From a virus: DNA of 64,000 bases. How positions within the stretch are numbered: the stretch's first letter is position 1; the number at the start of each line of letters is the position of its first letter. The notes beneath the pieces are model-generated. The model did no database searches. It saw only the letters and a program-made list of their open reading frames with translations, and had not been told where the DNA came from. The stretch lies in IMG/VR virus record IMGVR_UViG_3300047310_000412, positions 19,953 through 83,952 of that record; one strand, given 5' to 3'. Of the stretch, positions 1-64,000 are shown one piece after another. Made by a program: the position numbers and the translations under genes.

Positions 1-1301
1 TCCTCTGTAGTCAACAACGTCACACCGCGCGGACGGTGACGGTCTTGATTAAGTTCTTCGAGTTTTACGGCGGCAGAGAGCATACCACGGCATTGCCGAG
101 AGAACTGTCGCTGCCAGTCACGCACTTTTGTATCCCAATCCGCGCGGAGAAGGCGTTGCCGCTCAGCACGCGTGATCCGGTTCTGCTCGGTATTACGACT
201 AAGAACCATCGCAGTAATATGTTCACGGATATAAGCAACCGTAAACTCGGCCCCTCCCATACTTGCCTCCTCGACCAGCGCCTTCGCGAGAGCCGCCTGC
301 TGGTCTCTGGCCAAGCTGAGACGCAAGCCATCACCAAGCACCATTGTACGAAACGTATCAATATGGCTGGGATTGCTCATCCATCGGGATACGCCGACAA
401 AATCAAAGGGGGCGGCGTCACCATAATCTGCGGCACGACGCTCGGCCGCTTCATCGGTAACTCCCTGCTCGTGACTGATTGCAGCCTCGCCTGCTTCCAC
501 CGCTGCCGCATGCTCGGTCTCAATAGCGGCAGCGGCTTCCTGCTCTTCTTCGGCCTGCCGTTGTTCCTCCTCGGCCTTTTGGGCGGCCTCTTCGGCAGCG
601 CGACGCTCCGCTTCCTCGGTGGCAGCGGCGGCCTCCAACCGGCGGCGCTCAGCTTCCTGACGCGCGGCCTCGGCACGCTGCTCGGCTTCCAAGCGTGCTT
701 CCTCGGCACGCTGTCGTGCTGCTTCCTCGGCTCGCAGCCGTTCCTGCGCCTTGGTTATCTCCTCACCGACGATCCGATCGTAATCGCCTGATGTTTTGAT
801 GTTGGCAAGTTGTTGACGAATGACGGCATCGCCGTAGCCGGGAATGTTCTTTAATATTTCGAGAATGAGGCGGCGTCCGACACCCTCACGGCGACCACCA
901 CGGCCATCTTGATTTTGCGTGTCAAATTCGACACGCAAAATGTCGTTATCAAATTCTTTCTGTAAAATCAATCTAATAGCGGCGGCGACGCTGCCTGCAA
1001 TGGCCGGGCTGGTGTTGCCACGCTGCGTCGCGTTCTCTTCCGCATAAATCTGGACCATCCCCTCATCGGTGATCGTGTCACTGACAAATAGCTCGGCGTA
1101 AGTATGCCCAGCTTGAAGTGCCATACGGACGCGGACATGGCCGGCACCGATTTGGAGTTCACCATTTTTGCGGCGGACAACACTACCGCCCCAAAAATCA
1201 TGGCGTTGGATGCTGGCGAGAATTTTGGGATCGTCTTCGATCGGATCGACAGTCAAATCCCGAAACGGATTTGGCTTTAGCGTGCGCAAGTCAACGCGCA
1301 T
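1..1301 (-). CDS. ParB-like N-terminal domain protein with a long Glu/Ala/Arg coiled coil; 3' end lies beyond the window
   Basis: Manually translated; absent from the ORF track because it has no stop in the window. MRVDLRTLKPNPFRD...ILASIQRHDFWGGSVVRRKNGELQIGAGHVRVRMAL...MVQIYAEENATQR matches the ParB/Srx pattern (PNP, GHxR, ENxxQR). GGAG lies upstream; an alternative in-frame ATG is at 1316. The frame is open to position 3. Confidence 0.8.
   Translation of the reverse strand, partial: MRVDLRTLKPNPFRDLTVDPIEDDPKILASIQRHDFWGGSVVRRKNGELQIGAGHVRVRMALQAGHTYAELFVSDTITDEGMVQIYAEENATQRGNTSPAIAGSVAAAIRLILQKEFDNDILRVEFDTQNQDGRGGRREGVGRRLILEILKNIPGYGDAVIRQQLANIKTSGDYDRIVGEEITKAQERLRAEEAARQRAEEARLEAEQRAEAARQEAERRRLEAAAATEEAERRAAEEAAQKAEEEQRQAEEEQEAAAAIETEHAAAVEAGEAAISHEQGVTDEAAERRAADYGDAAPFDFVGVSRWMSNPSHIDTFRTMVLGDGLRLSLARDQQAALAKALVEEASMGGAEFTVAYIREHITAMVLSRNTEQNRITRAERQRLLRADWDTKVRDWQRQFSRQCRGMLSAAVKLEELNQDRHRPRGVTLLTTE
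912..941. repeat. 30-bp near-perfect palindrome inside the ParB-like gene
   Basis: ATTTTGCGTGTC-AAATTC-GACACGCAAAAT; only one mismatched pair. Confidence 0.85.
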
Positions 1302-1595
1302 ATTTTTCTTCTCCATCTTCGTCCTACAGGACGCTTAAAGATGCGACAATCCGCATGTCATCCATAAATGTCAAGGTTTGGTGACGGTCACGCTACGGCG
1401 TAGCAGCATGTTGTGCCGCTTTTGCGGCCTCGGCGGTTTTCGTCACGCCGCCGCCGTACCTTTTCAAAAATCAGCCCCCGAATGAGGCTGTACAAATCCG
1501 TTATACCCCATCCGATTAGACGTTACGCTAAATTACTGGTACTATAACACACCCCCGCCATACACGTGGGACGAACCGGAGTAAATCTGTCTACG

Positions 1596-1624
1596 CTTGA
1601 CGTATGATGAAGAGATGCCTATAT
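1596..1624 (+). promoter_or_regulatory. sigma70/RpoD-type promoter
   Basis: CTTGAC-N17-CTATAT, followed by GAAGGAGG and ATG at 1648. Confidence 0.8.
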
Positions 1625-1647
1625 GTAAAGGCAGAAGGAGGCAAACC

Positions 1648-2352
1648 ATGCCTATGGAATTTCCACGTATCGTCGCAGCCTGGAAGCGCCGCGACCAGTC
1701 TCAGTGGGAGATTGGCGACGAGATTATCACCGTCGCCGGGAGGCCGGATACACCGGGCGTCCATAACGATACGCTGGTGCGGATCAAGGCCGAAATCGAA
1801 ACCAATGGCTTCGATTGTCCTATCGGTGCGCTGCGTGATTACCGTGGGATCGCCGCCGCCTTTGCTGCTGGCGATCGATCGCCAGCAGCAAGTTGGACGG
1901 CCCATTACATCGCGGGCAATCCCGATACGCTCGTCCGGATCACCGCAGCAGCAGGCAACCGGCCACTGACGGCGGCGCTGACGCGGCAATTGAAGAAGCA
2001 GATCGCGGAGGCCGATGCCGCAGCCATTGCAGCCGCAGCCCCAGCAACAATCCCCGCAACCACCACCGGGGCCGCGACCACCACACCGGCTCCCACGACT
2101 AGCAGTACAGCCACGACTAGCGGGGGCAGTAGTACAACCGAGCCGACGACAACGGAAACCATGGAGGCCCCCGATTTCCTGGCCCAGTTTATCAGTGACG
2201 TTGACGCTTTGACGGAGCACGTCGCGGCTAATTGGAGCGATGCCGACGAAATTGCTGCATATCGCGAGGGAATTGCCGCCACGCGAGCCAGCCTGGACCG
2301 CTTTGAAGCGGTTCTCAATCACGGCCCGCGTACCGCAGCCGCCGCCGATTAG
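1648..2352 (+). CDS. hypothetical protein with Thr/Ala-rich linker
   Basis: Start moved to ATG 1648, downstream of the promoter and strong RBS. Confidence 0.75.
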   Translation: MPMEFPRIVAAWKRRDQSQWEIGDEIITVAGRPDTPGVHNDTLVRIKAEIETNGFDCPIGALRDYRGIAAAFAAGDRSPAASWTAHYIAGNPDTLVRITAAAGNRPLTAALTRQLKKQIAEADAAAIAAAAPATIPATTTGAATTTPAPTTSSTATTSGGSSTTEPTTTETMEAPDFLAQFISDVDALTEHVAANWSDADEIAAYREGIAATRASLDRFEAVLNHGPRTAAAAD

Positions 2353-2549
2353 GATACGGTACGGCGGTTGAGGACGGGGCGGGCGGGACGCCATTCAGCT
2401 TCAATCATCGCCTTCTCGACCAGCTTACGAATGAGCCACGTCACCGAGCGGTCCTGCCGCTCGCTTTCCCGATCGAGCCATGCCTTTTGTGCGGCGGTCA
2501 GACGAACGCCCATCGACACCACAACTTCTTCTCCACGTAGACGGTTCAT
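2349..2549 (-). CDS. ribbon-helix-helix (CopG/Arc-like) DNA-binding protein
   Basis: VSMGVRLTAAQKAWLDRESERQDRSVTWLIRKLVEKAM fits the RHH pattern. Confidence 0.7.
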   Translation of the reverse strand: MNRLRGEEVVVSMGVRLTAAQKAWLDRESERQDRSVTWLIRKLVEKAMIEAEWRPARPVLNRRTVS

Positions 2550-2650
2550 CGTTAAAATCCATTCGTTCCGAGAACTGGACCGATACAAAAAGATAAGCAG
2601 CCGCCCGCATTACGTCAATTGCTTTTAGCCACATTTATTTTCATTTAGCC

Positions 2651-2679
2651 CTTGTGCGCACATTAGGCGCTTGCTATAT
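2651..2679 (+). promoter_or_regulatory. sigma70-type promoter
   Basis: CTTGTG-N17-CTATAT. Confidence 0.55.
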
Positions 2680-2770
2680 GGCATATAGCGCCCACAAAAG
2701 CAGCGGACGCGATATTAAATCTAGGCGGCAGAACGGTGCTGATCCCCTGCCCCGGAAAGGAGGAACACCA

Positions 2771-3157
2771 ATGCCAATTCATGTTCGTAAGAACGACTAC
2801 GGTCCGATTTCGAGCTTTATGGCGAAATATCTGCCGGATTTTCCCGCCAGCCGTATCGCCGAGCTTGAGGACGATATGATCCTAGCCGTCGTCCTGCAAA
2901 CTGAACCGGTGCCGGGATCGACGGCCGACGCACGGGGCGAAGCTATTTCCCTCATGCAAGCCGCGATCGATATTCTGGAGCCGGGGCAGTCGATCAATTG
3001 GGATCGTCTGAAGGATGTGAGCGGCTTGCCCAAGCACAACCGCTCGGACAATTCGTTCATCTGGCACTGGGCGAAGGATAATCATCTGCTTGAGCACAAT
3101 CCGTCGCGCGGCGCGCATTTCGTCAAGATGATCGGTCCCTCGACCGCGACGCACTAA
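2771..3157 (+). CDS. hypothetical protein
   Basis: AGGAGG RBS before ATG 2771; followed by a terminator. Confidence 0.7.
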   Translation: MPIHVRKNDYGPISSFMAKYLPDFPASRIAELEDDMILAVVLQTEPVPGSTADARGEAISLMQAAIDILEPGQSINWDRLKDVSGLPKHNRSDNSFIWHWAKDNHLLEHNPSRGAHFVKMIGPSTATH

Positions 3158-3175
3158 CTAGCCCTAGCTAGCCTA

Positions 3176-3212
3176 AGGGGGCGGGCATTTCAGCGATGTC
3201 CGCCCCTTTTTT
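3176..3212 (+). terminator. rho-independent terminator
   Basis: GGGGCGGGCAT..ATGTCCGCCCC followed by a T run. Confidence 0.75.
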
Positions 3213-3233
3213 CTCCCTCAAAGGAGCTTTACC

Positions 3234-4091
3234 GTGCCGGATCAATTACCACCATTTCTCGAAGACGATGCCCAGCGATTGCGTGTGACATGGCGCAAAT
3301 CGGTCAATTTCTTTAACACATTCGCCACGCAATGGCTCGAATTAAAGCAGCGGTTTGATACCGGCGAATTTGACCATCGCCGCCAGGAACTGCGCTTTTC
3401 GAAATGCTCCCTGCCCATGTTTGACATCTGGGCGCAGGAATTTGGCTTCGACAGCTCCTTTATCGCCAGCATCTTAAAGGCCCATGAACTGGCGCTGGCC
3501 GATGATCAGCGTCGCATCGTGCGTGCAAAACTGGACGAGCAAAAGCTCCAGCGTATTCAAGCCGCCACGGCCGCAGTCGAGGCGCAGGCTCGATTGCGGC
3601 AAAAAAAGGCACAGGAGACAGAGGCCAAGCAACGAGCCAAAAGCAATAAGACGATCGAGAAGACCGTCGCCGCCAACAGAGAGAAACAGGCCAAAAAGCG
3701 CGAGACCGCTCGCCAAAAGCTGATCCGGCGCGGCCCAGTCCATCCGGAACTACGCGAACTGATCAAGGCCAGCGGCTATCTGCGACAGCGCAAGCCGGTC
3801 GATGAAATCTCGCTGGGCAATTGCTACTGCATGATCCGGATGTTGTTTGAGGATCGACCGGATATCGTCTTGGCCGAGGGCAAGATGCCGAACAACGATA
3901 TGTTTAGCTGGGGAACGGCCCGCGAGCTTTACATCGAAGAAAGCCCCGATCCGCTGATCAAGAACGACAAGCGCAGCGTCGAGCGGCTGATCAAGAAATA
4001 TATCGCCCAACTGGCACCGGGGACAAAGCCGATGCTGCGATCACGCGAGGAGCGGGCCTTGCTGGGCATCAGCCAAGCCGCCGCCCAATAA
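3234..4091 (+). CDS. hypothetical protein with central coiled coil
   Basis: AAGGAG RBS before GTG; 285 aa. Confidence 0.7.
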   Translation: MPDQLPPFLEDDAQRLRVTWRKSVNFFNTFATQWLELKQRFDTGEFDHRRQELRFSKCSLPMFDIWAQEFGFDSSFIASILKAHELALADDQRRIVRAKLDEQKLQRIQAATAAVEAQARLRQKKAQETEAKQRAKSNKTIEKTVAANREKQAKKRETARQKLIRRGPVHPELRELIKASGYLRQRKPVDEISLGNCYCMIRMLFEDRPDIVLAEGKMPNNDMFSWGTARELYIEESPDPLIKNDKRSVERLIKKYIAQLAPGTKPMLRSREERALLGISQAAAQ

Positions 4092-4434
4092 CTGAAAGAG
4101 AAGAAGTCATGAATGTCATTGAACGCATTGCCGTCTGGCACAAGAAACTGTGCGAGGAACCCGACTACAGCCAATATCTGACTGCCTTGGACGCAACATA
4201 ATAGAGGATACGTTCACTCATATGGAAAGCATACTGGAGCCAAAGCCAAAACGCGAAAAAACCTGGGTATCCGATAGACCGGTCAACGGCGAGGCATCCC
4301 CTGTCGAAACGACACCGAATAACCCGCCTTCAGCGCCATCTCGGCGTCGCTGAACACCAACGGCCATGCGCCCGGCGGATAATCAAACCAGCGGCGGCGC
4401 AGCCAATTGTCGAGCGCCGGGGAGAGCCGGAAGA

Positions 4435-5412
4435 TCAGCGCACCCGCCGAGCCGACACATAGCCCTTCACCGTCGCCGTCCCCGTCCCAATCTGCGCCAC
4501 CAGATACAGATCGACCGGATCAGTCGAGTTCGAACGGCACTGCCCGGTGATCAGCACCTGTCGCTGACCGGCGGCGAGCGGCGAGAAGATCAACTGCATG
4601 ACACCCGTCCCGAGGATCAGTTCCTCGTCGGTGGGCAGGCTAGCCGGCGTGACGCTGATCCCGCAGCCGAGTTGGCTGGGCTGGATCACCGCCAGCGGAA
4701 CGGGAACATCGACAAAGAACACCCCAGCCGCCACGGCAAAATCACAACAGCCCCAGATTTCCCAACATCCCGGCGGCAGCGTTATGGTGCAGACCAGCGC
4801 TGTCACATTGGCGGTGATCGGCACACCGTCGATATTATCGACGGTGATATATTCGCCGACATCGCCGGGTTGCGCATCGGTGCCGTCCGTTATGCCGACA
4901 AAGGTATTGGGGACAAAGATGTAGTCATCGCTGCCGAGAACCGCGCGGTTGCCGGGGTCGGTGCTGACGACGATCGGCCCGTCCTGGCCCGTCGCCCCGG
5001 TCGCCCCGGTATCGCCTTTATCCCCTTTATCGCCCGTAGCCCCTGTCGGACCCGGTGGACCCGCCGGCCCGGTTTCGCCCTGCGCCCCCGGCGGACCGGG
5101 CGGTCCTTCGACAACCGGTGTGTAGGCTTGCTCAAAGGCAAGTTTCGGTTCCCAGAGTTCGGTCTGGTCCGGATCGGAATAGGCAACAAAATAGTCGCCT
5201 ATTTCCGGTTCGCCCTGCTGCGAGAAGAAGAGCGGATCGACATCGATGGTCTGCGGCACGCCCGCGTTATCGACGGTAACTTGCGGTGGATCGAGGCTGT
5301 AGCCGGTGATGACCGCCCCTTCTACCAGACGGTATGTCTGGTAAAAGATCGGCAAGCCCAGATCGGGCCTGGGGTTCTGCTCGGGCAGCGGGGGAAGATC
5401 GTCAAGGCTCAT
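4435..5412 (-). CDS. collagen-repeat virion/fibre-like protein
   Basis: About 17 Gly-X-Y triplets, then [17 protein letters not shown]...[13 protein letters not shown], resembling phage fibre C-terminal modules; GAGGA RBS before MSLDDL. Confidence 0.7.
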
Positions 5413-5515
5413 GGTGTCCTCCCTCAAAAGGGCTGGCCGCGCCAAGGATGTGGACCAGGGGAGGCGTCACAACCAAGGAGACGGGGGTCAGCAGCGCGGC
5501 CAGCAGGGGGACGAG

Positions 5516-5971
5516 CTATGCTGCCACAATCTCAGCCTTTGGCACAAGACGGTAGAGCAGATTGGACGCCCAATAACCCGGAAAGGAATGGTCCATCGCC
5601 AGCCCGACATGGTGGATGCCGTCAAGCAGCGCGGCGGGATCGTCGTGCGGCCGTTGACGGCGGTCCAGATCACGGGCGATCGCCTTTATGCAGATCAGGA
5701 CCAGCCCATAGACTTGTGTCTCGGTCAGACCGGTCGTCTGGTCGCCCAGCCAGTCAAAGAGGTCATTGGTGCGGGCCGATATCCCCAGCTTGCGCAGTTG
5801 CGCCAGAGGCGGCCGGATACGGCAAATTTCCTGTATGGCATCAGCGACATATTGCTGGGGTCGTGTCAAATTTCGCCCGTCGTCCTTGTCGGCTACGAGC
5901 AGGGCATCGAGTTGTCGGCGATCGACGGCATCCAGTTGCTGGATGACGGCGAGGATTTCTTCTGGTGTCAT
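5516..5971 (-). CDS. hypothetical protein
   Basis: 151 aa helical-looking ORF, co-oriented with its neighbours. Confidence 0.6.
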   Translation of the reverse strand: MTPEEILAVIQQLDAVDRRQLDALLVADKDDGRNLTRPQQYVADAIQEICRIRPPLAQLRKLGISARTNDLFDWLGDQTTGLTETQVYGLVLICIKAIARDLDRRQRPHDDPAALLDGIHHVGLAMDHSFPGYWASNLLYRLVPKAEIVAA

Positions 5972-6025
5972 AGCCGGATGATAGCCCTATTTTGTTGCAA
6001 TTCAAAGGATATCCCGATGAACTAT

Positions 6026-6232
6026 CTATGTACCCTGTCGGTTCCAAGCCTCATAAGCTGCCACAGCCGCAGCAGCCTGCTTTAGCACCCAGAAGCGGAC
6101 TGCTTGGCTGGCTCCATCCCATGTATGAGGATCATGCCTGTCTACGCCGTATTTACTCTCTTCGGCTAATCCCCAGTGGGTCATATAGATGGCGCGGGCT
6201 ACTGCTTCGACACGTGTGTCACCAGTTTTCAT
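6026..6232 (-). CDS. hypothetical protein
   Basis: GAGGTG RBS before MKTGDTRVEAVARAIY. Confidence 0.55.
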   Translation of the reverse strand: MKTGDTRVEAVARAIYMTHWGLAEESKYGVDRHDPHTWDGASQAVRFWVLKQAAAAVAAYEAWNRQGT

Positions 6233-6582
6233 TTCATCACCTCTAAGCAGGATGCTGTCCAACCCCAATTTGACGGTGGGTTCGGTCCGGGCAGACCACG
6301 CCCGTCCGAAAACGGGCGTGGTTAACTTTGACGGTTGGGACGCCATGGTTGACGATGGCTTAGCCCGCCTATCAATCTGATAGGCTCCGCAGGTCAGCGG
6401 TCTCGGATTACTGGGCCGCACGTCTCTGACTGTTTCGCACCGCAAGCCGTCAGCCATCCAAAGCTCGCGGAAGCTGCGTAGGCGTAATCCCACGCATCAC
6501 ATTCGGTCTGCTGGTAGCTACGATCATCGCCTCATCCACCGGCTGAGCTTCCTCAGCCGCGATCTAGGCTCCCGTGCCAGTG

Positions 6583-6756
6583 CTACCTATAGTCCTTGTT
6601 GCTTCGACCGCGACCGGGCTTGCTGCCAATGCCGCGATCCTGTTTGATGCTTCTGAATGTCGAAGGCTTTTTGGCAAGCGACTGAACTCGGTCCTTCCAG
6701 ACATCTTCTCGCTGCTCTTTGATGAGCTTCTGAAGTTCTTTCCGGCGGTTCGTCAC
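6583..6756 (-). CDS. small basic hypothetical protein (57 aa)
   Basis: Manual translation: MTNRRKELQKLIKEQREDVWKDRVQSLAKKPSTFRSIKQDRGIGSKPGRGRSNKDYR. Confidence 0.4.
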   Translation of the reverse strand: MTNRRKELQKLIKEQREDVWKDRVQSLAKKPSTFRSIKQDRGIGSKPGRGRSNKDYR

Positions 6757-6895
6757 AGCCAAGCCCCCGACAAAACTGCTGCCGATATCGGGTGTTGCAG
6801 GAGGGGCTGAGTTGCGGTATTAACCCGCATGGCAGTCCCGTCTGCCGCACGCTGATGGGGACGGCAATCCCGCACAGCATCTCGGTTCTAAACCG

Positions 6896-6931
6896 AAAGG
6901 GACGCCCTCCGCAAGGGGGGCGTCTTTTTTG
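6896..6931. terminator. terminator-like hairpin
   Basis: GACGCCCTCC-GCAA-GGGGGCGTC then TTTTTT. Confidence 0.65.
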
Positions 6932-6971
6932 TGCCTGGGGTATAATCTGAAGCCCATCACAGGGGGCCGTC

Positions 6972-7181
6972 ATGCGTGTCCTATGCACGATCGAAGAAAC
7001 CGAATTAGAGAACGACGAAGGCCGCACGGTGGACGGTGTCGAGGCGACGTGCAGCCGGTGCGAGCACACCACCGAGAGTTATGGCACCGATACCCCATCC
7101 CGGCGGCGCTGCCTTGTGCTGCTGCGCGAGGAATGCCCCATGGGGGAGCACAATTTCTACGTCGATGAGGAAGACGACTGA
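6972..7181 (+). CDS. small acidic Cys-containing protein
   Basis: CSRC motif plus further Cys; TGATG coupling to the next gene. Confidence 0.65.
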   Translation: MRVLCTIEETELENDEGRTVDGVEATCSRCEHTTESYGTDTPSRRRCLVLLREECPMGEHNFYVDEEDD

Positions 7182-7504
7182 TGAACGAAGACTGGTTTGT
7201 CCGAGTTCAGGAGTTCGTTTGCCATGGCTGCGGCCGGTTCATGATCGCCTTTGGTGCGCTCGACATGGCGCATCCGATCTGCGGCGCGTGCATGACGCAG
7301 CCGGGCTGGACCATGTGGCCCGATCTGGTCCGCGCCTTTGATCCCGAGAACGATCGCGATCCGGCGGCGATCACCATGACCGTCAGCGAACTCGAATGCC
7401 GGGCCGAATTGGCTACCGCGCTCTTCGACTGGCTCGGCCAGAATGTCAAGATTGTCGAGGACTACCGGCCCCCCGAGGCGCTGGAGCAAAAATGGCTTCA
7501 CTGA
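7181..7504 (+). CDS. hypothetical Zn-ribbon-like protein
   Basis: CHGC...CGAC. Confidence 0.6.
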   Translation: MNEDWFVRVQEFVCHGCGRFMIAFGALDMAHPICGACMTQPGWTMWPDLVRAFDPENDRDPAAITMTVSELECRAELATALFDWLGQNVKIVEDYRPPEALEQKWLH

Positions 7505-7604
7505 GTTGGATGAGTAGGATTGCCCCGCTAAAGCCCTAAGCCGGGTATACTAATAAGCACAAGGGGCTGGCCGAAAAAAAGATGCGATCGGAGTAAAGTT
7601 TCCG

Positions 7605-7675
7605 CTTGACTCCTGGCTTGCTATCCCCTATATGTACAGTGCGACGGGAAATTGTTTCCGTTGCCAACAAGGGAG
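7605..7675 (+). promoter_or_regulatory. promoter + stem-loop + RBS cassette (copy 1)
   Basis: CTTGAC-N17-CTATAT; GCGACGGGAAA-TTG-TTTCCGTTGC; AAGGGAG. Confidence 0.8.
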
Positions 7676-7681
7676 CCAGTC

Positions 7682-9010
7682 ATGGCTATGAATTGGCCAC
7701 GGTGGATCAAGCGGGAATGGGCGCGGTGCGCCCTGGAGGCCGAGCTTTCGGGCGCGACCCTGCGGATCACGCCGTCCCCGCTTCGGGACCCGCTCTATAG
7801 CGACATCGACGCGGTATGGGCTTTCTACGTGTCGCGGGCGCGGGACGCCGGCCGGCAGGTGGAAATTGAACTGAACCCCTCCGACAGCGCTGCCTACAAC
7901 ATGGCGCGGGTCGTCTGGCTGGCTGGCGAATTGGCCAGCGACAGTCCGGTGATCAGCGGCTGGCGGTTGTCTTCGACACGGCGGCGGGCCTTCGACCGGT
8001 ACAATTTCACATTGGTTCCGCTGGGGCGGACCGTGGGCTTGTCGGTGCGGGTGTCGCGGGCGGTTCACGGCGACGCGGCCTGGAACATCGTCCGGTCGAA
8101 ATGGCTGGAGGCCCAGGTCGGGCATCTGGTGCTGAGCGGCGCATCGAGCGCGGCAGCGGCTCCTCGGACGCCAGCGGAAGCAGCGGTGACCGGGACAGTC
8201 GGACCGGCGGTGGTGCTGGATTGGACCAATCTCACCTACGGGATCGAGATTGAATGCATCCGGCCCAGCAACGTGTCGATGGCCGAGTTCGCCCGGCAAC
8301 TGACCGAGGCCGGTGTGCCGACCAACGCCGAGCACTACAACCATCACGTCCGGAACTACTGGAAGATCGTGACCGATGGTTCACTGAGCGACCGGAACGG
8401 CGTGGGCATGGAATTGGTCAGCCCCATCCTGCGGGGCACGGCCGATTTCGAGATGGTGCGGAAGGCCGCTGCGGTCCTCCACGGCGACGGGCCACGGGCG
8501 CTCTGCCGGATCAACAAGACGTGCGGTCTCCACGTTCACGTTGGTCTGCCTCGGCGGGAACACACACTGCCGATCAACGTGCTGCGGCTCTACCATCACT
8601 ACGAGAACGTGATTGACGGCTTGATGCCGCCGTCACGGCGGGGCACGGCCAACAGCTACTGCCGGCCGACCACGTTCACGCCTCGGATGGCGGGCGCGAC
8701 CACGCTCGAAACGCTGCGGTCGAGCTACGGCTACGACAGATACCGGAAGGTAAATCTGGAGTCGATCTGGCGGCACGGCACGGTCGAGTTCCGGCAGCAT
8801 GCCGGGACGATCGAGGCCGACAAAATCATCTCTTGGGCCACATTGGTTCTCAAGATGATGGCAATCGCCAACAGCGCACCGCCGCTGCCTGAGGGGCCAG
8901 CCACGCTGGAAGGCCTCCTGGCCCTGACCGGCGCTGACGAGGCCGCGACATCCTTCTGGATGCAGCGGCAGAGCCAGATGGCTCCAGCCAGCATGGCGGC
9001 AGCAGCCTAG
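7682..9010 (+). CDS. putative amidoligase (COOH-NH2 ligase, Amidoligase_2 type) with an uncharacterised N-terminal domain
   Basis: Motifs YGIEIEC, WKIVTDGSL, ELVSPIL, CGLHVHVG, RYRKVNL, TVEFRQHAGT. Confidence 0.9.
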   Translation: MAMNWPRWIKREWARCALEAELSGATLRITPSPLRDPLYSDIDAVWAFYVSRARDAGRQVEIELNPSDSAAYNMARVVWLAGELASDSPVISGWRLSSTRRRAFDRYNFTLVPLGRTVGLSVRVSRAVHGDAAWNIVRSKWLEAQVGHLVLSGASSAAAAPRTPAEAAVTGTVGPAVVLDWTNLTYGIEIECIRPSNVSMAEFARQLTEAGVPTNAEHYNHHVRNYWKIVTDGSLSDRNGVGMELVSPILRGTADFEMVRKAAAVLHGDGPRALCRINKTCGLHVHVGLPRREHTLPINVLRLYHHYENVIDGLMPPSRRGTANSYCRPTTFTPRMAGATTLETLRSSYGYDRYRKVNLESIWRHGTVEFRQHAGTIEADKIISWATLVLKMMAIANSAPPLPEGPATLEGLLALTGADEAATSFWMQRQSQMAPASMAAAA

Positions 9011-9022
9011 ACCACCACCACC

Positions 9023-9051
9023 GGGCGACGGGATGTCCCGTCGCCCCTTTT
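9023..9051 (+). terminator. rho-independent terminator
   Basis: GGGCGACGGG-ATGT-CCCGTCGCCC-CTTTT. Confidence 0.7.
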
Positions 9052-9068
9052 GCAAGCGGAGCAGTACC

Positions 9069-9326
9069 ATGATCCACACCAATGACGGCCAGACACTGCG
9101 TGCGACCGAGCCTGAGGCGATCGTCGCGGAGCTAAACGATCTGAGCTTTTCGCCCGAGAAGACACCGGGAAAGTTCATGACCGAGAGCGCGGGGCGCATC
9201 CTCGCCTTCTCGGGGCAGAAAGTCCGCACCGACAGCGCCGAGAACTACGTCAGCGATCTGTTCGATTACGGCTTTCTCAGCACCGAGGAAGAGCCGGAAC
9301 GGCATCATCGCCGCCAGCGCCGCTAG
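9069..9326 (+). CDS. small hypothetical protein next to the amidoligase
   Basis: GGAG RBS; MIHTNDGQTLRATEPEAIV...VRTDSAENYVSDLFDYGFL. Confidence 0.65.
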   Translation: MIHTNDGQTLRATEPEAIVAELNDLSFSPEKTPGKFMTESAGRILAFSGQKVRTDSAENYVSDLFDYGFLSTEEEPERHHRRQRR

Positions 9327-9466
9327 GAAGCTCGTGGAGCGCAGGAAGGGCTTGGCTGGTGTCATACCACCGGACCGGGCCTTTCCGCGCATCCTGGGCC
9401 AGCCTAGAGGCCCGGCCGGCGGCGATCGGGGCCGAGGTATATCAATCTGCACAACGGAGAGGAGCA

Positions 9467-10477
9467 ATGCTAGAAACCAACGGCTATAACCTCAGTAGCC
9501 AACAACGCGCCGTCATCGATTACATGCGTAGCGTCTACCAGATCGATGACATCAAAGTGCGGGCGGGAGGCAAGCATCTGCACGTCGAATATGTCTACGC
9601 GGGGCGCAGGCACAAAGATACGTTCCCGCGAGGCAGAGGCCTCGATCCCAACTGGGTCGATACCAGAAAGCACGATCTGCGCAAGGAGCTTGGCTCACCA
9701 CCGGCCGATCCGCCGCAACCAACCAAGAGGAAACTCGATGATATGACACAGGAAGTCCAAGCAAGGGCCGATCTGCTAGGCAGCACCGCTGCCGGTGCGG
9801 TGATCCATCCCAAGGCAAAGGCGACGATCGCCACCGGTAAGACCGCAACCGCGCCGCCCCCGGTGCCGCACCAGCATTACGGCTGCACCATCGGGACACT
9901 CAAGAACTCGACCAACATCGCGTTTTATCTGGGCCTTGAACTATACGCGGCGATGGAACTGCAATTTGGCAAGGGACGGCGCTACGTCTTCTCGTACCAC
10001 CATCCCAATACGTGGACCGCCCGCCCGAGCCGTGACGCGGGCCAGATAATCGATCCGGCCAATCACCGGCTGCGCTGTGCCGGTGCCGAGGCGATCAAGC
10101 GTCTGGGCATGTTCGCCTCAACCAAGGCCGAGGCGATCATCCACCACAACCGCGTCGAGTTCCGGATGATGCTGCCGGTCTCTACGACGTTTGAAGCGGA
10201 ACCGGCAATTGCCATGCCGGCCACGGCAATTGCCACGCCGCCGCGTGCAGAAGTTGGTGCCCCCGTCGCCCCGATCGCCATCGTGATGAGCGAACCGAGG
10301 CCGATCAGGGCAGCGCCACCGCCGCCGCCGGCCGATCCGCGCGAGCGGCTGCGGCATGTGCTGCGGCTGATCCGGCAGATCGAGGAGGAGGGCGTCTACC
10401 GGCTGATCCCCAACGACAGCATAGGCAACAGCAACGGCTGGCGCTGGCGGGCAACCGATATCGGGCTGGAGGATTAA
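9467..10477 (+). CDS. hypothetical protein
   Basis: GAGGAG RBS before ATG 9467; Pro/Ala-rich linkers. Confidence 0.7.
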   Translation: MLETNGYNLSSQQRAVIDYMRSVYQIDDIKVRAGGKHLHVEYVYAGRRHKDTFPRGRGLDPNWVDTRKHDLRKELGSPPADPPQPTKRKLDDMTQEVQARADLLGSTAAGAVIHPKAKATIATGKTATAPPPVPHQHYGCTIGTLKNSTNIAFYLGLELYAAMELQFGKGRRYVFSYHHPNTWTARPSRDAGQIIDPANHRLRCAGAEAIKRLGMFASTKAEAIIHHNRVEFRMMLPVSTTFEAEPAIAMPATAIATPPRAEVGAPVAPIAIVMSEPRPIRAAPPPPPADPRERLRHVLRLIRQIEEEGVYRLIPNDSIGNSNGWRWRATDIGLED

Positions 10478-10709
10478 AATGAGCGTCATCATCGAGACCT
10501 GCCCAAAATGTGGCGCGCAGGGTTTTGCCTTCATCTGTTCAGAACCGGGATGTCCGGTTAACGGAGGGGCTGCTTATGGGCCAGAGCCGCCACCGGATGA
10601 ACCAGCCGAGCCGTGCATCATCCCGCCCGGTGAGCCGCTTCGTTTCCGCGAATAACCCACTGGTAAAGATTTCCCCCTACGGGGGAAATCCGAGCCGGGG
10701 AAGAACCCA

Positions 10710-10964
10710 ATGCCGATCGTCTGGGCGCAAGCCCCATCCTCCTACACCGACAGCACGTCGGGTTACGGCGACATCCTCCGCTACGTCAGCCGCTACGGCC
10801 GCCTCGACACCTACGACCTCCTTCTGTCGAACTTCGAAAACGTCAATTACACCACCGATCCCGAGCGGCGCGAAGGCTGGCTCGACCGGCACGCTGCCGC
10901 TACCAAGCGACGGCAGAAAAAGCGAGTATTTTTCCGCCGCCATCCCTTGACACATAGGCCATAA
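10710..10964 (+). CDS. hypothetical protein
   Basis: 84 aa, co-oriented. Confidence 0.5.
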   Translation: MPIVWAQAPSSYTDSTSGYGDILRYVSRYGRLDTYDLLLSNFENVNYTTDPERREGWLDRHAAATKRRQKKRVFFRRHPLTHRP

Positions 10965-10990
10965 CTCCCTATATATAAAGCGAAGGGAGA
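10946..10990 (+). promoter_or_regulatory. sigma70-type promoter + RBS
   Basis: CTTGAC-N17-CTATAT; 10967-10990 is identical to 21659-21682. Confidence 0.8.
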
Positions 10991-11106
10991 TTGGTCATGA
11001 TGATCGCTGGTGCAATGCTTCTGATCGCTGCGGCCCTCTATTTCATGTCCTGCCTGGAGGCCGGTGAGCCTCACCAATATCAAGCTATCCAAGCGGAGTA
11101 TTGATC

Positions 11107-11343
11107 ATGAGCAAGAAAGCTATCGCTCTCGAAATTCTCGCGGCGGGCGGCTATTTCCGGAAGGCTCTGGAAAGCAGCTACTACGGTGGCGAGAAGTTCG
11201 CAACGCGGCTCTACCGGCCCGGCCGGATTGCCGTCAAGGGGATTGGCATCAAGACGCTTTGGGCGCTTGAGGCCGAGGGCTTGCTGAAAAAGCGGTCCTG
11301 CCCGAAAAGCTCCACGTGGGGCGAGGAATGGGAGCTAGCGTAA
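11107..11343 (+). CDS. hypothetical protein
   Basis: GGAG RBS; TAATG coupling to the next gene. Confidence 0.6.
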   Translation: MSKKAIALEILAAGGYFRKALESSYYGGEKFATRLYRPGRIAVKGIGIKTLWALEAEGLLKKRSCPKSSTWGEEWELA

Positions 11344-11558
11344 TGGCTTGGAACCAAAGCTCTGCCTTCCCATCCGAGCGGCTGCGGAAGCGGGACGCCC
11401 GGTGGGATGAACGGGGACTGGCCTACTGGCAGCAGAAGCTGACCGAGACCGAGGCCAAGTTCATGGCTGCGCGGGCGTCTGCATCCCAGGCAAGACGGGC
11501 AATGCAACGGTTTGAAGAGGCGAAATACGCCGTCTGGACGCTTGAACAATCACGGTAA
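11343..11558 (+). CDS. hypothetical coiled-coil protein
   Basis: Coupled start at 11343. Confidence 0.55.
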   Translation: MAWNQSSAFPSERLRKRDARWDERGLAYWQQKLTETEAKFMAARASASQARRAMQRFEEAKYAVWTLEQSR

Positions 11559-11614
11559 AGGCGTTATATGTAAAGCGGACGCGGGAAATCGTTTCCGGTC
11601 CCAAAAGCGGGAGA
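11541..11614 (+). promoter_or_regulatory. promoter + stem-loop + RBS cassette (copy 2)
   Basis: CTTGAA-N17-TTATAT; GGACGCGGGAAA-TCG-TTTCCGGTCC; GGGAG. Confidence 0.8.
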
Positions 11615-11621
11615 TAAAACC

Positions 11622-12548
11622 GTGGCAGCACCAACCAAATTATATTGGGCTTATGGCTCAAATCTCAACATGCAGCAGATGATCCGGCGGTGTCCGGCGG
11701 CGGTGCCGCTTGAGGCGCTGGTCGTGCAAAATCTCATCCTGCGGTTCCGGGGCGTCGCTGATGTCGCGTATCGGACGGGAGCCTATTGCGAAGGCGCGCT
11801 CTGGGCGATCACGCAGGAATGCGAGAAGGAACTCGATATCTATGAGGGCGTCGGCAACGGCAATTACGGTCTGTATCGGAAATGTTACTTCGACTACACC
11901 GATCCCGACAGCGGGATGGCGCACAAGGTTCTCTATTACAAGATGAACCGGCACGGCATCATGCCGCCGAGCGAGGGCTATCTCGACTGCATTGTCGAGG
12001 GCTACGCCGATTTCGGCATCGATACCGGCCGGCTGCTGCGGGCGCTGGAACATTCCTGGCGGAAGAAGGATTTGAGCGGCTTTATGTCCCAGCGGTGGCA
12101 TAAGGCGGGCAAGCCCAAGATGGCGCGGCCCGAGCGGATCGCCACGATCTACGGTGAAGCCGACGAAGCCGACGAGGAGGACAACGGCAACATCGCCGCG
12201 CTCCGGACCGAACTCGCGCCCGAGGAACTGCCCGATTTGCCGCCGCCGGCCAAGCAGAAGATCAAGCGGCAACCGGTGAAGCTCAACGGCCGGGAAATCG
12301 GCGTGATCAAGCGGCGGGTCTCGGATGAGCCGCTGCCGGATGTCTGCTTGCGGATCGATCCGGACAATGGCAACCACTGTCGGGCGGTCACGCTCAGCGA
12401 GAAGGCCGAGGATTACTTCGCCGACAACATCAAGGCGGCGAAGCTCGCCAGCGAGTGGCTCTTCCGGTTCTCGACGCACGTGGTCGCCGGCCTCCTGCAA
12501 AAGAAGGGGCTGACCGTCGCCATCCTTGAAAAGCTGAAAAAGTCATGA
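11622..12548 (+). CDS. gamma-glutamylcyclotransferase (GGCT/AIG2-like) with C-terminal extension
   Basis: LYWAYGSNLN...RCP...FRGVAD...GALW...LDIYEG. Confidence 0.88.
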   Translation: MAAPTKLYWAYGSNLNMQQMIRRCPAAVPLEALVVQNLILRFRGVADVAYRTGAYCEGALWAITQECEKELDIYEGVGNGNYGLYRKCYFDYTDPDSGMAHKVLYYKMNRHGIMPPSEGYLDCIVEGYADFGIDTGRLLRALEHSWRKKDLSGFMSQRWHKAGKPKMARPERIATIYGEADEADEEDNGNIAALRTELAPEELPDLPPPAKQKIKRQPVKLNGREIGVIKRRVSDEPLPDVCLRIDPDNGNHCRAVTLSEKAEDYFADNIKAAKLASEWLFRFSTHVVAGLLQKKGLTVAILEKLKKS

Positions 12549-12862
12549 GATGCCAGACGTGCCAGGGCGACGGTAAACGCCTTAACCCGGGATTGATGGT
12601 CACCGTTTACGACGACGATCGTATCGATGTCCACAATCCCTGCTTTCTGCCGGTGATGGTCGAATGCCCCGAATGCCGGGGCAGCGGCGAAGCCAATGGC
12701 GTGGTGCCGTCACAGCGGATGAAGCTGACGATCGAGGATGTCGATGGCATGATCAGCGAAATCTGGCAGTACCAGCCGCTACTCAACGCCAAGCGCCGCG
12801 CCTTGCTCAACCGGCTCTACCGTGTGCGCCATAATCTCGAAATCATGCGGGGGGCGACATGA
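12545..12862 (+). CDS. CxxCxGxG zinc-finger protein
   Basis: CQTCQGDG and CPECRGSG. Confidence 0.65.
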   Translation: MRCQTCQGDGKRLNPGLMVTVYDDDRIDVHNPCFLPVMVECPECRGSGEANGVVPSQRMKLTIEDVDGMISEIWQYQPLLNAKRRALLNRLYRVRHNLEIMRGAT

Positions 12863-13176
12863 CCGATAGCATCGAGGACCAGCACCGCATTGCCCGCGAG
12901 CTATGGAACCGACAGCAGTCGCGCGCCGCCACCGGCAACCGCAGCGGTGAACCCGAATTGCTGGCCGAGGCGCGCGAGGCGCTGGGCTACACCACGCAAG
13001 GGCTGGCCAATTTCCTGGCTTATCGCGGGGACCACTGGCTGCGCCGCTGCGAGAAGGACGAAGCCGACATCCCGACGCTCTTGTGGCTGGTGCTCTTCTA
13101 CATGCTGCGCGAAGCCGACAAGCGTGAGTTAATGGATCGCGTTCACAACATCATTATTCAACGGAGGCCCGGTTGA
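12859..13176 (+). CDS. putative XRE-like helix-turn-helix protein
   Basis: LAEAREALGYTTQGLANFL...LRRCEKDEADIP. Confidence 0.55.
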   Translation: MTDSIEDQHRIARELWNRQQSRAATGNRSGEPELLAEAREALGYTTQGLANFLAYRGDHWLRRCEKDEADIPTLLWLVLFYMLREADKRELMDRVHNIIIQRRPG

Positions 13177-13266
13177 TTGTCGAAATAGTCGTCGCGGCGT
13201 GGATCGGGATTAACGTACTCGGTCTCGCCGCTGGTCTGATCGTCTACTTTCAGCGGAGGCGGACTG

Positions 13267-14208
13267 ATGGCAATCCTCTGGAGACAACTCTTCGACGCAA
13301 TCAACATCCGCTGGATCGATCGCGGGCATAATATCGGCAAAGACCACGTCAATATCCGCTGCCCGTGGTGCGGTCCCAGCGATCCCTCATATCATCTCGG
13401 GATCAATGAAGCGGACGGGGCCTACTACTGTCTGCGCTCGCATCCCCCGCATCACGGGCGATCACCGTACCGGCTCCTGGGCGAAGGCCTCAAGATCGAG
13501 CCGTACCGGATCGATGCGCTGCTGCGCAGCTATTCCGACGACAGTCCGCCGGTCCGCACCGTCCCCTACCACGACACCACCGAGTGGGACCGCTTCAAGA
13601 GCGTCACCGAGTATCCGATCGCGGTGAATTATCTGGTAGAGCGCGGTATCGATCCACCGCGACTGATCGCCCAGCGCTACGACTTGCGCTACGGCGGCAA
13701 TACCGGCCGGCATGCTTGGCGGATATTGCTGCCACTGCATCTGAGCGGTGCGCTGATCGGCTGGACCGGGCGGGCGATCCGCGATCAGACGCCGCGCTAT
13801 CAAGCCAATGATCCCACCGGTTCAGCCTCGCTCTACATCCCGGCCTTCCCGACCGAAGCGACGCGCGTGATCGTCATTGTCGAAGGGCCGTTCGACGCCA
13901 TCGCGATCACCGACGCCTTTTACTCGACGCACGAAATCATCGCGATTGCAATTGAAGGCCTCGCCGTCAATACGCGCCGTCGCCTTCATCTTGCTGATAT
14001 TATTGGCCTCGTAAAGAACCCGCGTCTATTGCTGACGCTCGATGCTGACCAAGATCGGAATACCGTGGAAAACTTCAAGGAACTGCTTGTATTAGGCACC
14101 AGTATTCCTCATCCTGAGAGTTTCCCGCTGCCCCCCGGCTTTAAGGATGCCGGGGAGATGTCACGTGGCGAAATCCGAGCTTGGTTTAAGCAACTGCCAA
14201 ATCAGTGA
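13267..14208 (+). CDS. DNA primase (Zn-binding domain + TOPRIM)
   Basis: CPWC..H...YYCLR; GWTGRAI; VEGPFDA; LDAD; KDAGEM. Confidence 0.85.
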   Translation: MAILWRQLFDAINIRWIDRGHNIGKDHVNIRCPWCGPSDPSYHLGINEADGAYYCLRSHPPHHGRSPYRLLGEGLKIEPYRIDALLRSYSDDSPPVRTVPYHDTTEWDRFKSVTEYPIAVNYLVERGIDPPRLIAQRYDLRYGGNTGRHAWRILLPLHLSGALIGWTGRAIRDQTPRYQANDPTGSASLYIPAFPTEATRVIVIVEGPFDAIAITDAFYSTHEIIAIAIEGLAVNTRRRLHLADIIGLVKNPRLLLTLDADQDRNTVENFKELLVLGTSIPHPESFPLPPGFKDAGEMSRGEIRAWFKQLPNQ

Positions 14209-14215
14209 GGGGACG

Positions 14216-14743
14216 ATGGCGGTAAACGGTTTTACACCGGAATGGCAAGGCGTCTTCGAAAACTGGACCAAGGCGTATTTTAAGGTCCACCACTGGAAAA
14301 TCCGCTGCGAGATGGATTTCAAGGATGCCGTGCAGGAGGGGGCGCGGATTTTCTCTTGGTGCCTGCGCAAGACCACGGCGCAGGGGGGCCGGATCGACAA
14401 TGAGAAATGGTTCATGCGCTACTACCAGCGTGCGGTGTCCACGTGGTTGATCGACAAGGCGGCAAAGGCTACCGCCCAACGTGATACTCTCCTGGCTCTG
14501 GTCCAACAGCAGCCAGTTAGCACTACCGATCAAAACGGGCCGCTTTTCACCGCACTCAAACACGATACGTCCAGCGAATTACAGCACGTGCTGCGCGTCA
14601 TCACCGGAACACCGAGCGAGTTCTTCCTTGGCATGTTGTTAAGCTCCGGTCCGGACAATGTCTGGTCGCGGCGGATATGTCGGCTGTGCGGCATTCCGGT
14701 CAACGAGAATATCATCGGCGAACTGCGCAAGCTACTAGAGTAG
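14216..14743 (+). CDS. possible sigma-factor-like protein (region 2-like)
   Basis: DFKDAVQEGARIF...WFMRYYQRAVSTWLID resembles sigma region 2 (DLxQEG...FxxY...xxxIID). Confidence 0.45.
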   Translation: MAVNGFTPEWQGVFENWTKAYFKVHHWKIRCEMDFKDAVQEGARIFSWCLRKTTAQGGRIDNEKWFMRYYQRAVSTWLIDKAAKATAQRDTLLALVQQQPVSTTDQNGPLFTALKHDTSSELQHVLRVITGTPSEFFLGMLLSSGPDNVWSRRICRLCGIPVNENIIGELRKLLE

Positions 14744-14749
14744 ATCGAC

Positions 14750-14778
14750 CTTGCCAGTCGATACTCCAATAATTATAT
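14750..14778 (+). promoter_or_regulatory. sigma70-type promoter
   Basis: CTTGCC-N17-TTATAT. Confidence 0.6.
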
Positions 14779-14803
14779 TAATCCCCCAATGGAAGGAGCA
14801 ATC

Positions 14804-15376
14804 ATGCCGGAAACGACAGATACTACCGCCGAGACCGAGGCTGAACACACGATCAACAGCGAAATGCTCGCCGCGATCAAACAGTTCAAGCCGAGCTTCC
14901 GGGCGCAAGGCGTAAACGAGGAAGACGAAAAGTACATCACGCGCTTCCTGCAAGCCGTCGCCGACGTGCCGGATGAACTCTATAATGCGCTCTCGCCCGA
15001 GGCCCTGGATTATTTCGCCGAGGCCGCGAAAATCTCCAATGCCCAAGGCACACCGTCACCGCCAGAAGGCTTTGTCTCGAATTACAAGCCAAAGCCCGCC
15101 AAGGAGGCCAAGAAGAAGCTGATCACGCGCGAAAGGCCGCAGAAGCCGGTCAAGACCGTGGGACCGACAATGGGGACGCTGATCCGCCGGGCAATCATCG
15201 ACAACCGCAATATCTCCGTTCAAGACCTGGAGACCATGCTAGCGGCGAACGGCTTTACCGACATCAAGCGCTCGACCGTCTTCTCGTTCCAGCGCGGCTC
15301 GCTGGACACGCTGAAGGTAGCCGAGGCGATGGGCCGCTTTACGTGGCCAGCGGGGCAAGCTGCTGCTGCGGATTAA
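14804..15376 (+). CDS. hypothetical protein
   Basis: GAAGGAG RBS; has its own promoter and terminator. Confidence 0.75.
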   Translation: MPETTDTTAETEAEHTINSEMLAAIKQFKPSFRAQGVNEEDEKYITRFLQAVADVPDELYNALSPEALDYFAEAAKISNAQGTPSPPEGFVSNYKPKPAKEAKKKLITRERPQKPVKTVGPTMGTLIRRAIIDNRNISVQDLETMLAANGFTDIKRSTVFSFQRGSLDTLKVAEAMGRFTWPAGQAAAAD

Positions 15377-15405
15377 GGAGACTAAACCTAACCGGTTTAG
15401 TTACC

Positions 15406-15434
15406 GAGGCCCCCGTAAAAAGCGGGGGCCTTTT
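15406..15434 (+). terminator. rho-independent terminator
   Basis: AGGCCCCCG-TAAAAAG-CGGGGGCCT-TTT. Confidence 0.7.
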
Positions 15435-15457
15435 CGTTGGGGTATAAGAGAGGCAGC

Positions 15458-16417
15458 ATGGCACAGGATCGGGAAAAAAGCATGGATGACGCAGCCCCGC
15501 AAATGGTCACGCAAGAGCGCGCCGGGCCGATCGACAAATCGGTGCTGCTCTTCTCGGGAGGTATGGACAGCCTCTGCTACGCCCGTCTGCTCAAGCCGGA
15601 TTTGCTGCTCTACATCCCGACCGGCGCGCGCTACGAGGATACCGAAAGCTGGTGGGTCAGCCAGTTGCTGTTCCAGCACATGCTGCCAGACGCGTGTGAG
15701 TTCCTAACACTGGGCGGGGTGCTCGATCTGGGGCGCTACGAGCGCGACGATCTGATCGTCCCCAACCGCAACGCCCATCTCTTGATGCTGGCCTCGCATT
15801 ACGGCGATCGGCTCTATCTCTCATCGGTCGAAGGCGACCGCTCAACCGACAAGGACGAGCAGTTCTACGCGCTGATGACCGTGCTGCTCGACCACATGTG
15901 GCAAAAGCAGCACTGGACCGATCGCCGCTGCTTCAAGATCGAAGCCCCGTTCAAGGAGTTCACCAAGCGGCAACTCGTCGCCATGTACTTAGAGAACGGC
16001 GGCGATCCGGATGGCTTCCGCGTCAGCTATTCCTGCTATCGCGGCGAGCGCAAGCACTGCGGCACGTGCAAGCCGTGCTTCCGCAAGCGCGTCGCGCTCG
16101 AACTCAACAACATCATGCTCAAGGATTACTGGGAGAAGGATTTCTGGCACTGCCGCTGGTACACCGATCTGCTGCCGATGATCCAGACTGGCCAGTATCG
16201 CGGGACCGAGGACGCAGATGTCATGGCATTTGCCAACCGTATCCGATGTCCGAGCCATCCGACAGCGAGCTTGTTGCCCGGCAATATTCGATCCTCCGCG
16301 AACTCGATGAGCACAAGCAAAGCAAGGCCGCACTCGAAACCGAAATGCAGCAGATCGCAACCGAGCTACAACGCCGGCTCGATGCCGAGCGCGAAGCCTA
16401 CTGGGTCGAAATCATGA
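15458..16417 (+). CDS. queC: QueC-like 7-cyano-7-deazaguanine synthase family protein; the natural end is probably near 16246
   Basis: PP-loop SGGMDS, VPNRN, SYSCY, HCGTCKPC. Confidence 0.8.
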   Translation: MAQDREKSMDDAAPQMVTQERAGPIDKSVLLFSGGMDSLCYARLLKPDLLLYIPTGARYEDTESWWVSQLLFQHMLPDACEFLTLGGVLDLGRYERDDLIVPNRNAHLLMLASHYGDRLYLSSVEGDRSTDKDEQFYALMTVLLDHMWQKQHWTDRRCFKIEAPFKEFTKRQLVAMYLENGGDPDGFRVSYSCYRGERKHCGTCKPCFRKRVALELNNIMLKDYWEKDFWHCRWYTDLLPMIQTGQYRGTEDADVMAFANRIRCPSHPTASLLPGNIRSSANSMSTSKARPHSKPKCSRSQPSYNAGSMPSAKPTGSKS

Positions 16418-17001
16418 CCAGCAACGAAGCCGCCGATCGCTTTGTCCGAAAATATAATGGCGGAAAATTCGTCCCCTGGACCCGGCAAGCAAATTACAAA
16501 AAAGGAGTATATGGCCATATCATCTATTGGCCGCCTGACACCCCCAATTGGGTTTGTCACGACGAGCGTCAGCCAATGATAATGCGCGCCTGCTGTGGTG
16601 CGATTATCAACCAAACCGGCTCACGGCATTTTCACGATGTCTTGGTTCGCTATCTACGGCGTCGCCGCTATAACGAAACTGATCCCCACGAGATAAGACA
16701 ATTTATTAAAGTTTTGCTGGACAGGCTCGTCAATAACTGGGCGGTCAAGCGAGGACATGCGTGGTTCTCGCAAGCACGGTCGCATCATTTGCACCGGATT
16801 GCACTCGAACTCGCTGATCCGGATTATGCATTTTACCGAGGAACACGCCGCTGGCGTGACGACACCAAAACGGTCGTTGTCGAAAAGATCGTTGAAAAAC
16901 AGGTCTTTGTTGTACAGCGGCGTAAGCTCAGCCAGCGTAGCGATCGGATCATCGCCGACGCCGTCCGAGGACTTGGGTTAATCAAGGAGCAGAAGAAATG
17001 A
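16246..17001 (+). CDS. hypothetical protein
   Basis: Protein-like composition begins at MSEPSDSEL; ATGA coupling to the next gene. Confidence 0.65.
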   Translation: MSEPSDSELVARQYSILRELDEHKQSKAALETEMQQIATELQRRLDAEREAYWVEIMTSNEAADRFVRKYNGGKFVPWTRQANYKKGVYGHIIYWPPDTPNWVCHDERQPMIMRACCGAIINQTGSRHFHDVLVRYLRRRRYNETDPHEIRQFIKVLLDRLVNNWAVKRGHAWFSQARSHHLHRIALELADPDYAFYRGTRRWRDDTKTVVVEKIVEKQVFVVQRRKLSQRSDRIIADAVRGLGLIKEQKK

Positions 17002-17495
17002 GCAGGATCGAACTGACGCTGGCCCTTACCGAACTAATCCAGAGCTTGCCGCGTCGTACTCGGCGCGTGCGTGAAGAACGCTGGCGCAATCTCGTTACCA
17101 GCAATCCGCTATTGGCTGAAGCCGCCGCCGACTTTTTCTTCTCGCTCTATTATCGGAATGTTCTCGCGACACTGTCAGCAGGCCCGGAAACCGAGCGGCA
17201 GCGCCGCTCACGGGCCGCTGTTTTGGTGCAGATCGAAGCCGATTGGGCGGCAGAAGTCGCTGCTACTCAAGCGGAAATCGTCAATAATCTGCTGGAATTT
17301 TTAACGCCGCTGGGCAAGCCGTTAGGCGATTGCACGGGAGCGGAATGCCTCCACATGGAAGGATTTTTTGGCCGTGTCGGCAGATCGATCCCTGCCAATG
17401 GCCGTGTGCGCGAATACCTCAACAACAACGAATTGCGCGACATGATACGACAGCAAATGCCGAGCAACCAAAACGAGCAGAGAACCAACGTTTGA
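16998..17495 (+). CDS. hypothetical protein
   Basis: AAGGAG RBS; coupled start. Confidence 0.65.
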   Translation: MSRIELTLALTELIQSLPRRTRRVREERWRNLVTSNPLLAEAAADFFFSLYYRNVLATLSAGPETERQRRSRAAVLVQIEADWAAEVAATQAEIVNNLLEFLTPLGKPLGDCTGAECLHMEGFFGRVGRSIPANGRVREYLNNNELRDMIRQQMPSNQNEQRTNV

Positions 17496-17505
17496 GGAGG
17501 AAGTC

Positions 17506-17865
17506 ATGTTTTGGAAGAAGTTTCGCGAGGAACAGGAACGCCGCCGCCGCGAAGAGCAGGATCGCCGTCGTCGCGAGGAGCAATACCGCCAGGATGCAGC
17601 CGCTCGCCGCAGTCAGGAGGATACGGCCTTGATGACCAATGCCGTGACGATTGCCACGCTGGCAGCGCAACAGGATACACCGACGCAGTCCGCCAAGCCG
17701 ACGCCGGATACGCATACGCCAACCGGCACCACGCACCACCACACCGCGACGCACCATGCCGATACCACCACGCATCACGCCGATAGCGGCGTCACGCACC
17801 ACCACGTCGATACGACGCCTTCAATGCCCGACAGCGGGAGCGGCGGCAGTTTCACCGGTTGCTAA
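17506..17865 (+). CDS. low-complexity Arg/Glu- and His/Thr-rich protein
   Basis: GAGGAGG RBS. Confidence 0.6.
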   Translation: MFWKKFREEQERRRREEQDRRRREEQYRQDAAARRSQEDTALMTNAVTIATLAAQQDTPTQSAKPTPDTHTPTGTTHHHTATHHADTTTHHADSGVTHHHVDTTPSMPDSGSGGSFTGC

Positions 17866-18046
17866 AGAGGCTACGCGATTGAACCCGAACCAGCGCGCCG
17901 CCTTTATCCTGACCGTGCTGGGCTTCCTACCGGTCGCCGTCCACGGTCCTGGCGTGGTCCATCACAGCATGGCGCATTACATACTGCTGGCGAGCTTCCT
18001 CATCGGCATGCTCGCCTTTGGCTGGATGATCAGCATCTGGAAATAA

Positions 18047-18302
18047 ACCCGGACCGCCGGCCTGCTACCGCGCCCGGTCTGTGAGCTTAATTAGGCAGGC
18101 ACTCCCTCACAGCATTGGCGCATGCCGGTGATCCGCGTCGCTCGATGTCCCTGGTCCCATCGCAGGGCACCTCACAAACGCAAACGGCCGACAAACTAGC
18201 GGTCTCAGCGCTGAAGCCGCAGCACTCATCGAGAGCAAGGGTGACCGGTTCTGGCCATGGGTCGCAGCCGCTCCGGTAGGCGATCCCTCGATTGCGCCAA
18301 TC
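18047..18302 (-). ncRNA. candidate structured non-coding RNA
   Basis: Own promoter; 9-bp 5' closing stem; internal stems; two 3' hairpins with complementary loops. Confidence 0.5.
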
Positions 18303-18307
18303 ACTAG

Positions 18308-18336
18308 ACTATACCCTGCCAAAATAAATACTCCAA
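18308..18336 (-). promoter_or_regulatory. sigma70-type promoter for the candidate ncRNA
   Basis: TTGGAG-N17-TATAGT on the minus strand, back-to-back with the 18351 promoter. Confidence 0.55.
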
Positions 18337-18350
18337 AAGCCGATTACGGC

Positions 18351-18379
18351 CTTGCAATATGAGGTAGTATTCCCCATAT
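18351..18379 (+). promoter_or_regulatory. sigma70-type promoter
   Basis: CTTGCA-N17-CCATAT. Confidence 0.7.
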
Positions 18380-18487
18380 GTATAGTGCGGCGGATGGCCG
18401 TGTGGGAGAAAGGGAAAAGAGGAAAGCCGGAAGATCGCGGAGGCCGCCTGGAGGCTGGCCTCCGATCCTGTAACCGAGGAGAGGATA

Positions 18488-18796
18488 ATGGCAAAATATC
18501 GCATTTACTACATGCGCCCCGAATGGTTCCGCAACGGCATCTGCAACCAGAAGCCAGTGATCGCCGAACTCGAGAAGACGCACGTCTTTCTGTGCGAGAC
18601 CGAGGCCCGCGATCTGGACCACGTCTTTTACAACATGCAAGGCGAGATTTGGTCGCCCAACGGCGAAGCCCGCGAACTGATCCAGAGCAAGGGCTTGCGG
18701 CACACCAGCATGTCGGTAGGCGACGTAATCGAACTCGACGGAAGCTACTGGCTGGTATCGAGTTCCGGATTTGAGGACTTGACATATGCAGCTTAA
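18488..18796 (+). CDS. YodL-like domain protein
   Basis: LDHVFYNM...HTSMSVGDVIELDG...VSSSGF. Confidence 0.65.
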   Translation: MAKYRIYYMRPEWFRNGICNQKPVIAELEKTHVFLCETEARDLDHVFYNMQGEIWSPNGEARELIQSKGLRHTSMSVGDVIELDGSYWLVSSSGFEDLTYAA

Positions 18797-18806
18797 AGCC
18801 CTATAT
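18778..18806 (+). promoter_or_regulatory. sigma70-type promoter overlapping the 3' end of the upstream gene
   Basis: CTTGAC-N17-CTATAT. Confidence 0.8.
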
Positions 18807-18829
18807 GTAATGAAGAAAGGAGACCGACC

Positions 18830-19297
18830 ATGACGTTGTTCATCGATCTAGATGGCGTCTTGGCCGATATGGACTCGGCCTACGAGGCCCTCACTGGAAT
18901 ACGGCTCGACAAGCTGATCGACAATGTGGACTGGGCAGCGGTCGCCGCTGAACCCGACTTCTACGCCAATCTGTCGCCCATGCCGGATATGGAAGCCCTT
19001 TGGGCCTACGCTTCGACGTGGCCCGACGTGGTGGTACTGACCGGTGTGCCAAAGGCCGTGCCTGCCTCGACAGCGGATAAGCGGGCGTGGGTCACCAAGC
19101 ATCTCGGGGCGCACGTGCGGATGATCGCCTGTGCCTCCAAGGACAAGAGCCGGTACGCCAAGGCTGGCGACATCTTGGTGGATGATTGGACGCGGTATCG
19201 GTCGCACTGGCTGAAGATTGGCGGCATCTGGATCACACACACTAGCGCTGCTTCCTCGATCGCCGCACTAAAGGAGCTAGCATGGGCAACGCTCTAA
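18830..19297 (+). CDS. HAD-family 5'(3')-deoxyribonucleotidase (NT5C-like)
   Basis: LFIDLDGVLAD, VLTG, KRAWV, ILVDD. Confidence 0.85.
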   Translation: MTLFIDLDGVLADMDSAYEALTGIRLDKLIDNVDWAAVAAEPDFYANLSPMPDMEALWAYASTWPDVVVLTGVPKAVPASTADKRAWVTKHLGAHVRMIACASKDKSRYAKAGDILVDDWTRYRSHWLKIGGIWITHTSAASSIAALKELAWATL

Positions 19298-19497
19298 GCT
19301 ACCACCCGAACAGCCAGAAGCTGATCCAGGTTAAACGGAACGGCGTGCATCTGTGCTGGATCGATCGGTCCTATGTGCGGCCGGCCACGGGCTTGAACCG
19401 GCCACGGTCCGTTAAATGGGAAACGCTGGTCAACGGCGTCACCATGCGGGCGCGGAGCCTCAGCGCCTTAAAGGCGAAACTGGGAGATTTGCCATGA
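19282..19497 (+). CDS. hypothetical protein
   Basis: AAGGAG RBS. Confidence 0.55.
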   Translation: MGNALSYHPNSQKLIQVKRNGVHLCWIDRSYVRPATGLNRPRSVKWETLVNGVTMRARSLSALKAKLGDLP

Positions 19498-19646
19498 AAA
19501 AGCTGCTGTGCCAGTGGTTCCTGCTGTGCCGCAACGTCGCTACCACGACGCTGATGCATCCGGTGCTGGGCCGCGTGAAAGTCTGCGAGCGCTGCGCCAA
19601 GAAGACGGCGCGGCTCGAAGCAGCGGCAGAACGGCGGGCGGCATGA
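19494..19646 (+). CDS. small Cys-containing protein
   Basis: ATGA-coupled; CQWFLLC...CERC. Confidence 0.5.
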   Translation: MKKLLCQWFLLCRNVATTTLMHPVLGRVKVCERCAKKTARLEAAAERRAA

Positions 19647-19843
19647 CCGATCGCGCCGACTACCGCGAAAGCTACATCGTCATCTGCCGCGACGACGGCA
19701 CCGAGGATTGTCCCGGTGCCTACGTCCTGGCAACGCGGCGCGTCTTTGCCGATCTGGCCACGGCCGAACACTACGCCAGCGGCGTCGCCGCTGGCCGCAC
19801 GCCGATCGTGGTCGCCGGTCGCTGGCACCAACTGAGGTTCTGA
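19643..19843 (+). CDS. hypothetical protein
   Basis: ATGA-coupled. Confidence 0.55.
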   Translation: MTDRADYRESYIVICRDDGTEDCPGAYVLATRRVFADLATAEHYASGVAAGRTPIVVAGRWHQLRF

Positions 19844-19844
19844 C

Positions 19845-19882
19845 TGTAAGATTTCCTGACGAGACTGTCAGATAATCTTACA
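19845..19882. promoter_or_regulatory. twin enhancer (bEBP/PrsR-like) binding sites
   Basis: TGTAAGATTTCCTGACG (19845-61) and TGTCAGATAATCTTACA (19866-82): TGT-N11-AC(A/G); the two are inverted copies of each other. Confidence 0.65.
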
Positions 19883-19932
19883 GTTTACAGGGAGATATCA
19901 GCGGGAAGCGTTGAAATCCCTAGATTATTGGC

Positions 19933-19949
19933 TTGGCCCGCTGCATGCA
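19933..19949 (+). promoter_or_regulatory. sigma-54 (RpoN) -24/-12 promoter
   Basis: TTGGCCCGCTGCATGCA with GG-N10-GC spacing, about 50 nt upstream of the first PEP-CTERM gene. Confidence 0.65.
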
Positions 19950-20000
19950 TACCTCTCTCGATGTCTGGACATCCAGGCATCTCATGCATGAGAGGAAACC

Positions 20001-20750
20001 ATGATTAAGTATCTAACGCTTGCCGGGGCCTTGCTAGCCTCGACCGCGTTGACCCTACCGGCCAACGCGACATTGCAAATCTCTGCCGACATCAACGGCA
20101 CGAGCTTTACCTGCGCCGACCAAGCCGCTTGCGACACCAACAACGCTGTCGGGCAGTTGCAGATCGCCAATCAGACGATTGCCGGTGTGCAGTTCCTCGG
20201 CTCGGCACAGACGCAGGTGATCGGCCCGTCGAACTCGCTGAACACGTCGTCGTTTCAGGTGATCAACAACAACACGGGCACGGTCTCGATCCAGCTTGCC
20301 GTGAGCGGGACCAGTTTCCTTGGTCCGGTGACGGCGTTCACCGCGAGCGGTGCCGGGACGTTCCAATCCGGTATCGGCTCCAGCGTCACCGAGACATTCT
20401 TTGGTGATGCAACGAACACGCAAGGCGCGGACACCCCGACCGATCTGCCGGGTTCCTTGCTCGCGACCTTGACGCACGCCGCCGTGGTCGATCCTGACTC
20501 GTTCTCGCAGAACTTCTCAGGTGTGTTCGACAGCACCGGTCCCTACTCCCTGTCGGAGGGGACGACCGGTACGCTGATCGCTGGTGCGTCGCTGGTTGGG
20601 CGCACGCAGTCCATCGTTACCACGCAAGCCGTGCCGGAACCGGCGTCGTTGGCAATCTTCGGCTCCGCGCTGCTCGGTATGGGCGTCGTGGGCCGTCTGC
20701 GCCGTCGCAAGAATGGCAAGACCGATCTAAGCGGCACGTCCGCCGCTTAG
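20001..20750 (+). CDS. PEP-CTERM sorting-domain secreted protein
   Basis: Signal peptide (...LPANA); Ser/Thr/Gly-rich body; C-terminal VPEPASLAIFGSALLGMGVVGRLRRRK. Confidence 0.92.
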   Translation: MIKYLTLAGALLASTALTLPANATLQISADINGTSFTCADQAACDTNNAVGQLQIANQTIAGVQFLGSAQTQVIGPSNSLNTSSFQVINNNTGTVSIQLAVSGTSFLGPVTAFTASGAGTFQSGIGSSVTETFFGDATNTQGADTPTDLPGSLLATLTHAAVVDPDSFSQNFSGVFDSTGPYSLSEGTTGTLIAGASLVGRTQSIVTTQAVPEPASLAIFGSALLGMGVVGRLRRRKNGKTDLSGTSAA

Positions 20751-20809
20751 TACAACCGGGGGCGGGGGCAATCTCCCGTCCCCTTTTATGGGGACAAGGA
20801 AAAGGGAAC

Positions 20810-21568
20810 ATGAAGAAATTTACGTTACTGATGGCAGGCGCTGCGGCGGGGGCCTTACTAGCCTTTGCCCCTGCGACTGCCGACGCGGCGGTACTGCTTT
20901 CACTCAGTGACGCGCTCGGCAACTGCGGCGGGGCCTGTCAAGGCCTCACCTATACGCTGGAAGAGGAAATTCCAAATCCTCTCCAGCCGCTGACCGCTGA
21001 ATTTGCCCTGCTGATCACCGGGGAAAATTCAGGCACCGACACGATCGGCGGACGCACTGGCATCAACGCCATTTCGTTCAACACGGTGTCGAATAACAAC
21101 CCGGCTTCGGGCGCGTTCGTGGGGACGCTCATCAACGGCGTCACCACGCTCGGCACGGCTGGGTTCCTCTTCAAGCCGGGCGGGCTGTCGTCATCGGGCT
21201 GCGATGGGAACGGTGGTTTCTACTGCTTCGACAACACCGCCATCCCGCCGATCCCGGCGTCGCCGCTGATCACCGGGCCGGTTGTCCTCGCGTTTGAGGC
21301 AACGCTGGACGCCGGTAGTTCATGGACCGACTACACCACGGCACTGAAGATCGATTGGGTTGGTCCAAATCAGAACAACTACAGTCTGGTGTCGAAGGAT
21401 ATCCCGGTCAACAGCAACGACTGCCCGGACTGCGTGATCAATCCGACCGGTGTCCCAGTTCCGGAACCCGGCTCGCTCGCTATCTTTGGCGCGGCGCTGC
21501 TCGGCTTCGGTGCGGTCGGCTGGTATCGCCGCCGCAAGGACAGCGGCATCGACGGCGCTGCTGCATAA
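20810..21568 (+). CDS. PEP-CTERM sorting-domain secreted protein
   Basis: Signal peptide (...TADA); C-terminal VPEPGSLAIFGAALLGFGAVGWYRRRK. Confidence 0.92.
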   Translation: MKKFTLLMAGAAAGALLAFAPATADAAVLLSLSDALGNCGGACQGLTYTLEEEIPNPLQPLTAEFALLITGENSGTDTIGGRTGINAISFNTVSNNNPASGAFVGTLINGVTTLGTAGFLFKPGGLSSSGCDGNGGFYCFDNTAIPPIPASPLITGPVVLAFEATLDAGSSWTDYTTALKIDWVGPNQNNYSLVSKDIPVNSNDCPDCVINPTGVPVPEPGSLAIFGAALLGFGAVGWYRRRKDSGIDGAAA

Positions 21569-21587
21569 AGCACCTTCTGCGAACTCC

Positions 21588-21617
21588 AAAGAGCGGCCTC
21601 GGGCCGCTCTTTTTTTT
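21588..21617 (+). terminator. rho-independent terminator closing the PEP-CTERM module
   Basis: AAAGAGCGGCC-TCG-GGCCGCTCTTT plus T run. Confidence 0.85.
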
Positions 21618-21637
21618 AACTCTTTTGCCGACACCGA

Positions 21638-21682
21638 CTTGACATATAGCGGTATCTCCCCTATATATAAAGCGAAGGGAGA
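21638..21682 (+). promoter_or_regulatory. sigma70-type promoter + RBS
   Basis: CTTGAC-N17-CTATAT. Confidence 0.8.
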
Positions 21683-21685
21683 CCG

Positions 21686-21886
21686 GTGATGTTTTTAGAA
21701 CCCTCTGAGATGAATGTCGAAATGGCCATGGAATGGGTAATGGCTGGTCTCGGCAAGCTCTACAGCAACGAGCGGGCCGCGAAATTCGCGGAGAAGTTCG
21801 AAGCCTGGGCCTACAAGGCCGAGGCCGAGAAGGCAGGCTGGAAATTCCCCGCCGCCCCCAGCGCCGCCCCTTGGGCGCTGGCCTGA
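21686..21886 (+). CDS. hypothetical protein
   Basis: Directly after the promoter/RBS. Confidence 0.6.
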   Translation: MMFLEPSEMNVEMAMEWVMAGLGKLYSNERAAKFAEKFEAWAYKAEAEKAGWKFPAAPSAAPWALA

Positions 21887-21904
21887 CCGAGAGGAGAGAC
21901 TGCC

Positions 21905-22096
21905 ATGAAGCTCAATTACAAAAAGATCACCGCCGCCGCCGTCAAGGCCATGAAGGGCCTAGCAAGCCCTGGCTGGTGCGTGAAATGCGGCAAGGAACAC
22001 AAGGGCATCGAGCCTGACGCGCGGAAATATCCCTGCGCGAAATGCGGTTCCGCCAGCGTCTACGGCGCTGAGGAACTGGTTTTGATGCTGTCCTAG
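21905..22096 (+). CDS. small Zn-ribbon protein
   Basis: GWCVKCG...EPDARKYPCAKCG...VYGAEE. Confidence 0.7.
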   Translation: MKLNYKKITAAAVKAMKGLASPGWCVKCGKEHKGIEPDARKYPCAKCGSASVYGAEELVLMLS

Positions 22097-22272
22097 CCGA
22101 TCACAGAGGAGATTGCCATGACCAAATTTATCGAGTTGGTAACAGCGTACTCCCGGCTAACCGCTGCTGAGTTGGAGTCCTATCTCGAATTACGGCATCT
22201 ATTGGAAACCGAGCAGGTTCGGGCAATACTCTTTATTAAGTCGCGGAACATCAGCGTGGAGAGGAAGACACC

Positions 22273-22662
22273 ATGACCAAATATCTCGAAGCTACCGATC
22301 CCGGTGCGTTCACCGATCGGGCACGGAAGAGCGCCCAGCCGGGCTACGGCTACACCGCACGGTGTCCGCTGTGCCGGGGCTACGGTGGCTGGAACCTAAA
22401 GCTAAACGCCTATCGGCTCCCGGCCGGTCAGCGGAACACCAAGGCCAATCGGGCGGCGTACTGCCATTTCTCCTGCTGCTGCTCGCAGTGCAACGGCTGG
22501 GGCTGGGTCCATCCATCAAACGTCGCGTGCGTCCATGAATGGCAGGAAGTCTCCGCTGCCAAGGCGGCAGAACTGGGCGTCCCGCATTTCGGCAACTGCT
22601 ACCACGTCTACGTCTGCACCAAGGGCTGCGGGCGGACGCGGGCGACCGACAGTAGCGGTTAG
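22273..22662 (+). CDS. Cys-rich hypothetical protein
   Basis: CPLCRGYG, CSQCNGWG, CTKGC. Confidence 0.65.
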   Translation: MTKYLEATDPGAFTDRARKSAQPGYGYTARCPLCRGYGGWNLKLNAYRLPAGQRNTKANRAAYCHFSCCCSQCNGWGWVHPSNVACVHEWQEVSAAKAAELGVPHFGNCYHVYVCTKGCGRTRATDSSG

Positions 22663-22715
22663 GAGCGCGAAAAGAAGCGCGCGAAACGCGCGGCCCGCGC
22701 AAACCGCGCGAACCC

Positions 22716-22743
22716 AAAGAGAGGCTGAGGCCTCTCTTTTTTT
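22716..22743 (+). terminator. rho-independent terminator
   Basis: AAAGAGAGGC-TGAG-GCCTCTCTTT plus T run. Confidence 0.8.
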
Positions 22744-22764
22744 GCCCGAAGAGTTATTTCCCCT

Positions 22765-22837
22765 GTTGACATCTGGCGCGATATCCCCCATATGTAACGT
22801 GGAACACGGGAAATCGTTTCCGGTTCCAACAAGGGAG
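22765..22837 (+). promoter_or_regulatory. promoter + stem-loop + RBS cassette (copy 3)
   Basis: GTTGAC-N17-CCATAT; GGAACACGGGAAA-TCG-TTTCCGGTTCC; AAGGGAG. Confidence 0.8.
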
Positions 22838-22844
22838 AACCCCG

Positions 22845-23618
22845 ATGTTCGCATCTGCAAAAACGGTGACGCTTGTCACCAAATCCCCAGCGAAAGGCAA
22901 GCCGTCCAAGCCCGTCGATCTGATCGAGGGCTGGGAAGAGCTATGCGCGCTCGACGCGGTATCCAAGGCGCTCGCCGGTCTGGTCACGATCAAGAAACAG
23001 GCGATCGAGGAGGGGCCGGTCACCGAGTTATTGGTGTCACGGGGCCTTGCGACCGGGCGGAAGCCCGAGAGCTTGTCGCCGGTCGAGGGCGAGGGCAAAG
23101 GCTCGGCCTACATCGCTAAGCGGTCCACGCGGTCCGCGCTGAGCGAGGAGGAGCTAGAGCTTCTCACCGAGACTGTCGGTGAGGAGGCGCTCGGCAGCTA
23201 CACCGAGACTGTCGAGGCTCTGCCAGCGCTGCTGGCGGTCAATCCGGCCTATGCCAACGACGAGGCGTTGCTCCGGAAGATCGACAAGGCGCTCAGCGGC
23301 ATCAAGGGCATCCCCGAGGATTTCATCGTCCAGCAGGAGGCGGTCTCCAAGACGGTGGTCAGCGACGAGGCGACCAACGCCATGTTCAAGCTGACGCCCG
23401 AAAAGCTCGACGCGGTGTTCTCGATCCTCGCCGGGATCAGCATGCGGCCGGTCTATGGTGCCGGTCTCGAAAAGGCTTGGGAGGCCATCCGGCCGCTCAT
23501 CCCCGAGGCCGAGGCGATGCCCGAGAAGCCCAAGAGCCGGAAGGTAGCACCGCCCACGCCAGTCGCGCGGTCGAGCGCCGAATTGAAGGAGCAGTTCCGG
23601 AAATCGGCCACGAAATAG
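22845..23618 (+). CDS. hypothetical protein
   Basis: 257 aa, directly after the cassette. Confidence 0.75.
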   Translation: MFASAKTVTLVTKSPAKGKPSKPVDLIEGWEELCALDAVSKALAGLVTIKKQAIEEGPVTELLVSRGLATGRKPESLSPVEGEGKGSAYIAKRSTRSALSEEELELLTETVGEEALGSYTETVEALPALLAVNPAYANDEALLRKIDKALSGIKGIPEDFIVQQEAVSKTVVSDEATNAMFKLTPEKLDAVFSILAGISMRPVYGAGLEKAWEAIRPLIPEAEAMPEKPKSRKVAPPTPVARSSAELKEQFRKSATK

Positions 23619-23627
23619 GAGGAACCG

Positions 23628-23942
23628 ATGACAACGACCAATCTGAAAATCCGATTTAACGAACTGATCCTGGCCGATTACATCTACATGCTCGATCGCT
23701 ACCGGCTCAATTCGGCGGGCACCAGAAGGCTGCTGGGCAACCATGCTTCGCCACTGGAAATGGTCAAGGCCCTGCTGCGAACCCGGCACGTGCAGATCGG
23801 CTTCTACGACTGCTATCGCCTGGGCGAGGGCGAGCGGACATTCGAGCGGCGGGCGCTCCAGCCGGAATTTAGCGAACTGTTCACCAATGTCGAATTGAGC
23901 GAGGCCCAGCGTCGCGTCAACGCCATGGCGGCAATGGCCTGA
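23628..23942 (+). CDS. hypothetical protein
   Basis: AGGAGG RBS. Confidence 0.65.
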   Translation: MTTTNLKIRFNELILADYIYMLDRYRLNSAGTRRLLGNHASPLEMVKALLRTRHVQIGFYDCYRLGEGERTFERRALQPEFSELFTNVELSEAQRRVNAMAAMA

Positions 23943-24099
23943 GGAGCTACCAGTATCCCAGGCGTTCGCGCCGGGACGCGGCAAGTCGGCGGAGTGCCGC
24001 GCTCAGTAACCCCCGACAGCGGGCGGCGGTGTCATCGGCCGCGCGGCTCAGCACCACGGTCAGCGAGGGGTCCTCCTCCCCTGTGGCTGGCAAGAAGGG

Positions 24100-24133
24100 A
24101 AGGGAGCGGCAGTCCAGTGCCGCTCCCTTTTTT
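24100..24133 (+). terminator. rho-independent terminator
   Basis: AAGGGAGCGGCA-GTCCAG-TGCCGCTCCCTT plus T run. Confidence 0.85.
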
Positions 24134-24144
24134 GCGCCGTCATA

Positions 24145-24173
24145 CTTGACATATTCGCAGATATGCCCTATAT
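24145..24173 (+). promoter_or_regulatory. sigma70-type promoter
   Basis: CTTGAC-N17-CTATAT. Confidence 0.85.
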
Positions 24174-24193
24174 GTAAAGCAAGGAGAAACGCG

Positions 24194-24829
24194 ATGAAAT
24201 ACGAGAGTTTCCGGTATCTCTGGCCTCCCCGGCCCGAAACCAAGATCGCCCCCACCGATTTGGGCGTGATCGAGAGCATGGGCTGGTGGGGACAGGCCAA
24301 GATGAACGGCACGTGCTGCACCATCTACGTGGACGGCTCTGGAGCCTCTGTAGCGATGGGAAGGCACGGCCCCGAGCATAAGCTCGACTGGCAACCCGGC
24401 AAGCCGTGGCAAGCCTTCGCGGCGTCGCTACCGGGCAAGGGCTACTACGTCTTTGTCGGCGAACTGCTGCATTCGAAAGGCGTCGGCGTCAAGGACACGA
24501 TCGTCCTCTTCGATCTGCTGGTCGAGGATGGCGACTATCTCGTCGGCAAGAGCTTGCGGGAGCGGTTTGCGCGGCTGGAGCGGCTGCTCAAGGCCTACAA
24601 CAGCGAGCCGCAGATCGCGATGACGCACCGGGAATATAACCAAGGCGTCTGGTTGGTCGAGAACCACGGGCGGGCCTTCCGGCTGTGGTTCGATGCCGAG
24701 GCCCCCGCCATGGTTGAGGGGCTGGTGTTCAAAAACCCGAACGCCCCGCTGCGGCTGTGCGCACGGGCGAAAGACAATTCCGGTTGGCAAGTTAAATGCC
24801 GGAAACCAAAGGCGAATGTGAGCTTCTGA
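24194..24829 (+). CDS. ATP-dependent ligase/nucleotidyltransferase, adenylation domain only
   Basis: Motif I QAKMNG, III FVGELL, IIIa VLFDLL, IV EGLVFK, V WQVKCRK; the protein ends just after motif V. Confidence 0.75.
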   Translation: MKYESFRYLWPPRPETKIAPTDLGVIESMGWWGQAKMNGTCCTIYVDGSGASVAMGRHGPEHKLDWQPGKPWQAFAASLPGKGYYVFVGELLHSKGVGVKDTIVLFDLLVEDGDYLVGKSLRERFARLERLLKAYNSEPQIAMTHREYNQGVWLVENHGRAFRLWFDAEAPAMVEGLVFKNPNAPLRLCARAKDNSGWQVKCRKPKANVSF

Positions 24830-24831
24830 GA

Positions 24832-24860
24832 CTTGACATATCGACCAATCCTCCCTATAT
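24832..24860 (+). promoter_or_regulatory. sigma70-type promoter
   Basis: CTTGAC-N17-CTATAT. Confidence 0.85.
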
Positions 24861-24886
24861 GTACTGTGTAAGGGATGGAGAGTTCG

Positions 24887-25051
24887 ATGTTCTTCCCGTT
24901 TTTCGTTTCCATGTTTTCCAGCTACGTCGCCAGCGTCCACGTGACCGTGTTCCACGCGGTCGAGTTGGCTGCTTTCGCGGCCCCGATGGTCATGACGTTC
25001 AAGACCATGATGAAGCCCGGCATCAACTATCCCATGCCAAAGCCCGCCTAG
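24887..25051 (+). CDS. small hydrophobic protein (54 aa)
   Basis: Manual translation MFFPFFVSMFSSYVASVHV...; GGAG RBS after the promoter. Confidence 0.45.
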   Translation: MFFPFFVSMFSSYVASVHVTVFHAVELAAFAAPMVMTFKTMMKPGINYPMPKPA

Positions 25052-25062
25052 AGGATCGTCCG

Positions 25063-25323
25063 ATGAAACTGACCAAGACCGAGAAAAAGATACTGGACCA
25101 CATGAACCGGCGGTACGGGCACTACGGAGCCACGGTTGCCAGCGGCACCGGTCCCGATGGCGGCAGGATCGTCAACGAGGGGCTGCGGGAGTTCAACGCG
25201 TGCAAGCGGCTCGTCGCGCGGGGGCTTGCCGAGCTTCGGGGGCCAACGCGGTTCTTCACCGTCATCCGGGCGGGCTACGGCGTGCATTGCACCGAGATTT
25301 CGATCCAGTTGCCGAGCGCTTGA
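25063..25323 (+). CDS. hypothetical protein
   Basis: GAGGA RBS; starts MKLTKTEKKILD. Confidence 0.6.
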   Translation: MKLTKTEKKILDHMNRRYGHYGATVASGTGPDGGRIVNEGLREFNACKRLVARGLAELRGPTRFFTVIRAGYGVHCTEISIQLPSA

Positions 25324-25621
25324 GATGGTTGTCTTCCTCCTCGCTTGCATTGTCGTGCTGCTGCTGCCGCGCGGGTTCTTCATCAACCTATTTGCCATTG
25401 CCGGGATTATCTATCTGCTGTTGCACTGGGGCGTCATCCACTAGGGGATTGCCATGGCTCTCATCCATCCCGCCGCGCTCAACATGGCGTTCACCACCAT
25501 CACCGAGGAGAAGCCGCAGCGCTGCCGCTGCTGGCTGGTCCTCGCGATCGTCCTCGCCGTCGTCCCGTATTTTATGCTGATGCGGACACTCGCTCATATG
25601 TATCGACCGTAGGAGACATCG

Positions 25622-25846
25622 ATGACACGCCGCTTTGCTCACTCGGCCCAACAACGCATGTACGATGCGATGCTGATCCACGGCAGCGCTGACCGAGTTA
25701 CCCCCGGCGGCGGCACCGCTGCCGCGTTCTATCGCGGTTACCACGGCATCCTCACACAAGCGAACACTTATGGCCGTACCACGCTCGCCTACGCGGCATG
25801 GGCGGCTGGTGTCGATCGCCGCCGCGCGGAGCAGCCGAATGTTTGA
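25622..25846 (+). CDS. hypothetical protein
   Basis: AGGAG RBS. Confidence 0.6.
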   Translation: MTRRFAHSAQQRMYDAMLIHGSADRVTPGGGTAAAFYRGYHGILTQANTYGRTTLAYAAWAAGVDRRRAEQPNV

Positions 25847-26189
25847 TCTGAAACGCCCCTGCGTTAACTGCCCGTTTCGGATCGGGCAAGGCAGTCGGTT
25901 CCAGATGATGCCAGAGCGGCTTACCGAGATTTTTACGCGGGCACCGGCATTCCAATGTCATAAAACTCTGCTGTACGACGACGACGGGCAACCGATGGTC
26001 AACGGACCAAAGACCCAGCAATGCGTTGGGCTGATGGCGATCCTCCACCGCGAGGATCGCGCCAACCAGATCATGCAAGTGGCCGAGCGGTTTGGTGAAC
26101 TCGATCCGGCCAGCCTCGATCCCGAGAACGAAGCCTACGCCTCGATCACCGAGGCCATGGCAGCACATGATGGAAAGGAACCGACATAA
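25839..26189 (+). CDS. Cys-motif hypothetical phage protein
   Basis: KRPCVNCPFR...FQCHKT...QQCVG. Confidence 0.65.
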   Translation: MFDLKRPCVNCPFRIGQGSRFQMMPERLTEIFTRAPAFQCHKTLLYDDDGQPMVNGPKTQQCVGLMAILHREDRANQIMQVAERFGELDPASLDPENEAYASITEAMAAHDGKEPT

Positions 26190-26404
26190 TGGCCGCGTCC
26201 GATCGCACCGTGCAGGAAGTAGCAAAAGTTATCCTGCGTCATATCAGTTCTCAGGCCGCGCGAGGGATCGTCGCCGATCTGCGCACCGTCGAGGGCAACC
26301 AGAGCTTCCGCGAGACCATCGCCAAGCTCGCTGACGAACTCGACGCGCAGAACAGCGGTCTCGACCGCGCCTACATGCATCCCTGGACCAAGCCGTTGGA
26401 TTGA
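26189..26404 (+). CDS. hypothetical protein
   Basis: TAATG-coupled. Confidence 0.55.
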   Translation: MAASDRTVQEVAKVILRHISSQAARGIVADLRTVEGNQSFRETIAKLADELDAQNSGLDRAYMHPWTKPLD

Positions 26405-27675
26405 AAGCGATGAAGACCGCCAAGCCTAAGCCCGATCTGGCCTTTCTCGATAAGGTCCACGACTGGACGTTCCGCAAGCACGCTGTCAACGGTAAGCCGC
26501 TGTCGCGTGAAGTCCAGCACGTGCAAGCCCGGTTGCGCAGCAAGCTGCGCAACGCGCAACGCTTTATCGTGGATGACGCGGCGATCGAGCTTACCGCCGG
26601 CCTATCGCGCGAGTTCGACCGGCTTGAGACATGGTCCTTCCTCGCCCGCTTGCCCTACGACACCATGTGGCTGCAATTCGATCTGCACCACAAGATCGAG
26701 AGCCTGCGCAAGCTCGATGACCGGATGATCCCGGTCGATCCCGATATCGTGTCGCCGGTTGTCGGCTATCTCTTGTTCCGCGACAGCGATGGACCGTCGC
26801 CAGTTTGGATCGCCCACGAGTTCTACCAGTCCCCCAGCACGGGCGAGCCGTATGTCGGCATGCTCGCCTACGTCTTCGATCCCGAGGGCGACACCATGTG
26901 GCCGGTGCGCGGATCGAGGTACTGGCGCACGCCGACACTATCGCTACGCAAGGGCTTCCCGCGCATGCCGGTGGAAATCACCGGCCCACGCCACGATGAC
27001 AAGCCGATCACCATCAAGGCAGATGCCGCCCCCGAAATCGCGCTTTGCGGCATCTTCCAACCGTCTGAGGAAATCGAAGTCAAGGAAGCCGGTGACATCA
27101 CCGCCTTGACCGAGGCTGTTACCGCGCCTCCCTGGTTTGTCAACCGGGGAGCGGTGATTGTCGATCCCTGGTGGGACCACTATTACGCTGATCGCTGGAA
27201 GGACGATCCCGATCGCGTCCATCGTCTGTTGATGCACGAAATCAACGAATGCCGGGGCGTGATGAAGTTCATCATCGCACTGCTCGCGGCGATCAACGGT
27301 TTGCCACGCGATGTCCGCCCGATCCTGACCAAGCCCGGCAAGCGGCCGGTCGGGATGAACATGCTGCCCTATCTGGGGCACAGCCATCTGAAGATCGAAC
27401 TTCCCCGCGACAACCGCGTCGTCTGGGCACGGCAGACAATGGATCACACGGCCCACGCGCGCGGCCGGCGAGAGCATTATGTACTCGGTCATTGGCGCGT
27501 AGTCGAACGCGGCAAGCGCGTCAAGTTCATCTGCCGCCACATGCCGACGATGGTCGAGCATGGGCTGGGCATGTGCGAGAACTGCGAGATGCTGATCCGC
27601 TGGATCAAAGTTCACAAGCGAGGCGATCCCGAGCTAGGCATGGTCGAGCATGATTTATATGAAGTTACCGCGTAA
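26401..27675 (+). CDS. hypothetical phage protein, paralog of 30529-31527
   Basis: RFIVDD...LPYDTMWLQF; C-terminal RREHYVLGHWR...WIKVHKRG. Confidence 0.75.
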   Translation: MKAMKTAKPKPDLAFLDKVHDWTFRKHAVNGKPLSREVQHVQARLRSKLRNAQRFIVDDAAIELTAGLSREFDRLETWSFLARLPYDTMWLQFDLHHKIESLRKLDDRMIPVDPDIVSPVVGYLLFRDSDGPSPVWIAHEFYQSPSTGEPYVGMLAYVFDPEGDTMWPVRGSRYWRTPTLSLRKGFPRMPVEITGPRHDDKPITIKADAAPEIALCGIFQPSEEIEVKEAGDITALTEAVTAPPWFVNRGAVIVDPWWDHYYADRWKDDPDRVHRLLMHEINECRGVMKFIIALLAAINGLPRDVRPILTKPGKRPVGMNMLPYLGHSHLKIELPRDNRVVWARQTMDHTAHARGRREHYVLGHWRVVERGKRVKFICRHMPTMVEHGLGMCENCEMLIRWIKVHKRGDPELGMVEHDLYEVTA

Positions 27676-27681
27676 TTCCCA

Positions 27682-27752
27682 CTTGAAACATGAGGCAGAA
27701 TGCCATATATATAAAGCGGACACGGGAAATCGTTTCCGGTCCCAAGCGGGAT
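27682..27752 (+). promoter_or_regulatory. promoter + stem-loop cassette (copy 4)
   Basis: CTTGAA-N17-ATATAT; 27712-27745 matches 11571-11604 at 33 of 34 nt. Confidence 0.8.
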
Positions 27753-27759
27753 AAAAGCG

Positions 27760-28227
27760 ATGAGCGGACATTTGATGACGGTGCCAGCGACAATCCGGCA
27801 GTTCACGCTCGCCGGGCTTGCGACGCTGACCCTCAAATCCACGCGGACCGGCGCTCACTACACTTTCAAAGTGAAGCAAGCGCCGGCCGATGAGGCAACT
27901 GGTGAGGAGAAAGCCTTGTGGTTTGTCTCGGTGCTGGCCGACAGCGATCGGTACATGTACGTGGGCTGCATCGCTGGCGCTGCCGAGAATTTCAAGCTGA
28001 CCGGCGGCAGCAAATTCACCGAGGCCGCCGGTTGCACCAAGGCATGGCGGTATTTCTGGGCGGGCATCCAGACCGGCGTCGTCAAGCCGGAACTCGAGAT
28101 AAGACACGAAGGAAGATGCGGCCGGTGCGGCCGGGAACTGACCACACCCGAGAGCGTGGATACCGGGTTCGGTCCGGAATGCGCGGATCGGTTGGGAATA
28201 CCCTGGATGACGCGGGAGGATGCATGA
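27760..28227 (+). CDS. DUF6011-like zinc-finger protein
   Basis: HEGRCGRCGRELTTPESVDTGFGPECA. Confidence 0.75.
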   Translation: MSGHLMTVPATIRQFTLAGLATLTLKSTRTGAHYTFKVKQAPADEATGEEKALWFVSVLADSDRYMYVGCIAGAAENFKLTGGSKFTEAAGCTKAWRYFWAGIQTGVVKPELEIRHEGRCGRCGRELTTPESVDTGFGPECADRLGIPWMTREDA

Positions 28228-28499
28228 CAGTGGAACACACACCAGAACAACAGGACATCATTCGACGCATCGGCGACGTGAACAAGCGGATCGATGAAGT
28301 AGCTGCGGAACATCGCGCTCTACAAGCCGCAGAGGCGCGCAAGCTATCCGACGCCGCACACGCCTTGAACGATGTCGGACAAGCCTTAGTCGATATAACG
28401 CGCGCCTTGACCGATGCCATAAATCGATCCGAGGAAATGCACCGCCTGTGTCGGCAACACGGCGATCTGTTTCGTGAATACCTCGACACTCTGCTGTAG
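28224..28499 (+). CDS. coiled-coil hypothetical protein
   Basis: GGAGG RBS; ATGA-coupled. Confidence 0.6.
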   Translation: MTVEHTPEQQDIIRRIGDVNKRIDEVAAEHRALQAAEARKLSDAAHALNDVGQALVDITRALTDAINRSEEMHRLCRQHGDLFREYLDTLL

Positions 28500-28508
28500 G
28501 ACAATGTC

Positions 28509-29027
28509 ATGACCACATTAACCCTGGACCAGCTAGTCGATAGCGGCGTCGCCCACGCACGCCATATCCTCTTGAAAAAGCGCGCGAAGCAGCTAGAGGC
28601 GTTCTACACGCTGATCACCGAGGATAACGAGATGATCCTGCTGCCCTGCACGTTTCAGAACGATTTCGAGAAGGACGTGACGGTCGCGACAGTCAAGGCT
28701 ACGGCGCTGTTGACCCACGCGGTTATGGCACTTTATGTCAACGAAGGCTGGATGGTGAAACTGCCGCCGCCTCTCAGCCCGTGGCATGCCAAGCGGCAGA
28801 TGGAGAATTTGCCGAAACCGTCTGAAAGTCCCGATCGGATCGAGATTGTCCAGGCGCTGGCGACCGATGGTACTACTGTCAAATCGCGGTGCTTACAGAT
28901 GGTTCGCGACAAACCGGGTGGTAAACTAATCGCACTCGTCCCGATGGCACAACCCGACGAAGGCACCAAATATCAAGGCAGGATGATCGACGGGCTGCTC
29001 CCGCCGAGAAAGGAAGCGACATCATGA
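28509..29027 (+). CDS. hypothetical protein
   Basis: 172 aa. Confidence 0.65.
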   Translation: MTTLTLDQLVDSGVAHARHILLKKRAKQLEAFYTLITEDNEMILLPCTFQNDFEKDVTVATVKATALLTHAVMALYVNEGWMVKLPPPLSPWHAKRQMENLPKPSESPDRIEIVQALATDGTTVKSRCLQMVRDKPGGKLIALVPMAQPDEGTKYQGRMIDGLLPPRKEATS

Positions 29028-29632
29028 ACAAAGATTTGTCCCGGCTGAGCATGGCCGAGGAACTGTGGCTCTGGCGCATCCGCCAGCCCAGCATGCCGCG
29101 ACCGGGAAGTACCTTCCGGCGTAACGACATGACGCGCGGCGAGGCCGCGAAGTTTCTCGGCATGTCGCTGGAGCGCTACAAGAGCCTGGAAGCCGGCAAA
29201 CGCATCAACATGGCGATCGAGGAACTGCCGTCGCTGGCGTTCCTGCGCATGCCGCGTCCCGAGATGTCACTGCGCGAGCAGTTGATCCTGGCACGGCAAC
29301 GATCGGGTCTTTTCATCCGTCAGCTAGCCCTCGAATACGGCATGTCGCACACGCGATTGCTGACGCATGAGGACATGGGAGCGCGGCGGCTGATTGACTT
29401 CTGGTCAGCAAAGGGCTTCCACGGCTGGAACATGCCGGAAGAAGCCATTGTGCGGCCAGTGGAACCACCGGTTCGAACACCGCCACCCCCGCCGAGCCTG
29501 CCGATCCGTCGCGGCGTCCTCATGACGGAACCGGAACCGGCGGTTCGACCGCGACCGATGCTAATCCGGCGCGGGGCTGTAGTGCCGCCGCCGCCCCCCA
29601 CGCGGCCGGTGCTGCTGCGCCGCAGCGCCTAA
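29024..29632 (+). CDS. tandem XRE-like HTH protein with Pro/Arg-rich tail
   Basis: MTRGEAAKFLGMSLERYKSLEAG and LARQRSGLFIRQLALEYGMSHTRLLTHE. Confidence 0.6.
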   Translation: MNKDLSRLSMAEELWLWRIRQPSMPRPGSTFRRNDMTRGEAAKFLGMSLERYKSLEAGKRINMAIEELPSLAFLRMPRPEMSLREQLILARQRSGLFIRQLALEYGMSHTRLLTHEDMGARRLIDFWSAKGFHGWNMPEEAIVRPVEPPVRTPPPPPSLPIRRGVLMTEPEPAVRPRPMLIRRGAVVPPPPPTRPVLLRRSA

Positions 29633-29830
29633 GGGTATAGAGGATACGGCAGACCAAATCCCTTACTGGCGAGTTCCTGTCGTGCTGTTTCCCTGTCTCC
29701 CCCGCCGACGACAAGCTGGGCTGGGGGAGGCAAAACCCTTCACCAGTGGTGAACAGCACAACGCGTGCAGCCGTGCGGCCCCAAAGGACAGGATGCAGGG
29801 GCCACTTGGAATGGTTCAAAGGAGCGCTCA

Positions 29831-30370
29831 ATGGGCACAAAAGCAGAGCCATCAGTCTATGATTGCTGGGCAAAGGCCGAGGATGACGAGGAGATGTTCA
29901 TCCTCCTGGGCCGTGACCGGCACGCGGCAGCGCTGGTGCGGCTATGGGCCGAGATGCGCGAGCGCGAAGGCGAAGACCCGATGGTGGTCGAGGAGGCACG
30001 CGAATGCGCCGATCGGCTGGAAGAGCAAGCGCGGGCGCTGGGCAAGCCGGTGATGAACCTAGAGAGCCTCGTCATGTTCGCCACCACGCTGCGCCAGGAG
30101 AAGGAAGAGGCAGCGGCGACAGCGGCCGTGCCGGCCGCTCCCACCGGCACCTATGCGCTGGCGGAACAGGAGATTGTCATGGTGGGACATGGCGGTGCGG
30201 CGAAACTCGTCCGCATTTTCCCCCCTGACGCCGAAAACGACGCAGTACGCGGCAAGGCCAATGTCCTCTTCCCGCGTTCGAACGGCCCGGTGACGGTCGA
30301 TCTCATCCAACTACGCCGGGCGATGCCCGAGGAAGTCGAAGCGTATCGACTGGCCGGCGGACGCCTCTAA
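29831..30370 (+). CDS. hypothetical phage protein
   Basis: AAGGAG RBS; MGTK...DCWAKAEDDEEMFILLGRD. Confidence 0.7.
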   Translation: MGTKAEPSVYDCWAKAEDDEEMFILLGRDRHAAALVRLWAEMREREGEDPMVVEEARECADRLEEQARALGKPVMNLESLVMFATTLRQEKEEAAATAAVPAAPTGTYALAEQEIVMVGHGGAAKLVRIFPPDAENDAVRGKANVLFPRSNGPVTVDLIQLRRAMPEEVEAYRLAGGRL

Positions 30371-30529
30371 TGCTGTCGCGGGGAAGGTCGCTGGTTAGCA
30401 CAGATAAACCGCTGCTATGTCGGCCTCTTCGACACTGCCGAGGAAGCTGCACGGGCCTATGACCAAGCGGTAATCGCAGTCCACGGCGAATTTGCTTACT
30501 TGAACTTTGGGAGGCCAAAATCTTTTTAA
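30370..30529 (+). pseudogene. stand-alone AP2-domain gene with a 1-nt frameshift
   Basis: [41 protein letters not shown]; removing one G from the run at 30380-30383 restores ATG(30370)..TAA(30529). Confidence 0.75.
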
Positions 30530-31527
30530 TGGATACCATAGCCAACGCGGCGATGATGGTCAGGACCGCGCGTCTGCCGAATGATCCGCTGCTCAAAATC
30601 TTCCCCGCGATCGATCAGAAGCTGCGCGGCACGCCGCGCTTCCTGCTCGATGAGAACGCGATCCACACCGCTGTCGAATTAACTCTCGGACGCCCCAAAG
30701 TGCTCTTGGAGGCGATGCGACATCTGCGCATCCCCTACCGGCGGCTTTGGGTCGAATGGCCGGAAAGCGGCCGGGCGAAGCTGCGCGAGGAATTTGGCGA
30801 CCAAGGCTATATCGGCCCGGACCGGCCGCTCCCCGAGCGGCTGGGCTTCCTGCTCGAATGCGACGAGAGCGGGCGTAAGGGTCAGGTCACCTGGATTTGG
30901 ACATCACCCGAACACGAGGAGCTAGGCGGCAGCTTCCCCAATGTCGGCGCAATCTCGCCTTATTTCGATCTGGACAGTCAGACCGCGCAGCCCTCGATCC
31001 GGATCGAGGGCTTCCTGCGCGGCAATCTCTGCCGTCTGTGGAAAGATAACCCAATACAGACCGAGGCGCTTTTCGACATCTGGCGCACCGCCGAGCACCG
31101 CCCCAGCGACTGGGGCTACGAATACATCACGACGATCGCCGGCCAGGGAGCCAGTGTCGAGCACGCGATTGCCAATATGTGGGCGGACGTATACGGCGAG
31201 TACATCATCATCTGGGCGGTCATGCTGCTGCTCACGTCGAGCCGCAAGACGGTGGACTACCGGCCGGTGGACCGGTCGCGGATTAACAAGCTGCGCCAAA
31301 AGCGCAAGCAGTTCCCGCTCTTCGACCACACCGAAGTTATCATGCATCTCGGCCAGCACAGCCTCCAGGGGCAGCGTCGCCAGCCACTGAACTTCAAGCG
31401 TAAGCCTCCGCGCATCCACGTAGTGTCGAGCTTCCTCAACCGTCGCGGCGACAAGCACTGGGTCGTCGCGCCATTCATGCGCGGATCGGGCGATACGATC
31501 CACCGACAAATCAAAGTTCGAGCTTGA
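30529..31527 (+). CDS. hypothetical phage protein, paralog of 26401-27675
   Basis: RFLLDE...IPYRRLWVEW; C-terminal PRIHVVSSF...FMRG. Confidence 0.75.
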   Translation: MDTIANAAMMVRTARLPNDPLLKIFPAIDQKLRGTPRFLLDENAIHTAVELTLGRPKVLLEAMRHLRIPYRRLWVEWPESGRAKLREEFGDQGYIGPDRPLPERLGFLLECDESGRKGQVTWIWTSPEHEELGGSFPNVGAISPYFDLDSQTAQPSIRIEGFLRGNLCRLWKDNPIQTEALFDIWRTAEHRPSDWGYEYITTIAGQGASVEHAIANMWADVYGEYIIIWAVMLLLTSSRKTVDYRPVDRSRINKLRQKRKQFPLFDHTEVIMHLGQHSLQGQRRQPLNFKRKPPRIHVVSSFLNRRGDKHWVVAPFMRGSGDTIHRQIKVRA

Positions 31528-31551
31528 ACTTTGGGGCAGTATCCTCTATAT
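31523..31551 (+). promoter_or_regulatory. sigma70-type promoter
   Basis: CTTGAA-N17-CTATAT. Confidence 0.7.
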
Positions 31552-31586
31552 GGCACGGCACGATCAAACGGGGAAAGGAAACAACC

Positions 31587-31793
31587 GTGTCACTCGTTGA
31601 TGTTGCTCGCCGGATAAGAACACCAAACCTACTGATGGACATAAAACTTGTCGCTGACAAGCTGGACATCATGCTTGAAGATGACGCTGACGACCTCCGC
31701 AACCATATCTCGCAAGCAGACCAATCAAAAATACGTGCAGCCCTGGCTGAACTGTCGGCCCGGATCGACGCGGTAACAGCCCAAATGCCATGA
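31587..31793 (+). CDS. hypothetical protein
   Basis: AAGGA RBS before GTG, downstream of the promoter. Confidence 0.5.
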   Translation: MSLVDVARRIRTPNLLMDIKLVADKLDIMLEDDADDLRNHISQADQSKIRAALAELSARIDAVTAQMP

Positions 31794-31804
31794 GGGGGGG
31801 CAAA

Positions 31805-32098
31805 ATGGCAGAACTCAGTGGTAGCGAAATCCGTCTCAGCAGCGGCGTGGTAGCCATCATGGCTGAAGGCGGAACGGTAACCGTGGTCGAGGCATCGGCA
31901 GAGGCCGAGACCAAATTCTATTTCAGGATGACGGTTACCCATAAGAACGATATCGGCAAGGCTCGCCCCTTGGGGATCAAGCCAACCCAGGCATGCTCTG
32001 CCGATTACGACATCCTCATCGCTTTTCTAAAGCAGCTTGAAAATTGCGACTACGTCATGACCAATCTTGAGCGCGTTTCCGGCAGCATGCCGGCGTAA
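31805..32098 (+). CDS. hypothetical protein
   Basis: GAGGGG RBS. Confidence 0.55.
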   Translation: MAELSGSEIRLSSGVVAIMAEGGTVTVVEASAEAETKFYFRMTVTHKNDIGKARPLGIKPTQACSADYDILIAFLKQLENCDYVMTNLERVSGSMPA

Positions 32099-32501
32099 AG
32101 GCATAGCCGAGGCCGTGCTAGTGCGGCGCGAGGCTAGGGGGCCGATCGGGGGAGGGGAACCATAGGACATGCGCGATGTCCTCCCCGTCGAAACCGGTCG
32201 GCTCCCGGCGCTTTCAATCCAAAAATGCAAAAGCGGACAAGCGGACAGATTTTGGCCGCTTTTGCAGCTTTTTTTGCGGCCATTTCGGCATATTATCCAT
32301 AATTCTCAATGCTCTAACATAATTGGCCGGCGGCAACTAATTGTGGCCCCGTTTAACGTAATTATGGCCAACTGAGCAATTTCAAGCGGTTACGGCTCGC
32401 CGAAGTCGCGATGCTTGCATCGTTACCGGCGATGACAAACCGTGACACATCGCGACACATGAGGCCGCCGGCCAAAAAGCCTCTAGGAAGCCCGTAGACG
32501 C

Positions 32502-32543
32502 AAAAAGGGGGCCGCAAGCTGGTAATCACCAGCCGGCCCCCTT
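32502..32543. terminator. bidirectional terminator at the strand convergence
   Basis: AAAAGGGGGCCG...CGGCCCCCTTT. Confidence 0.7.
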
Positions 32544-32578
32544 TCGCTTACCAGCAGCCTGCCTGCGCGGGCGCTGGC

Positions 32579-32887
32579 CTATTTCGGCGGTGCCGGATCG
32601 GGCGGGACGACAGCCGCGCCCGAATGATGCGGCGTCACGTGGCGGTGATAGGACGCCGGATGCTTCGAATAGGAATGATACGAGTGATAGTAGTGGTGGT
32701 GGATCACGTAGTAGTGGTGCCAGCGCCCATGATGATGCTCGCGATACGGCGGCGGGTTCGGGACGGGCGTGTCCTCGATTACCGTTGGCGCGGGCGGGAT
32801 GGCCGCAATGGGTACAGGTGCGGGAGGCGGCGGTTCCGCACAGGCCGCCAATGCGGCGCAGGCAGCAAGCAAGAGAACGCGGCGCAT
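32579..32887 (-). CDS. Pro/His-rich lipoprotein
   Basis: MRRVLLLAACAALAAC lipobox; AGGAGG RBS. Confidence 0.7.
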   Translation of the reverse strand: MRRVLLLAACAALAACAEPPPPAPVPIAAIPPAPTVIEDTPVPNPPPYREHHHGRWHHYYVIHHHYYHSYHSYSKHPASYHRHVTPHHSGAAVVPPDPAPPK

Positions 32888-32897
32888 GGCGGCCTCC

Positions 32898-33503
32898 TTA
32901 GGCAGGACGGGAGTTCAGCACGGGTCTTGTCGGTGCCGCCGACGCCGCTGCGGGTTCCTGGCCCGGTGGTGTCATCGGAGGAGGATGCGGCGCGTATTCC
33001 GGAACCGGCGGATACAGTTCCATCGGCGGCACGTCGCTATCCGGCAGCACATGACTTGGCGGCAACGGCGGCGGTACGAAAGGCGGCATGGTAGGCATCG
33101 GCGGCCGGGCCGGCGGCATGGTAATCGGCGGCGGTGTGTATGTCGGGATCGGTGTACCCATTTCCGCTGACGCCCGCGCTGACGGCGGCGGCAGCGGCGG
33201 ATGGGCCGATCCGGTGTAGGTGTAGCCCCAAGCCTCGAGTTCAGCGATCAGCAAAGCCTGCTGGCCTTCGAGCGCGGTAATGATATTGGCAAGCGCGGTA
33301 GGATCGCTGATCGCCGGATACAATTCGACGCGGGTCGCTACCGGCAATGTCCCTTCGGACTGATCGGCGGGCGGCACCGGGGGCGCACTGACACCGATCG
33401 CAAAGACCGTCGAACCGGCTTTGAGCGACGCAATCGCCCGCTCGATATCAGCAAGCTGTCGCTGCGTGTCGGCTGCATCGGGTATCTCATTGATATCGGG
33501 CAT
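32898..33503 (-). CDS. fibre-associated protein with Pro-rich tail; same family as 39758 and 40036
   Basis: Coupled to the fibre gene; shared N-terminal D..IP...A...L..G.T pattern. Confidence 0.65.
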   Translation of the reverse strand: MPDINEIPDAADTQRQLADIERAIASLKAGSTVFAIGVSAPPVPPADQSEGTLPVATRVELYPAISDPTALANIITALEGQQALLIAELEAWGYTYTGSAHPPLPPPSARASAEMGTPIPTYTPPPITMPPARPPMPTMPPFVPPPLPPSHVLPDSDVPPMELYPPVPEYAPHPPPMTPPGQEPAAASAAPTRPVLNSRPA

Positions 33504-35671
33504 TATGCTCTCCCTTCTAGGGCTTCAACTTTTGCCGCCAGTTCTCTCACCGCATTGACCAAGGCATACAGCACGGGCGTTGCCTCGATCCCCTTAAATC
33601 CTTCGGGCGCACCTTCATGCGTGCGAATAAGTTCCGGCATCAGTTCCTCGACTTCATCCGCAACCAGCCCGATCTGAGTTTTTCCATCATCGACGGTTGG
33701 CGACACACCGTTGTACTGAAAGCGGCGCGGCTTCAGCTTGCGGATCACGTCAAGACCGGGTCGGTAGTCCTCGATATTTTTCTTGAGCCGCCGTTCCGAA
33801 TAATTGACCCACATTTGGCCGTTCTGCTTATAGCCTTCACCGGCATTGGCGATTTGGAATAAACCGGGAGCGGTAAAACTAACGTCGAATAGACTGCCGG
33901 TGCCTACCGCACCAGTCATCCACGACACGAAATACCCGCCGGCCATATAAAAACCTTCTAGCCCCTGCCCTATCCGCGTGGCCATGGGTCTCGGAGTGTA
34001 AGATTGCTTACCGACATAGTAGATAATTCCATCCAGCAGGCTCATTTCGGCATTCGGTCCGCCGATCCAGGTATAGCCGGCCACAGAGCAAGCACCGGAA
34101 ATGTAAGCATTGGCTCCCACTGTGATATAACCAGTGTAGGTCGAGCCGCCAATCCAGCAGCCACCGTTGTCTTGAATGTAGTTGGTGATGACCGCGCTGT
34201 TAGTGACCACATTGCCATTGCAACTGAGCGTGCCTGCCGCATAAATACTTCCTGCACTGTTTATATAATTATCGGCCTGGATAGCCCCACCCGTGCGGAA
34301 ATTACCGCCAAAATACAGCCAGCCATTACCAAGATCATAGATACCGGGCTGACCACCGATCAAAAGCTGTCCGCTTACACGAATATTGCTACTGGCCTGA
34401 ACTTCACCCGCTGACCAGATATTGCCGCTGGAAACACTGAGGCCGTTGTAAATATTGGCACTGCCGTAAACGGTCAGCCCGCCGCTAACCGACATGTTGC
34501 TTTGGGCGCTGACTGGACCAAAGAAAAAGGCACCGCCGTTCATATCGATTTCAAAACGGATCGCACCGCCGGTCTCGTCGGCAATGGAAAAGAGACCGCT
34601 GTTCAGACAGCCGACAGACCAGTCGCGCGTGCCGCCGCTGACATAACGCGTGCGGGCATAAAAGCCGTGATCGGCGTAAACTTGCCATGGGTCATTGCCG
34701 CCGGGGATATAGGCCCGGCCGCCGCCATTGAGATAGCCAATGGCATTGGAGATAAACTGCCCGAGCACATTGAAGTTGTTGTGAGCGTAAATCCAGCCTG
34801 CCGTGTAGATATGCGTGTCGGTGACCGTACCCCCACCAAGCTGCAAGATATTGCCTGAAGCGGAAAGCCCCAGCACGGCCCGCGCTTGACCGCCATTGTC
34901 ACGGCAGTAGAAGAAGTTATTATTGCCGGTGACGACATTGCCGCTGGACCACACCGAGTTGCCGCCGACATCGGCAAAGACCGTCGCATTGCCGCCGATA
35001 TGAACCGCGTTGTCGGAAAGGAAGCCGACGATCGGCCGCGCACTGCCGCCTGTGTCCCGCCCCGAATAATAGATATTATTGCCGATCAGCGGTGTGCCGT
35101 TGAAGATCACATAGGGTGCGGTGCCGTCGTTGATGTAGACGTTGTTGTCGCTGCCCTTGAGGATGAGACCGCGCGCCGTGCCTCCCGTGTCCTTACCGTA
35201 ATACCACGTGCTGTTGGACAGCACCGTCGAGATGCCCGGCTGGAAATAGATGGTGCCCACCATCGTACCGCCCGCGAGAGGTAGGTACGCGCCCAAGTTC
35301 GGGCCGGCGGGGATCAGCGCCTCGACAAAGGCCGAAAGCGCGTTCTGAAATTCGGTGATCCAGTTGATCTGGCTCCCATCATCGGGGATGTAGATATTGC
35401 TCTGGTTGCTGATCCACTGGCAGAGGCTCGACGCGACAAACGTCCCCTGCCGCAAAGCACGGTTGTTAAAGCCCGAAACCGCCAGTCCCGGCAGATTGCC
35501 GGTGCCTAAGAGCGGGTCGGTAAAGTAAGCCGGCAAGGCTTCCAGATTGGCTCCTACCCCCAATGCGACCGATTTGAAGTCGGTGCCGGGACCGGCCAGC
35601 GGATTGACGCCGGGACCGGCTAGCCGATTTACGTCGTGACCATTGCCCGCGCCGTTCGAGATATCAGCCAT
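33503..35671 (-). CDS. tail fibre with C-terminal peptidase S74 intramolecular chaperone
   Basis: Baseplate-attachment-like N-terminus (NRALRQGTFVASSL); YLPLAGGT; YSERRLKKNI...GLVADEVEELMPE; terminal coiled coil. Confidence 0.85.
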   Translation of the reverse strand: MADISNGAGNGHDVNRLAGPGVNPLAGPGTDFKSVALGVGANLEALPAYFTDPLLGTGNLPGLAVSGFNNRALRQGTFVASSLCQWISNQSNIYIPDDGSQINWITEFQNALSAFVEALIPAGPNLGAYLPLAGGTMVGTIYFQPGISTVLSNSTWYYGKDTGGTARGLILKGSDNNVYINDGTAPYVIFNGTPLIGNNIYYSGRDTGGSARPIVGFLSDNAVHIGGNATVFADVGGNSVWSSGNVVTGNNNFFYCRDNGGQARAVLGLSASGNILQLGGGTVTDTHIYTAGWIYAHNNFNVLGQFISNAIGYLNGGGRAYIPGGNDPWQVYADHGFYARTRYVSGGTRDWSVGCLNSGLFSIADETGGAIRFEIDMNGGAFFFGPVSAQSNMSVSGGLTVYGSANIYNGLSVSSGNIWSAGEVQASSNIRVSGQLLIGGQPGIYDLGNGWLYFGGNFRTGGAIQADNYINSAGSIYAAGTLSCNGNVVTNSAVITNYIQDNGGCWIGGSTYTGYITVGANAYISGACSVAGYTWIGGPNAEMSLLDGIIYYVGKQSYTPRPMATRIGQGLEGFYMAGGYFVSWMTGAVGTGSLFDVSFTAPGLFQIANAGEGYKQNGQMWVNYSERRLKKNIEDYRPGLDVIRKLKPRRFQYNGVSPTVDDGKTQIGLVADEVEELMPELIRTHEGAPEGFKGIEATPVLYALVNAVRELAAKVEALEGRA

Positions 35672-35680
35672 CGGTATCCC

Positions 35681-37183
35681 CTATTTCCTATCCCAGACGG
35701 TGTCGCCGTCATCCCAGGTGGTCTCGTCGCCGCCATCATCGCGTGCCAGTCCGGTGCCCCCGTCCCAGACCGTGCCGACACCAGGGATGTAGCCTTCACC
35801 AGGGGCCAGCATGACGCCCCAATACCCAGCATCCCAACCTTGCACCGACGTGGACGCGGCATCCCAGGCAAAGAAGGGCTTGCCCGGTGTCGGTTGCAGC
35901 ACATAAGCGCGCAGCGCGATACCCTCGGGGCGCAAATCCATCTGACCGGTCGTGAACAGCGACAACAGCACGATATCCGGTGCGCTCTCCGACAACAGAC
36001 CGTAGAGCATGGTCATGTTGCCGTAGTCTTGAATGACAACCTTGAGGCCGGTGTACTGGAAGAGCGTGTCCCACGCCTCATAGGCTTTGGGGATCGAGCC
36101 GTCCCAGTGATTGGCGATAATGGTCGAATAGAGCAGAAGCCGGTAGTGATAATCGTCCAGCCGCTGGAGCGCGTTGTCGGCGTCCATCGGCCCTTTCCAA
36201 TTGGCTTGGTTCCAGCCTAAGCCTTCCTCGTCCCAGCTAAAATAGACGGCGGGAAGTTCGATCCAGCGGCTCTTGCCAATCCATTCCCCGGTGAAATCCT
36301 CCTGCTGACCGACACTGTAATCGAGGTCAAAAAGGCCCGGAATACCGGCGACAAGTTGCTGATCCCCGATCATCGCGCCAATGCTTTCCGCCACGGTTGC
36401 CATATAGCGGGGGCGCTGGTTGTGCTCGCTGGTGATCAGATTGAGATAATCGATCGTGTTAAAAGTCGGGAACGGCAGCGGATAAGGCGGCAGCGGCACC
36501 GCAACTTCAGCAATTGCAAATGCCGCTCGCGCCCGCGCCGTGATCCTGCCGACGAGAATGTTTTGCCACGGTCCCGCGAAGCCAAATATCTGGGCGCGGC
36601 CCGCGATCCGTCCCGCCAGCGGCGCGACATAATAGGGACCAGTAAGAAGCCGCGTCTGGCTTCGGCTGGTGATCCTCCCCGAGAGGCTCAACGGCTCGGG
36701 CGAGATATGGGCGATACGCAGCCGTATCCGGCCTGACGCAATAATCCGGCCGGTCAGGAAAGTGGCGGGTATCGTGACAAGGATCGCATCCAGCATCCAC
36801 GCTGATGACTTAGCGGTGATGCCGCCGCTCAAAATGGCGGTAAAGCTCGGTGGTCGAAGCTCGGTATAAGCGCGCGCGGTGACGCGCCCGTAAAGCATCC
36901 GCAGGATATTCGGCGGCGTATTAAAGATCAGCGGCAGCGCGCCGCCCGAACTGCGTGCGGTGACGCGGGCGATGAGATAAGGCGGGAACCGGCCGTGTAT
37001 CTGCCCGCGTGCAGTGATCCGCCCGCTGAGATAAGGCGGCAGCACGCCAATGAATTGACTGATCGCGGTAATGCGGCCGGCCAGGACCGGCACATTAATA
37101 CTTAGGACACGCCCGGCACTTCTCGCGGTGATAGTCCCCGCAAGATTAACTTCTGCTAGCCCAGAGACAATCTCGTCAGCCAT
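35681..37183 (-). CDS. baseplate protein (DUF2612-like) with N-terminal GRITAR repeats
   Basis: YLNLITSEH...FDLDYSVGQQEDFTGEWIG...LDDYHYRLLL...NHWDG. Confidence 0.8.
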   Translation of the reverse strand: MADEIVSGLAEVNLAGTITARSAGRVLSINVPVLAGRITAISQFIGVLPPYLSGRITARGQIHGRFPPYLIARVTARSSGGALPLIFNTPPNILRMLYGRVTARAYTELRPPSFTAILSGGITAKSSAWMLDAILVTIPATFLTGRIIASGRIRLRIAHISPEPLSLSGRITSRSQTRLLTGPYYVAPLAGRIAGRAQIFGFAGPWQNILVGRITARARAAFAIAEVAVPLPPYPLPFPTFNTIDYLNLITSEHNQRPRYMATVAESIGAMIGDQQLVAGIPGLFDLDYSVGQQEDFTGEWIGKSRWIELPAVYFSWDEEGLGWNQANWKGPMDADNALQRLDDYHYRLLLYSTIIANHWDGSIPKAYEAWDTLFQYTGLKVVIQDYGNMTMLYGLLSESAPDIVLLSLFTTGQMDLRPEGIALRAYVLQPTPGKPFFAWDAASTSVQGWDAGYWGVMLAPGEGYIPGVGTVWDGGTGLARDDGGDETTWDDGDTVWDRK

Positions 37184-37843
37184 CTACGCAAGCGTGATCG
37201 ACAGTGAATTGGCAGGGAATGTCGCTTGCACATTGGCGATGATGCTTTGCGTGGCGACCTTGCGGACACTGCCATCGCCGCTGGTGATACTGTTGACCGC
37301 CAGCCCGCCTTGGGTCGTGGTGAAGGTGTCGGTCAGACTGTTGGCGACAAGCAGCGCCCCGGTCAGACCGCCTTGATTGTAAGTCGGTGCAACGCCGCCA
37401 TACTCGAGCGAGAACATCACCGTGTCGCCGTTGAGGAAATTATGCCGGGGCGATGTAATAACGGCCGGCGCGGCAGCGCTGACCGTGCAGGGTAACCACG
37501 CAAAGGCCCCGAAATAATCCCATGCCATGAGATTACCCGCCGTCGCCGCGTCGTAGATACCAAAAGCGAGGACCGTGCCCCAGCCTGCCGTCGAGACCGG
37601 AAAGACGATCGGGTTCGCGTTCTGGATAAGGCTCGGGGCCTGCGAACTGGGGGCTGACCAGTCGGTCGGTGCCGTGGCCACGCGTGAATAGGCTCCCCCG
37701 GCAACTTCGGTAAAGCCGGTCCCGTCATCCGCCCCTGCGGCGGTAAAAAGCGCCACATAGGCCGTGCGCAGCGCGAAGATCGCGGTCTTGCCGGTAATGT
37801 GACCAAGCACTCCTTGTGAAGTGTACGTCGTTAGCCCAGACAT
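37184..37843 (-). CDS. virion structural/fibre-associated protein
   Basis: YVALFTA...EVAGGAYSRV...FPVSTAGWGTV..FGIYDAATAGN, a common phage structural module. Confidence 0.7.
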   Translation of the reverse strand: MSGLTTYTSQGVLGHITGKTAIFALRTAYVALFTAAGADDGTGFTEVAGGAYSRVATAPTDWSAPSSQAPSLIQNANPIVFPVSTAGWGTVLAFGIYDAATAGNLMAWDYFGAFAWLPCTVSAAAPAVITSPRHNFLNGDTVMFSLEYGGVAPTYNQGGLTGALLVANSLTDTFTTTQGGLAVNSITSGDGSVRKVATQSIIANVQATFPANSLSITLA

Positions 37844-37856
37844 GGTCTTGCTCCCC

Positions 37857-39035
37857 TTATGAGACAGTGACGGTGATCAAGTCGGCTTCACACATTGCCG
37901 CCTCGATAAACGAGATAGAAACATCGGCACTGGAAGGCGGCGCACCATCGCGCGATTGCTGGACCAGTGTAACATCGTAGGTCAGCCCGTCCGGTTCCGG
38001 TAACTGCGTCGCCGCGATCAATTTGGAGATGTAGCTGTCGTAGCCGATCGGCAGCGTCACCAAATAATTGATAACCTGATTGACGATTTCTGTCTCGATC
38101 GCCTGGGTGAAACCAGCAAGTGCCTTCAGATAAATGTTCACCCTGACCGGCACCATGATCAATTGGAAGAAATTGATCCTGGCCGGGATACCACGTATGT
38201 CATAGATGATGATCGACGTGGTGCCAAAAGTCGGACTGCCCGGCGTCTTGCGCAGCGCGATGGCGTTGGCGATAGCCTGGGCGTCGCCGCCCTGCACCAC
38301 CACTGCCATCGAATAAGCCGGGATGCCGTTTACATCGGGCGCGTTGGTCGGGTTCTCGTAGACCATCACGCGCTGCACACCATAGAGATTTTCGATCGCG
38401 CCCTGGATGCCAAGCACCACCGTCTGCGAAGGATTAGCTGTCGATTGCGTCTGGCGGCGGCGCAACTGCGCATCGCTCTCGACCGGTGCGCCGACAAACG
38501 CCGCAGATACGTCGTTATTCACCGTCTGCCAGCCAGGGACCGGTGTCAAAATCTGCGTGATCGTACCGACATTAGCTACCACCGCGCCCAGCGTCGTACA
38601 GGTCGCTGTGACCGTGATTTCGCCCTCGGGAGGGATGATGATCCCGTCAGGCAACAGCCACTGCGTGCTGAGATTAAGATCGTCGCCGACAAGGCTACCG
38701 CCAATATTCGTCCCAGCCTGCCCGACACAGCGGACGGCAACCGTGCTAAAGGACGCCACCAAGCGGCGGATGCCGTTGATCTTAACCACCGAACTGAGGC
38801 CGCCGCCAACAGCATAAGAGGGGCTATAGGAGAGATAGGTCGCGGCGACCGTCAGATTGGTGTCGTTGATCGCCTTGGCGATCACCGATAACCACTGCCC
38901 GTCCTGAGTATCCGGGTCAAGATCGACATCACTTCCATAGATCGCTTTGTACTGATCCTGCAAATAGACCAGAACATCAGTAAAGAGCGGGACAGTGACA
39001 CCGTTGCCATCGATCACGGTAATCGGAAAAGCCAT
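37857..39035 (-). CDS. baseplate J/gp47-family wedge protein
   Basis: IYGSDVDLDPDTQDGQ, NGIRR, ESDAQLRRRQ, VYEN, GGDAQAIA. Confidence 0.88.
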   Translation of the reverse strand: MAFPITVIDGNGVTVPLFTDVLVYLQDQYKAIYGSDVDLDPDTQDGQWLSVIAKAINDTNLTVAATYLSYSPSYAVGGGLSSVVKINGIRRLVASFSTVAVRCVGQAGTNIGGSLVGDDLNLSTQWLLPDGIIIPPEGEITVTATCTTLGAVVANVGTITQILTPVPGWQTVNNDVSAAFVGAPVESDAQLRRRQTQSTANPSQTVVLGIQGAIENLYGVQRVMVYENPTNAPDVNGIPAYSMAVVVQGGDAQAIANAIALRKTPGSPTFGTTSIIIYDIRGIPARINFFQLIMVPVRVNIYLKALAGFTQAIETEIVNQVINYLVTLPIGYDSYISKLIAATQLPEPDGLTYDVTLVQQSRDGAPPSSADVSISFIEAAMCEADLITVTVS

Positions 39036-39041
39036 CGCTTT

Positions 39042-39536
39042 TTACCTCGCTGGCAAGCGCCGCAACAGCGGGGGAACAGGCCAGCCTTGGGGCATGCGCG
39101 GGGCCGGGGCAACAGCCACATTGATCGCCGGCTGTGCCGTTTCAGTCTGCTGGTTGATAGCCAGTTCGAACTGACGGCCATAGATCGTGTCGATCGTCGC
39201 GCCAACCGCAAACGCCCGCGTGTCCGGATCGACCGCGCTGTAGTAATTATTCAGCGTGAACACGCCGTCAGTCGTGACAATGCGTTCGCGGATCGCGGCG
39301 TCCCGCGACAATTGCGTGTGGACACCTAAAATCCGGCCCTGCCGTACCACCAGATCATTGAGCGGGAAACCGCCCCATGGAGTTCCAGCGGTGGTGTCGA
39401 GAAACCATTCACCCGTGAACAGCAAGAGGCGCGTCATAACCGATTGCCCGACGCCTTCCGGCTGGTCATGCCAGAAATCGCCCGCACTGTGGCCGAACTG
39501 CATGTCCCGATTGGCGTCGAGCTTTCGGTAGCGCAT
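39042..39536 (-). CDS. baseplate wedge subunit (gp25/GP46-like)
   Basis: MRYRKLDANRDMQFG...TRLLLFTGEWFLDTTAGTPW...IDTIYG. Confidence 0.75.
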   Translation of the reverse strand: MRYRKLDANRDMQFGHSAGDFWHDQPEGVGQSVMTRLLLFTGEWFLDTTAGTPWGGFPLNDLVVRQGRILGVHTQLSRDAAIRERIVTTDGVFTLNNYYSAVDPDTRAFAVGATIDTIYGRQFELAINQQTETAQPAINVAVAPAPRMPQGWPVPPLLRRLPAR

Positions 39537-39736
39537 TAGTTGGGCATCGACGGCGGGGGCATGCCGATCTGGTCCACGCCATTCTGCGGCATTTGCTGCT
39601 GCAACTGGTTGCTGATCGACTGGATCAGCGGCGCGGCCAGTTCGTAAGGGGCCTTGACCAAGGCCGCCATCACACCATTCCACTGCTGAGCTTCGAGGCT
39701 GATGTTAAGCTGTGTCGTCGGTGAAATCGGGTCCAT
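39536..39736 (-). CDS. small hypothetical protein
   Basis: GGAGG RBS; TAATG-coupled. Confidence 0.6.
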   Translation of the reverse strand: MDPISPTTQLNISLEAQQWNGVMAALVKAPYELAAPLIQSISNQLQQQMPQNGVDQIGMPPPSMPN

Positions 39737-39757
39737 CGCTCTTCCTCCTCCTGGGGT

Positions 39758-40039
39758 TTACTTCCTGACATCCAAAGCCGTTAACTCTTGGTCGATCGCC
39801 TCGTTGCGTGCATAGAGCGCGGCCAGTGCCTGCACTACCAGATCGGGCGGATTGGGCGGCGGCAACGGGATCGAAACTGCCACTTGCAGCGTCGGCGGTG
39901 GATCATCCGTTGGCGTCGGCGGATTGATCACTAGCATACTGAGCGTGCCGCCTCTATTCAGATAATCGATTGCCATCTGAACCTGTTGCTGCTCCAGATA
40001 AAGCGCGTGGACTTGCGGGATATTGCTGTAATCGGTCAT
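39758..40039 (-). CDS. fibre-associated small protein (paralog family)
   Basis: [10 protein letters not shown]...AIDYLNRGGT. Confidence 0.65.
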   Translation of the reverse strand: MTDYSNIPQVHALYLEQQQVQMAIDYLNRGGTLSMLVINPPTPTDDPPPTLQVAVSIPLPPPNPPDLVVQALAALYARNEAIDQELTALDVRK

Positions 40040-40650
40040 GCGTGCCCCCGGCTAGCTGGTGGTGCGGTAACAACGACACTATTCGACGGCGGTGCTGTAG
40101 TTGTACCGATCGCATTGCTCGCCGTCACCGTGCAGCCGATAGTCTGCCCGACATCGGCAAAGCTGATCGGATAAAGTGATGCGTTGGTTCCTATCAGCGT
40201 GCCGTCATCCTTCGCCCACTGATAGGCGTAGGTAGCTGGCGATTGCTGCATGTTGTTCCAATTCCCCATGGTGCAGGTCAGATTATTGCCGGCCTGCTCG
40301 ACATAAGGGACATCGACATTCTCAGGCGGATCGGTGATCGGCGGCGGCGGCGGACCGACATCGTAAGTGGCAAGTTCATCGACAATATTCTGCTGCCGCG
40401 TCGTCAGCCAATCGTTGAGCGCATTGATCATCTCATCCGACAACGGCTCGGTGACCTGGATATTGACCGACATCATCATCGTCGTCGGAAGAGGAGGAGG
40501 CATCCCATCGAGCGCAGGCGGCGGGACCGGCGGCGCAATCGTGAAATTCGACATGGTGCCGCCGGCAGCGAGCATGTCGAGCGCCTGTTGCGTTCGCTCG
40601 CTCTCACCGTGCAGCGTCGTGACAGTCGGGATGTCGGCGTAATCGGTCAT
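40036..40650 (-). CDS. fibre-associated protein with C-terminal Ig-like domain
   Basis: [10 protein letters not shown]...[10 protein letters not shown]; LTCTMGNW...YAYQW...[14 protein letters not shown]. Confidence 0.7.
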
Positions 40651-42974
40651 GCGCGGGCCTCCTTCAAACTGGCTACTTCAGCAGCCAGTTCTTTTACCGC
40701 ATTGATGAGCGCGGCGGTAATTTGCGCGTAATCGATGGCCAAGCGCGGCTCATCGCCTAAATTGGTCTCGATCAACTTTACAGCTTGCGGCAGGACCGTC
40801 TGAACTTCCTGGGCGATCAAGCCAAGCTCCTCGCGATCCGGTGTCGCGCGGCGGCGAAAGGTCTTAGGGACCAGACCAAGAATACAAACGAGACCGATAT
40901 CGCTGGCGGCAATGTTGATTTTTAACCGCTCATCCGAATAGGCATTAAAGGCCGATGCCGTCATCGCGCCGTTGCCGGCGTAGAACACCGAGTCACCCGC
41001 CCCGCTACCAGACCAAAAGGCATTGATGACGCCCCCGGAGTAGCAAAGATACCGCCCGCCATTGCACTGGTAGTCTCCAGCGGCTCCAACAGTACCGTGG
41101 GACTGAAGTGATCCCGCAATGCAGGCATTGGGGCAGTTCAGTTGGTTGCCGGAATTGATGTTTCCCGCGTTCCAGATATCGCCGCGTGAATAGAGACCGG
41201 CAGCATGTACAACTTGGTCGAAGTAAGCGTAGCCGCTGTTGTTGTAGAGGCGATTGCCACCAAAATAGAGACTGCCGTTGGTCTGAAGATCACCATCGGT
41301 GTGGAACGAATTTGTTGTCCACCACCAGCCGCTATTGTTGTGAACCTGCAATCCTGCGAGATAGAAATAGTTATTACAAGTAATATTGTTGGCTTGGAAA
41401 TCACTATCAGTATGGATCGGGTTCGGCGTCCACCACCAGCCGCCGTTGTTCCACCATTGGCATCCTCCAATAAAGAAGCTGCCACTCGAATAGACATTGC
41501 CGCCAGTGAAAGACCCAGGACAGGAGCAGTTCCCGCCACCATCCGCAAAGAAGATACGTGCGCCGCCGTAGTTGCGCATCTCGACGCCGATGTTGGCGCT
41601 CCCCGGCTTGAGGATCAGATAATTGCCGTCACCGTAGACCAGCGGCCCGCCAGAGCCATTGACCGGTTGCCCGCCGGAACTGTTGAGCCAAAGATACTGG
41701 CCCGCACAATAGTAGTTTCCGGCACAGTTGAAGTTATTACGCGAGTATATGTCGTAGACATTGACCGATCCGCCGACATAGAACGAGCTATCGCACTGTA
41801 CCGGCCCCGGAAATTCGATATTCCCCCAAACGCCTGCCGACGCTCGGTAGTAGCCGATCTGTGCCCAGTTTGCCGAGGTCTCGGGCTTGAAGGTAAGAAA
41901 GGAATTTCTATCGCTCTTGTAGACCGTGAGGCTGTCGCCCCCATCAGCCCCCTGGACCGCGATAGCGTTAGACTGAACCGGCCCGTTTGACTCCAGGCGA
42001 ACCGGGCCGCCACGATAATGCGTGCTGCGGTTGGTCTCACTGAAGTACAATTCGTTGTTGGTGTAGAAAGTGCAGATAGTCTGCGCCGCCCCGGTAGTAT
42101 CCTTGGCTTGCAAATACGTGCCGTTGTTCATCACGACGTAGCCGTTGGGGTACACCGAAAGCAGATCGCTCGTGCCGGTGTTCCACAGACGGGCAATATT
42201 GCTCGTGGCGTACCAACCCCAAGAGGAAGTTCCGGTACGATCGGCAAACAAGAGAATGGCGTTGCTGCCTGCGGAAGAGATACTGTTGCCAGCGCTGATA
42301 TTGCCGGGCAGTGTCAGATTGCCGGTCCCGCTCAGTGTCATCATTATCGCGGTGCCGGCAAACCACTGAAACTGCGCGGTGCTGCCGGGGACCGAAAACC
42401 ACAGTGTGCCGCTTGCCATACCAAGGGCATAGTCAACGGCGGCACCACCAAGGCCATCCCACAACGTGAATTTAGTCCCCGGAGAGCGCGTGGTGAAGGT
42501 CGGATTACCCAGACCGACATTGTTGAAGTGAATTAAATTCGACGTGCCGTTATTGGCTGAAATTAGTCCCGGCGCGGTCGTCCAGTCAGTCGCGACAAAA
42601 TGGCCGGCCCCGTCGCTGTACTGGATTTGCCCAGCGGTGCCCACCGATGTCGATGTTCCCTGCGGGCCGATCGGCCCCTGCGAGCCGACTGGCCCCTGTA
42701 TCCCCTGCGGCCCCTGTGGGCCGGTCGGTCCCGGCACTGTCGAGGTGGGGCCTACTGGACCCTGCACGCCGGTATTTCCGGTCGAACCCTTTGGCCCGAC
42801 TGGACCCTGGATACCCTGTGGCCCCTGTGGCCCCTGTGGGCCGGGCGGCCCTTGATAGGCGCTCTGGGTGGAATAGGCCTCCCATTTCTGGCCATCCCAT
42901 TTCCACGTGTCACCAGCGGTCGCGTCGCTGAACATCTGGCCGTTGGTTGGATTGGCTGGGAAGTCAAGAGACAT
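40647..42974 (-). CDS. collagen-containing tail fibre with S74 chaperone
   Basis: [18 protein letters not shown]; Gly-X-Y run; [10 protein letters not shown]...GLIAQEVQ. Confidence 0.85.
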
Positions 42975-45900
42975 ATCTTGCCTCCAAGGCCTCGACGCGC
43001 GCCGTCAGCGCACTATTGCTGGCGGCAAGCTCCTGGCAGGCTTTCCAGAGGACCGCCACAAGCTCGGTCTTATCGACCGCCTCATGCTCGCCGTCGCGGT
43101 GGTAGCCGCCCCAATCCTCGCCGATGACCGTCGCCACCTCGTCGGCGACAAAGCCATAATGCACTCGGTTGTCGGGGACTTTGTCTTGACGCCAGCGAAA
43201 TTGAACGGCGCGTAGCGCGCTGATCTTCTCCAAGGCCGGCGACAGTTCCGCGATGTCGGTTTTCAAATTACGGCTAGACGAACCCGGATAGCCAAGCGAA
43301 TAGACATTGCCCCAGGCTTGGCCGTTCATACCGCAATTGGCGCTGTTGCCGGTAACAGGAGCGAAGTTTAGGTTGGTAAACTGGAACATATTACCGGCGG
43401 CGCTATGCCAGAGATAAGCCCAATCACTGCTGGCGTACCAGCCAAAGTTGTTGGGTGCGTTGCGGTTGTCGAACGAAAGCATCGCCGAACTACCAACGGT
43501 ATGATATGACTGCGCCTGGGACCCGCCGTTGATAGTTTCGACGCCGTTGACCGTGACCGCCGCTAGGCTTGATGCTCCGTTGACAGTAAGCCCACCACCT
43601 ATGGAGCAAGCACCATCTGCGTGCAGACCGGCGTAAGAATACAAACCATTGCCACCGGCAAGAACACCAGCAGCTACGTAAAACCAGCCGTTGTTGTAAA
43701 TATCCATACCGTTAAGATTGAAATGGCCTTGAACAGTTAATTGTCCACCTACGATAACTTGGTTTCCAGTGTTATTACCGTTGAGCCAAATAGTGGTGTT
43801 ACTTTCAATGTGGGCGTTGCCATCATCGAATATCTGGAGATAATTGCCGCCGTTGTTACATTGGATGATGTTGCTGGCACTGCTATTGGTCATCGTGAGG
43901 CCGGTATTGCAGTACACCCCGTGACCAAATGTTATGTTACCGTTGGAGAGAGTTACAGTGAGGGGGCGAAGCCCGTTCCAATTACCCCAAGCATCGTTTA
44001 CAGCGGTCAGCAGCAGATACATATTCGCCGTGTCGGTGTACCACATCGAGCCGTAGCTGGTGTTGTCGTTGTTAGGGCACATGCGGTAAGACGGGCCGCC
44101 GCCGAGTTTGAAAAACGACACATAGGAAGCAAAACCGGTGGGGCCAAGCACCGACAGCAGTGTAGATGTACTCGCGCCAGTTAACTGCCGCCAATGAAAT
44201 GAGTTGAAGCCAGTGGCTCCAGTATAGCAATTCCATTGAACCACTTCACCACCACTTTGGGTGAAGTTCCACGACAAGGCGCAGGCAGTCCCGCCTGGGG
44301 CTGCTGGATAAGCGCCTGTATTAGCCCCAAAATAGAAATAACCACTCGTTGACAAAGTAGAACTAACCATCACCGGGCCGGTCACCGTCCCGCCGGTCAA
44401 TGCTAAGTCGAGCGAAGCGTGGCCGGTCAATGCCCCAACAAAGGTGGGCGCTGTGACTGTCCCACTGTGGGCAGCATTCCCGTTGGCATTAAATGTGTGT
44501 ATTTGAGAGCCGCTGGTACTCTGGACAGCGAACGCACCATTACCCGTGCCAAGATGCGCGATCGTGTTATTTTGGTCGCTGTAAAAGAAACAGCCGCCAG
44601 CGGCGTTGACGTTGCCGGTTGCGTTGCTAAAGTAAAGGTAAGTGCCGCCTGCCGTAATCTGACCACCGACTGTCAGGTTACCCGCATCAGTCAATTGAAA
44701 AGGAACGGCAGTGTACGCATTGTTAACAATCTCAAGGTTGCCATTGAGAACCCTGATAGTTTTACTCGGGGTCGTCGCCCCGTTTCCGGTCATCTTAAAA
44801 TTGACGCCGTTGCCGTCATTTACCGCTGATAAATTTAACGAAGTCGTACTGCTGGTGGTTGGATCAGTGATCGCCAGCGCGCCGGTAAGCTGAAGCCCCA
44901 TCCCAGAAAACCGCGCGACTTCGGTCAGCGCACCCAAAATAGCAGGCCGGATTGATAAATAGCCCTGACGTGAAGCATCGGTCGTAGTCGAGAAACCGCC
45001 AGCCAAATGCACCGCTGACCGAATTTGCACGTCCGACATGACCGAGAGGTCAAAGACAGCCTCGTTAGCAACATTTACCGCCGTCGAATTTTCCAGCCGG
45101 ATACGGCAAGTGGCTGAATTACTGGTGACCAAGAATGGAAACCCGCTCGCCGTTGTGCTGATCGCCAAATTGCCGCTCAGCGTCCCGCCGGTCAGCGGTA
45201 GGTAGACGCCGGAACCGCCGGTATAGCCTTGCGCCTTGACCCAGGCTGTCGTCGCGATGCTGATGCCGTTATCGGCGGTCGGCGGTGTCGGTGCCTGCGG
45301 ATTGCCAGTGAAGAGCGGACTGGCAAGCGGTGCATAGTTCTGGTTGCTCGCGGCCGTCACCAAGCCCTTGGCATTGATGGTGAGGCCTTGGAACGTCCCG
45401 ACATTGGCGTTGACCGTCGCGAATGTCAGCGGGATCGCCGTGGTGCCGGTCCCGGTCGCGTCGCCCGAGATGGTGATGGTCTGGTTGCCGGTGATGTATG
45501 TCGAGTTACTCGCCCCGATGACTTGGCCCTTGGCGTTCACCGAGATGTTGTTGAACGTCCCGACATTGGCGTTGACCACCGGCAGCGTGGTGACGATCGC
45601 CGTTGTGCCGCTGCCCGCGATATCACCAGTTATGGTGATCGTCTTATTGGGTGCGGCGGTGATCGCGGCTGTGACAAAAGCCGTCGTCGCGAGGCTTGTA
45701 TTGCTGGTCCCGGCGGTCTGAGTTATGCCGATCGCGCCTGTGGGTAGCGACGGCACGCCGGTAAAGACCGGTGAAGCCAACGGCGCATAAGGCGACAACA
45801 GCGCGATAAACCCAGCACCACTGACCGTGCCGGATGCCGTCAGCGTGGTAAACGCCCCGGTATTTGGTGTCACCGCACCAACTGTGCCTTGGTGTGGCCC

Positions 45901-47334
45901 TTGAAAACTCGTCCCGATCAGCGCGCCCGAGAGCGTCCCACCCGTGAGAGGCAGATATGGCGTGGCGACATCGATCGTCGGCGGCGTCGTGCCGGTATTG
46001 AGGAAGAGGCCCGGTCCGGTCTGATAGACGCCCTGCGGCCCCGTGGCTCCGGTGTCACCCTGCGGGCCTTGCGGCCCCATCGACCCCTGCGGCCCCTGCG
46101 CGCCGATATTGCCCTGGACGCCCTGCGGCCCCTGCGGCCCTGTTGGGCCGGCGACGCCCTGTGGCCCATTTGGCCCCTGCGGACCAATCGCCCCCGGCGG
46201 CCCTGGCACCGTGGAGTCCGCACCGGCTGGGCCGGCGGGGCCTCGCGGACCGGTCGAACCGGGCGCACCGGGCGCACCGGCCGGCCCGATCAGCGATATC
46301 CCTGGCGTAGGCCATGCGCCCAGCGTCTTGGGGCCGTAGATAACGTGAGCGAGATTATCGATATAGAAATCGCCATTCTCGCCAATGGCCACTGTAGGCC
46401 CGCCAGAGCCGTTCCAGATGGTATTGCCATCGGGTGGTCCCGGCGGCCCCGGTGCGCCCGGCGGCCCAGTCTGGTTGGTCGCGGCAACCCATTGCGCGCT
46501 GTTCCCATCGTCGTACCAGACGTAGAGTTGGCCGCCGATGCTATCCCACCAGAAATTACCGACAACGGGAGCGGCCGGGGGATTAGGGCCGGGGGAACCA
46601 CCGCCACCGCCACCGCCTCCCCCGCCGCCGCTACCGATCGGCACGCCGTTGACAAAGAACCCCTGTGACGCATCGACCTTGCCCGTCGCCTTGGTCATCG
46701 GCGTGTCGAGCGTGATCTGCCCGCTGGCCTTCTGGTGGGAGTTCTCTACATCGGTATTAAAGCCCTTGCCATTGATTGCGGTCGGGTTATTCGGCGCGGT
46801 CATCGTCATCGAACCGCCGCCGGTCGGATTGAAGCTAAAGTTGGTCTTGCCGTCCGTCGTCCGCATCTGCATCGATGTCGTATCGACACTGGGCAGCGCT
46901 TGAGGCACCGAGCGGAAGCCGGGGATAAAGAACCCGTCCGACAGATCATGCATCCGGCTGGCGAACTGGCTCTGGATGCCGCCCTGCGTAAACCAGTTGT
47001 CGATCGACCGGCTGGCAAAGACCGCCAGTCCCTCATCCCCCTTGGCGACCGGGATGGTGATCGCCATGCCGCCACCGCCCAGATGCAGTGTCGGCATGGT
47101 AATCTTGGGGATCGCATTCCACTGGATTTCGCCGTCTTTCAGCGTTGCCAGCTTGATCGCGACGTTGCCGTCTACTGTATTGGTCTTGGGATCGTGGCTC
47201 TCGGCAACAACCGGATGGGCTGTATGCGTGCGGGCTAGCCACGCTTCAAAAAGCTGACGCAGCGCCTCATGCGGATCGTGGAAGCGCTCCGTCGCGTCGA
47301 ATAGCTGATTTTGGTCTTCACTGTCCGCCATCAC
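42964..47334 (-). CDS. central spike (gp138/gpV-like N-terminus) fused to collagen, fibre body and S74 chaperone
   Basis: [20 protein letters not shown]...[13 protein letters not shown]; collagen; SSRNLKTDI...YGFVADEV. Confidence 0.82.
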
Positions 47335-47339
47335 GCCTC

Positions 47340-47669
47340 CTATGGCATGACCAGATAGACGTGCCCGTCCGCCCCGAGATTATCAAAGTTCGGCACCGTG
47401 TCGGGCGAGATACCGGGGCCGATCGTCATCACCGTGATCGCGGTGTGTGCGCCCAACGGCAGATAGATAAACTGCTCCAGCACGTCGCAGCCGGTGACCA
47501 GCGCTAGCCCCATGAGGAGCGGCACGCCGGCCGTGTCAGAAATATCGAGCATCCAGGCCTGGATGCTCGGGTTCCATTTGAACTGCAAGGCATAGGCGAC
47601 ACCGTCCCACGTCACGTTCTCGGAGAACGGTTGCCCTGCGAGGGTGGGGATTTCGGCGATCGTTGCCAT
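47340..47669 (-). CDS. small baseplate protein
   Basis: EIP...QPF...KWN...WMLDI...LVTGCDVLEQF; conserved gene position. Confidence 0.7.
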   Translation of the reverse strand: MATIAEIPTLAGQPFSENVTWDGVAYALQFKWNPSIQAWMLDISDTAGVPLLMGLALVTGCDVLEQFIYLPLGAHTAITVMTIGPGISPDTVPNFDNLGADGHVYLVMP

Positions 47670-48598
47670 CAGAATGCCGAGGAGCCTTGGGGGCCGCCGA
47701 GGATGATCCCCTTGCTGTCGAGATTACCCTTACCGCCGTCTTCCATAGCACCGGAGTCATCTCTGTCAGCTTGTCGCTGCACCGCATCCCCGGCAGTTGA
47801 ATTGGCCGTGTTATCGCCGCTGACAGTGTTATCGCCGGTCGGCAATGGCGTCGTCGGTTTATCCCCCTGAGGCTTATCGGGCGTGGTCCCACCGTCCTTA
47901 TGAGCATTCGGATCATCGGACGCGGTTTTTGACACCGATGTCGTTGAAGTTTTGACAATGATCACTTGCCGGCAACCGATCTGCGCCATTAGCGCAAATT
48001 CGCTATGCTGATCGGTCGTCACGATCAGCCGCTCGATCAGCATGTTGGGATACGTCCGCTTGCCGGTGACCAGATCGAACGGCAGGAACGATGCCTGAAG
48101 TGCCAGCAGCAGTCCGTATATTCCGGTCTCGGCCGACAGATCATAGGCCCAAGCGGTTGACCAGCCCGCATTGATATTGACCGATATCGGGCGTTTGAAC
48201 GCGTGATCCGATATCGGAGCGCCCTGTTCAATGGGGTGATCGGTTATCTGTACTTCATCTGTATGCTGCACTTCGATGGTAACCTGAGCCATAATGCCGC
48301 CGATCGATCGGCGACGCGGCAAGATCAGCGCCGGCATAAAGCCACCGGCTGATATCGAGAGACCGACACCACCAATGCCGATGCGACCACTAAGACCAAA
48401 GCCACCGGGGCCGAGGCCGCCGCTGATGCCGATATTGGCACCACCGATGCCGACACCGCCGCTGATGCCAATGCCACCTGGGCCGACACGCACACCGACA
48501 CCACCGCCGCCGCCAAAGTTGACACCGCCGCTGATACCAAAGTTGACACCGCCGCTGATACCAAAGCCGGGGCCGCCGCCTGGAGGAACTGCTGCCAT
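47669..48598 (-). CDS. tail tube initiator/Dit-like baseplate protein with Gly-rich N-terminal extension
   Basis: ITDHPIEQGAPISDHAFKRP...VTGKRTYPNMLI. Confidence 0.75.
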   Translation of the reverse strand: MAAVPPGGGPGFGISGGVNFGISGGVNFGGGGGVGVRVGPGGIGISGGVGIGGANIGISGGLGPGGFGLSGRIGIGGVGLSISAGGFMPALILPRRRSIGGIMAQVTIEVQHTDEVQITDHPIEQGAPISDHAFKRPISVNINAGWSTAWAYDLSAETGIYGLLLALQASFLPFDLVTGKRTYPNMLIERLIVTTDQHSEFALMAQIGCRQVIIVKTSTTSVSKTASDDPNAHKDGGTTPDKPQGDKPTTPLPTGDNTVSGDNTANSTAGDAVQRQADRDDSGAMEDGGKGNLDSKGIILGGPQGSSAF

Positions 48599-48612
48599 CT
48601 TTTAGGCCCTTA

Positions 48613-49971
48613 TCATTTCGCGGTAACTGCCCTTGACGCAGCACGCCTGAATACTGAACCGGATGTCGTTTGATCGACCTTGCCGTTGGCGTCAGTGGCA
48701 AGACAGATCATGTCGCAGTACCAGGGATGGCCGCGCGTATCGCCGGTAATTTCCAACATCATGACTTTGTAGAGACCAGTCTTTGACACAATTTCCGGAA
48801 TTGAAGCCCCTGCCGCAATCCCAGCGGGGCCGCTCGCGCCCTTGGCGTTTCTGAACCCTGCGCCTTCAGCACCAGTCATTTGCGTGTCTTGTGTACCGGG
48901 AATATAGGGAATGCCCGAAATGAGTTCGGCATCGAGCTTTATCTTGCCGCCGATTTGTATCTTGGGATTGAGCAGGCAGCGACACTGAAGGCCCTGCGGT
49001 GTCAATTCGGGGATGCCAACCAGCCCGGTCTTCGGACTGAGGACGACAGCATCACCGGGCCGATATCCAGCCTGCTCAACGATAAAGAGCTTGCCGTTGT
49101 CGGCGTAAACATTCCCACCGTACTTCTGCATTATCTCGCGGAGATACTGCATGGTCGGACCGGCCAGCGTCAGCGGGCGTTGCAGCTTTTCGGTCCCGAT
49201 CTTGTCGCTGACATATCCCGCCGGAAGTTTGGTGTCCTTCACCAGATGCTGAACGACATCGCTTTCCTTGGTGCCGATTTCAAAGCGCTTGAAGGTAAAA
49301 GCCCCCGCCGTACTATCTTCGTCACCGGCAAGGATTTCGAGATAAGTATCGGTCGGGCTTTCACGTGCGCGCCGGTATTGCACGACGGTCCCGTCAAAGA
49401 TGATGCCAAAATCGCCGTACCAGTAGCCCGCGCTAAGCTGGACACGGGTAAACAGATTGATCTTCTGCATCGTTGCCGGGGAGAGATTGTAGACTTTAGC
49501 ATCGAGCAAATTGGGCGACGAGTTCGTCGCCTTGTTGACGTTAAACTCGACACGCAGCGCACCAAGCTCGATCCCCCCGCTGGCACTACCGGAACTACCG
49601 GAACTACCGGAACTACCGGAACTACCGGAACTCGAACTTCCGCTGCTGCCGCTGCTGTCCCGTGCTGCCGCGCGTGAGAAAGGGACCACCGAGGCTCCAC
49701 CGATCCCGATCGTGCCGGGGCCAGCGTTGGCCTGTGTGCTGGGCGTGGTGGTGCTTTTGGCGGCGGATGTTGTGGGCGTTGTGCCGGCGGGTTTATAGAC
49801 AACCAGACTGATCCGCCGCATCCACTGCGAATTATTGGGATTTTTGGTGTCGCCTTTGGCACTGCCCTCTTTGAAGCCGCCCGAATAGGGGCCGCTCGAC
49901 GGCTGTATCTGGTTGGCGAGGCTGTGCCACGCCTCCGCTTCGGCTGTGGGTGTGAGCCAGTCAGGCATCAT
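48613..49971 (-). CDS. baseplate hub protein
   Basis: VYNLS...LSAGY...IFDG...LSPKTGLVGIPE...CLLNPKI...GDTRGHPWY. Confidence 0.8.
   Translation of the reverse strand: MMPDWLTPTAEAEAWHSLANQIQPSSGPYSGGFKEGSAKGDTKNPNNSQWMRRISLVVYKPAGTTPTTSAAKSTTTPSTQANAGPGTIGIGGASVVPFSRAAARDSSGSSGSSSSGSSGSSGSSGSSGSASGGIELGALRVEFNVNKATNSSPNLLDAKVYNLSPATMQKINLFTRVQLSAGYWYGDFGIIFDGTVVQYRRARESPTDTYLEILAGDEDSTAGAFTFKRFEIGTKESDVVQHLVKDTKLPAGYVSDKIGTEKLQRPLTLAGPTMQYLREIMQKYGGNVYADNGKLFIVEQAGYRPGDAVVLSPKTGLVGIPELTPQGLQCRCLLNPKIQIGGKIKLDAELISGIPYIPGTQDTQMTGAEGAGFRNAKGASGPAGIAAGASIPEIVSKTGLYKVMMLEITGDTRGHPWYCDMICLATDANGKVDQTTSGSVFRRAASRAVTAK
49585..49629. repeat. 9-bp tandem repeat x5 encoding a Ser/Gly linker in the hub gene
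   Basis: (ACTACCGGA)5. Confidence 0.9.
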
Positions 49972-52835
49972 GCCACCGGGGTCCGGCCGGCCCACCGCAT
50001 AGTCAGGGGCCAATCACGATCATAGATTGCTGTCTTCTGTTTGCTTGTCGGCGTCCTGCCTTCATTGCCGGCGACGTGGACATGCGTGTCATTCTTCACC
50101 ACGACATGCTGCTGCGATTTGTTGCCCCAGATGCGACTGGCAGCATCAGCCCCCCACGTCGCTGACGACACCTGTTGCCCTGCCCGCTTAATTTGCTCGA
50201 TCGTCTTGTGGTAATCATCGGGATGGACGACGCCGCCACGACGCTGCGTCCCCTCCAGTTCGCCGGTAAAGCCGTAGTGAAATTCTTTGGCCATTGTACC
50301 GAGTTGCGCGTTGATCTTCGCTGCATCCTTGACACCGGCACCAACGCCCACAAGGACGACGTTCGCTCCAACATCGTGCAGTTCCTGCACCGTCTTTTTG
50401 ACGGCCTCCATCTGAGATGGATCAAAGCCCGCATTGGGATTGCTGCCGCTAGCCAGCGCGATCGACTTACCGGCGTAATCTTTTATGTGCGCGTGGATGC
50501 GCTCATAAATCTGCTTTGGCGTGGTGCCGCCAACCGCATCGGCAAATTTGCCTGCACCCCCATGTAAGCCCAATACTGTATCGACACCATCCGCAATCGA
50601 GTCTCCGATCGCCACCATGAGCGAACCAAAACCGGTGCCCGTGCTGGGCGCGGCGGCAGCACCGGGAGCGGGAGCGGTGGGCGGTACATCCGGCGTAATC
50701 CCGGCATTGGCCCGCTGATAGGTCTGTTCCACTTCCGACATCGGTTGCGATTGCGAACCGTGCCAAGTGCCGCGAATGCTTGCTCTGGCAGCACCAACAT
50801 CGGTGCTTTTACCGTAGGCCCCGTGGGTTATTTCATTCGCACGCTTCATAAAATAGCGCGTCTGCGCCGCAACATCCTTTGTCGGTTCTTTCACTCCGTT
50901 TTCTTTTGCCCACTTCAAATAGCCCGGTAGCTCGCCGCCAGCGAAGAATTGGTACGGCCCAAAGCTCGCCTCTCCTTTGATGCCCGATGGTGCCCATGAT
51001 TGGGTCCAGCCACCCTCGCCCAAGCCAACCGCTAGCGTGGCTTTGATGGCGGCTTCGGTCCAACCGGCCTTACGCATCTCGTTGACGGCGACTGCGGCAA
51101 AGTTCCCCTTGTCGTTGATCGCACCGCTCGGCCCGGTCAACGTAGTGTCGGGACCGCTGCTGCCGCCTGGACCGCCTGGACCGCCTGGGCCGCCTGGAGC
51201 ATTCCTGGGCGGCCTGCCACTGCCGGGACCGATCCCGGCGTCATGTAGCGCATCCTTAAACGAGTCCTTCCACCGGTCTACGGTATCGTCACCAAGTTCC
51301 AATTGCGGTTTGTAGGACGTGTCACCGGCAAACCATGAGACAAACTGATCGAGCAGCCGGCGCGACGTATCAAATAATCCGCCGCTGCCACCCGAGAAGA
51401 AGGATTGCAGCCCTTGGCTGATAGCGGTGGGCAGCACCATCTCGCCCGCGTGGGCATTGATCGGCACGATACCGCCGTGCTGGAAGCCCAGCCGCTTCAT
51501 ACGGGCATTATAGGCGCGCTCGTAGCGCTCGTAGGCGGCAGAACCCGGTTGCCCATTCTGGAGGCGCTGGAGCGGCTGTATCCGGCTTCCCGGCCCGACC
51601 TTACCGTAGTCCTCCTTGAGCTTCTGCCATATCCCCCCTAGCCAGTTCAGGGGATCGCCAACCGTATGCTTCCTGGGCGGTCCCAACGGCTGCGGCGTGG
51701 GTTGCCCAGACGGCGCTATGGGCGGGAGCTTTTCTTCTCCCTCCTTGGCCCCGGTGAACCCCCGGTTGATCCACTTCCGGAAGTCGTCGAATTTCTCCTT
51801 GCGCACTTTCTGCTGCTCTGGCGTCAGGAATTTGTCAGGGAGAAAGAGCACCGCAGCGGAGAGCGCCGTCAGCGGGCCGAGCACCCCTAAGACAGAAGCC
51901 CGCCATTGGCCAAAGAAGCCCAGCATTGCCAGGGCTTTGCTACCCACCCAGATGAGCAGAAATGCTTCAACAATAGGTCCGAGATGATCCAGCGATTTCT
52001 CGATCGTGGGCATCATCGTCATCAAGCGCTCGAACATCGCAGTGAATTGTTTTTGCGTCTCGGGATTGATCAGCCATTGCTGAAATGCGTCTGCTATCTT
52101 GACAATGGTCCCGAGAAGAGAATTGCCTTTATCATCCTTTTTGGTAAGAAGTTCGAGAAAGGCAATGTTCAGCGTCTTGCCAAGCAGTTCTAATTCTCGA
52201 TTGGCCTTGGCAGAGGCGGCAGCGGCCTCTTCCGGCGTAGTCTTCAGCTTCTTCCAAGACTCATCGATTTCATTGGCAAATTTAAGGGATGCAGCCTTCT
52301 GAAGTTCAAGCTGACGAATTTGTTCTTTTGTCTGATCGTTTGTAGCAGTCGATAATTCGTACAGGAATTTCTGTACGGACTCCGATTGCCAATCACCGCC
52401 TGCTGCATTGACGATCGCTTCGAGCTTGTCCCGTGCCTTCTCCATAAACACGGTGACATTACCGCCGAAATCACCAACAAGATTGGCGGCATTCGACATT
52501 CGACCGGGTATGGTCTGAAATTCCATACCCAAGCTATTGATCGTTCCCTGCGCTTGCGCGGCGCTCATCCCAGCGCCGATAAAGAGATTACCCAGCCGAT
52601 CAATCGCAGAGGCCGTCGTGCCGCTGGATTTCGCGAGATAATCGAGAGGCGCGTAAGCGTTGGTGGTCCGCCGCACCATCTCCTCGATGCCGACGATCGC
52701 GGCCAGAGCCGCAATCCGGACACCATTCAGCCCCTGGACGCCCTGCTGGATGCCCTGCTGGAATTTCCGCGACGAGACTTCATCAACGGCATAAGTCAGC
52801 CGGATGACAAAGCTCTGGAGGACGCTCTCAGCCAT
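49968..52835 (-). CDS. tape-measure-like protein B with lysozyme-like and SGNH-hydrolase-like domains
   Basis: MAESVLQSFVIRLTYAVD; GWTEAAIKATLAVGLGEGG...SFGPYQF; AIGDSIADG..GSN..VHP. Confidence 0.75.
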   Translation of the reverse strand: MAESVLQSFVIRLTYAVDEVSSRKFQQGIQQGVQGLNGVRIAALAAIVGIEEMVRRTTNAYAPLDYLAKSSGTTASAIDRLGNLFIGAGMSAAQAQGTINSLGMEFQTIPGRMSNAANLVGDFGGNVTVFMEKARDKLEAIVNAAGGDWQSESVQKFLYELSTATNDQTKEQIRQLELQKAASLKFANEIDESWKKLKTTPEEAAAASAKANRELELLGKTLNIAFLELLTKKDDKGNSLLGTIVKIADAFQQWLINPETQKQFTAMFERLMTMMPTIEKSLDHLGPIVEAFLLIWVGSKALAMLGFFGQWRASVLGVLGPLTALSAAVLFLPDKFLTPEQQKVRKEKFDDFRKWINRGFTGAKEGEEKLPPIAPSGQPTPQPLGPPRKHTVGDPLNWLGGIWQKLKEDYGKVGPGSRIQPLQRLQNGQPGSAAYERYERAYNARMKRLGFQHGGIVPINAHAGEMVLPTAISQGLQSFFSGGSGGLFDTSRRLLDQFVSWFAGDTSYKPQLELGDDTVDRWKDSFKDALHDAGIGPGSGRPPRNAPGGPGGPGGPGGSSGPDTTLTGPSGAINDKGNFAAVAVNEMRKAGWTEAAIKATLAVGLGEGGWTQSWAPSGIKGEASFGPYQFFAGGELPGYLKWAKENGVKEPTKDVAAQTRYFMKRANEITHGAYGKSTDVGAARASIRGTWHGSQSQPMSEVEQTYQRANAGITPDVPPTAPAPGAAAAPSTGTGFGSLMVAIGDSIADGVDTVLGLHGGAGKFADAVGGTTPKQIYERIHAHIKDYAGKSIALASGSNPNAGFDPSQMEAVKKTVQELHDVGANVVLVGVGAGVKDAAKINAQLGTMAKEFHYGFTGELEGTQRRGGVVHPDDYHKTIEQIKRAGQQVSSATWGADAASRIWGNKSQQHVVVKNDTHVHVAGNEGRTPTSKQKTAIYDRDWPLTMRWAGRTPVA

Positions 52836-55390
52836 TAGGCAACCTTCCGCGTCAAATCACTGACAAAGCGTGAATTAGCCGAGTTCTGCGCCGTCTGCAC
52901 CGCCGTAGCAGTGGCAGTGGGGCTATCGTTACCGTGGACGTAAATATGCTGCTCGTGTCGCGCATCGACGCGGACAGTGCGCGTGGAGTGTGCGCCCAAC
53001 GGCGTTGAGACGTGCATAGTAGCCGCGTGAGTGACGGCGCGTGCGGCAGCGACGCGGAAACCGTCTGCGTGCGTCTTGGCTGTGGCGGCAATCTTGGCAA
53101 CAGTGGTAGCGAGCGTCCTGCCGGCATCCGATTGCTTACCGCCTTGGGCGGCTTTTTCCTTCTCGCTGTATTCATGCCATTTTTTAAGTTCGCTAGGAGA
53201 GAGAACTCCTGGCGGATAAGACTTTCCGCCCTCAACCAATTCCTTATCGCGATCGGGGACGCCGTGCGATGGGTCAGGCACAAACGCGTCAGCAACAGCT
53301 TTGACGCTCTCAGCAGCCGCTTTGGTAACGGTTGCAGTAACCTTGGCAACGGCAGGCTTGACAACTTCGGCTGACGGTGCAGCCGGTGCCGGCTTTGCTT
53401 CCGCTGCGGCCTTGCGACGGCGAATGGCCTCGCGCGCCAGTTCAGCATCGCGCACTTCAAAATGCCCGGTGTCCTTGCGGTTGTGAAATAGGTCGCCTGG
53501 GTAAAGCCCCCAGGATTTCGCAAGCTCGTTTTCCTCTACCACCGGCAGCGTTTTTCCGCCTCCGCGTATCCCGTAACCGATCTGGTTGACATCGATCGCA
53601 CGACCCAAGGGATGGTAGCTGGCATTGCCGGGACGCTCTCCGACACCACCATGCGCCGGTCCTATGACACCGCCGCGCTTCTCGTATTCATCGATGAAGC
53701 CCTTGAAGTTTTCGGCAAATTCGGAAGCAACTTCAAATTTGGCACCTGACGTGGAAGTAACGACCGTCGTGTTCTTGTGTGACGCTGGTGTTCCGGCGGG
53801 AGCCATCGGGTCCATGTGACCTGGACTACCGGCCGGGCCGCCGGTACTAGGCCCGCTAGGGCCGCTAGGCCGGTCACCGCTACTACCGGCATCGTCACCA
53901 CCGCGCGCGATATTAACGTCCCTTAATACTTCCAGCATCGCGTCTTGCATGTGGTCCAGGGTATCTTCGCCCAGTTCCGCTTGCGGCTTATAAGAATTGT
54001 CACCGGTAAACCACGCGACAAAGCTGTCGAGCATCCGACGCGATGTACTGAATAAGCCGCCCGAACCGCCCGAGAAGAAGCCTTGCAATCCGCTGCTGAT
54101 AGCAGTGGGGAGGACCATCTCGCCGGCATGCGCGTTGATCGGCACAATGCCGCCTTTTGCAAAGCCAAGCTCGCCGCTATCGGGCGGCTTGACCAACGCA
54201 TTGGGGTCCAGCCCCATCTTCCAGAAGCCGTGCTTTTGATAGAGCCGCCATAGCTCCCAAACCGACGCCCCGAGACCAACGATGCCAGCACCAAGCGTGA
54301 GGCCGCCTATCACCGCGCCACCACCGCCTGCTGCGCCCCCTGCCGCCCCGCCCGCTGCCCCGCCTGCCGCAGCACCGCCTGCCGCCCCGCCTGCCGCAGC
54401 ACCGCCCGCTGCCCCGCCTGCCGCAGCACCAGCACACAGTCCACTGAAGACGCTGGCCAAGCCTCTGAAGAACATTAAGATACCAAGAGCCTTATCGGTG
54501 GCCCAGAGAGTAATCATTCCTATCATAATCTTGTCGATATGAGTTATCGACCATTCGATAGCCGGCAGCAGCACCATGATCTTGTCGAAAATCCCGGTGA
54601 ACTGCTTCTGCGTATCGTCATCAATCAGCCACGTCCGTAATTTATCCGCTATCTCAGTAATATAATCGAGAAGGGACTTGCCATTAACTTCCTTTGTCAG
54701 CAATTCGGTAAAAGCGATCTGTAACGTCTTGCCGACAAGTTCGAACGCTAGACTAGCTTTGCGGGCCTCTGCCGCTGCCTTTGCTACATCGACACCGGTG
54801 TCCTTATAAATCTTGTCAACTTTTTGGGCGAAATCGCTGGCTTCCTGCCAATTGAGATGCAATTGGCGGATTTGCTCCGTCGCCTTGGCACCAACTACCT
54901 CGGTAAGATTATTGACATAGGCCAGCACGTTATAGTTTTGCGTGTCGCCATGAGCCGCCGCTAAAACAGCGGTGTACTTCTCAGTGGCCTTCACCATAAA
55001 ATCGTTGACGCCGTCGAACTTCTGGTTGATCGCGGCTTCTGCCGCTTTCTGCTTGGTGGGGACCGTTACAAATTCCGTCCCCAATTCATTGACGGTCGCC
55101 TTTGCTGCCTCGGCGCTCATCCCAGCGCCGACAAAGAGGCTGGATAAATGCTCGATCGCGGCGGCCGACGTACCGGAAGAGCGACTGAGAATATCGAGGC
55201 TGGCGTAGACGTTTGTCGTGCGCCTGACCATTTCCTCGATGCCGACAACCGCCGCCAGCGCGGCGATGCGGATCGTGTTTAGCCCCTCAATACTCTGCTT
55301 GATCCCCGCGCCGAACCGCTTGATCGCTACATCATCGACCGCATAGTTGAGCTTGATGATGAAGCTCTGGAGGACGTTTGCATCAGCCAC
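52835..55390 (-). CDS. tape-measure-like protein A with an M15-family peptidase domain
   Basis: MADANVLQSFIIKLNYAVD; SYHPLGRAIDVN...DTGHFE; follows the tail chaperone. Confidence 0.8.
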   Translation of the reverse strand: MADANVLQSFIIKLNYAVDDVAIKRFGAGIKQSIEGLNTIRIAALAAVVGIEEMVRRTTNVYASLDILSRSSGTSAAAIEHLSSLFVGAGMSAEAAKATVNELGTEFVTVPTKQKAAEAAINQKFDGVNDFMVKATEKYTAVLAAAHGDTQNYNVLAYVNNLTEVVGAKATEQIRQLHLNWQEASDFAQKVDKIYKDTGVDVAKAAAEARKASLAFELVGKTLQIAFTELLTKEVNGKSLLDYITEIADKLRTWLIDDDTQKQFTGIFDKIMVLLPAIEWSITHIDKIMIGMITLWATDKALGILMFFRGLASVFSGLCAGAAAGGAAGGAAAGGAAGGAAAGGAAGGAAGGAAGGGGAVIGGLTLGAGIVGLGASVWELWRLYQKHGFWKMGLDPNALVKPPDSGELGFAKGGIVPINAHAGEMVLPTAISSGLQGFFSGGSGGLFSTSRRMLDSFVAWFTGDNSYKPQAELGEDTLDHMQDAMLEVLRDVNIARGGDDAGSSGDRPSGPSGPSTGGPAGSPGHMDPMAPAGTPASHKNTTVVTSTSGAKFEVASEFAENFKGFIDEYEKRGGVIGPAHGGVGERPGNASYHPLGRAIDVNQIGYGIRGGGKTLPVVEENELAKSWGLYPGDLFHNRKDTGHFEVRDAELAREAIRRRKAAAEAKPAPAAPSAEVVKPAVAKVTATVTKAAAESVKAVADAFVPDPSHGVPDRDKELVEGGKSYPPGVLSPSELKKWHEYSEKEKAAQGGKQSDAGRTLATTVAKIAATAKTHADGFRVAAARAVTHAATMHVSTPLGAHSTRTVRVDARHEQHIYVHGNDSPTATATAVQTAQNSANSRFVSDLTRKVA

Positions 55391-55562
55391 GGTATGCGTC
55401 CTCCTGCGCCTCGTGGACGCGGGCTTGGTTCTCGTCGCGGATTTCCATAGCCTCGTTCATGCGTGCGACATCCAAGAGACCAAGTGTCCCGTCGATCAAA
55501 CTCTCGTAGTGACACATGCCTTCTAGGACCGGGCGCATCACCCAGTCCTCTTCCTCGTTCAT
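55383..55562 (-). CDS. tail assembly chaperone C-terminal (GT-type) segment
   Basis: Manual translation MNEEEDWVMRPVLEGMCHYESLIDGTLGLLDVARMNEAMEIRDEN; lies in the -1 frame of the upstream chaperone. Confidence 0.75.
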   Translation of the reverse strand: MNEEEDWVMRPVLEGMCHYESLIDGTLGLLDVARMNEAMEIRDENQARVHEAQEDAYRG

Positions 55563-55996
55563 TGCAACGAAGGTAATGCTTCCTGTGAAGCCTCTCCCCC
55601 CAAACCGTTTGTTTGGGGTGCGGGAAAAAAAGCGCCGAGATTGTCCTGTATCGTCGCAAAGGCAAGCTGAAGCATCGCCTGCAAATCCATGTCCTCGAAC
55701 ATAAAATCGCCTTGCGGCGTCATCACCGGCACCCAGTTGCGGCCGTTAAACGTCGCGCATGTCCCGAGGCACGTCTTGATGATCCATTCGCTGTCCTCGA
55801 CCGACATATCGGAAATCGCCTGTGCCACCGGGCCAAGCGAGTTCCAGAACGTAGCGTCACCGCTGGGCGAGAAGGTAGACGTTGTCTCGCCCAGCCCGCT
55901 GAACAGGGGCAAGAGCTTGCGCACCAGATGAAACTGCTTAAACGCGTCCAGTTTTCCCGTGCGATATTTTCGCACGCCGATATCAAGCTCTTGCAT
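55559..55996 (-). CDS. tail assembly chaperone
   Basis: YRTGKLDAFKQFHLVRKL...NLGAFF; located between tube and tape measure. Confidence 0.8.
   Translation of the reverse strand: MQELDIGVRKYRTGKLDAFKQFHLVRKLLPLFSGLGETTSTFSPSGDATFWNSLGPVAQAISDMSVEDSEWIIKTCLGTCATFNGRNWVPVMTPQGDFMFEDMDLQAMLQLAFATIQDNLGAFFPAPQTNGLGGEASQEALPSLQ
55625..55631 (-). other. putative -1 ribosomal frameshift slippery site
   Basis: GCT TTT TTT CCC (T TTT TTT); the -1 frame is open into the 55383-55562 ORF. Confidence 0.65.
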
Positions 55997-56023
55997 TGCT
56001 CAGCCCCCGGCTAGATCAGATGG

Positions 56024-56491
56024 TTAAGCGACGACGGCGACGTTGACCTGTAATCCCTGGCCCAGATCAAAATCGACAATGCCGGCGTGGAACACCCAGG
56101 ACATCTCGGCGGCGTCCTTGCTGTAGGTAACATCGGCGAACTTGCCGAACGCCACCTGTTGCGCGGTGATCACGTCGTTGCGCTGGAGATCGCGGATCGA
56201 GATGACGTTCTGCCCGTGGACACCGGAGAACTCGGTGTCGCCCTTATACATCATCGACAGCACGCGGTTCATCGGGCTGGTCTTCAAGAGGCGAATGGTG
56301 ATGTTCGCCCCCTTGCCTGCGTGCAGATTGTGCATGACACAACCATCCGCGCCGATCACCATCGTTGACTTGTCCTCGACCATAGTGATCGTCAGACCGC
56401 CTTCGGTCGCGCACGATCCGGCACCGACATTGGCGATCCCATTGGGACCGGTGATGCTCGCCATGATGTCTTGAAACGAGTACGTAGCCAT
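56024..56491 (-). CDS. tail tube protein (DUF3277-like)
   Basis: MATYSFQD..ASITGP...MVIGADG...LLKTSPMN. Confidence 0.85.
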   Translation of the reverse strand: MATYSFQDIMASITGPNGIANVGAGSCATEGGLTITMVEDKSTMVIGADGCVMHNLHAGKGANITIRLLKTSPMNRVLSMMYKGDTEFSGVHGQNVISIRDLQRNDVITAQQVAFGKFADVTYSKDAAEMSWVFHAGIVDFDLGQGLQVNVAVVA

Positions 56492-56514
56492 TTTAACCCA
56501 CTCCTTTCAACGGA

Positions 56515-57999
56515 TTAGCGGTTAACATTGATCAAAACATTGGCGAAGTGAATGGCACCGGCCAGCTTCACCGCGATCTGGATCAGCGGAGCGATACGCG
56601 CTTCGCGATCGGACTGGGCCTGGGTCTCGACCAGATTGGCAAACGTGTACCAGCCGCGTGCCAGAAGATCGCCCTGGATCAATTCACCAAAACCCGGTGC
56701 GTTCCAGATACCCGGCGCGATCAAGCCGTTGTTGACGCCTTGGGCAAGCCCGCCATCGGCGGCATTGACCAGTGTGTGGACACCGGGATTGGTCTGCGGG
56801 ACTTTAGGCTGCGTGTAGAGCGTGTTCCAGACATCGTTCTGCACGCGGTTGCTGAGCCAGTCGAGACCGTGCATTTCATCAAAGTATGCACGCCCGGACA
56901 TCACGCCTTCTTGGTTGATCGACGTGCCGTTGTTGTAGATGACGTAGACGTTGCAGCGCTTCGACGCGATGGTCGATGCTTGCGCCCCGGTGAGCAATTC
57001 GGGGACGACCCCAGGCTCGACTTTGAACTTCATGGTGATCGTGGTGTTTATGCCTTCGAAGTTCGTAGTGAGCGCGCGACCAAAGAAACTGCAAATCGCG
57101 AAGGCGTTGTTGATCGAATACTGGATCACCGTCCGCGTGTAGTCGGCCAGCATCAACTGGCTGGCCAAATCGAGCGACGACGACGGATCGAGGATCGTCG
57201 CTTCGGCTGTGGTGATGCCATAGAGATGCTTATCGGTCGCCGCCTCCAGATAGCCCGAGCAGGCTATGTGCTGGGCGTCGGTCAGCGGGACGGAGGCAGC
57301 AAATGTCGCCGCGTACCAGCCGCGCCCATCGACGCGCGCCAGCGCTGCCACGGGCGTTTCGGGCGCGAGACCGGTGGACGAGCGCTCGGCCAGCGCCATC
57401 GTCATGTGCAGCTTCGCCGAAAGATCGGTGCCGCTGGTCGGCGCGGTGAGGAACGAGACCGCCGATTGCGGGCCGGTGGTGCCGCTGCCCAACAGAAACT
57501 GCTGCCCGTTCCACTGGAACGTCGCATTGGGAGCCAGAAGCTGAAGCGCCGTCTGGATGATACTCGCCACCGCATTGAGATTGGTCGCACCGGCAAAGCT
57601 GAGACCGGCGACATGCGTCGGTGTCGCTGCCCCGTCGAGCGTGACGCTAAAGCCGCCGGCCGTCACCGCGATCCAGGGAGCCATCAACTGCTCCAAGAGA
57701 GGCAACGGACCACCGGTCAGTTGCCCCTTGGTCGCGGTCCTGGCCCACGTGCCGATATAGAGGATCGCTGGTGTCGGAACCTGCGAGAAATACAAATCCG
57801 CCGCATAGTATTCGGGTGCGGTGGTGCCGTAGTCGCCAGCCACGTCATCGATCCGGTTGTACTCGCGGATCGCTTCGCCGCTGTCGATAAATGGCGTGTC
57901 GCCCATGACCAAGAGCGTGTCGAACCGCGTAGCCACGGCGGCCTGCGGGGAAAAGTTGACCTGTACGTCAACGACGCGTGAAACCGATAAGCCTTGCAT
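56515..57999 (-). CDS. tail sheath protein (DUF3383-like)
   Basis: LSVSRVVDV...PEYYAA.LYFSQ...TMKFK...DEMHGLDWL...KLAGAIH. Confidence 0.88.
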   Translation of the reverse strand: MQGLSVSRVVDVQVNFSPQAAVATRFDTLLVMGDTPFIDSGEAIREYNRIDDVAGDYGTTAPEYYAADLYFSQVPTPAILYIGTWARTATKGQLTGGPLPLLEQLMAPWIAVTAGGFSVTLDGAATPTHVAGLSFAGATNLNAVASIIQTALQLLAPNATFQWNGQQFLLGSGTTGPQSAVSFLTAPTSGTDLSAKLHMTMALAERSSTGLAPETPVAALARVDGRGWYAATFAASVPLTDAQHIACSGYLEAATDKHLYGITTAEATILDPSSSLDLASQLMLADYTRTVIQYSINNAFAICSFFGRALTTNFEGINTTITMKFKVEPGVVPELLTGAQASTIASKRCNVYVIYNNGTSINQEGVMSGRAYFDEMHGLDWLSNRVQNDVWNTLYTQPKVPQTNPGVHTLVNAADGGLAQGVNNGLIAPGIWNAPGFGELIQGDLLARGWYTFANLVETQAQSDREARIAPLIQIAVKLAGAIHFANVLINVNR

Positions 58000-58008
58000 G
58001 GCTCTCTC

Positions 58009-58227
58009 CTATGCGTTAACCGGATCGTGGGTAAGCGTCGTCGGCGGCTGCGCAGCCTGTAACGCAGCAACATCAGCCTGCAACTGGGCGACCAGTGTCT
58101 CAAGCGAAGTAGCCCGATCTTGCAGCGCAGTGATTTCCTGGCGCGCAATCTCGAAGTTATCCCGCACGTTGGACGTGTAGGCCTTGCCTTCATGCGGGAT
58201 AGAGCTATCGATCTGCGATGCCATCAA
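58009..58227 (-). CDS. small coiled-coil virion protein
   Basis: SQIDSSIP...VRDNFEIARQEITALQ. Confidence 0.6.
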   Translation of the reverse strand: MMASQIDSSIPHEGKAYTSNVRDNFEIARQEITALQDRATSLETLVAQLQADVAALQAAQPPTTLTHDPVNA

Positions 58228-58850
58228 ACCCCCTCACGGTCGGTATCCCATTCGACATCGACCGTCTGCGTAGTGCCCGGCGGATTGGCGAGGATCACGC
58301 CCTTCGCACGGACCAGATCGCGGATCAGATAAATCCGGCGGACTTCGCGGTTTACGATGATTTCCAGATCGTAGCGGTCGCGCCACTGCTGGCGAAAGAG
58401 ATCGGGGACGTGGTCGATCGTCTGCGCCTCGACCAGCCCTACCGCATTCAGCTTCCAGAACTGGCGGTTCTGCTCGACATAGAGACCATCGCGCAGCATC
58501 GAGCAGTTGTCGCCGGCATTCGGCCCATAGCAGGATACGCGATAAGTCACCTGTTCCTGCCGGCGCACGCGGTCATAGCCCGCAAGACCGCCGGTTGCGT
58601 CGCCGTAGTGCTGGCTGGATGGTTCGAAGCTCGCCGTGACGCGGGTTATCCCGCAAGCCGCCCAATCAACCGAGACATCGGGCGTGGGCGGCGGATTGGG
58701 TTGCCATCGCGGGCGTACCAGATTGCCCGGCAAGCCAATAATCCCGGCAACGTGGGCCTGGAGGAAATTCTCCCAACTGACCTGTAGCAGTGTCTCGGTA
58801 GGCGAAGGACCGAGATAGCCGGGATATCTACTGTCGGCGGCAAAGGGCAT
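58224..58850 (-). CDS. neck/tail terminator protein
   Basis: GYLGP...GLPGNLVRPRWQ...CYGPNA...RDGL..EQNR. Confidence 0.75.
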   Translation of the reverse strand: MPFAADSRYPGYLGPSPTETLLQVSWENFLQAHVAGIIGLPGNLVRPRWQPNPPPTPDVSVDWAACGITRVTASFEPSSQHYGDATGGLAGYDRVRRQEQVTYRVSCYGPNAGDNCSMLRDGLYVEQNRQFWKLNAVGLVEAQTIDHVPDLFRQQWRDRYDLEIIVNREVRRIYLIRDLVRAKGVILANPPGTTQTVDVEWDTDREGV

Positions 58851-59309
58851 CTAATGCACCGTGCCGCCGCTATACGGTGTCGGAACCGGCCCCGCCGGAT
58901 CATCGCCGCCCTTTTGCGGCGGCGGCGGATCGATCGCGTTGATCGAGACCGCGACGACGTGGATAAAGCCCCGCCCATAACCCGCGTAATCGTCCAGCGC
59001 GCGCACGACAAAGACCGAGCCGTGCCAGTAGATATGATCGGGATGCGTGACGACGTTGCCCAGTTCGTCGGTCGATGTCCCCTGGAAGCGGAATGGCGAA
59101 TAGACATCGATCGCCTTGTTGAAATATTCCTCTTCCGGCAGTCGCTGTAAGTCGTTGGGGCCGGCCGCCGTCACCACCGCGCGCGTGGTGATCGATTTCT
59201 CCGTCACCGTGTTCCGGCCGTTATTGTCCATGACGACGGTGCGACGAACGACAACGATATTGTCCCAAAAGCTGGGATCGAAGGCATCGTTAACGTCGAG
59301 TAAAGGCAT
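58851..59309 (-). CDS. head-tail adaptor/stopper
   Basis: MPLLDV...DLQRLPE...PDHIYWHG...YGRGF. Confidence 0.75.
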   Translation of the reverse strand: MPLLDVNDAFDPSFWDNIVVVRRTVVMDNNGRNTVTEKSITTRAVVTAAGPNDLQRLPEEEYFNKAIDVYSPFRFQGTSTDELGNVVTHPDHIYWHGSVFVVRALDDYAGYGRGFIHVVAVSINAIDPPPPQKGGDDPAGPVPTPYSGGTVH

Positions 59310-59318
59310 AATACGCCT

Positions 59319-59930
59319 CTATTTCTTCACCACATATGAAATCGAGTTCAGCATCTGTGCGGTGTCAACCAAGGGAGTGGTATCCGACGCCACGCGCGCC
59401 TTCCTTGACGGTGTGCGGGCGCGTCGCAAAGCGATCGTGACTGGGCTGAGCGGCGGCTGGAGGCCGGCAACGATGCGGTTCTTCACCGCCGAGACCGCTG
59501 TCGTCCCGGCCGCGTGCAGCGCCCTGTCCATCCGCCCCGGCTCGCCGCTAAGCGCGGCCTCGCCCGCCTGCTGCATATAGCGCAGCCACGCGGCCTTACT
59601 TAGCTCGACGCCCGGTCCGAGCCACGGGCGCGCGGGGATATTGTTAAGGCCGCTGCCGTGTTCGTGGATATAGCCCAACGTCGCATTGGAATGGATACCG
59701 CCTTCAGCAGTGTCCTCTCGCCGCTCCGGTTCCGCCGTCGTCGCGTCATCGACAAGGCGCGGGCTATCCCTGTCGCTGGGAATGCCGATCAATACTTCGA
59801 TGCTGCTCAAAGCATCGAGCGCGGCTTGCAATTCGCGTGTGTGATCCTCGGTCATCTGGATCACACCGCCGGGCGTCAGCGGGATTTGCGGACCGCCCGA
59901 TGGCCGGATTGGCGGGGCAGAGCGAGCCAT
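59319..59930 (-). CDS. neck protein
   Basis: VLIGIP...NATLGYIHEHG..NIPARPWL...PLVDTAQMLNSISY. Confidence 0.8.
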   Translation of the reverse strand: MARSAPPIRPSGGPQIPLTPGGVIQMTEDHTRELQAALDALSSIEVLIGIPSDRDSPRLVDDATTAEPERREDTAEGGIHSNATLGYIHEHGSGLNNIPARPWLGPGVELSKAAWLRYMQQAGEAALSGEPGRMDRALHAAGTTAVSAVKNRIVAGLQPPLSPVTIALRRARTPSRKARVASDTTPLVDTAQMLNSISYVVKK

Positions 59931-60257
59931 TTAGTGAAGCGTGCCCGCTGACGGTGTCGGTTGGCCGTGGCCACGCATCGGGCGCTTGGGCTGAGCCATG
60001 GCGTGATCGATGCCACTCATCGGCAGATCAGCAGCCAAGACGGCGGCCAATTGCTTTGCCACGTCGTCATGCATCGCGGCCATTTTCGCGTCACCGGATT
60101 GCGCCGGTTGCGGCTGGCGCGATCGGCTCCTCGGCGTGTCGGGATCATGCGGCGGCTCCTCGGCCGCGCGCGCGGCGGCTTCCTCTTGGTGATGGTCGCG
60201 CATCGACACGTGATAATCGATATTCTTCTGGATATTCTTCCGCATCGTTGGTGTCAT
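59931..60257 (-). CDS. hypothetical protein
   Basis: GGGAGG RBS before MTPTMRKNI. Confidence 0.55.
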   Translation of the reverse strand: MTPTMRKNIQKNIDYHVSMRDHHQEEAAARAAEEPPHDPDTPRSRSRQPQPAQSGDAKMAAMHDDVAKQLAAVLAADLPMSGIDHAMAQPKRPMRGHGQPTPSAGTLH

Positions 60258-60270
60258 CGTGTGCCTCCCT

Positions 60271-61053
60271 TTAACCCGGTACGCCAACCAGATGGATCGG
60301 TGCCGAACCGGCCAATCTGAGGTAGTAGAGATACTGGTTGCCCCACGGTGTCTGGCCCCACCAACCGGCGTTGGCCTCCTGGCCAATCGACGTGTCGTAA
60401 CTCAGCGACACACCGCCTACCGATTTCGACGCCGGTACACCGACACCAACCAAGGATGAATAGCCGTAGTGGCCGCCCGGTCCTGTCCCGGTGCCGGGCG
60501 GTCCCGCCCGCTGTACCATCATGTCGGCAACAGCGAGATTGTGCGCTACGAAGAGATTTAGACCAAGCGTAAAAAACTGGCCCCAGCGCTGTTGGTTAAT
60601 AGCATAGCTCGCGTTGGGAGGTGAGCACGCGATGTCGATCCAATACTGGATTTCCGCATCGGTGAACCTCGCCGTGTCGGCAAAGGCCGGATAATCGATA
60701 CGGAACTGCCCTACCGTCATGTAGACATCGTTGGCCTGGGTGGACGTACAGAGGAGCGTTGCGGCATCCGACAGTATCCGACTGTCGGATAACGTGACTT
60801 CAGCCTTGATGTCATAGATCACACCGTCGATCATCTGACCCAGGAGCGCCGATGTCTTATTCGAAGAGAAGGTCGGCGCGGCGAGGATGCGATTGGTCGG
60901 GGTGGGATCATTGACGCCCGAAGACGCATCGACCGTCACCATCCATTGCACAGCGGCGATCGTGCCCCCCATCGGCCCGATCTGCGCGGTGAAGTCAAAG
61001 ACGAAATAGTCCGATGCCGGATCGGGCTTGATCGGTCCAAACGCGTCCGCCAT
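60271..61053 (-). CDS. head completion protein (DUF4054-like) with N-terminal adaptor domain
   Basis: FRIDYPAF...LFVAHNL...SKSVGGVSLSYD...WWGQTPWGNQY. Confidence 0.8.
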   Translation of the reverse strand: MADAFGPIKPDPASDYFVFDFTAQIGPMGGTIAAVQWMVTVDASSGVNDPTPTNRILAAPTFSSNKTSALLGQMIDGVIYDIKAEVTLSDSRILSDAATLLCTSTQANDVYMTVGQFRIDYPAFADTARFTDAEIQYWIDIACSPPNASYAINQQRWGQFFTLGLNLFVAHNLAVADMMVQRAGPPGTGTGPGGHYGYSSLVGVGVPASKSVGGVSLSYDTSIGQEANAGWWGQTPWGNQYLYYLRLAGSAPIHLVGVPG

Positions 61054-64000
61054 TTAGGCAACCCTCCTCAGCGGGGGCACGGTAATCAAACGCCCTCCGT
61101 TCCCTGTCGTGACCGTGCGAACGGACGGCGACGCCGCTGTGCCGTGGAGCCGGTCATCCCCCGTTGCAACGACAAGGCGATCGGATGGCGGCGGCGTCTC
61201 CAGACGATCGGGCGGCACGTCCGGTATAGTCCCCGGCACCCCCGGTATCCAGACATTGCCGATGCCCCCAGTGGCGACGAGCGTCTGATCGTCTTGCGCC
61301 CGGTCGAGGCCGCCGACAATCCGCAGCACACCAATCGCCTGAAGCGTCTGGTTAGCCTGGGATAGCGCCAGAGCGCCCGTAACCGGCCCCAGGAGAGCCG
61401 TGGCCGCCAGTGTCTGGTTGTCCTGGCTGACGGTGAGCCGCCCCGAAACAACCACCGTAGCGGTCGCTAGAAGCGTCTGTGGAGCCTGGGCAAGACTGGC
61501 CGTGCCGTAGACAACCGGGATGATGACGCCGCTCGCCACAAGCGTCTGATCGGCCTGCGTCCGGTTGAGGCTTCCCGCGAGCGCAACAGTTCCGCTCGCA
61601 GCGACGGTCTGATTGGCCTGAACTTGATTTAGAGTGCCAACAAAGCCGGTGACGGTCCCGGCCGACGCCAGCGTCTGGCTGGCTTGCGTCAGATTGAGAT
61701 TGCCGATGACCCCAGTAAGGATCGTGCCGGTCGCGACAAGCGTCTGTGGAGCTTGATTTAGACTGAGCGCCCCCGTGACGCCCACAGTTCCAACAGCGAC
61801 AGCCGTCTGCGCGGCCTGAGATACCGCCAGAGTGCCAGATACGCGGACCGTACCCGTGGCAGCAACCGCCTGCGCGGCTTGGGCGGCAGCGAGCGACCCG
61901 CTTGCTGTCGCACCGCCGCTCGCAGCGATCGTCTGATTGGCCTGTTGAACACCAAGCGTGCCACTTACAACCGCCCCACCAGACGCCGCGATCGTCTGCG
62001 GCGCTTGGTTAACACCGAGCGTCCCCGAAACGCGCACCGTGCCCGTCGCGGCAATAGTATCGGGCGTTTCGGTAACAGCGAGGATGCCGAGAACGGCAGG
62101 AAGGCTAAGCGGTTGCCAAATAACATCGGCTGAATAGTTGGTATCCGCTACCAGACCGGCCGGATATCCGGCCCCCATGTCGCCGTATCTTCCAATGATC
62201 CACGTTGCGTGGGCGGCATTGGTGACGTTTGGCGCAGAGCCTCCATAACTAAAAATATCGGAAACGTCATAAGAAATTACATAGTTGGAACCTGCCGCAA
62301 CCGGGATCGGAGACGGGAATGCGACCTGCACCCAGCCCGTTCCGGTTTCCGCAACCGATGCGTTCGACGTGGCGACCAGTGTCCCGGCGGCAGTCTCATA
62401 CAGAAACATCGGTCTGGAAGTGATCGTCGATGCAGCGGGTCGATGAAATTGAGCCTTTGTGATCTGCCCCGCGACGACGAAATGAACTTCATTACCGACC
62501 CGATAAGGACCGGGATACGTCAAATCTATGAGGGGCGATGCCTGAACGCTTTCTTCAGGACCATAACCGACACTGCCCGTTGCCGTCAGCGTCTGCGGAG
62601 CCTGGGCGAGGTTGAGGGTGCCGGTAAGGCCGCTGCTGATAACCGCGCCCGTTGCGACGAGCGTCTGGTTTGCCTGGGTAATCCCCAGCGTGCCGCTTAC
62701 AAGGCCCGTGCCGGTCGCCACCAGCGTGTGGTTTGCTTGAGTTCTCGCGAGCGTGCCGGAAACGGTCACACCACCAGTCGCGACAATCGTCTGATTAGCC
62801 TGGGTGGCTGTGAGCGTGCCGCGTACCTGAACGGTGCCTGCGGCGGTGACCGTGTCAGGGCTTTCGGTGACCGATAGTGTGCCGGTAATGGCGACGAGGG
62901 GGGCCGTGCCTGTCGCCGACAGCGTGTCGGCAGTCTCAGTGACCGCTAGAGTGCCAGTTATACCAGTACCAGCGATCTGATACGCCGGTTGCACCGCACC
63001 GGGATGCGTATAGTTGGTAACACCGGTTGTCTGCCCCGCCCTGTGCTGCGGGAAGGCTGGGGGCCAAGCAACAGCTACCAACCCGCTGATCGCTGGCTGC
63101 ACCGCACCCGGTGCGTCAAAGTTTGTTACACCTAAACTTTGCCCTGCGCCGTGTTGCGGGAAGGCTGGGGGCCACGGGGCGACCGCTATCGGAGCCGCAG
63201 GCCCAGTCCCTGTCGCCGCCAGCGTATCTGGTACTTCGCTGCGCGCCAGCGTACCGCCGACGATCGGCCCGCCAGACGCTGCCAACGTATCGGGAGCCTC
63301 AGTCTTTACCAGCGTGCCGACATAGGGAGTTCTGCCGGTCGAGACGATCGTGTCAGAAATCTCAGTAACAGCAACCGTGCCGGTCACGGCGGCAACAAAA
63401 TCAGCGGTGGTGATCGAAGCGGTGCCGATGCGGAAGAAAACGTTGTCGTTGTTACTCGATCCGGCAGTGGTTTCCTGCCACTCTACCTGAAAAAACAGAT
63501 ATGCGTTGTTGAGGACTATCTGTCCTGGCGAGGCGGTAATCGAACTATTTGTGTCGGCGGTAGTTGAGAGCGTGACGGTCGCGCCCGCCGTATTGGCGAT
63601 AAGCTGAGTGGCAACGGCTCCGGTAAGGTTAGTTGACCGGTACATCTTCATGTTGACGTGGCCGATACAACCTGCCGTCCCGGCCCGCATGTTGAAATTG
63701 AAGGTCCAGGCCGTGGCAGCGAAGGTGCCGGTTAACGGCCCAACGACAAAACAATCACCAGCCGTACCGCCACCAGTTCCCGTTCCCACAGTGGGACCGC
63801 TTGTCGAAGCGTTGTAACTGGCGGAAAGAGCGGGATCGGTGCTAGTCGCCGTCGCGCCAAGATGGCCGCGATAATACGGTGTGGTGATCGCAGTTTTGGC
63901 TGGTGCCCAACCAAAGGCCGAATTAGCTGCGGTCGGCGCTGAACCGTTAAGCTGAGTGTTGCCCCAGAAGTATGGGGTAACCGCTGGCGTTCCGAGGAGG
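61054..64000 (-). CDS. large repetitive virion protein with a DUF4082-like domain; 5' end lies beyond the window
   Basis: Frame is open to the window edge; many ~22-aa GTL..TQA.QT..A.G repeats; GNEVHF..AGQIT...GTGWVQVAFPSPI...YVISY...TNYSADV. Confidence 0.75.
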   Translation of the reverse strand, partial: LLGTPAVTPYFWGNTQLNGSAPTAANSAFGWAPAKTAITTPYYRGHLGATATSTDPALSASYNASTSGPTVGTGTGGGTAGDCFVVGPLTGTFAATAWTFNFNMRAGTAGCIGHVNMKMYRSTNLTGAVATQLIANTAGATVTLSTTADTNSSITASPGQIVLNNAYLFFQVEWQETTAGSSNNDNVFFRIGTASITTADFVAAVTGTVAVTEISDTIVSTGRTPYVGTLVKTEAPDTLAASGGPIVGGTLARSEVPDTLAATGTGPAAPIAVAPWPPAFPQHGAGQSLGVTNFDAPGAVQPAISGLVAVAWPPAFPQHRAGQTTGVTNYTHPGAVQPAYQIAGTGITGTLAVTETADTLSATGTAPLVAITGTLSVTESPDTVTAAGTVQVRGTLTATQANQTIVATGGVTVSGTLARTQANHTLVATGTGLVSGTLGITQANQTLVATGAVISSGLTGTLNLAQAPQTLTATGSVGYGPEESVQASPLIDLTYPGPYRVGNEVHFVVAGQITKAQFHRPAASTITSRPMFLYETAAGTLVATSNASVAETGTGWVQVAFPSPIPVAAGSNYVISYDVSDIFSYGGSAPNVTNAAHATWIIGRYGDMGAGYPAGLVADTNYSADVIWQPLSLPAVLGILAVTETPDTIAATGTVRVSGTLGVNQAPQTIAASGGAVVSGTLGVQQANQTIAASGGATASGSLAAAQAAQAVAATGTVRVSGTLAVSQAAQTAVAVGTVGVTGALSLNQAPQTLVATGTILTGVIGNLNLTQASQTLASAGTVTGFVGTLNQVQANQTVAASGTVALAGSLNRTQADQTLVASGVIIPVVYGTASLAQAPQTLLATATVVVSGRLTVSQDNQTLAATALLGPVTGALALSQANQTLQAIGVLRIVGGLDRAQDDQTLVATGGIGNVWIPGVPGTIPDVPPDRLETPPPSDRLVVATGDDRLHGTAASPSVRTVTTGNGGRLITVPPLRRVA

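Follow-up and report, generated by a model that had tools for sequence, protein, structure and literature searches.

Two PEP-CTERM genes of a soil phage lie downstream of a PrsR/sigma-54-type promoter architecture and may use the exosortase pathway of the host

A soil phage carries two tandem genes, p1 and p2, for secreted proteins with PEP-CTERM tails, preceded by DNA that resembles the control region of bacterial PEP-CTERM genes. We consider it likely that they form a self-contained two-gene cassette, in which the phage supplies the cis-elements and the two substrates and the host supplies every trans-acting part. The upstream DNA fits the published PEP-CTERM on-switch, and for this reason the phage probably makes p1 and p2 only while its host builds slime, with a host enzyme placing them. 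All positions refer to the window, the whole stretch of 64,000 nucleotides that was analysed (positions 19,953 to 83,952 of IMG/VR record IMGVR_UViG_3300047310_000412). An initial annotation of this DNA had proposed that the phage uses the exosortase and the biofilm regulator of its host. The features it named were all found where it had placed them, and each part of its inference that could be checked (domains, architecture, phage origin and absence of the machinery) held.

The carrier is a real phage, a soil myovirus with T4-like replication genes. Its record, an uncultured linear contig of 83,952 bp with an estimated completeness of 77%, encodes tail sheath, baseplate and fibres of a myovirus tail together with a helicase, a UvsX-like recombinase, a clamp loader, a polymerase and a ribonucleotide reductase. 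A search of this record and of four relatives, two of them 95-98% complete, found no tyrosine integrase. The carrier looks virulent by its gene content, and the cassette would thus not be a case of classical lysogenic conversion. The initial annotation had seen no exosortase in the window; none was found across the whole 83,952-bp record, nor in four to five related phage records. Sigma-54 and a sigma-54 activator were likewise absent from the carrier record and four relatives. Host factors would therefore be needed. As clues to the host, tRNA genes were sought in the carrier and none was found, and cluster look-ups of the homologues yielded no taxonomy. We assume that the host possesses PrsR and an exosortase. 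The early promoter of the phage, CTTGAC-N17-CTATAT, occurs in 7 copies in the window against 0.01 expected. The copies closest to the cassette are at 18778 and 21638 and none is directly 5' of it, in agreement with the earlier view that the cassette has no promoter of this type of its own.

The first gene, p1 (20001..20750, + strand, 249 aa), encodes a predicted secreted beta-sandwich protein with a PEP-CTERM tail. The second, p2 (20810..21568, + strand, 252 aa), encodes another predicted secreted PEP-CTERM protein, in which Cys motifs are conserved and whose model is an Ig-like beta-sandwich. Their PEP-CTERM domains span aa 210-237 (20628-20711) and aa 216-243 (21455-21538), respectively. Both exceed the TIGR02595 cut-off of 16 (18.2 bits for p1 and 18.7 for p2), which bears out the earlier description of tandem genes with PEP-CTERM C-termini. 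With PF07589, p1 scores 23.9 bits and passes the cut-off of 20.7, and p2 falls marginally short of it with 20.3. Both tails have the VPEP motif, a hydrophobic helix and an RRRK basic cluster at the extreme C-terminus; VPEPASLAIFGSALLGMGVVGRLRRRK of p1 and VPEPGSLAIFGAALLGFGAVGWYRRRK of p2 end 12 and 9 residues short of the stop codon, respectively. The VPEP motif is near-invariant in both families, at P212, E213 and P214 in the p1 alignment and at E219 and P220 in the p2 alignment. The N-termini read as signal peptides with a basic start, a hydrophobic core and an AxA-type site, and they are conserved across homologues. The putative p1 signal peptide covers about aa 1-23, and the putative cleavage contexts are ...PANA|TLQ in p1 and ...ATADA|AV in p2.

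The AlphaFold2 model of p1 (pLDDT 82) has an all-beta core and a C-terminal helix at residues 215-238; that of p2 has a pLDDT of 74, with the helix at 220-244. Fold searches gave generic matches only, to beta-sandwich carbohydrate-binding modules for p1 and to Ig-like domains of Gram-positive pilins and adhesins for p2, and with TM-scores of 0.2-0.47 these are leads and not assignments. Named PEP-CTERM subfamilies were considered for both proteins and rejected. The best scores of p1 were 32.2 against a cut-off of 100 for EDSAP-1 (NF041538) and 31.6 against 80 for PepA (NF033554), those of p2 were 24.8 and 22.6 for the same two subfamilies, below their cut-offs, and XDP1 (NF041927) and the others tried gave no score reaching the cut-off. 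With dN/dS values of 0.06 for p1 (against locus L003) and 0.10 for p2 (against L008), p1 and p2 are functional genes under purifying selection.

Upstream of p1 lie two 17-nt PEP-CTERM boxes (motif 1), which are the two inverted TGT-N11-ACA-like sites of the initial annotation. The inverted box TGTAAGATTTCCTGACG is at 19845..19861 on the minus strand (reverse complement CGTCAGGAAATCTTACA), and TGTCAGATAATCTTACA, a predicted site for a PrsR-type sigma-54 activator, is at 19866..19882 on the plus strand; after reverse-complementing, 13 of 17 bases are identical. TGTCAGATAATCTTACA has the form YGTCG-N6-YTTTACA, its hexamer CTTACA being one mismatch from TTTACA. A second half-box, GTTTACA, adjoins it at 19883..19889 on the plus strand, both in the sequence and in composite scans. 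The pair makes a palindrome with 11-bp arms centred about -96 from the predicted transcription start. After a spacer of 50 nt comes the sigma-54 (-24/-12) promoter-like motif 2, TTGGCCCGCTGCATGCA (19933..19949, + strand). It has GG at 19935-36 and GC at 19947-48, fits the GG-N10-GC form noted earlier, and agrees with 9 of 11 consensus positions, the -12 element being ATGC instead of TTGC. The predicted start of transcription would be near 19959-19961, and 51 nt separate the site from the ATG of p1. The core TGGC-N8-TGCW has 5 matches in the window against 5.8 expected. This is chance level, and we do not count the core as evidence by itself, even though 19933-49 is the only one of the 5 that is both intergenic and correctly oriented. 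The site gains significance from standing together with the TTTACA box and from being conserved in front of homologues. By raw match counts, IHF-like sites in the spacers fit 9 of 9 positions in loci L007 and L035 and 7 of 9 in the window.

An intrinsic terminator closes the cassette at 21588..21620 on the plus strand (hairpin 21588-21612 with an 11-pair stem, then a T run), the strong terminator reported before. Between p1 and p2, the terminator scan also found a G+C-rich hairpin that the initial annotation had not mentioned. It is terminator- or attenuator-like (20758..20787, + strand), with a stem of 11 pairs, 9 of them G-C, at 20758-20783 followed by TTTT, and lies inside a block 96% identical to L008.

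We found 226 homologues of p1 and 79 of p2. In IMG/VR, 33 contigs carry homologues, and genomic context was read only for those of the 226 that are present there. Of 26 non-redundant viral loci, 11 have a composite of box, spacer of 35-66 nt and sigma-54-like site no more than 150 nt in front of the p1 homologue. In about 670 kb of other sequence, with both strands counted, the composite matched just 7 more times, which puts it upstream of homologues at about 270 times the background rate. The box form YGTCG-N6-YTTTACA precedes homologues in 10 other phage loci, and the composite spacers cluster at 39-41, 49-51 and 61 nt, in steps of roughly whole helical turns. L003 has an equivalent inverted box pair with a compensatory G:C to A:T change. 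Most other loci (L007, L035-L040) have a single box without the palindrome, which makes the 17-nt box, not the stem, the conserved unit. Sigma-54 sites stronger than that of the window occupy the same place in L003/L008, L032, L039 and L041. Because these elements are kept in 11 lineages amid flanking non-coding DNA that cannot be aligned, selection appears to act on the elements themselves. The composite is absent from 15 of the 26 loci, and therefore the wiring is frequent and not universal. Neither the L018/L019/L027 group nor the L021/L022 group shows a recognisable GG-N10-GC site, and in L023-L025 a sigma-70-like promoter, TTGACA...TAATAT, is present instead.

The layout agrees with that described for proteobacterial PEP-CTERM genes. 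According to Haft et al. 2006 (PMC1569441), motif 1 is 17 nt long, ends in TTTACA, is the predicted PrsR site and is sometimes repeated. It is followed by a spacer of 32-92 nt (mean 62.8) and a 17-nt sigma-54 motif 2, itself a mean of 71 nt (SD 38.5) from the start codon. The same paper reports that the distribution of motif 1 sites over genomes is exactly that of PrsR, PrsK and PrsT. The motif form, the 50-nt spacer and the 51-nt distance to the ATG in the window all fit that account. An experimental precedent is pepA of Aquincola, whose transcription depends on RpoN and whose start has been mapped, with a predicted enhancer upstream (PMC9850573). As a bacterial control, and not as a proposed host, we used a betaproteobacterial metagenome-assembled genome that encodes a true PrsR, scoring 717 bits where the cut-off is 502.6. 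Four of its PEP-CTERM genes have the YGTCG-N6-YTTTACA box and TGGCAC-type promoters on their 5' side, with spacers of 62-84 nt. The comparison of the 17-bp sites with those of host-type PEP-CTERM genes, which the initial annotation had suggested, thus gave the same box form, and the proposed regulon wiring is supported by its agreement with the published architecture and its recurrence upstream of phage homologues, as read from the DNA.

The two genes move between phages. The core genes that L003, a 92,966-bp record, shares with the carrier have 32-68% amino-acid identity, as do those of L008, yet p1 is shared at 90% and p2 at 97%. Recombination breakpoints fall inside the cassette, and at the p1 signal peptide and at p2 the carrier has other alleles than L003. 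By these comparisons p1 and p2 recombine as modules between phages. The initial annotation had called the cassette a complete moron. The promoter-like composite, the terminator, the site between phage genes and inheritance independent of the core agree with that name. Morons are also expected in a temperate phage, which the carrier does not look like, given the lack of a tyrosine integrase and the T4-like replication genes. Beyond the 33 IMG/VR contigs, GenBank phage records gave no DNA or protein match to the region, p1 or p2, and PHROGs has no family for either protein. Among 800 sampled proteobacterial genomes (400 from the order of the one matching genome and 400 from its phylum), no full-length relative of p1 was found. 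The lone bacterial match is truncated to residues 59-167 and sits among ordinary chromosomal genes of the betaproteobacterial genome that served as the control. Our literature search gave no publication on PEP-CTERM genes carried by phages; the nearest match mentions in passing that a virus-like element of Dehalococcoides has a PEP-CTERM domain.

We propose the following course of events. In a host that is making matrix, a PrsR-type response regulator (the enhancer-binding partner in PrsK/PrsR) would bind both inverted 17-bp boxes at 19845-19882 and activate host RNA polymerase with sigma-54 at the -24/-12 site, 19933-19949. The transcript would cover p1 first, then cross the putative partial terminator and continue into p2. 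The signal peptides would export both proteins and the C-terminal helix would hold them in the inner membrane, where host exosortase may process them for the cell surface or the exopolysaccharide matrix. The likely outcome would be that infected cells are re-dressed only in the matrix-producing state of the host. Candidate benefits include a block to adsorption, retention of infected cells and progeny in the aggregate, and binding of matrix polysaccharide; the initial annotation had put forward receptor masking, superinfection exclusion or aggregation as possible roles.

A different origin of the transcript has to be weighed. The cassette could be transcribed mainly as the tail of the early unit from 18778, with the box and the sigma-54 site as relics of capture from a host. 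It is co-oriented with the genes at 18830-19843 downstream of that promoter, and with no canonical terminator between, only a U-less hairpin, read-through into the cassette is possible. The sigma-70-like promoters of L023-L025 point the same way, as does an RNA-library contig (19821-19995) that includes DNA 5' of the predicted sigma-54 start. This contig is shallow and could be DNA carry-over or read-through. The run covers little of the region, in assembled form, and can show neither a start site nor transcription, and it was rejected as evidence of expression. We nevertheless think an early-unit origin unlikely, since 11 lineages retain the box, the spacing classes and the -24/-12 site, and the 42-nt palindrome, which folds at -24 kcal/mol (z-score -5.2), could insulate the cassette from upstream transcription. 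The palindrome at 19845-19885 might be only an RNA hairpin that ends the upstream operon, in front of a promoter that is sigma-54-dependent and served by an activator other than PrsR. The predicted hairpin does start directly after the stop codon at 19843, and the literature we found contained no experimentally mapped PrsR site and no biochemical binding to the box. Against this, most other loci have the box without the palindrome, PEP-CTERM genes of the PrsR-positive control have a box of this form upstream, and the site tracks PrsR, PrsK and PrsT exactly according to PMC1569441. We judge this explanation very unlikely.

Others bear on the fate and the origin of the proteins. A transmembrane helix with a basic cluster would anchor a protein in any host, and p1 and p2 might act in the periplasm, fixed to the inner membrane and not processed by exosortase, for example in superinfection exclusion, with the tail merely as anchor. 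No exosortase could be attributed to the host, and the phage appears virulent. Virulent phages use membrane-anchored exclusion proteins, of which Imm and Sp of T4 are examples. However, the VPEP motif itself is conserved beyond the helix, and the link with the box that regulates the exosortase system speaks for membership in that system, so that the chance of a plain anchor seems to us slighter still. That the segment is host DNA, brought onto the phage contig by misassembly or a wrong prophage boundary, is scarcely credible. Elsewhere, PEP-CTERM genes and the box are features of bacteria, and the record is an uncultured, incomplete linear contig, but the cassette is internal to the contig, flanked by early genes and promoters of the phage, and contigs from independent soil and rhizosphere runs bridge both junctions (19742-20381 and 20528-22301). 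Its GC content is 60.5% against 59.4% for the window. Homologues in the tested loci have phage neighbours (DNA polymerase, tail protein, primase-helicase and a giant virion-type protein), and the sampled proteobacterial genomes hold the one fragment only. The misassembly that the initial annotation had itself raised is thus ruled against.

On our preferred reading, of a phage cassette under host control, a wider and more tentative suggestion can be made. The p1 and p2 families may live mainly in phages and not in bacteria, and virulent-type soil phages may sense the matrix state of the host through PrsK/PrsR and sigma-54, load their own rapidly recombining beta-sandwich proteins into the exosortase pathway and so remodel the matrix or surface of the infected cell. 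PEP-CTERM/exosortase sorting is widespread in bacteria of soil, sediment and sludge and poorly understood, and its substrates are important when flocs and biofilms form. If a family of such substrates is carried by phages, this would show that phages exploit the pathway and that they read a host matrix regulator through an enhancer-dependent promoter, a very tightly gated type. If true, lytic phages would have a route to manipulate the architecture of biofilms and flocs. Box, promoter and small substrate gene could serve as compact natural reporters for PrsR activity and exosortase function, and would give a starting point for asking how phages travel inside bacterial aggregates of soil and wastewater systems, or alter their form.

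The cassette is most like the cellular PEP-CTERM genes under PrsK/PrsR/RpoN control (PMC1569441; pepA of Aquincola tertiaricarbonis, PMC9850573), with which it shares the PEP-CTERM domain and, as read from the sequence, a putative signal peptide. Also shared are the small size of the unit, a promoter and a terminator belonging to it, and the 17-nt box ending in (T/C)TTACA, a spacer within 32-92 nt, GG-N10-GC and about 50 nt to the start codon. Unlike these genes, which are usually single, it is a tandem pair and is encoded without any of the proteins of the system. Its mature domains stay below the cut-offs of every named subfamily, and phage spacers are mostly about 50 nt, shorter than the published mean and than those of the bacterial control. 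Phage lambda bor and lom are morons, or lysogenic-conversion genes, for envelope proteins. The cassette resembles such units as an autonomous envelope-protein unit between phage genes that is exchanged independently of the core. It differs from them in having a carrier without tyrosine integrase and with T4-like replication genes, so that expression would fall in productive or carrier-state infection; in its predicted enhancer-dependent sigma-54 promoter, which matches the site of one host two-component system; and in that the final placement of its products would need a host sorting enzyme.

The two tandem genes p1 (20001-20750, + strand, 249 aa) and p2 (20810-21568, + strand, 252 aa) encode PEP-CTERM proteins. 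Read from the sequence, each N-terminus has a signal-peptide-like segment, and each C-terminus consists of VPEP, a hydrophobic helix and RRRK. The initial annotation had ended both genes in a PEP-CTERM domain, and NCBIfam TIGR02595 (cut-off 16 bits) scored above threshold for both (p1, 18.2 bits; p2, 18.7 bits). With Pfam PF07589, p1 passed (23.9 vs. 20.7 needed) and p2 was marginally below (20.3). Both were below every cut-off of the named PEP-CTERM subfamilies, the top score being to EDSAP-1 (32 vs. 100). In the predicted model of p1 (pLDDT 82), an all-beta sandwich precedes the tail helix, and its matches were generic carbohydrate-binding-module-like folds with low TM-scores. The p2 protein is modelled as an Ig-like sandwich (pLDDT 74) with weak matches to Gram-positive pilins and adhesin domains. 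These models fit surface or matrix proteins and do not fix a function. ESM Atlas clusters structurally resembling p1 also occur in Verrucomicrobiota and Planctomycetota; in the Verrucomicrobiota cluster, about a quarter of the members have a VPDSG-CTERM tail and about a quarter a PEP-CTERM tail.

The sites described upstream of p1 in the initial annotation were found in the sequence at exactly the positions reported. The 17-mer TGTCAGATAATCTTACA (19866-82; motif 1) and the 17-mer TGTAAGATTTCCTGACG (19845-61) are inverted relative to each other, and the sigma-54-like site TTGGCCCGCTGCATGCA (19933-49; motif 2) has GG at 19935-36 and GC at 19947-48. The DNA between p1 and p2 contains a G+C-rich hairpin (20758-20783) with TTTT 3' of it, and the strong terminator said to close the cassette is located 3' of p2 (21588-21612). 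Of 167 proteobacterial PEP-CTERM genes, 99 were reported by Haft et al. 2006 to have a two-motif arrangement upstream (PMC1569441). Their 17-nt motif 1, the predicted site of the sigma-54 activator PrsR, ends 3' in TTTACA and is sometimes repeated; it is separated by 62.8 nt on average (SD 10.6, range 32-92) from motif 2, a 17-nt sigma-54 motif, and the start codon is about 71 nt (SD 38.5) further on (PMC1569441). In the window, motif 1 ends in CTTACA with GTTTACA adjacent, the second copy is inverted, motif 2 follows after a 50-nt spacer, and the ATG is 51 nt from motif 2. At the sequence level, this region matches the published PEP-CTERM box architecture, in which PrsR is the predicted binder of the box. 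Dependence on RpoN has been shown for pepA of Aquincola, whose start site is mapped and which has a predicted enhancer upstream (PMC9850573). The initial annotation had proposed comparing the 17-bp sites with PrsR sites in front of host PEP-CTERM genes. In a control betaproteobacterial genome, assembled from a metagenome and encoding a true PrsR (717 bits vs. a cut-off of 502.6), four PEP-CTERM genes carry a box of the form YGTCG-N6-YTTTACA, TGTCGGGTTCGTTTACA, CGTCGCCTCATTTTACA, TGTCGATGGACCTTACA or CGTCGGATATCTTTACA, 62-84 nt upstream of TGGCAC/CGGCAC-N5-TTGCT-type promoters.

The sigma-54 core alone was not above chance in the window (5 matches vs. 5.8 expected), and only the match at 19934 is both intergenic and correctly oriented. 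The argument for more than chance comes from comparative evidence, namely the composite upstream of p1 homologues. We found 226 p1 homologues in a metagenome protein collection and 33 IMG/VR contigs carrying one. The composite ([CT]TTACA, a 35-66-nt spacer and a sigma-54-like site, no more than 150 nt in front of the p1 homologue) was scanned in 26 non-redundant viral loci. It was present at that place in 11 loci vs. only 7 more matches in the remaining ~670 kb on both strands, an enrichment of about 270-fold. The common form of the viral box is YGTCG-N6-YTTTACA (for example TGTCGGCAAATCTTACA, CGTCGATCCACTTTACA and AGTCGAATAACTTTACA), and the non-coding DNA around the boxes did not align between loci. 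Spacer lengths in the 11 loci group at 39-41, 49-51 and 61 nt (62-84 nt in the bacterial control). These groups are about one helical turn apart, as expected if the activator needs a fixed helix face relative to the promoter. The composite was absent from the other 15 loci. In one phage lineage (L023-L025), the gene pair is instead behind a sigma-70-like GGGGGTTGACA...TAATAT promoter, which precedes the p1 homologue by about 60-90 nt. The p1 and p2 homologues overlap at stop/start codons in loci L018-L027. L020 has an extra composite (CGAGAAAAGCATTTACA, a 41-nt spacer, CGGCAATTGATTTGCT) on the - strand, close to locus position 12470; it lies at a distance from the p1 homologue, at the edge of the retrieved DNA.

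The carrier is a phage. The IMG/VR record (83,952 bp, estimated 77% complete), whose bases 19953-83952 make up the window, encodes a tail sheath, a baseplate wedge, several tail fibres and tape-measure-like proteins. Upstream of the window are T4-like replication genes (DnaB-like helicase, SbcCD-like nuclease, UvsX-like recombinase, clamp, clamp loader, DNA polymerase, ribonucleotide reductase and a homologue of queuine tRNA-ribosyltransferase). This module is on the - strand of record bases 1-19990 (L057), and the last two of these genes adjoin, which hints at a modified DNA base. A tyrosine integrase was found neither in the record nor in four relatives (two at 95-98% completeness). The G+C content of the cassette, 60.5%, is in line with the 59.4% of the window.

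CTTGAC-N17-CTATAT is an early promoter family specific to this phage, with seven exact copies (1596, 7605, 10946, 18778, 21638, 24145 and 24832) vs. 0.01 expected, all on the + strand of the early region. The copies at 18778 and 21638 flank the cassette and none is directly upstream of it, in agreement with the initial annotation. Read-through from the promoter at 18778 could still transcribe p1 and p2. The 42-nt palindrome of the inverted 17-mers would, as RNA, form a strong hairpin (-24 kcal/mol, z-score -5.2) directly 3' of the upstream stop codon, and so may have a second role as an insulator against such read-through. A shallow soil metatranscriptome contig spans the whole regulatory region (19821-19995) and with it DNA 5' of the predicted sigma-54 start, and a deeper one covers a small gene at 21698-22026; neither is proof of transcription.

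Exosortase, sigma-54 and its activator would all have to be supplied by the host, because the phage records lack them. No exosortase was found in this record, extending its reported absence from the window to all 83,952 bp, or in five related phage records; searches of the same record and of four of these five for sigma-54 and for a sigma-54 activator domain found neither. Together, the comparative genomic data support the reading that the cassette is wired to the host PrsR/sigma-54 circuit.

The initial annotation had also considered that the segment might be a misassembled host fragment. The cassette stretch is present in 23 DNA runs from soil and rhizosphere, and misassembly was ruled out by contigs from independent runs across both the left (19742-20381) and the right (20528-22301, 21430-23000) junctions. 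Between 20381 and 20528, inside p1, the contigs break in three independent soil/rhizosphere assemblies, and two of these contain a second, deeper contig with at least 12 substitutions, which points to the coexistence of p1 alleles within one sample.

The dN/dS of the p1 core against locus L003 is 0.06 (94 nucleotide and 11 amino-acid changes) and that of p2 against L008 is 0.10. Both loci are from distant relatives whose core proteins in common are 32-68% identical; p1 is 90% identical to its L003 homologue and p2 97% to that of L008. Both genes are under purifying selection, functional and mobile among phages. DNA similarity of the cassette is confined to 20059-20728 for L003 and to 20593-21537 for L008, with identity breakpoints at about 20059, 20593, 20728 and 21537. 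Comparison of the window (20001-20750), L003 (5992-6741), L008 (5992-6774) and protein P0079 showed p1 to be a mosaic: two kinds of signal peptide and two of core domain occur in all four combinations, with a nearly constant PEP-CTERM tail. The cassette is therefore exchanged module by module. It is also carried by unrelated phages, where the p1 homologue adjoins a DNA polymerase, tail protein, primase-helicase or giant virion-type protein. In one of them (L040, 7440-12713, - strand), the 1758-aa neighbour matches giant virion-type phrog_14770 and phrog_616, so the cassette is found in phages of very different types.

GenBank phage records, PHROGs and 800 sampled proteobacterial genomes yielded no full-length p1 homologue, and the sole bacterial match is a truncated fragment. 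This remnant (residues 59-167 only; L011, 8001-8324, contig 2 of G001) is on a betaproteobacterial chromosome, flanked by genes for a hybrid histidine kinase and for an endonuclease/phosphatase-family protein, with no phage genes among the neighbours scanned. Labels of mostly viral (two) and mostly Pseudomonadota (one) are found among the ESM Atlas clusters closest to p1.

The literature searched gave no account of PEP-CTERM genes on phages or of any phage gene controlled by the PrsR box; the nearest item was a Dehalococcoides virus-like element for which a PEP-CTERM domain is mentioned in passing. The observation of the cassette is confirmed, and its sequence features point to a phage-resident member of the PEP-CTERM box regulon. 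Like the bacterial regulon of Haft et al. 2006, it has the box, a spacer (here 50 nt) and the sigma-54-like site, but its genes reside on phages.
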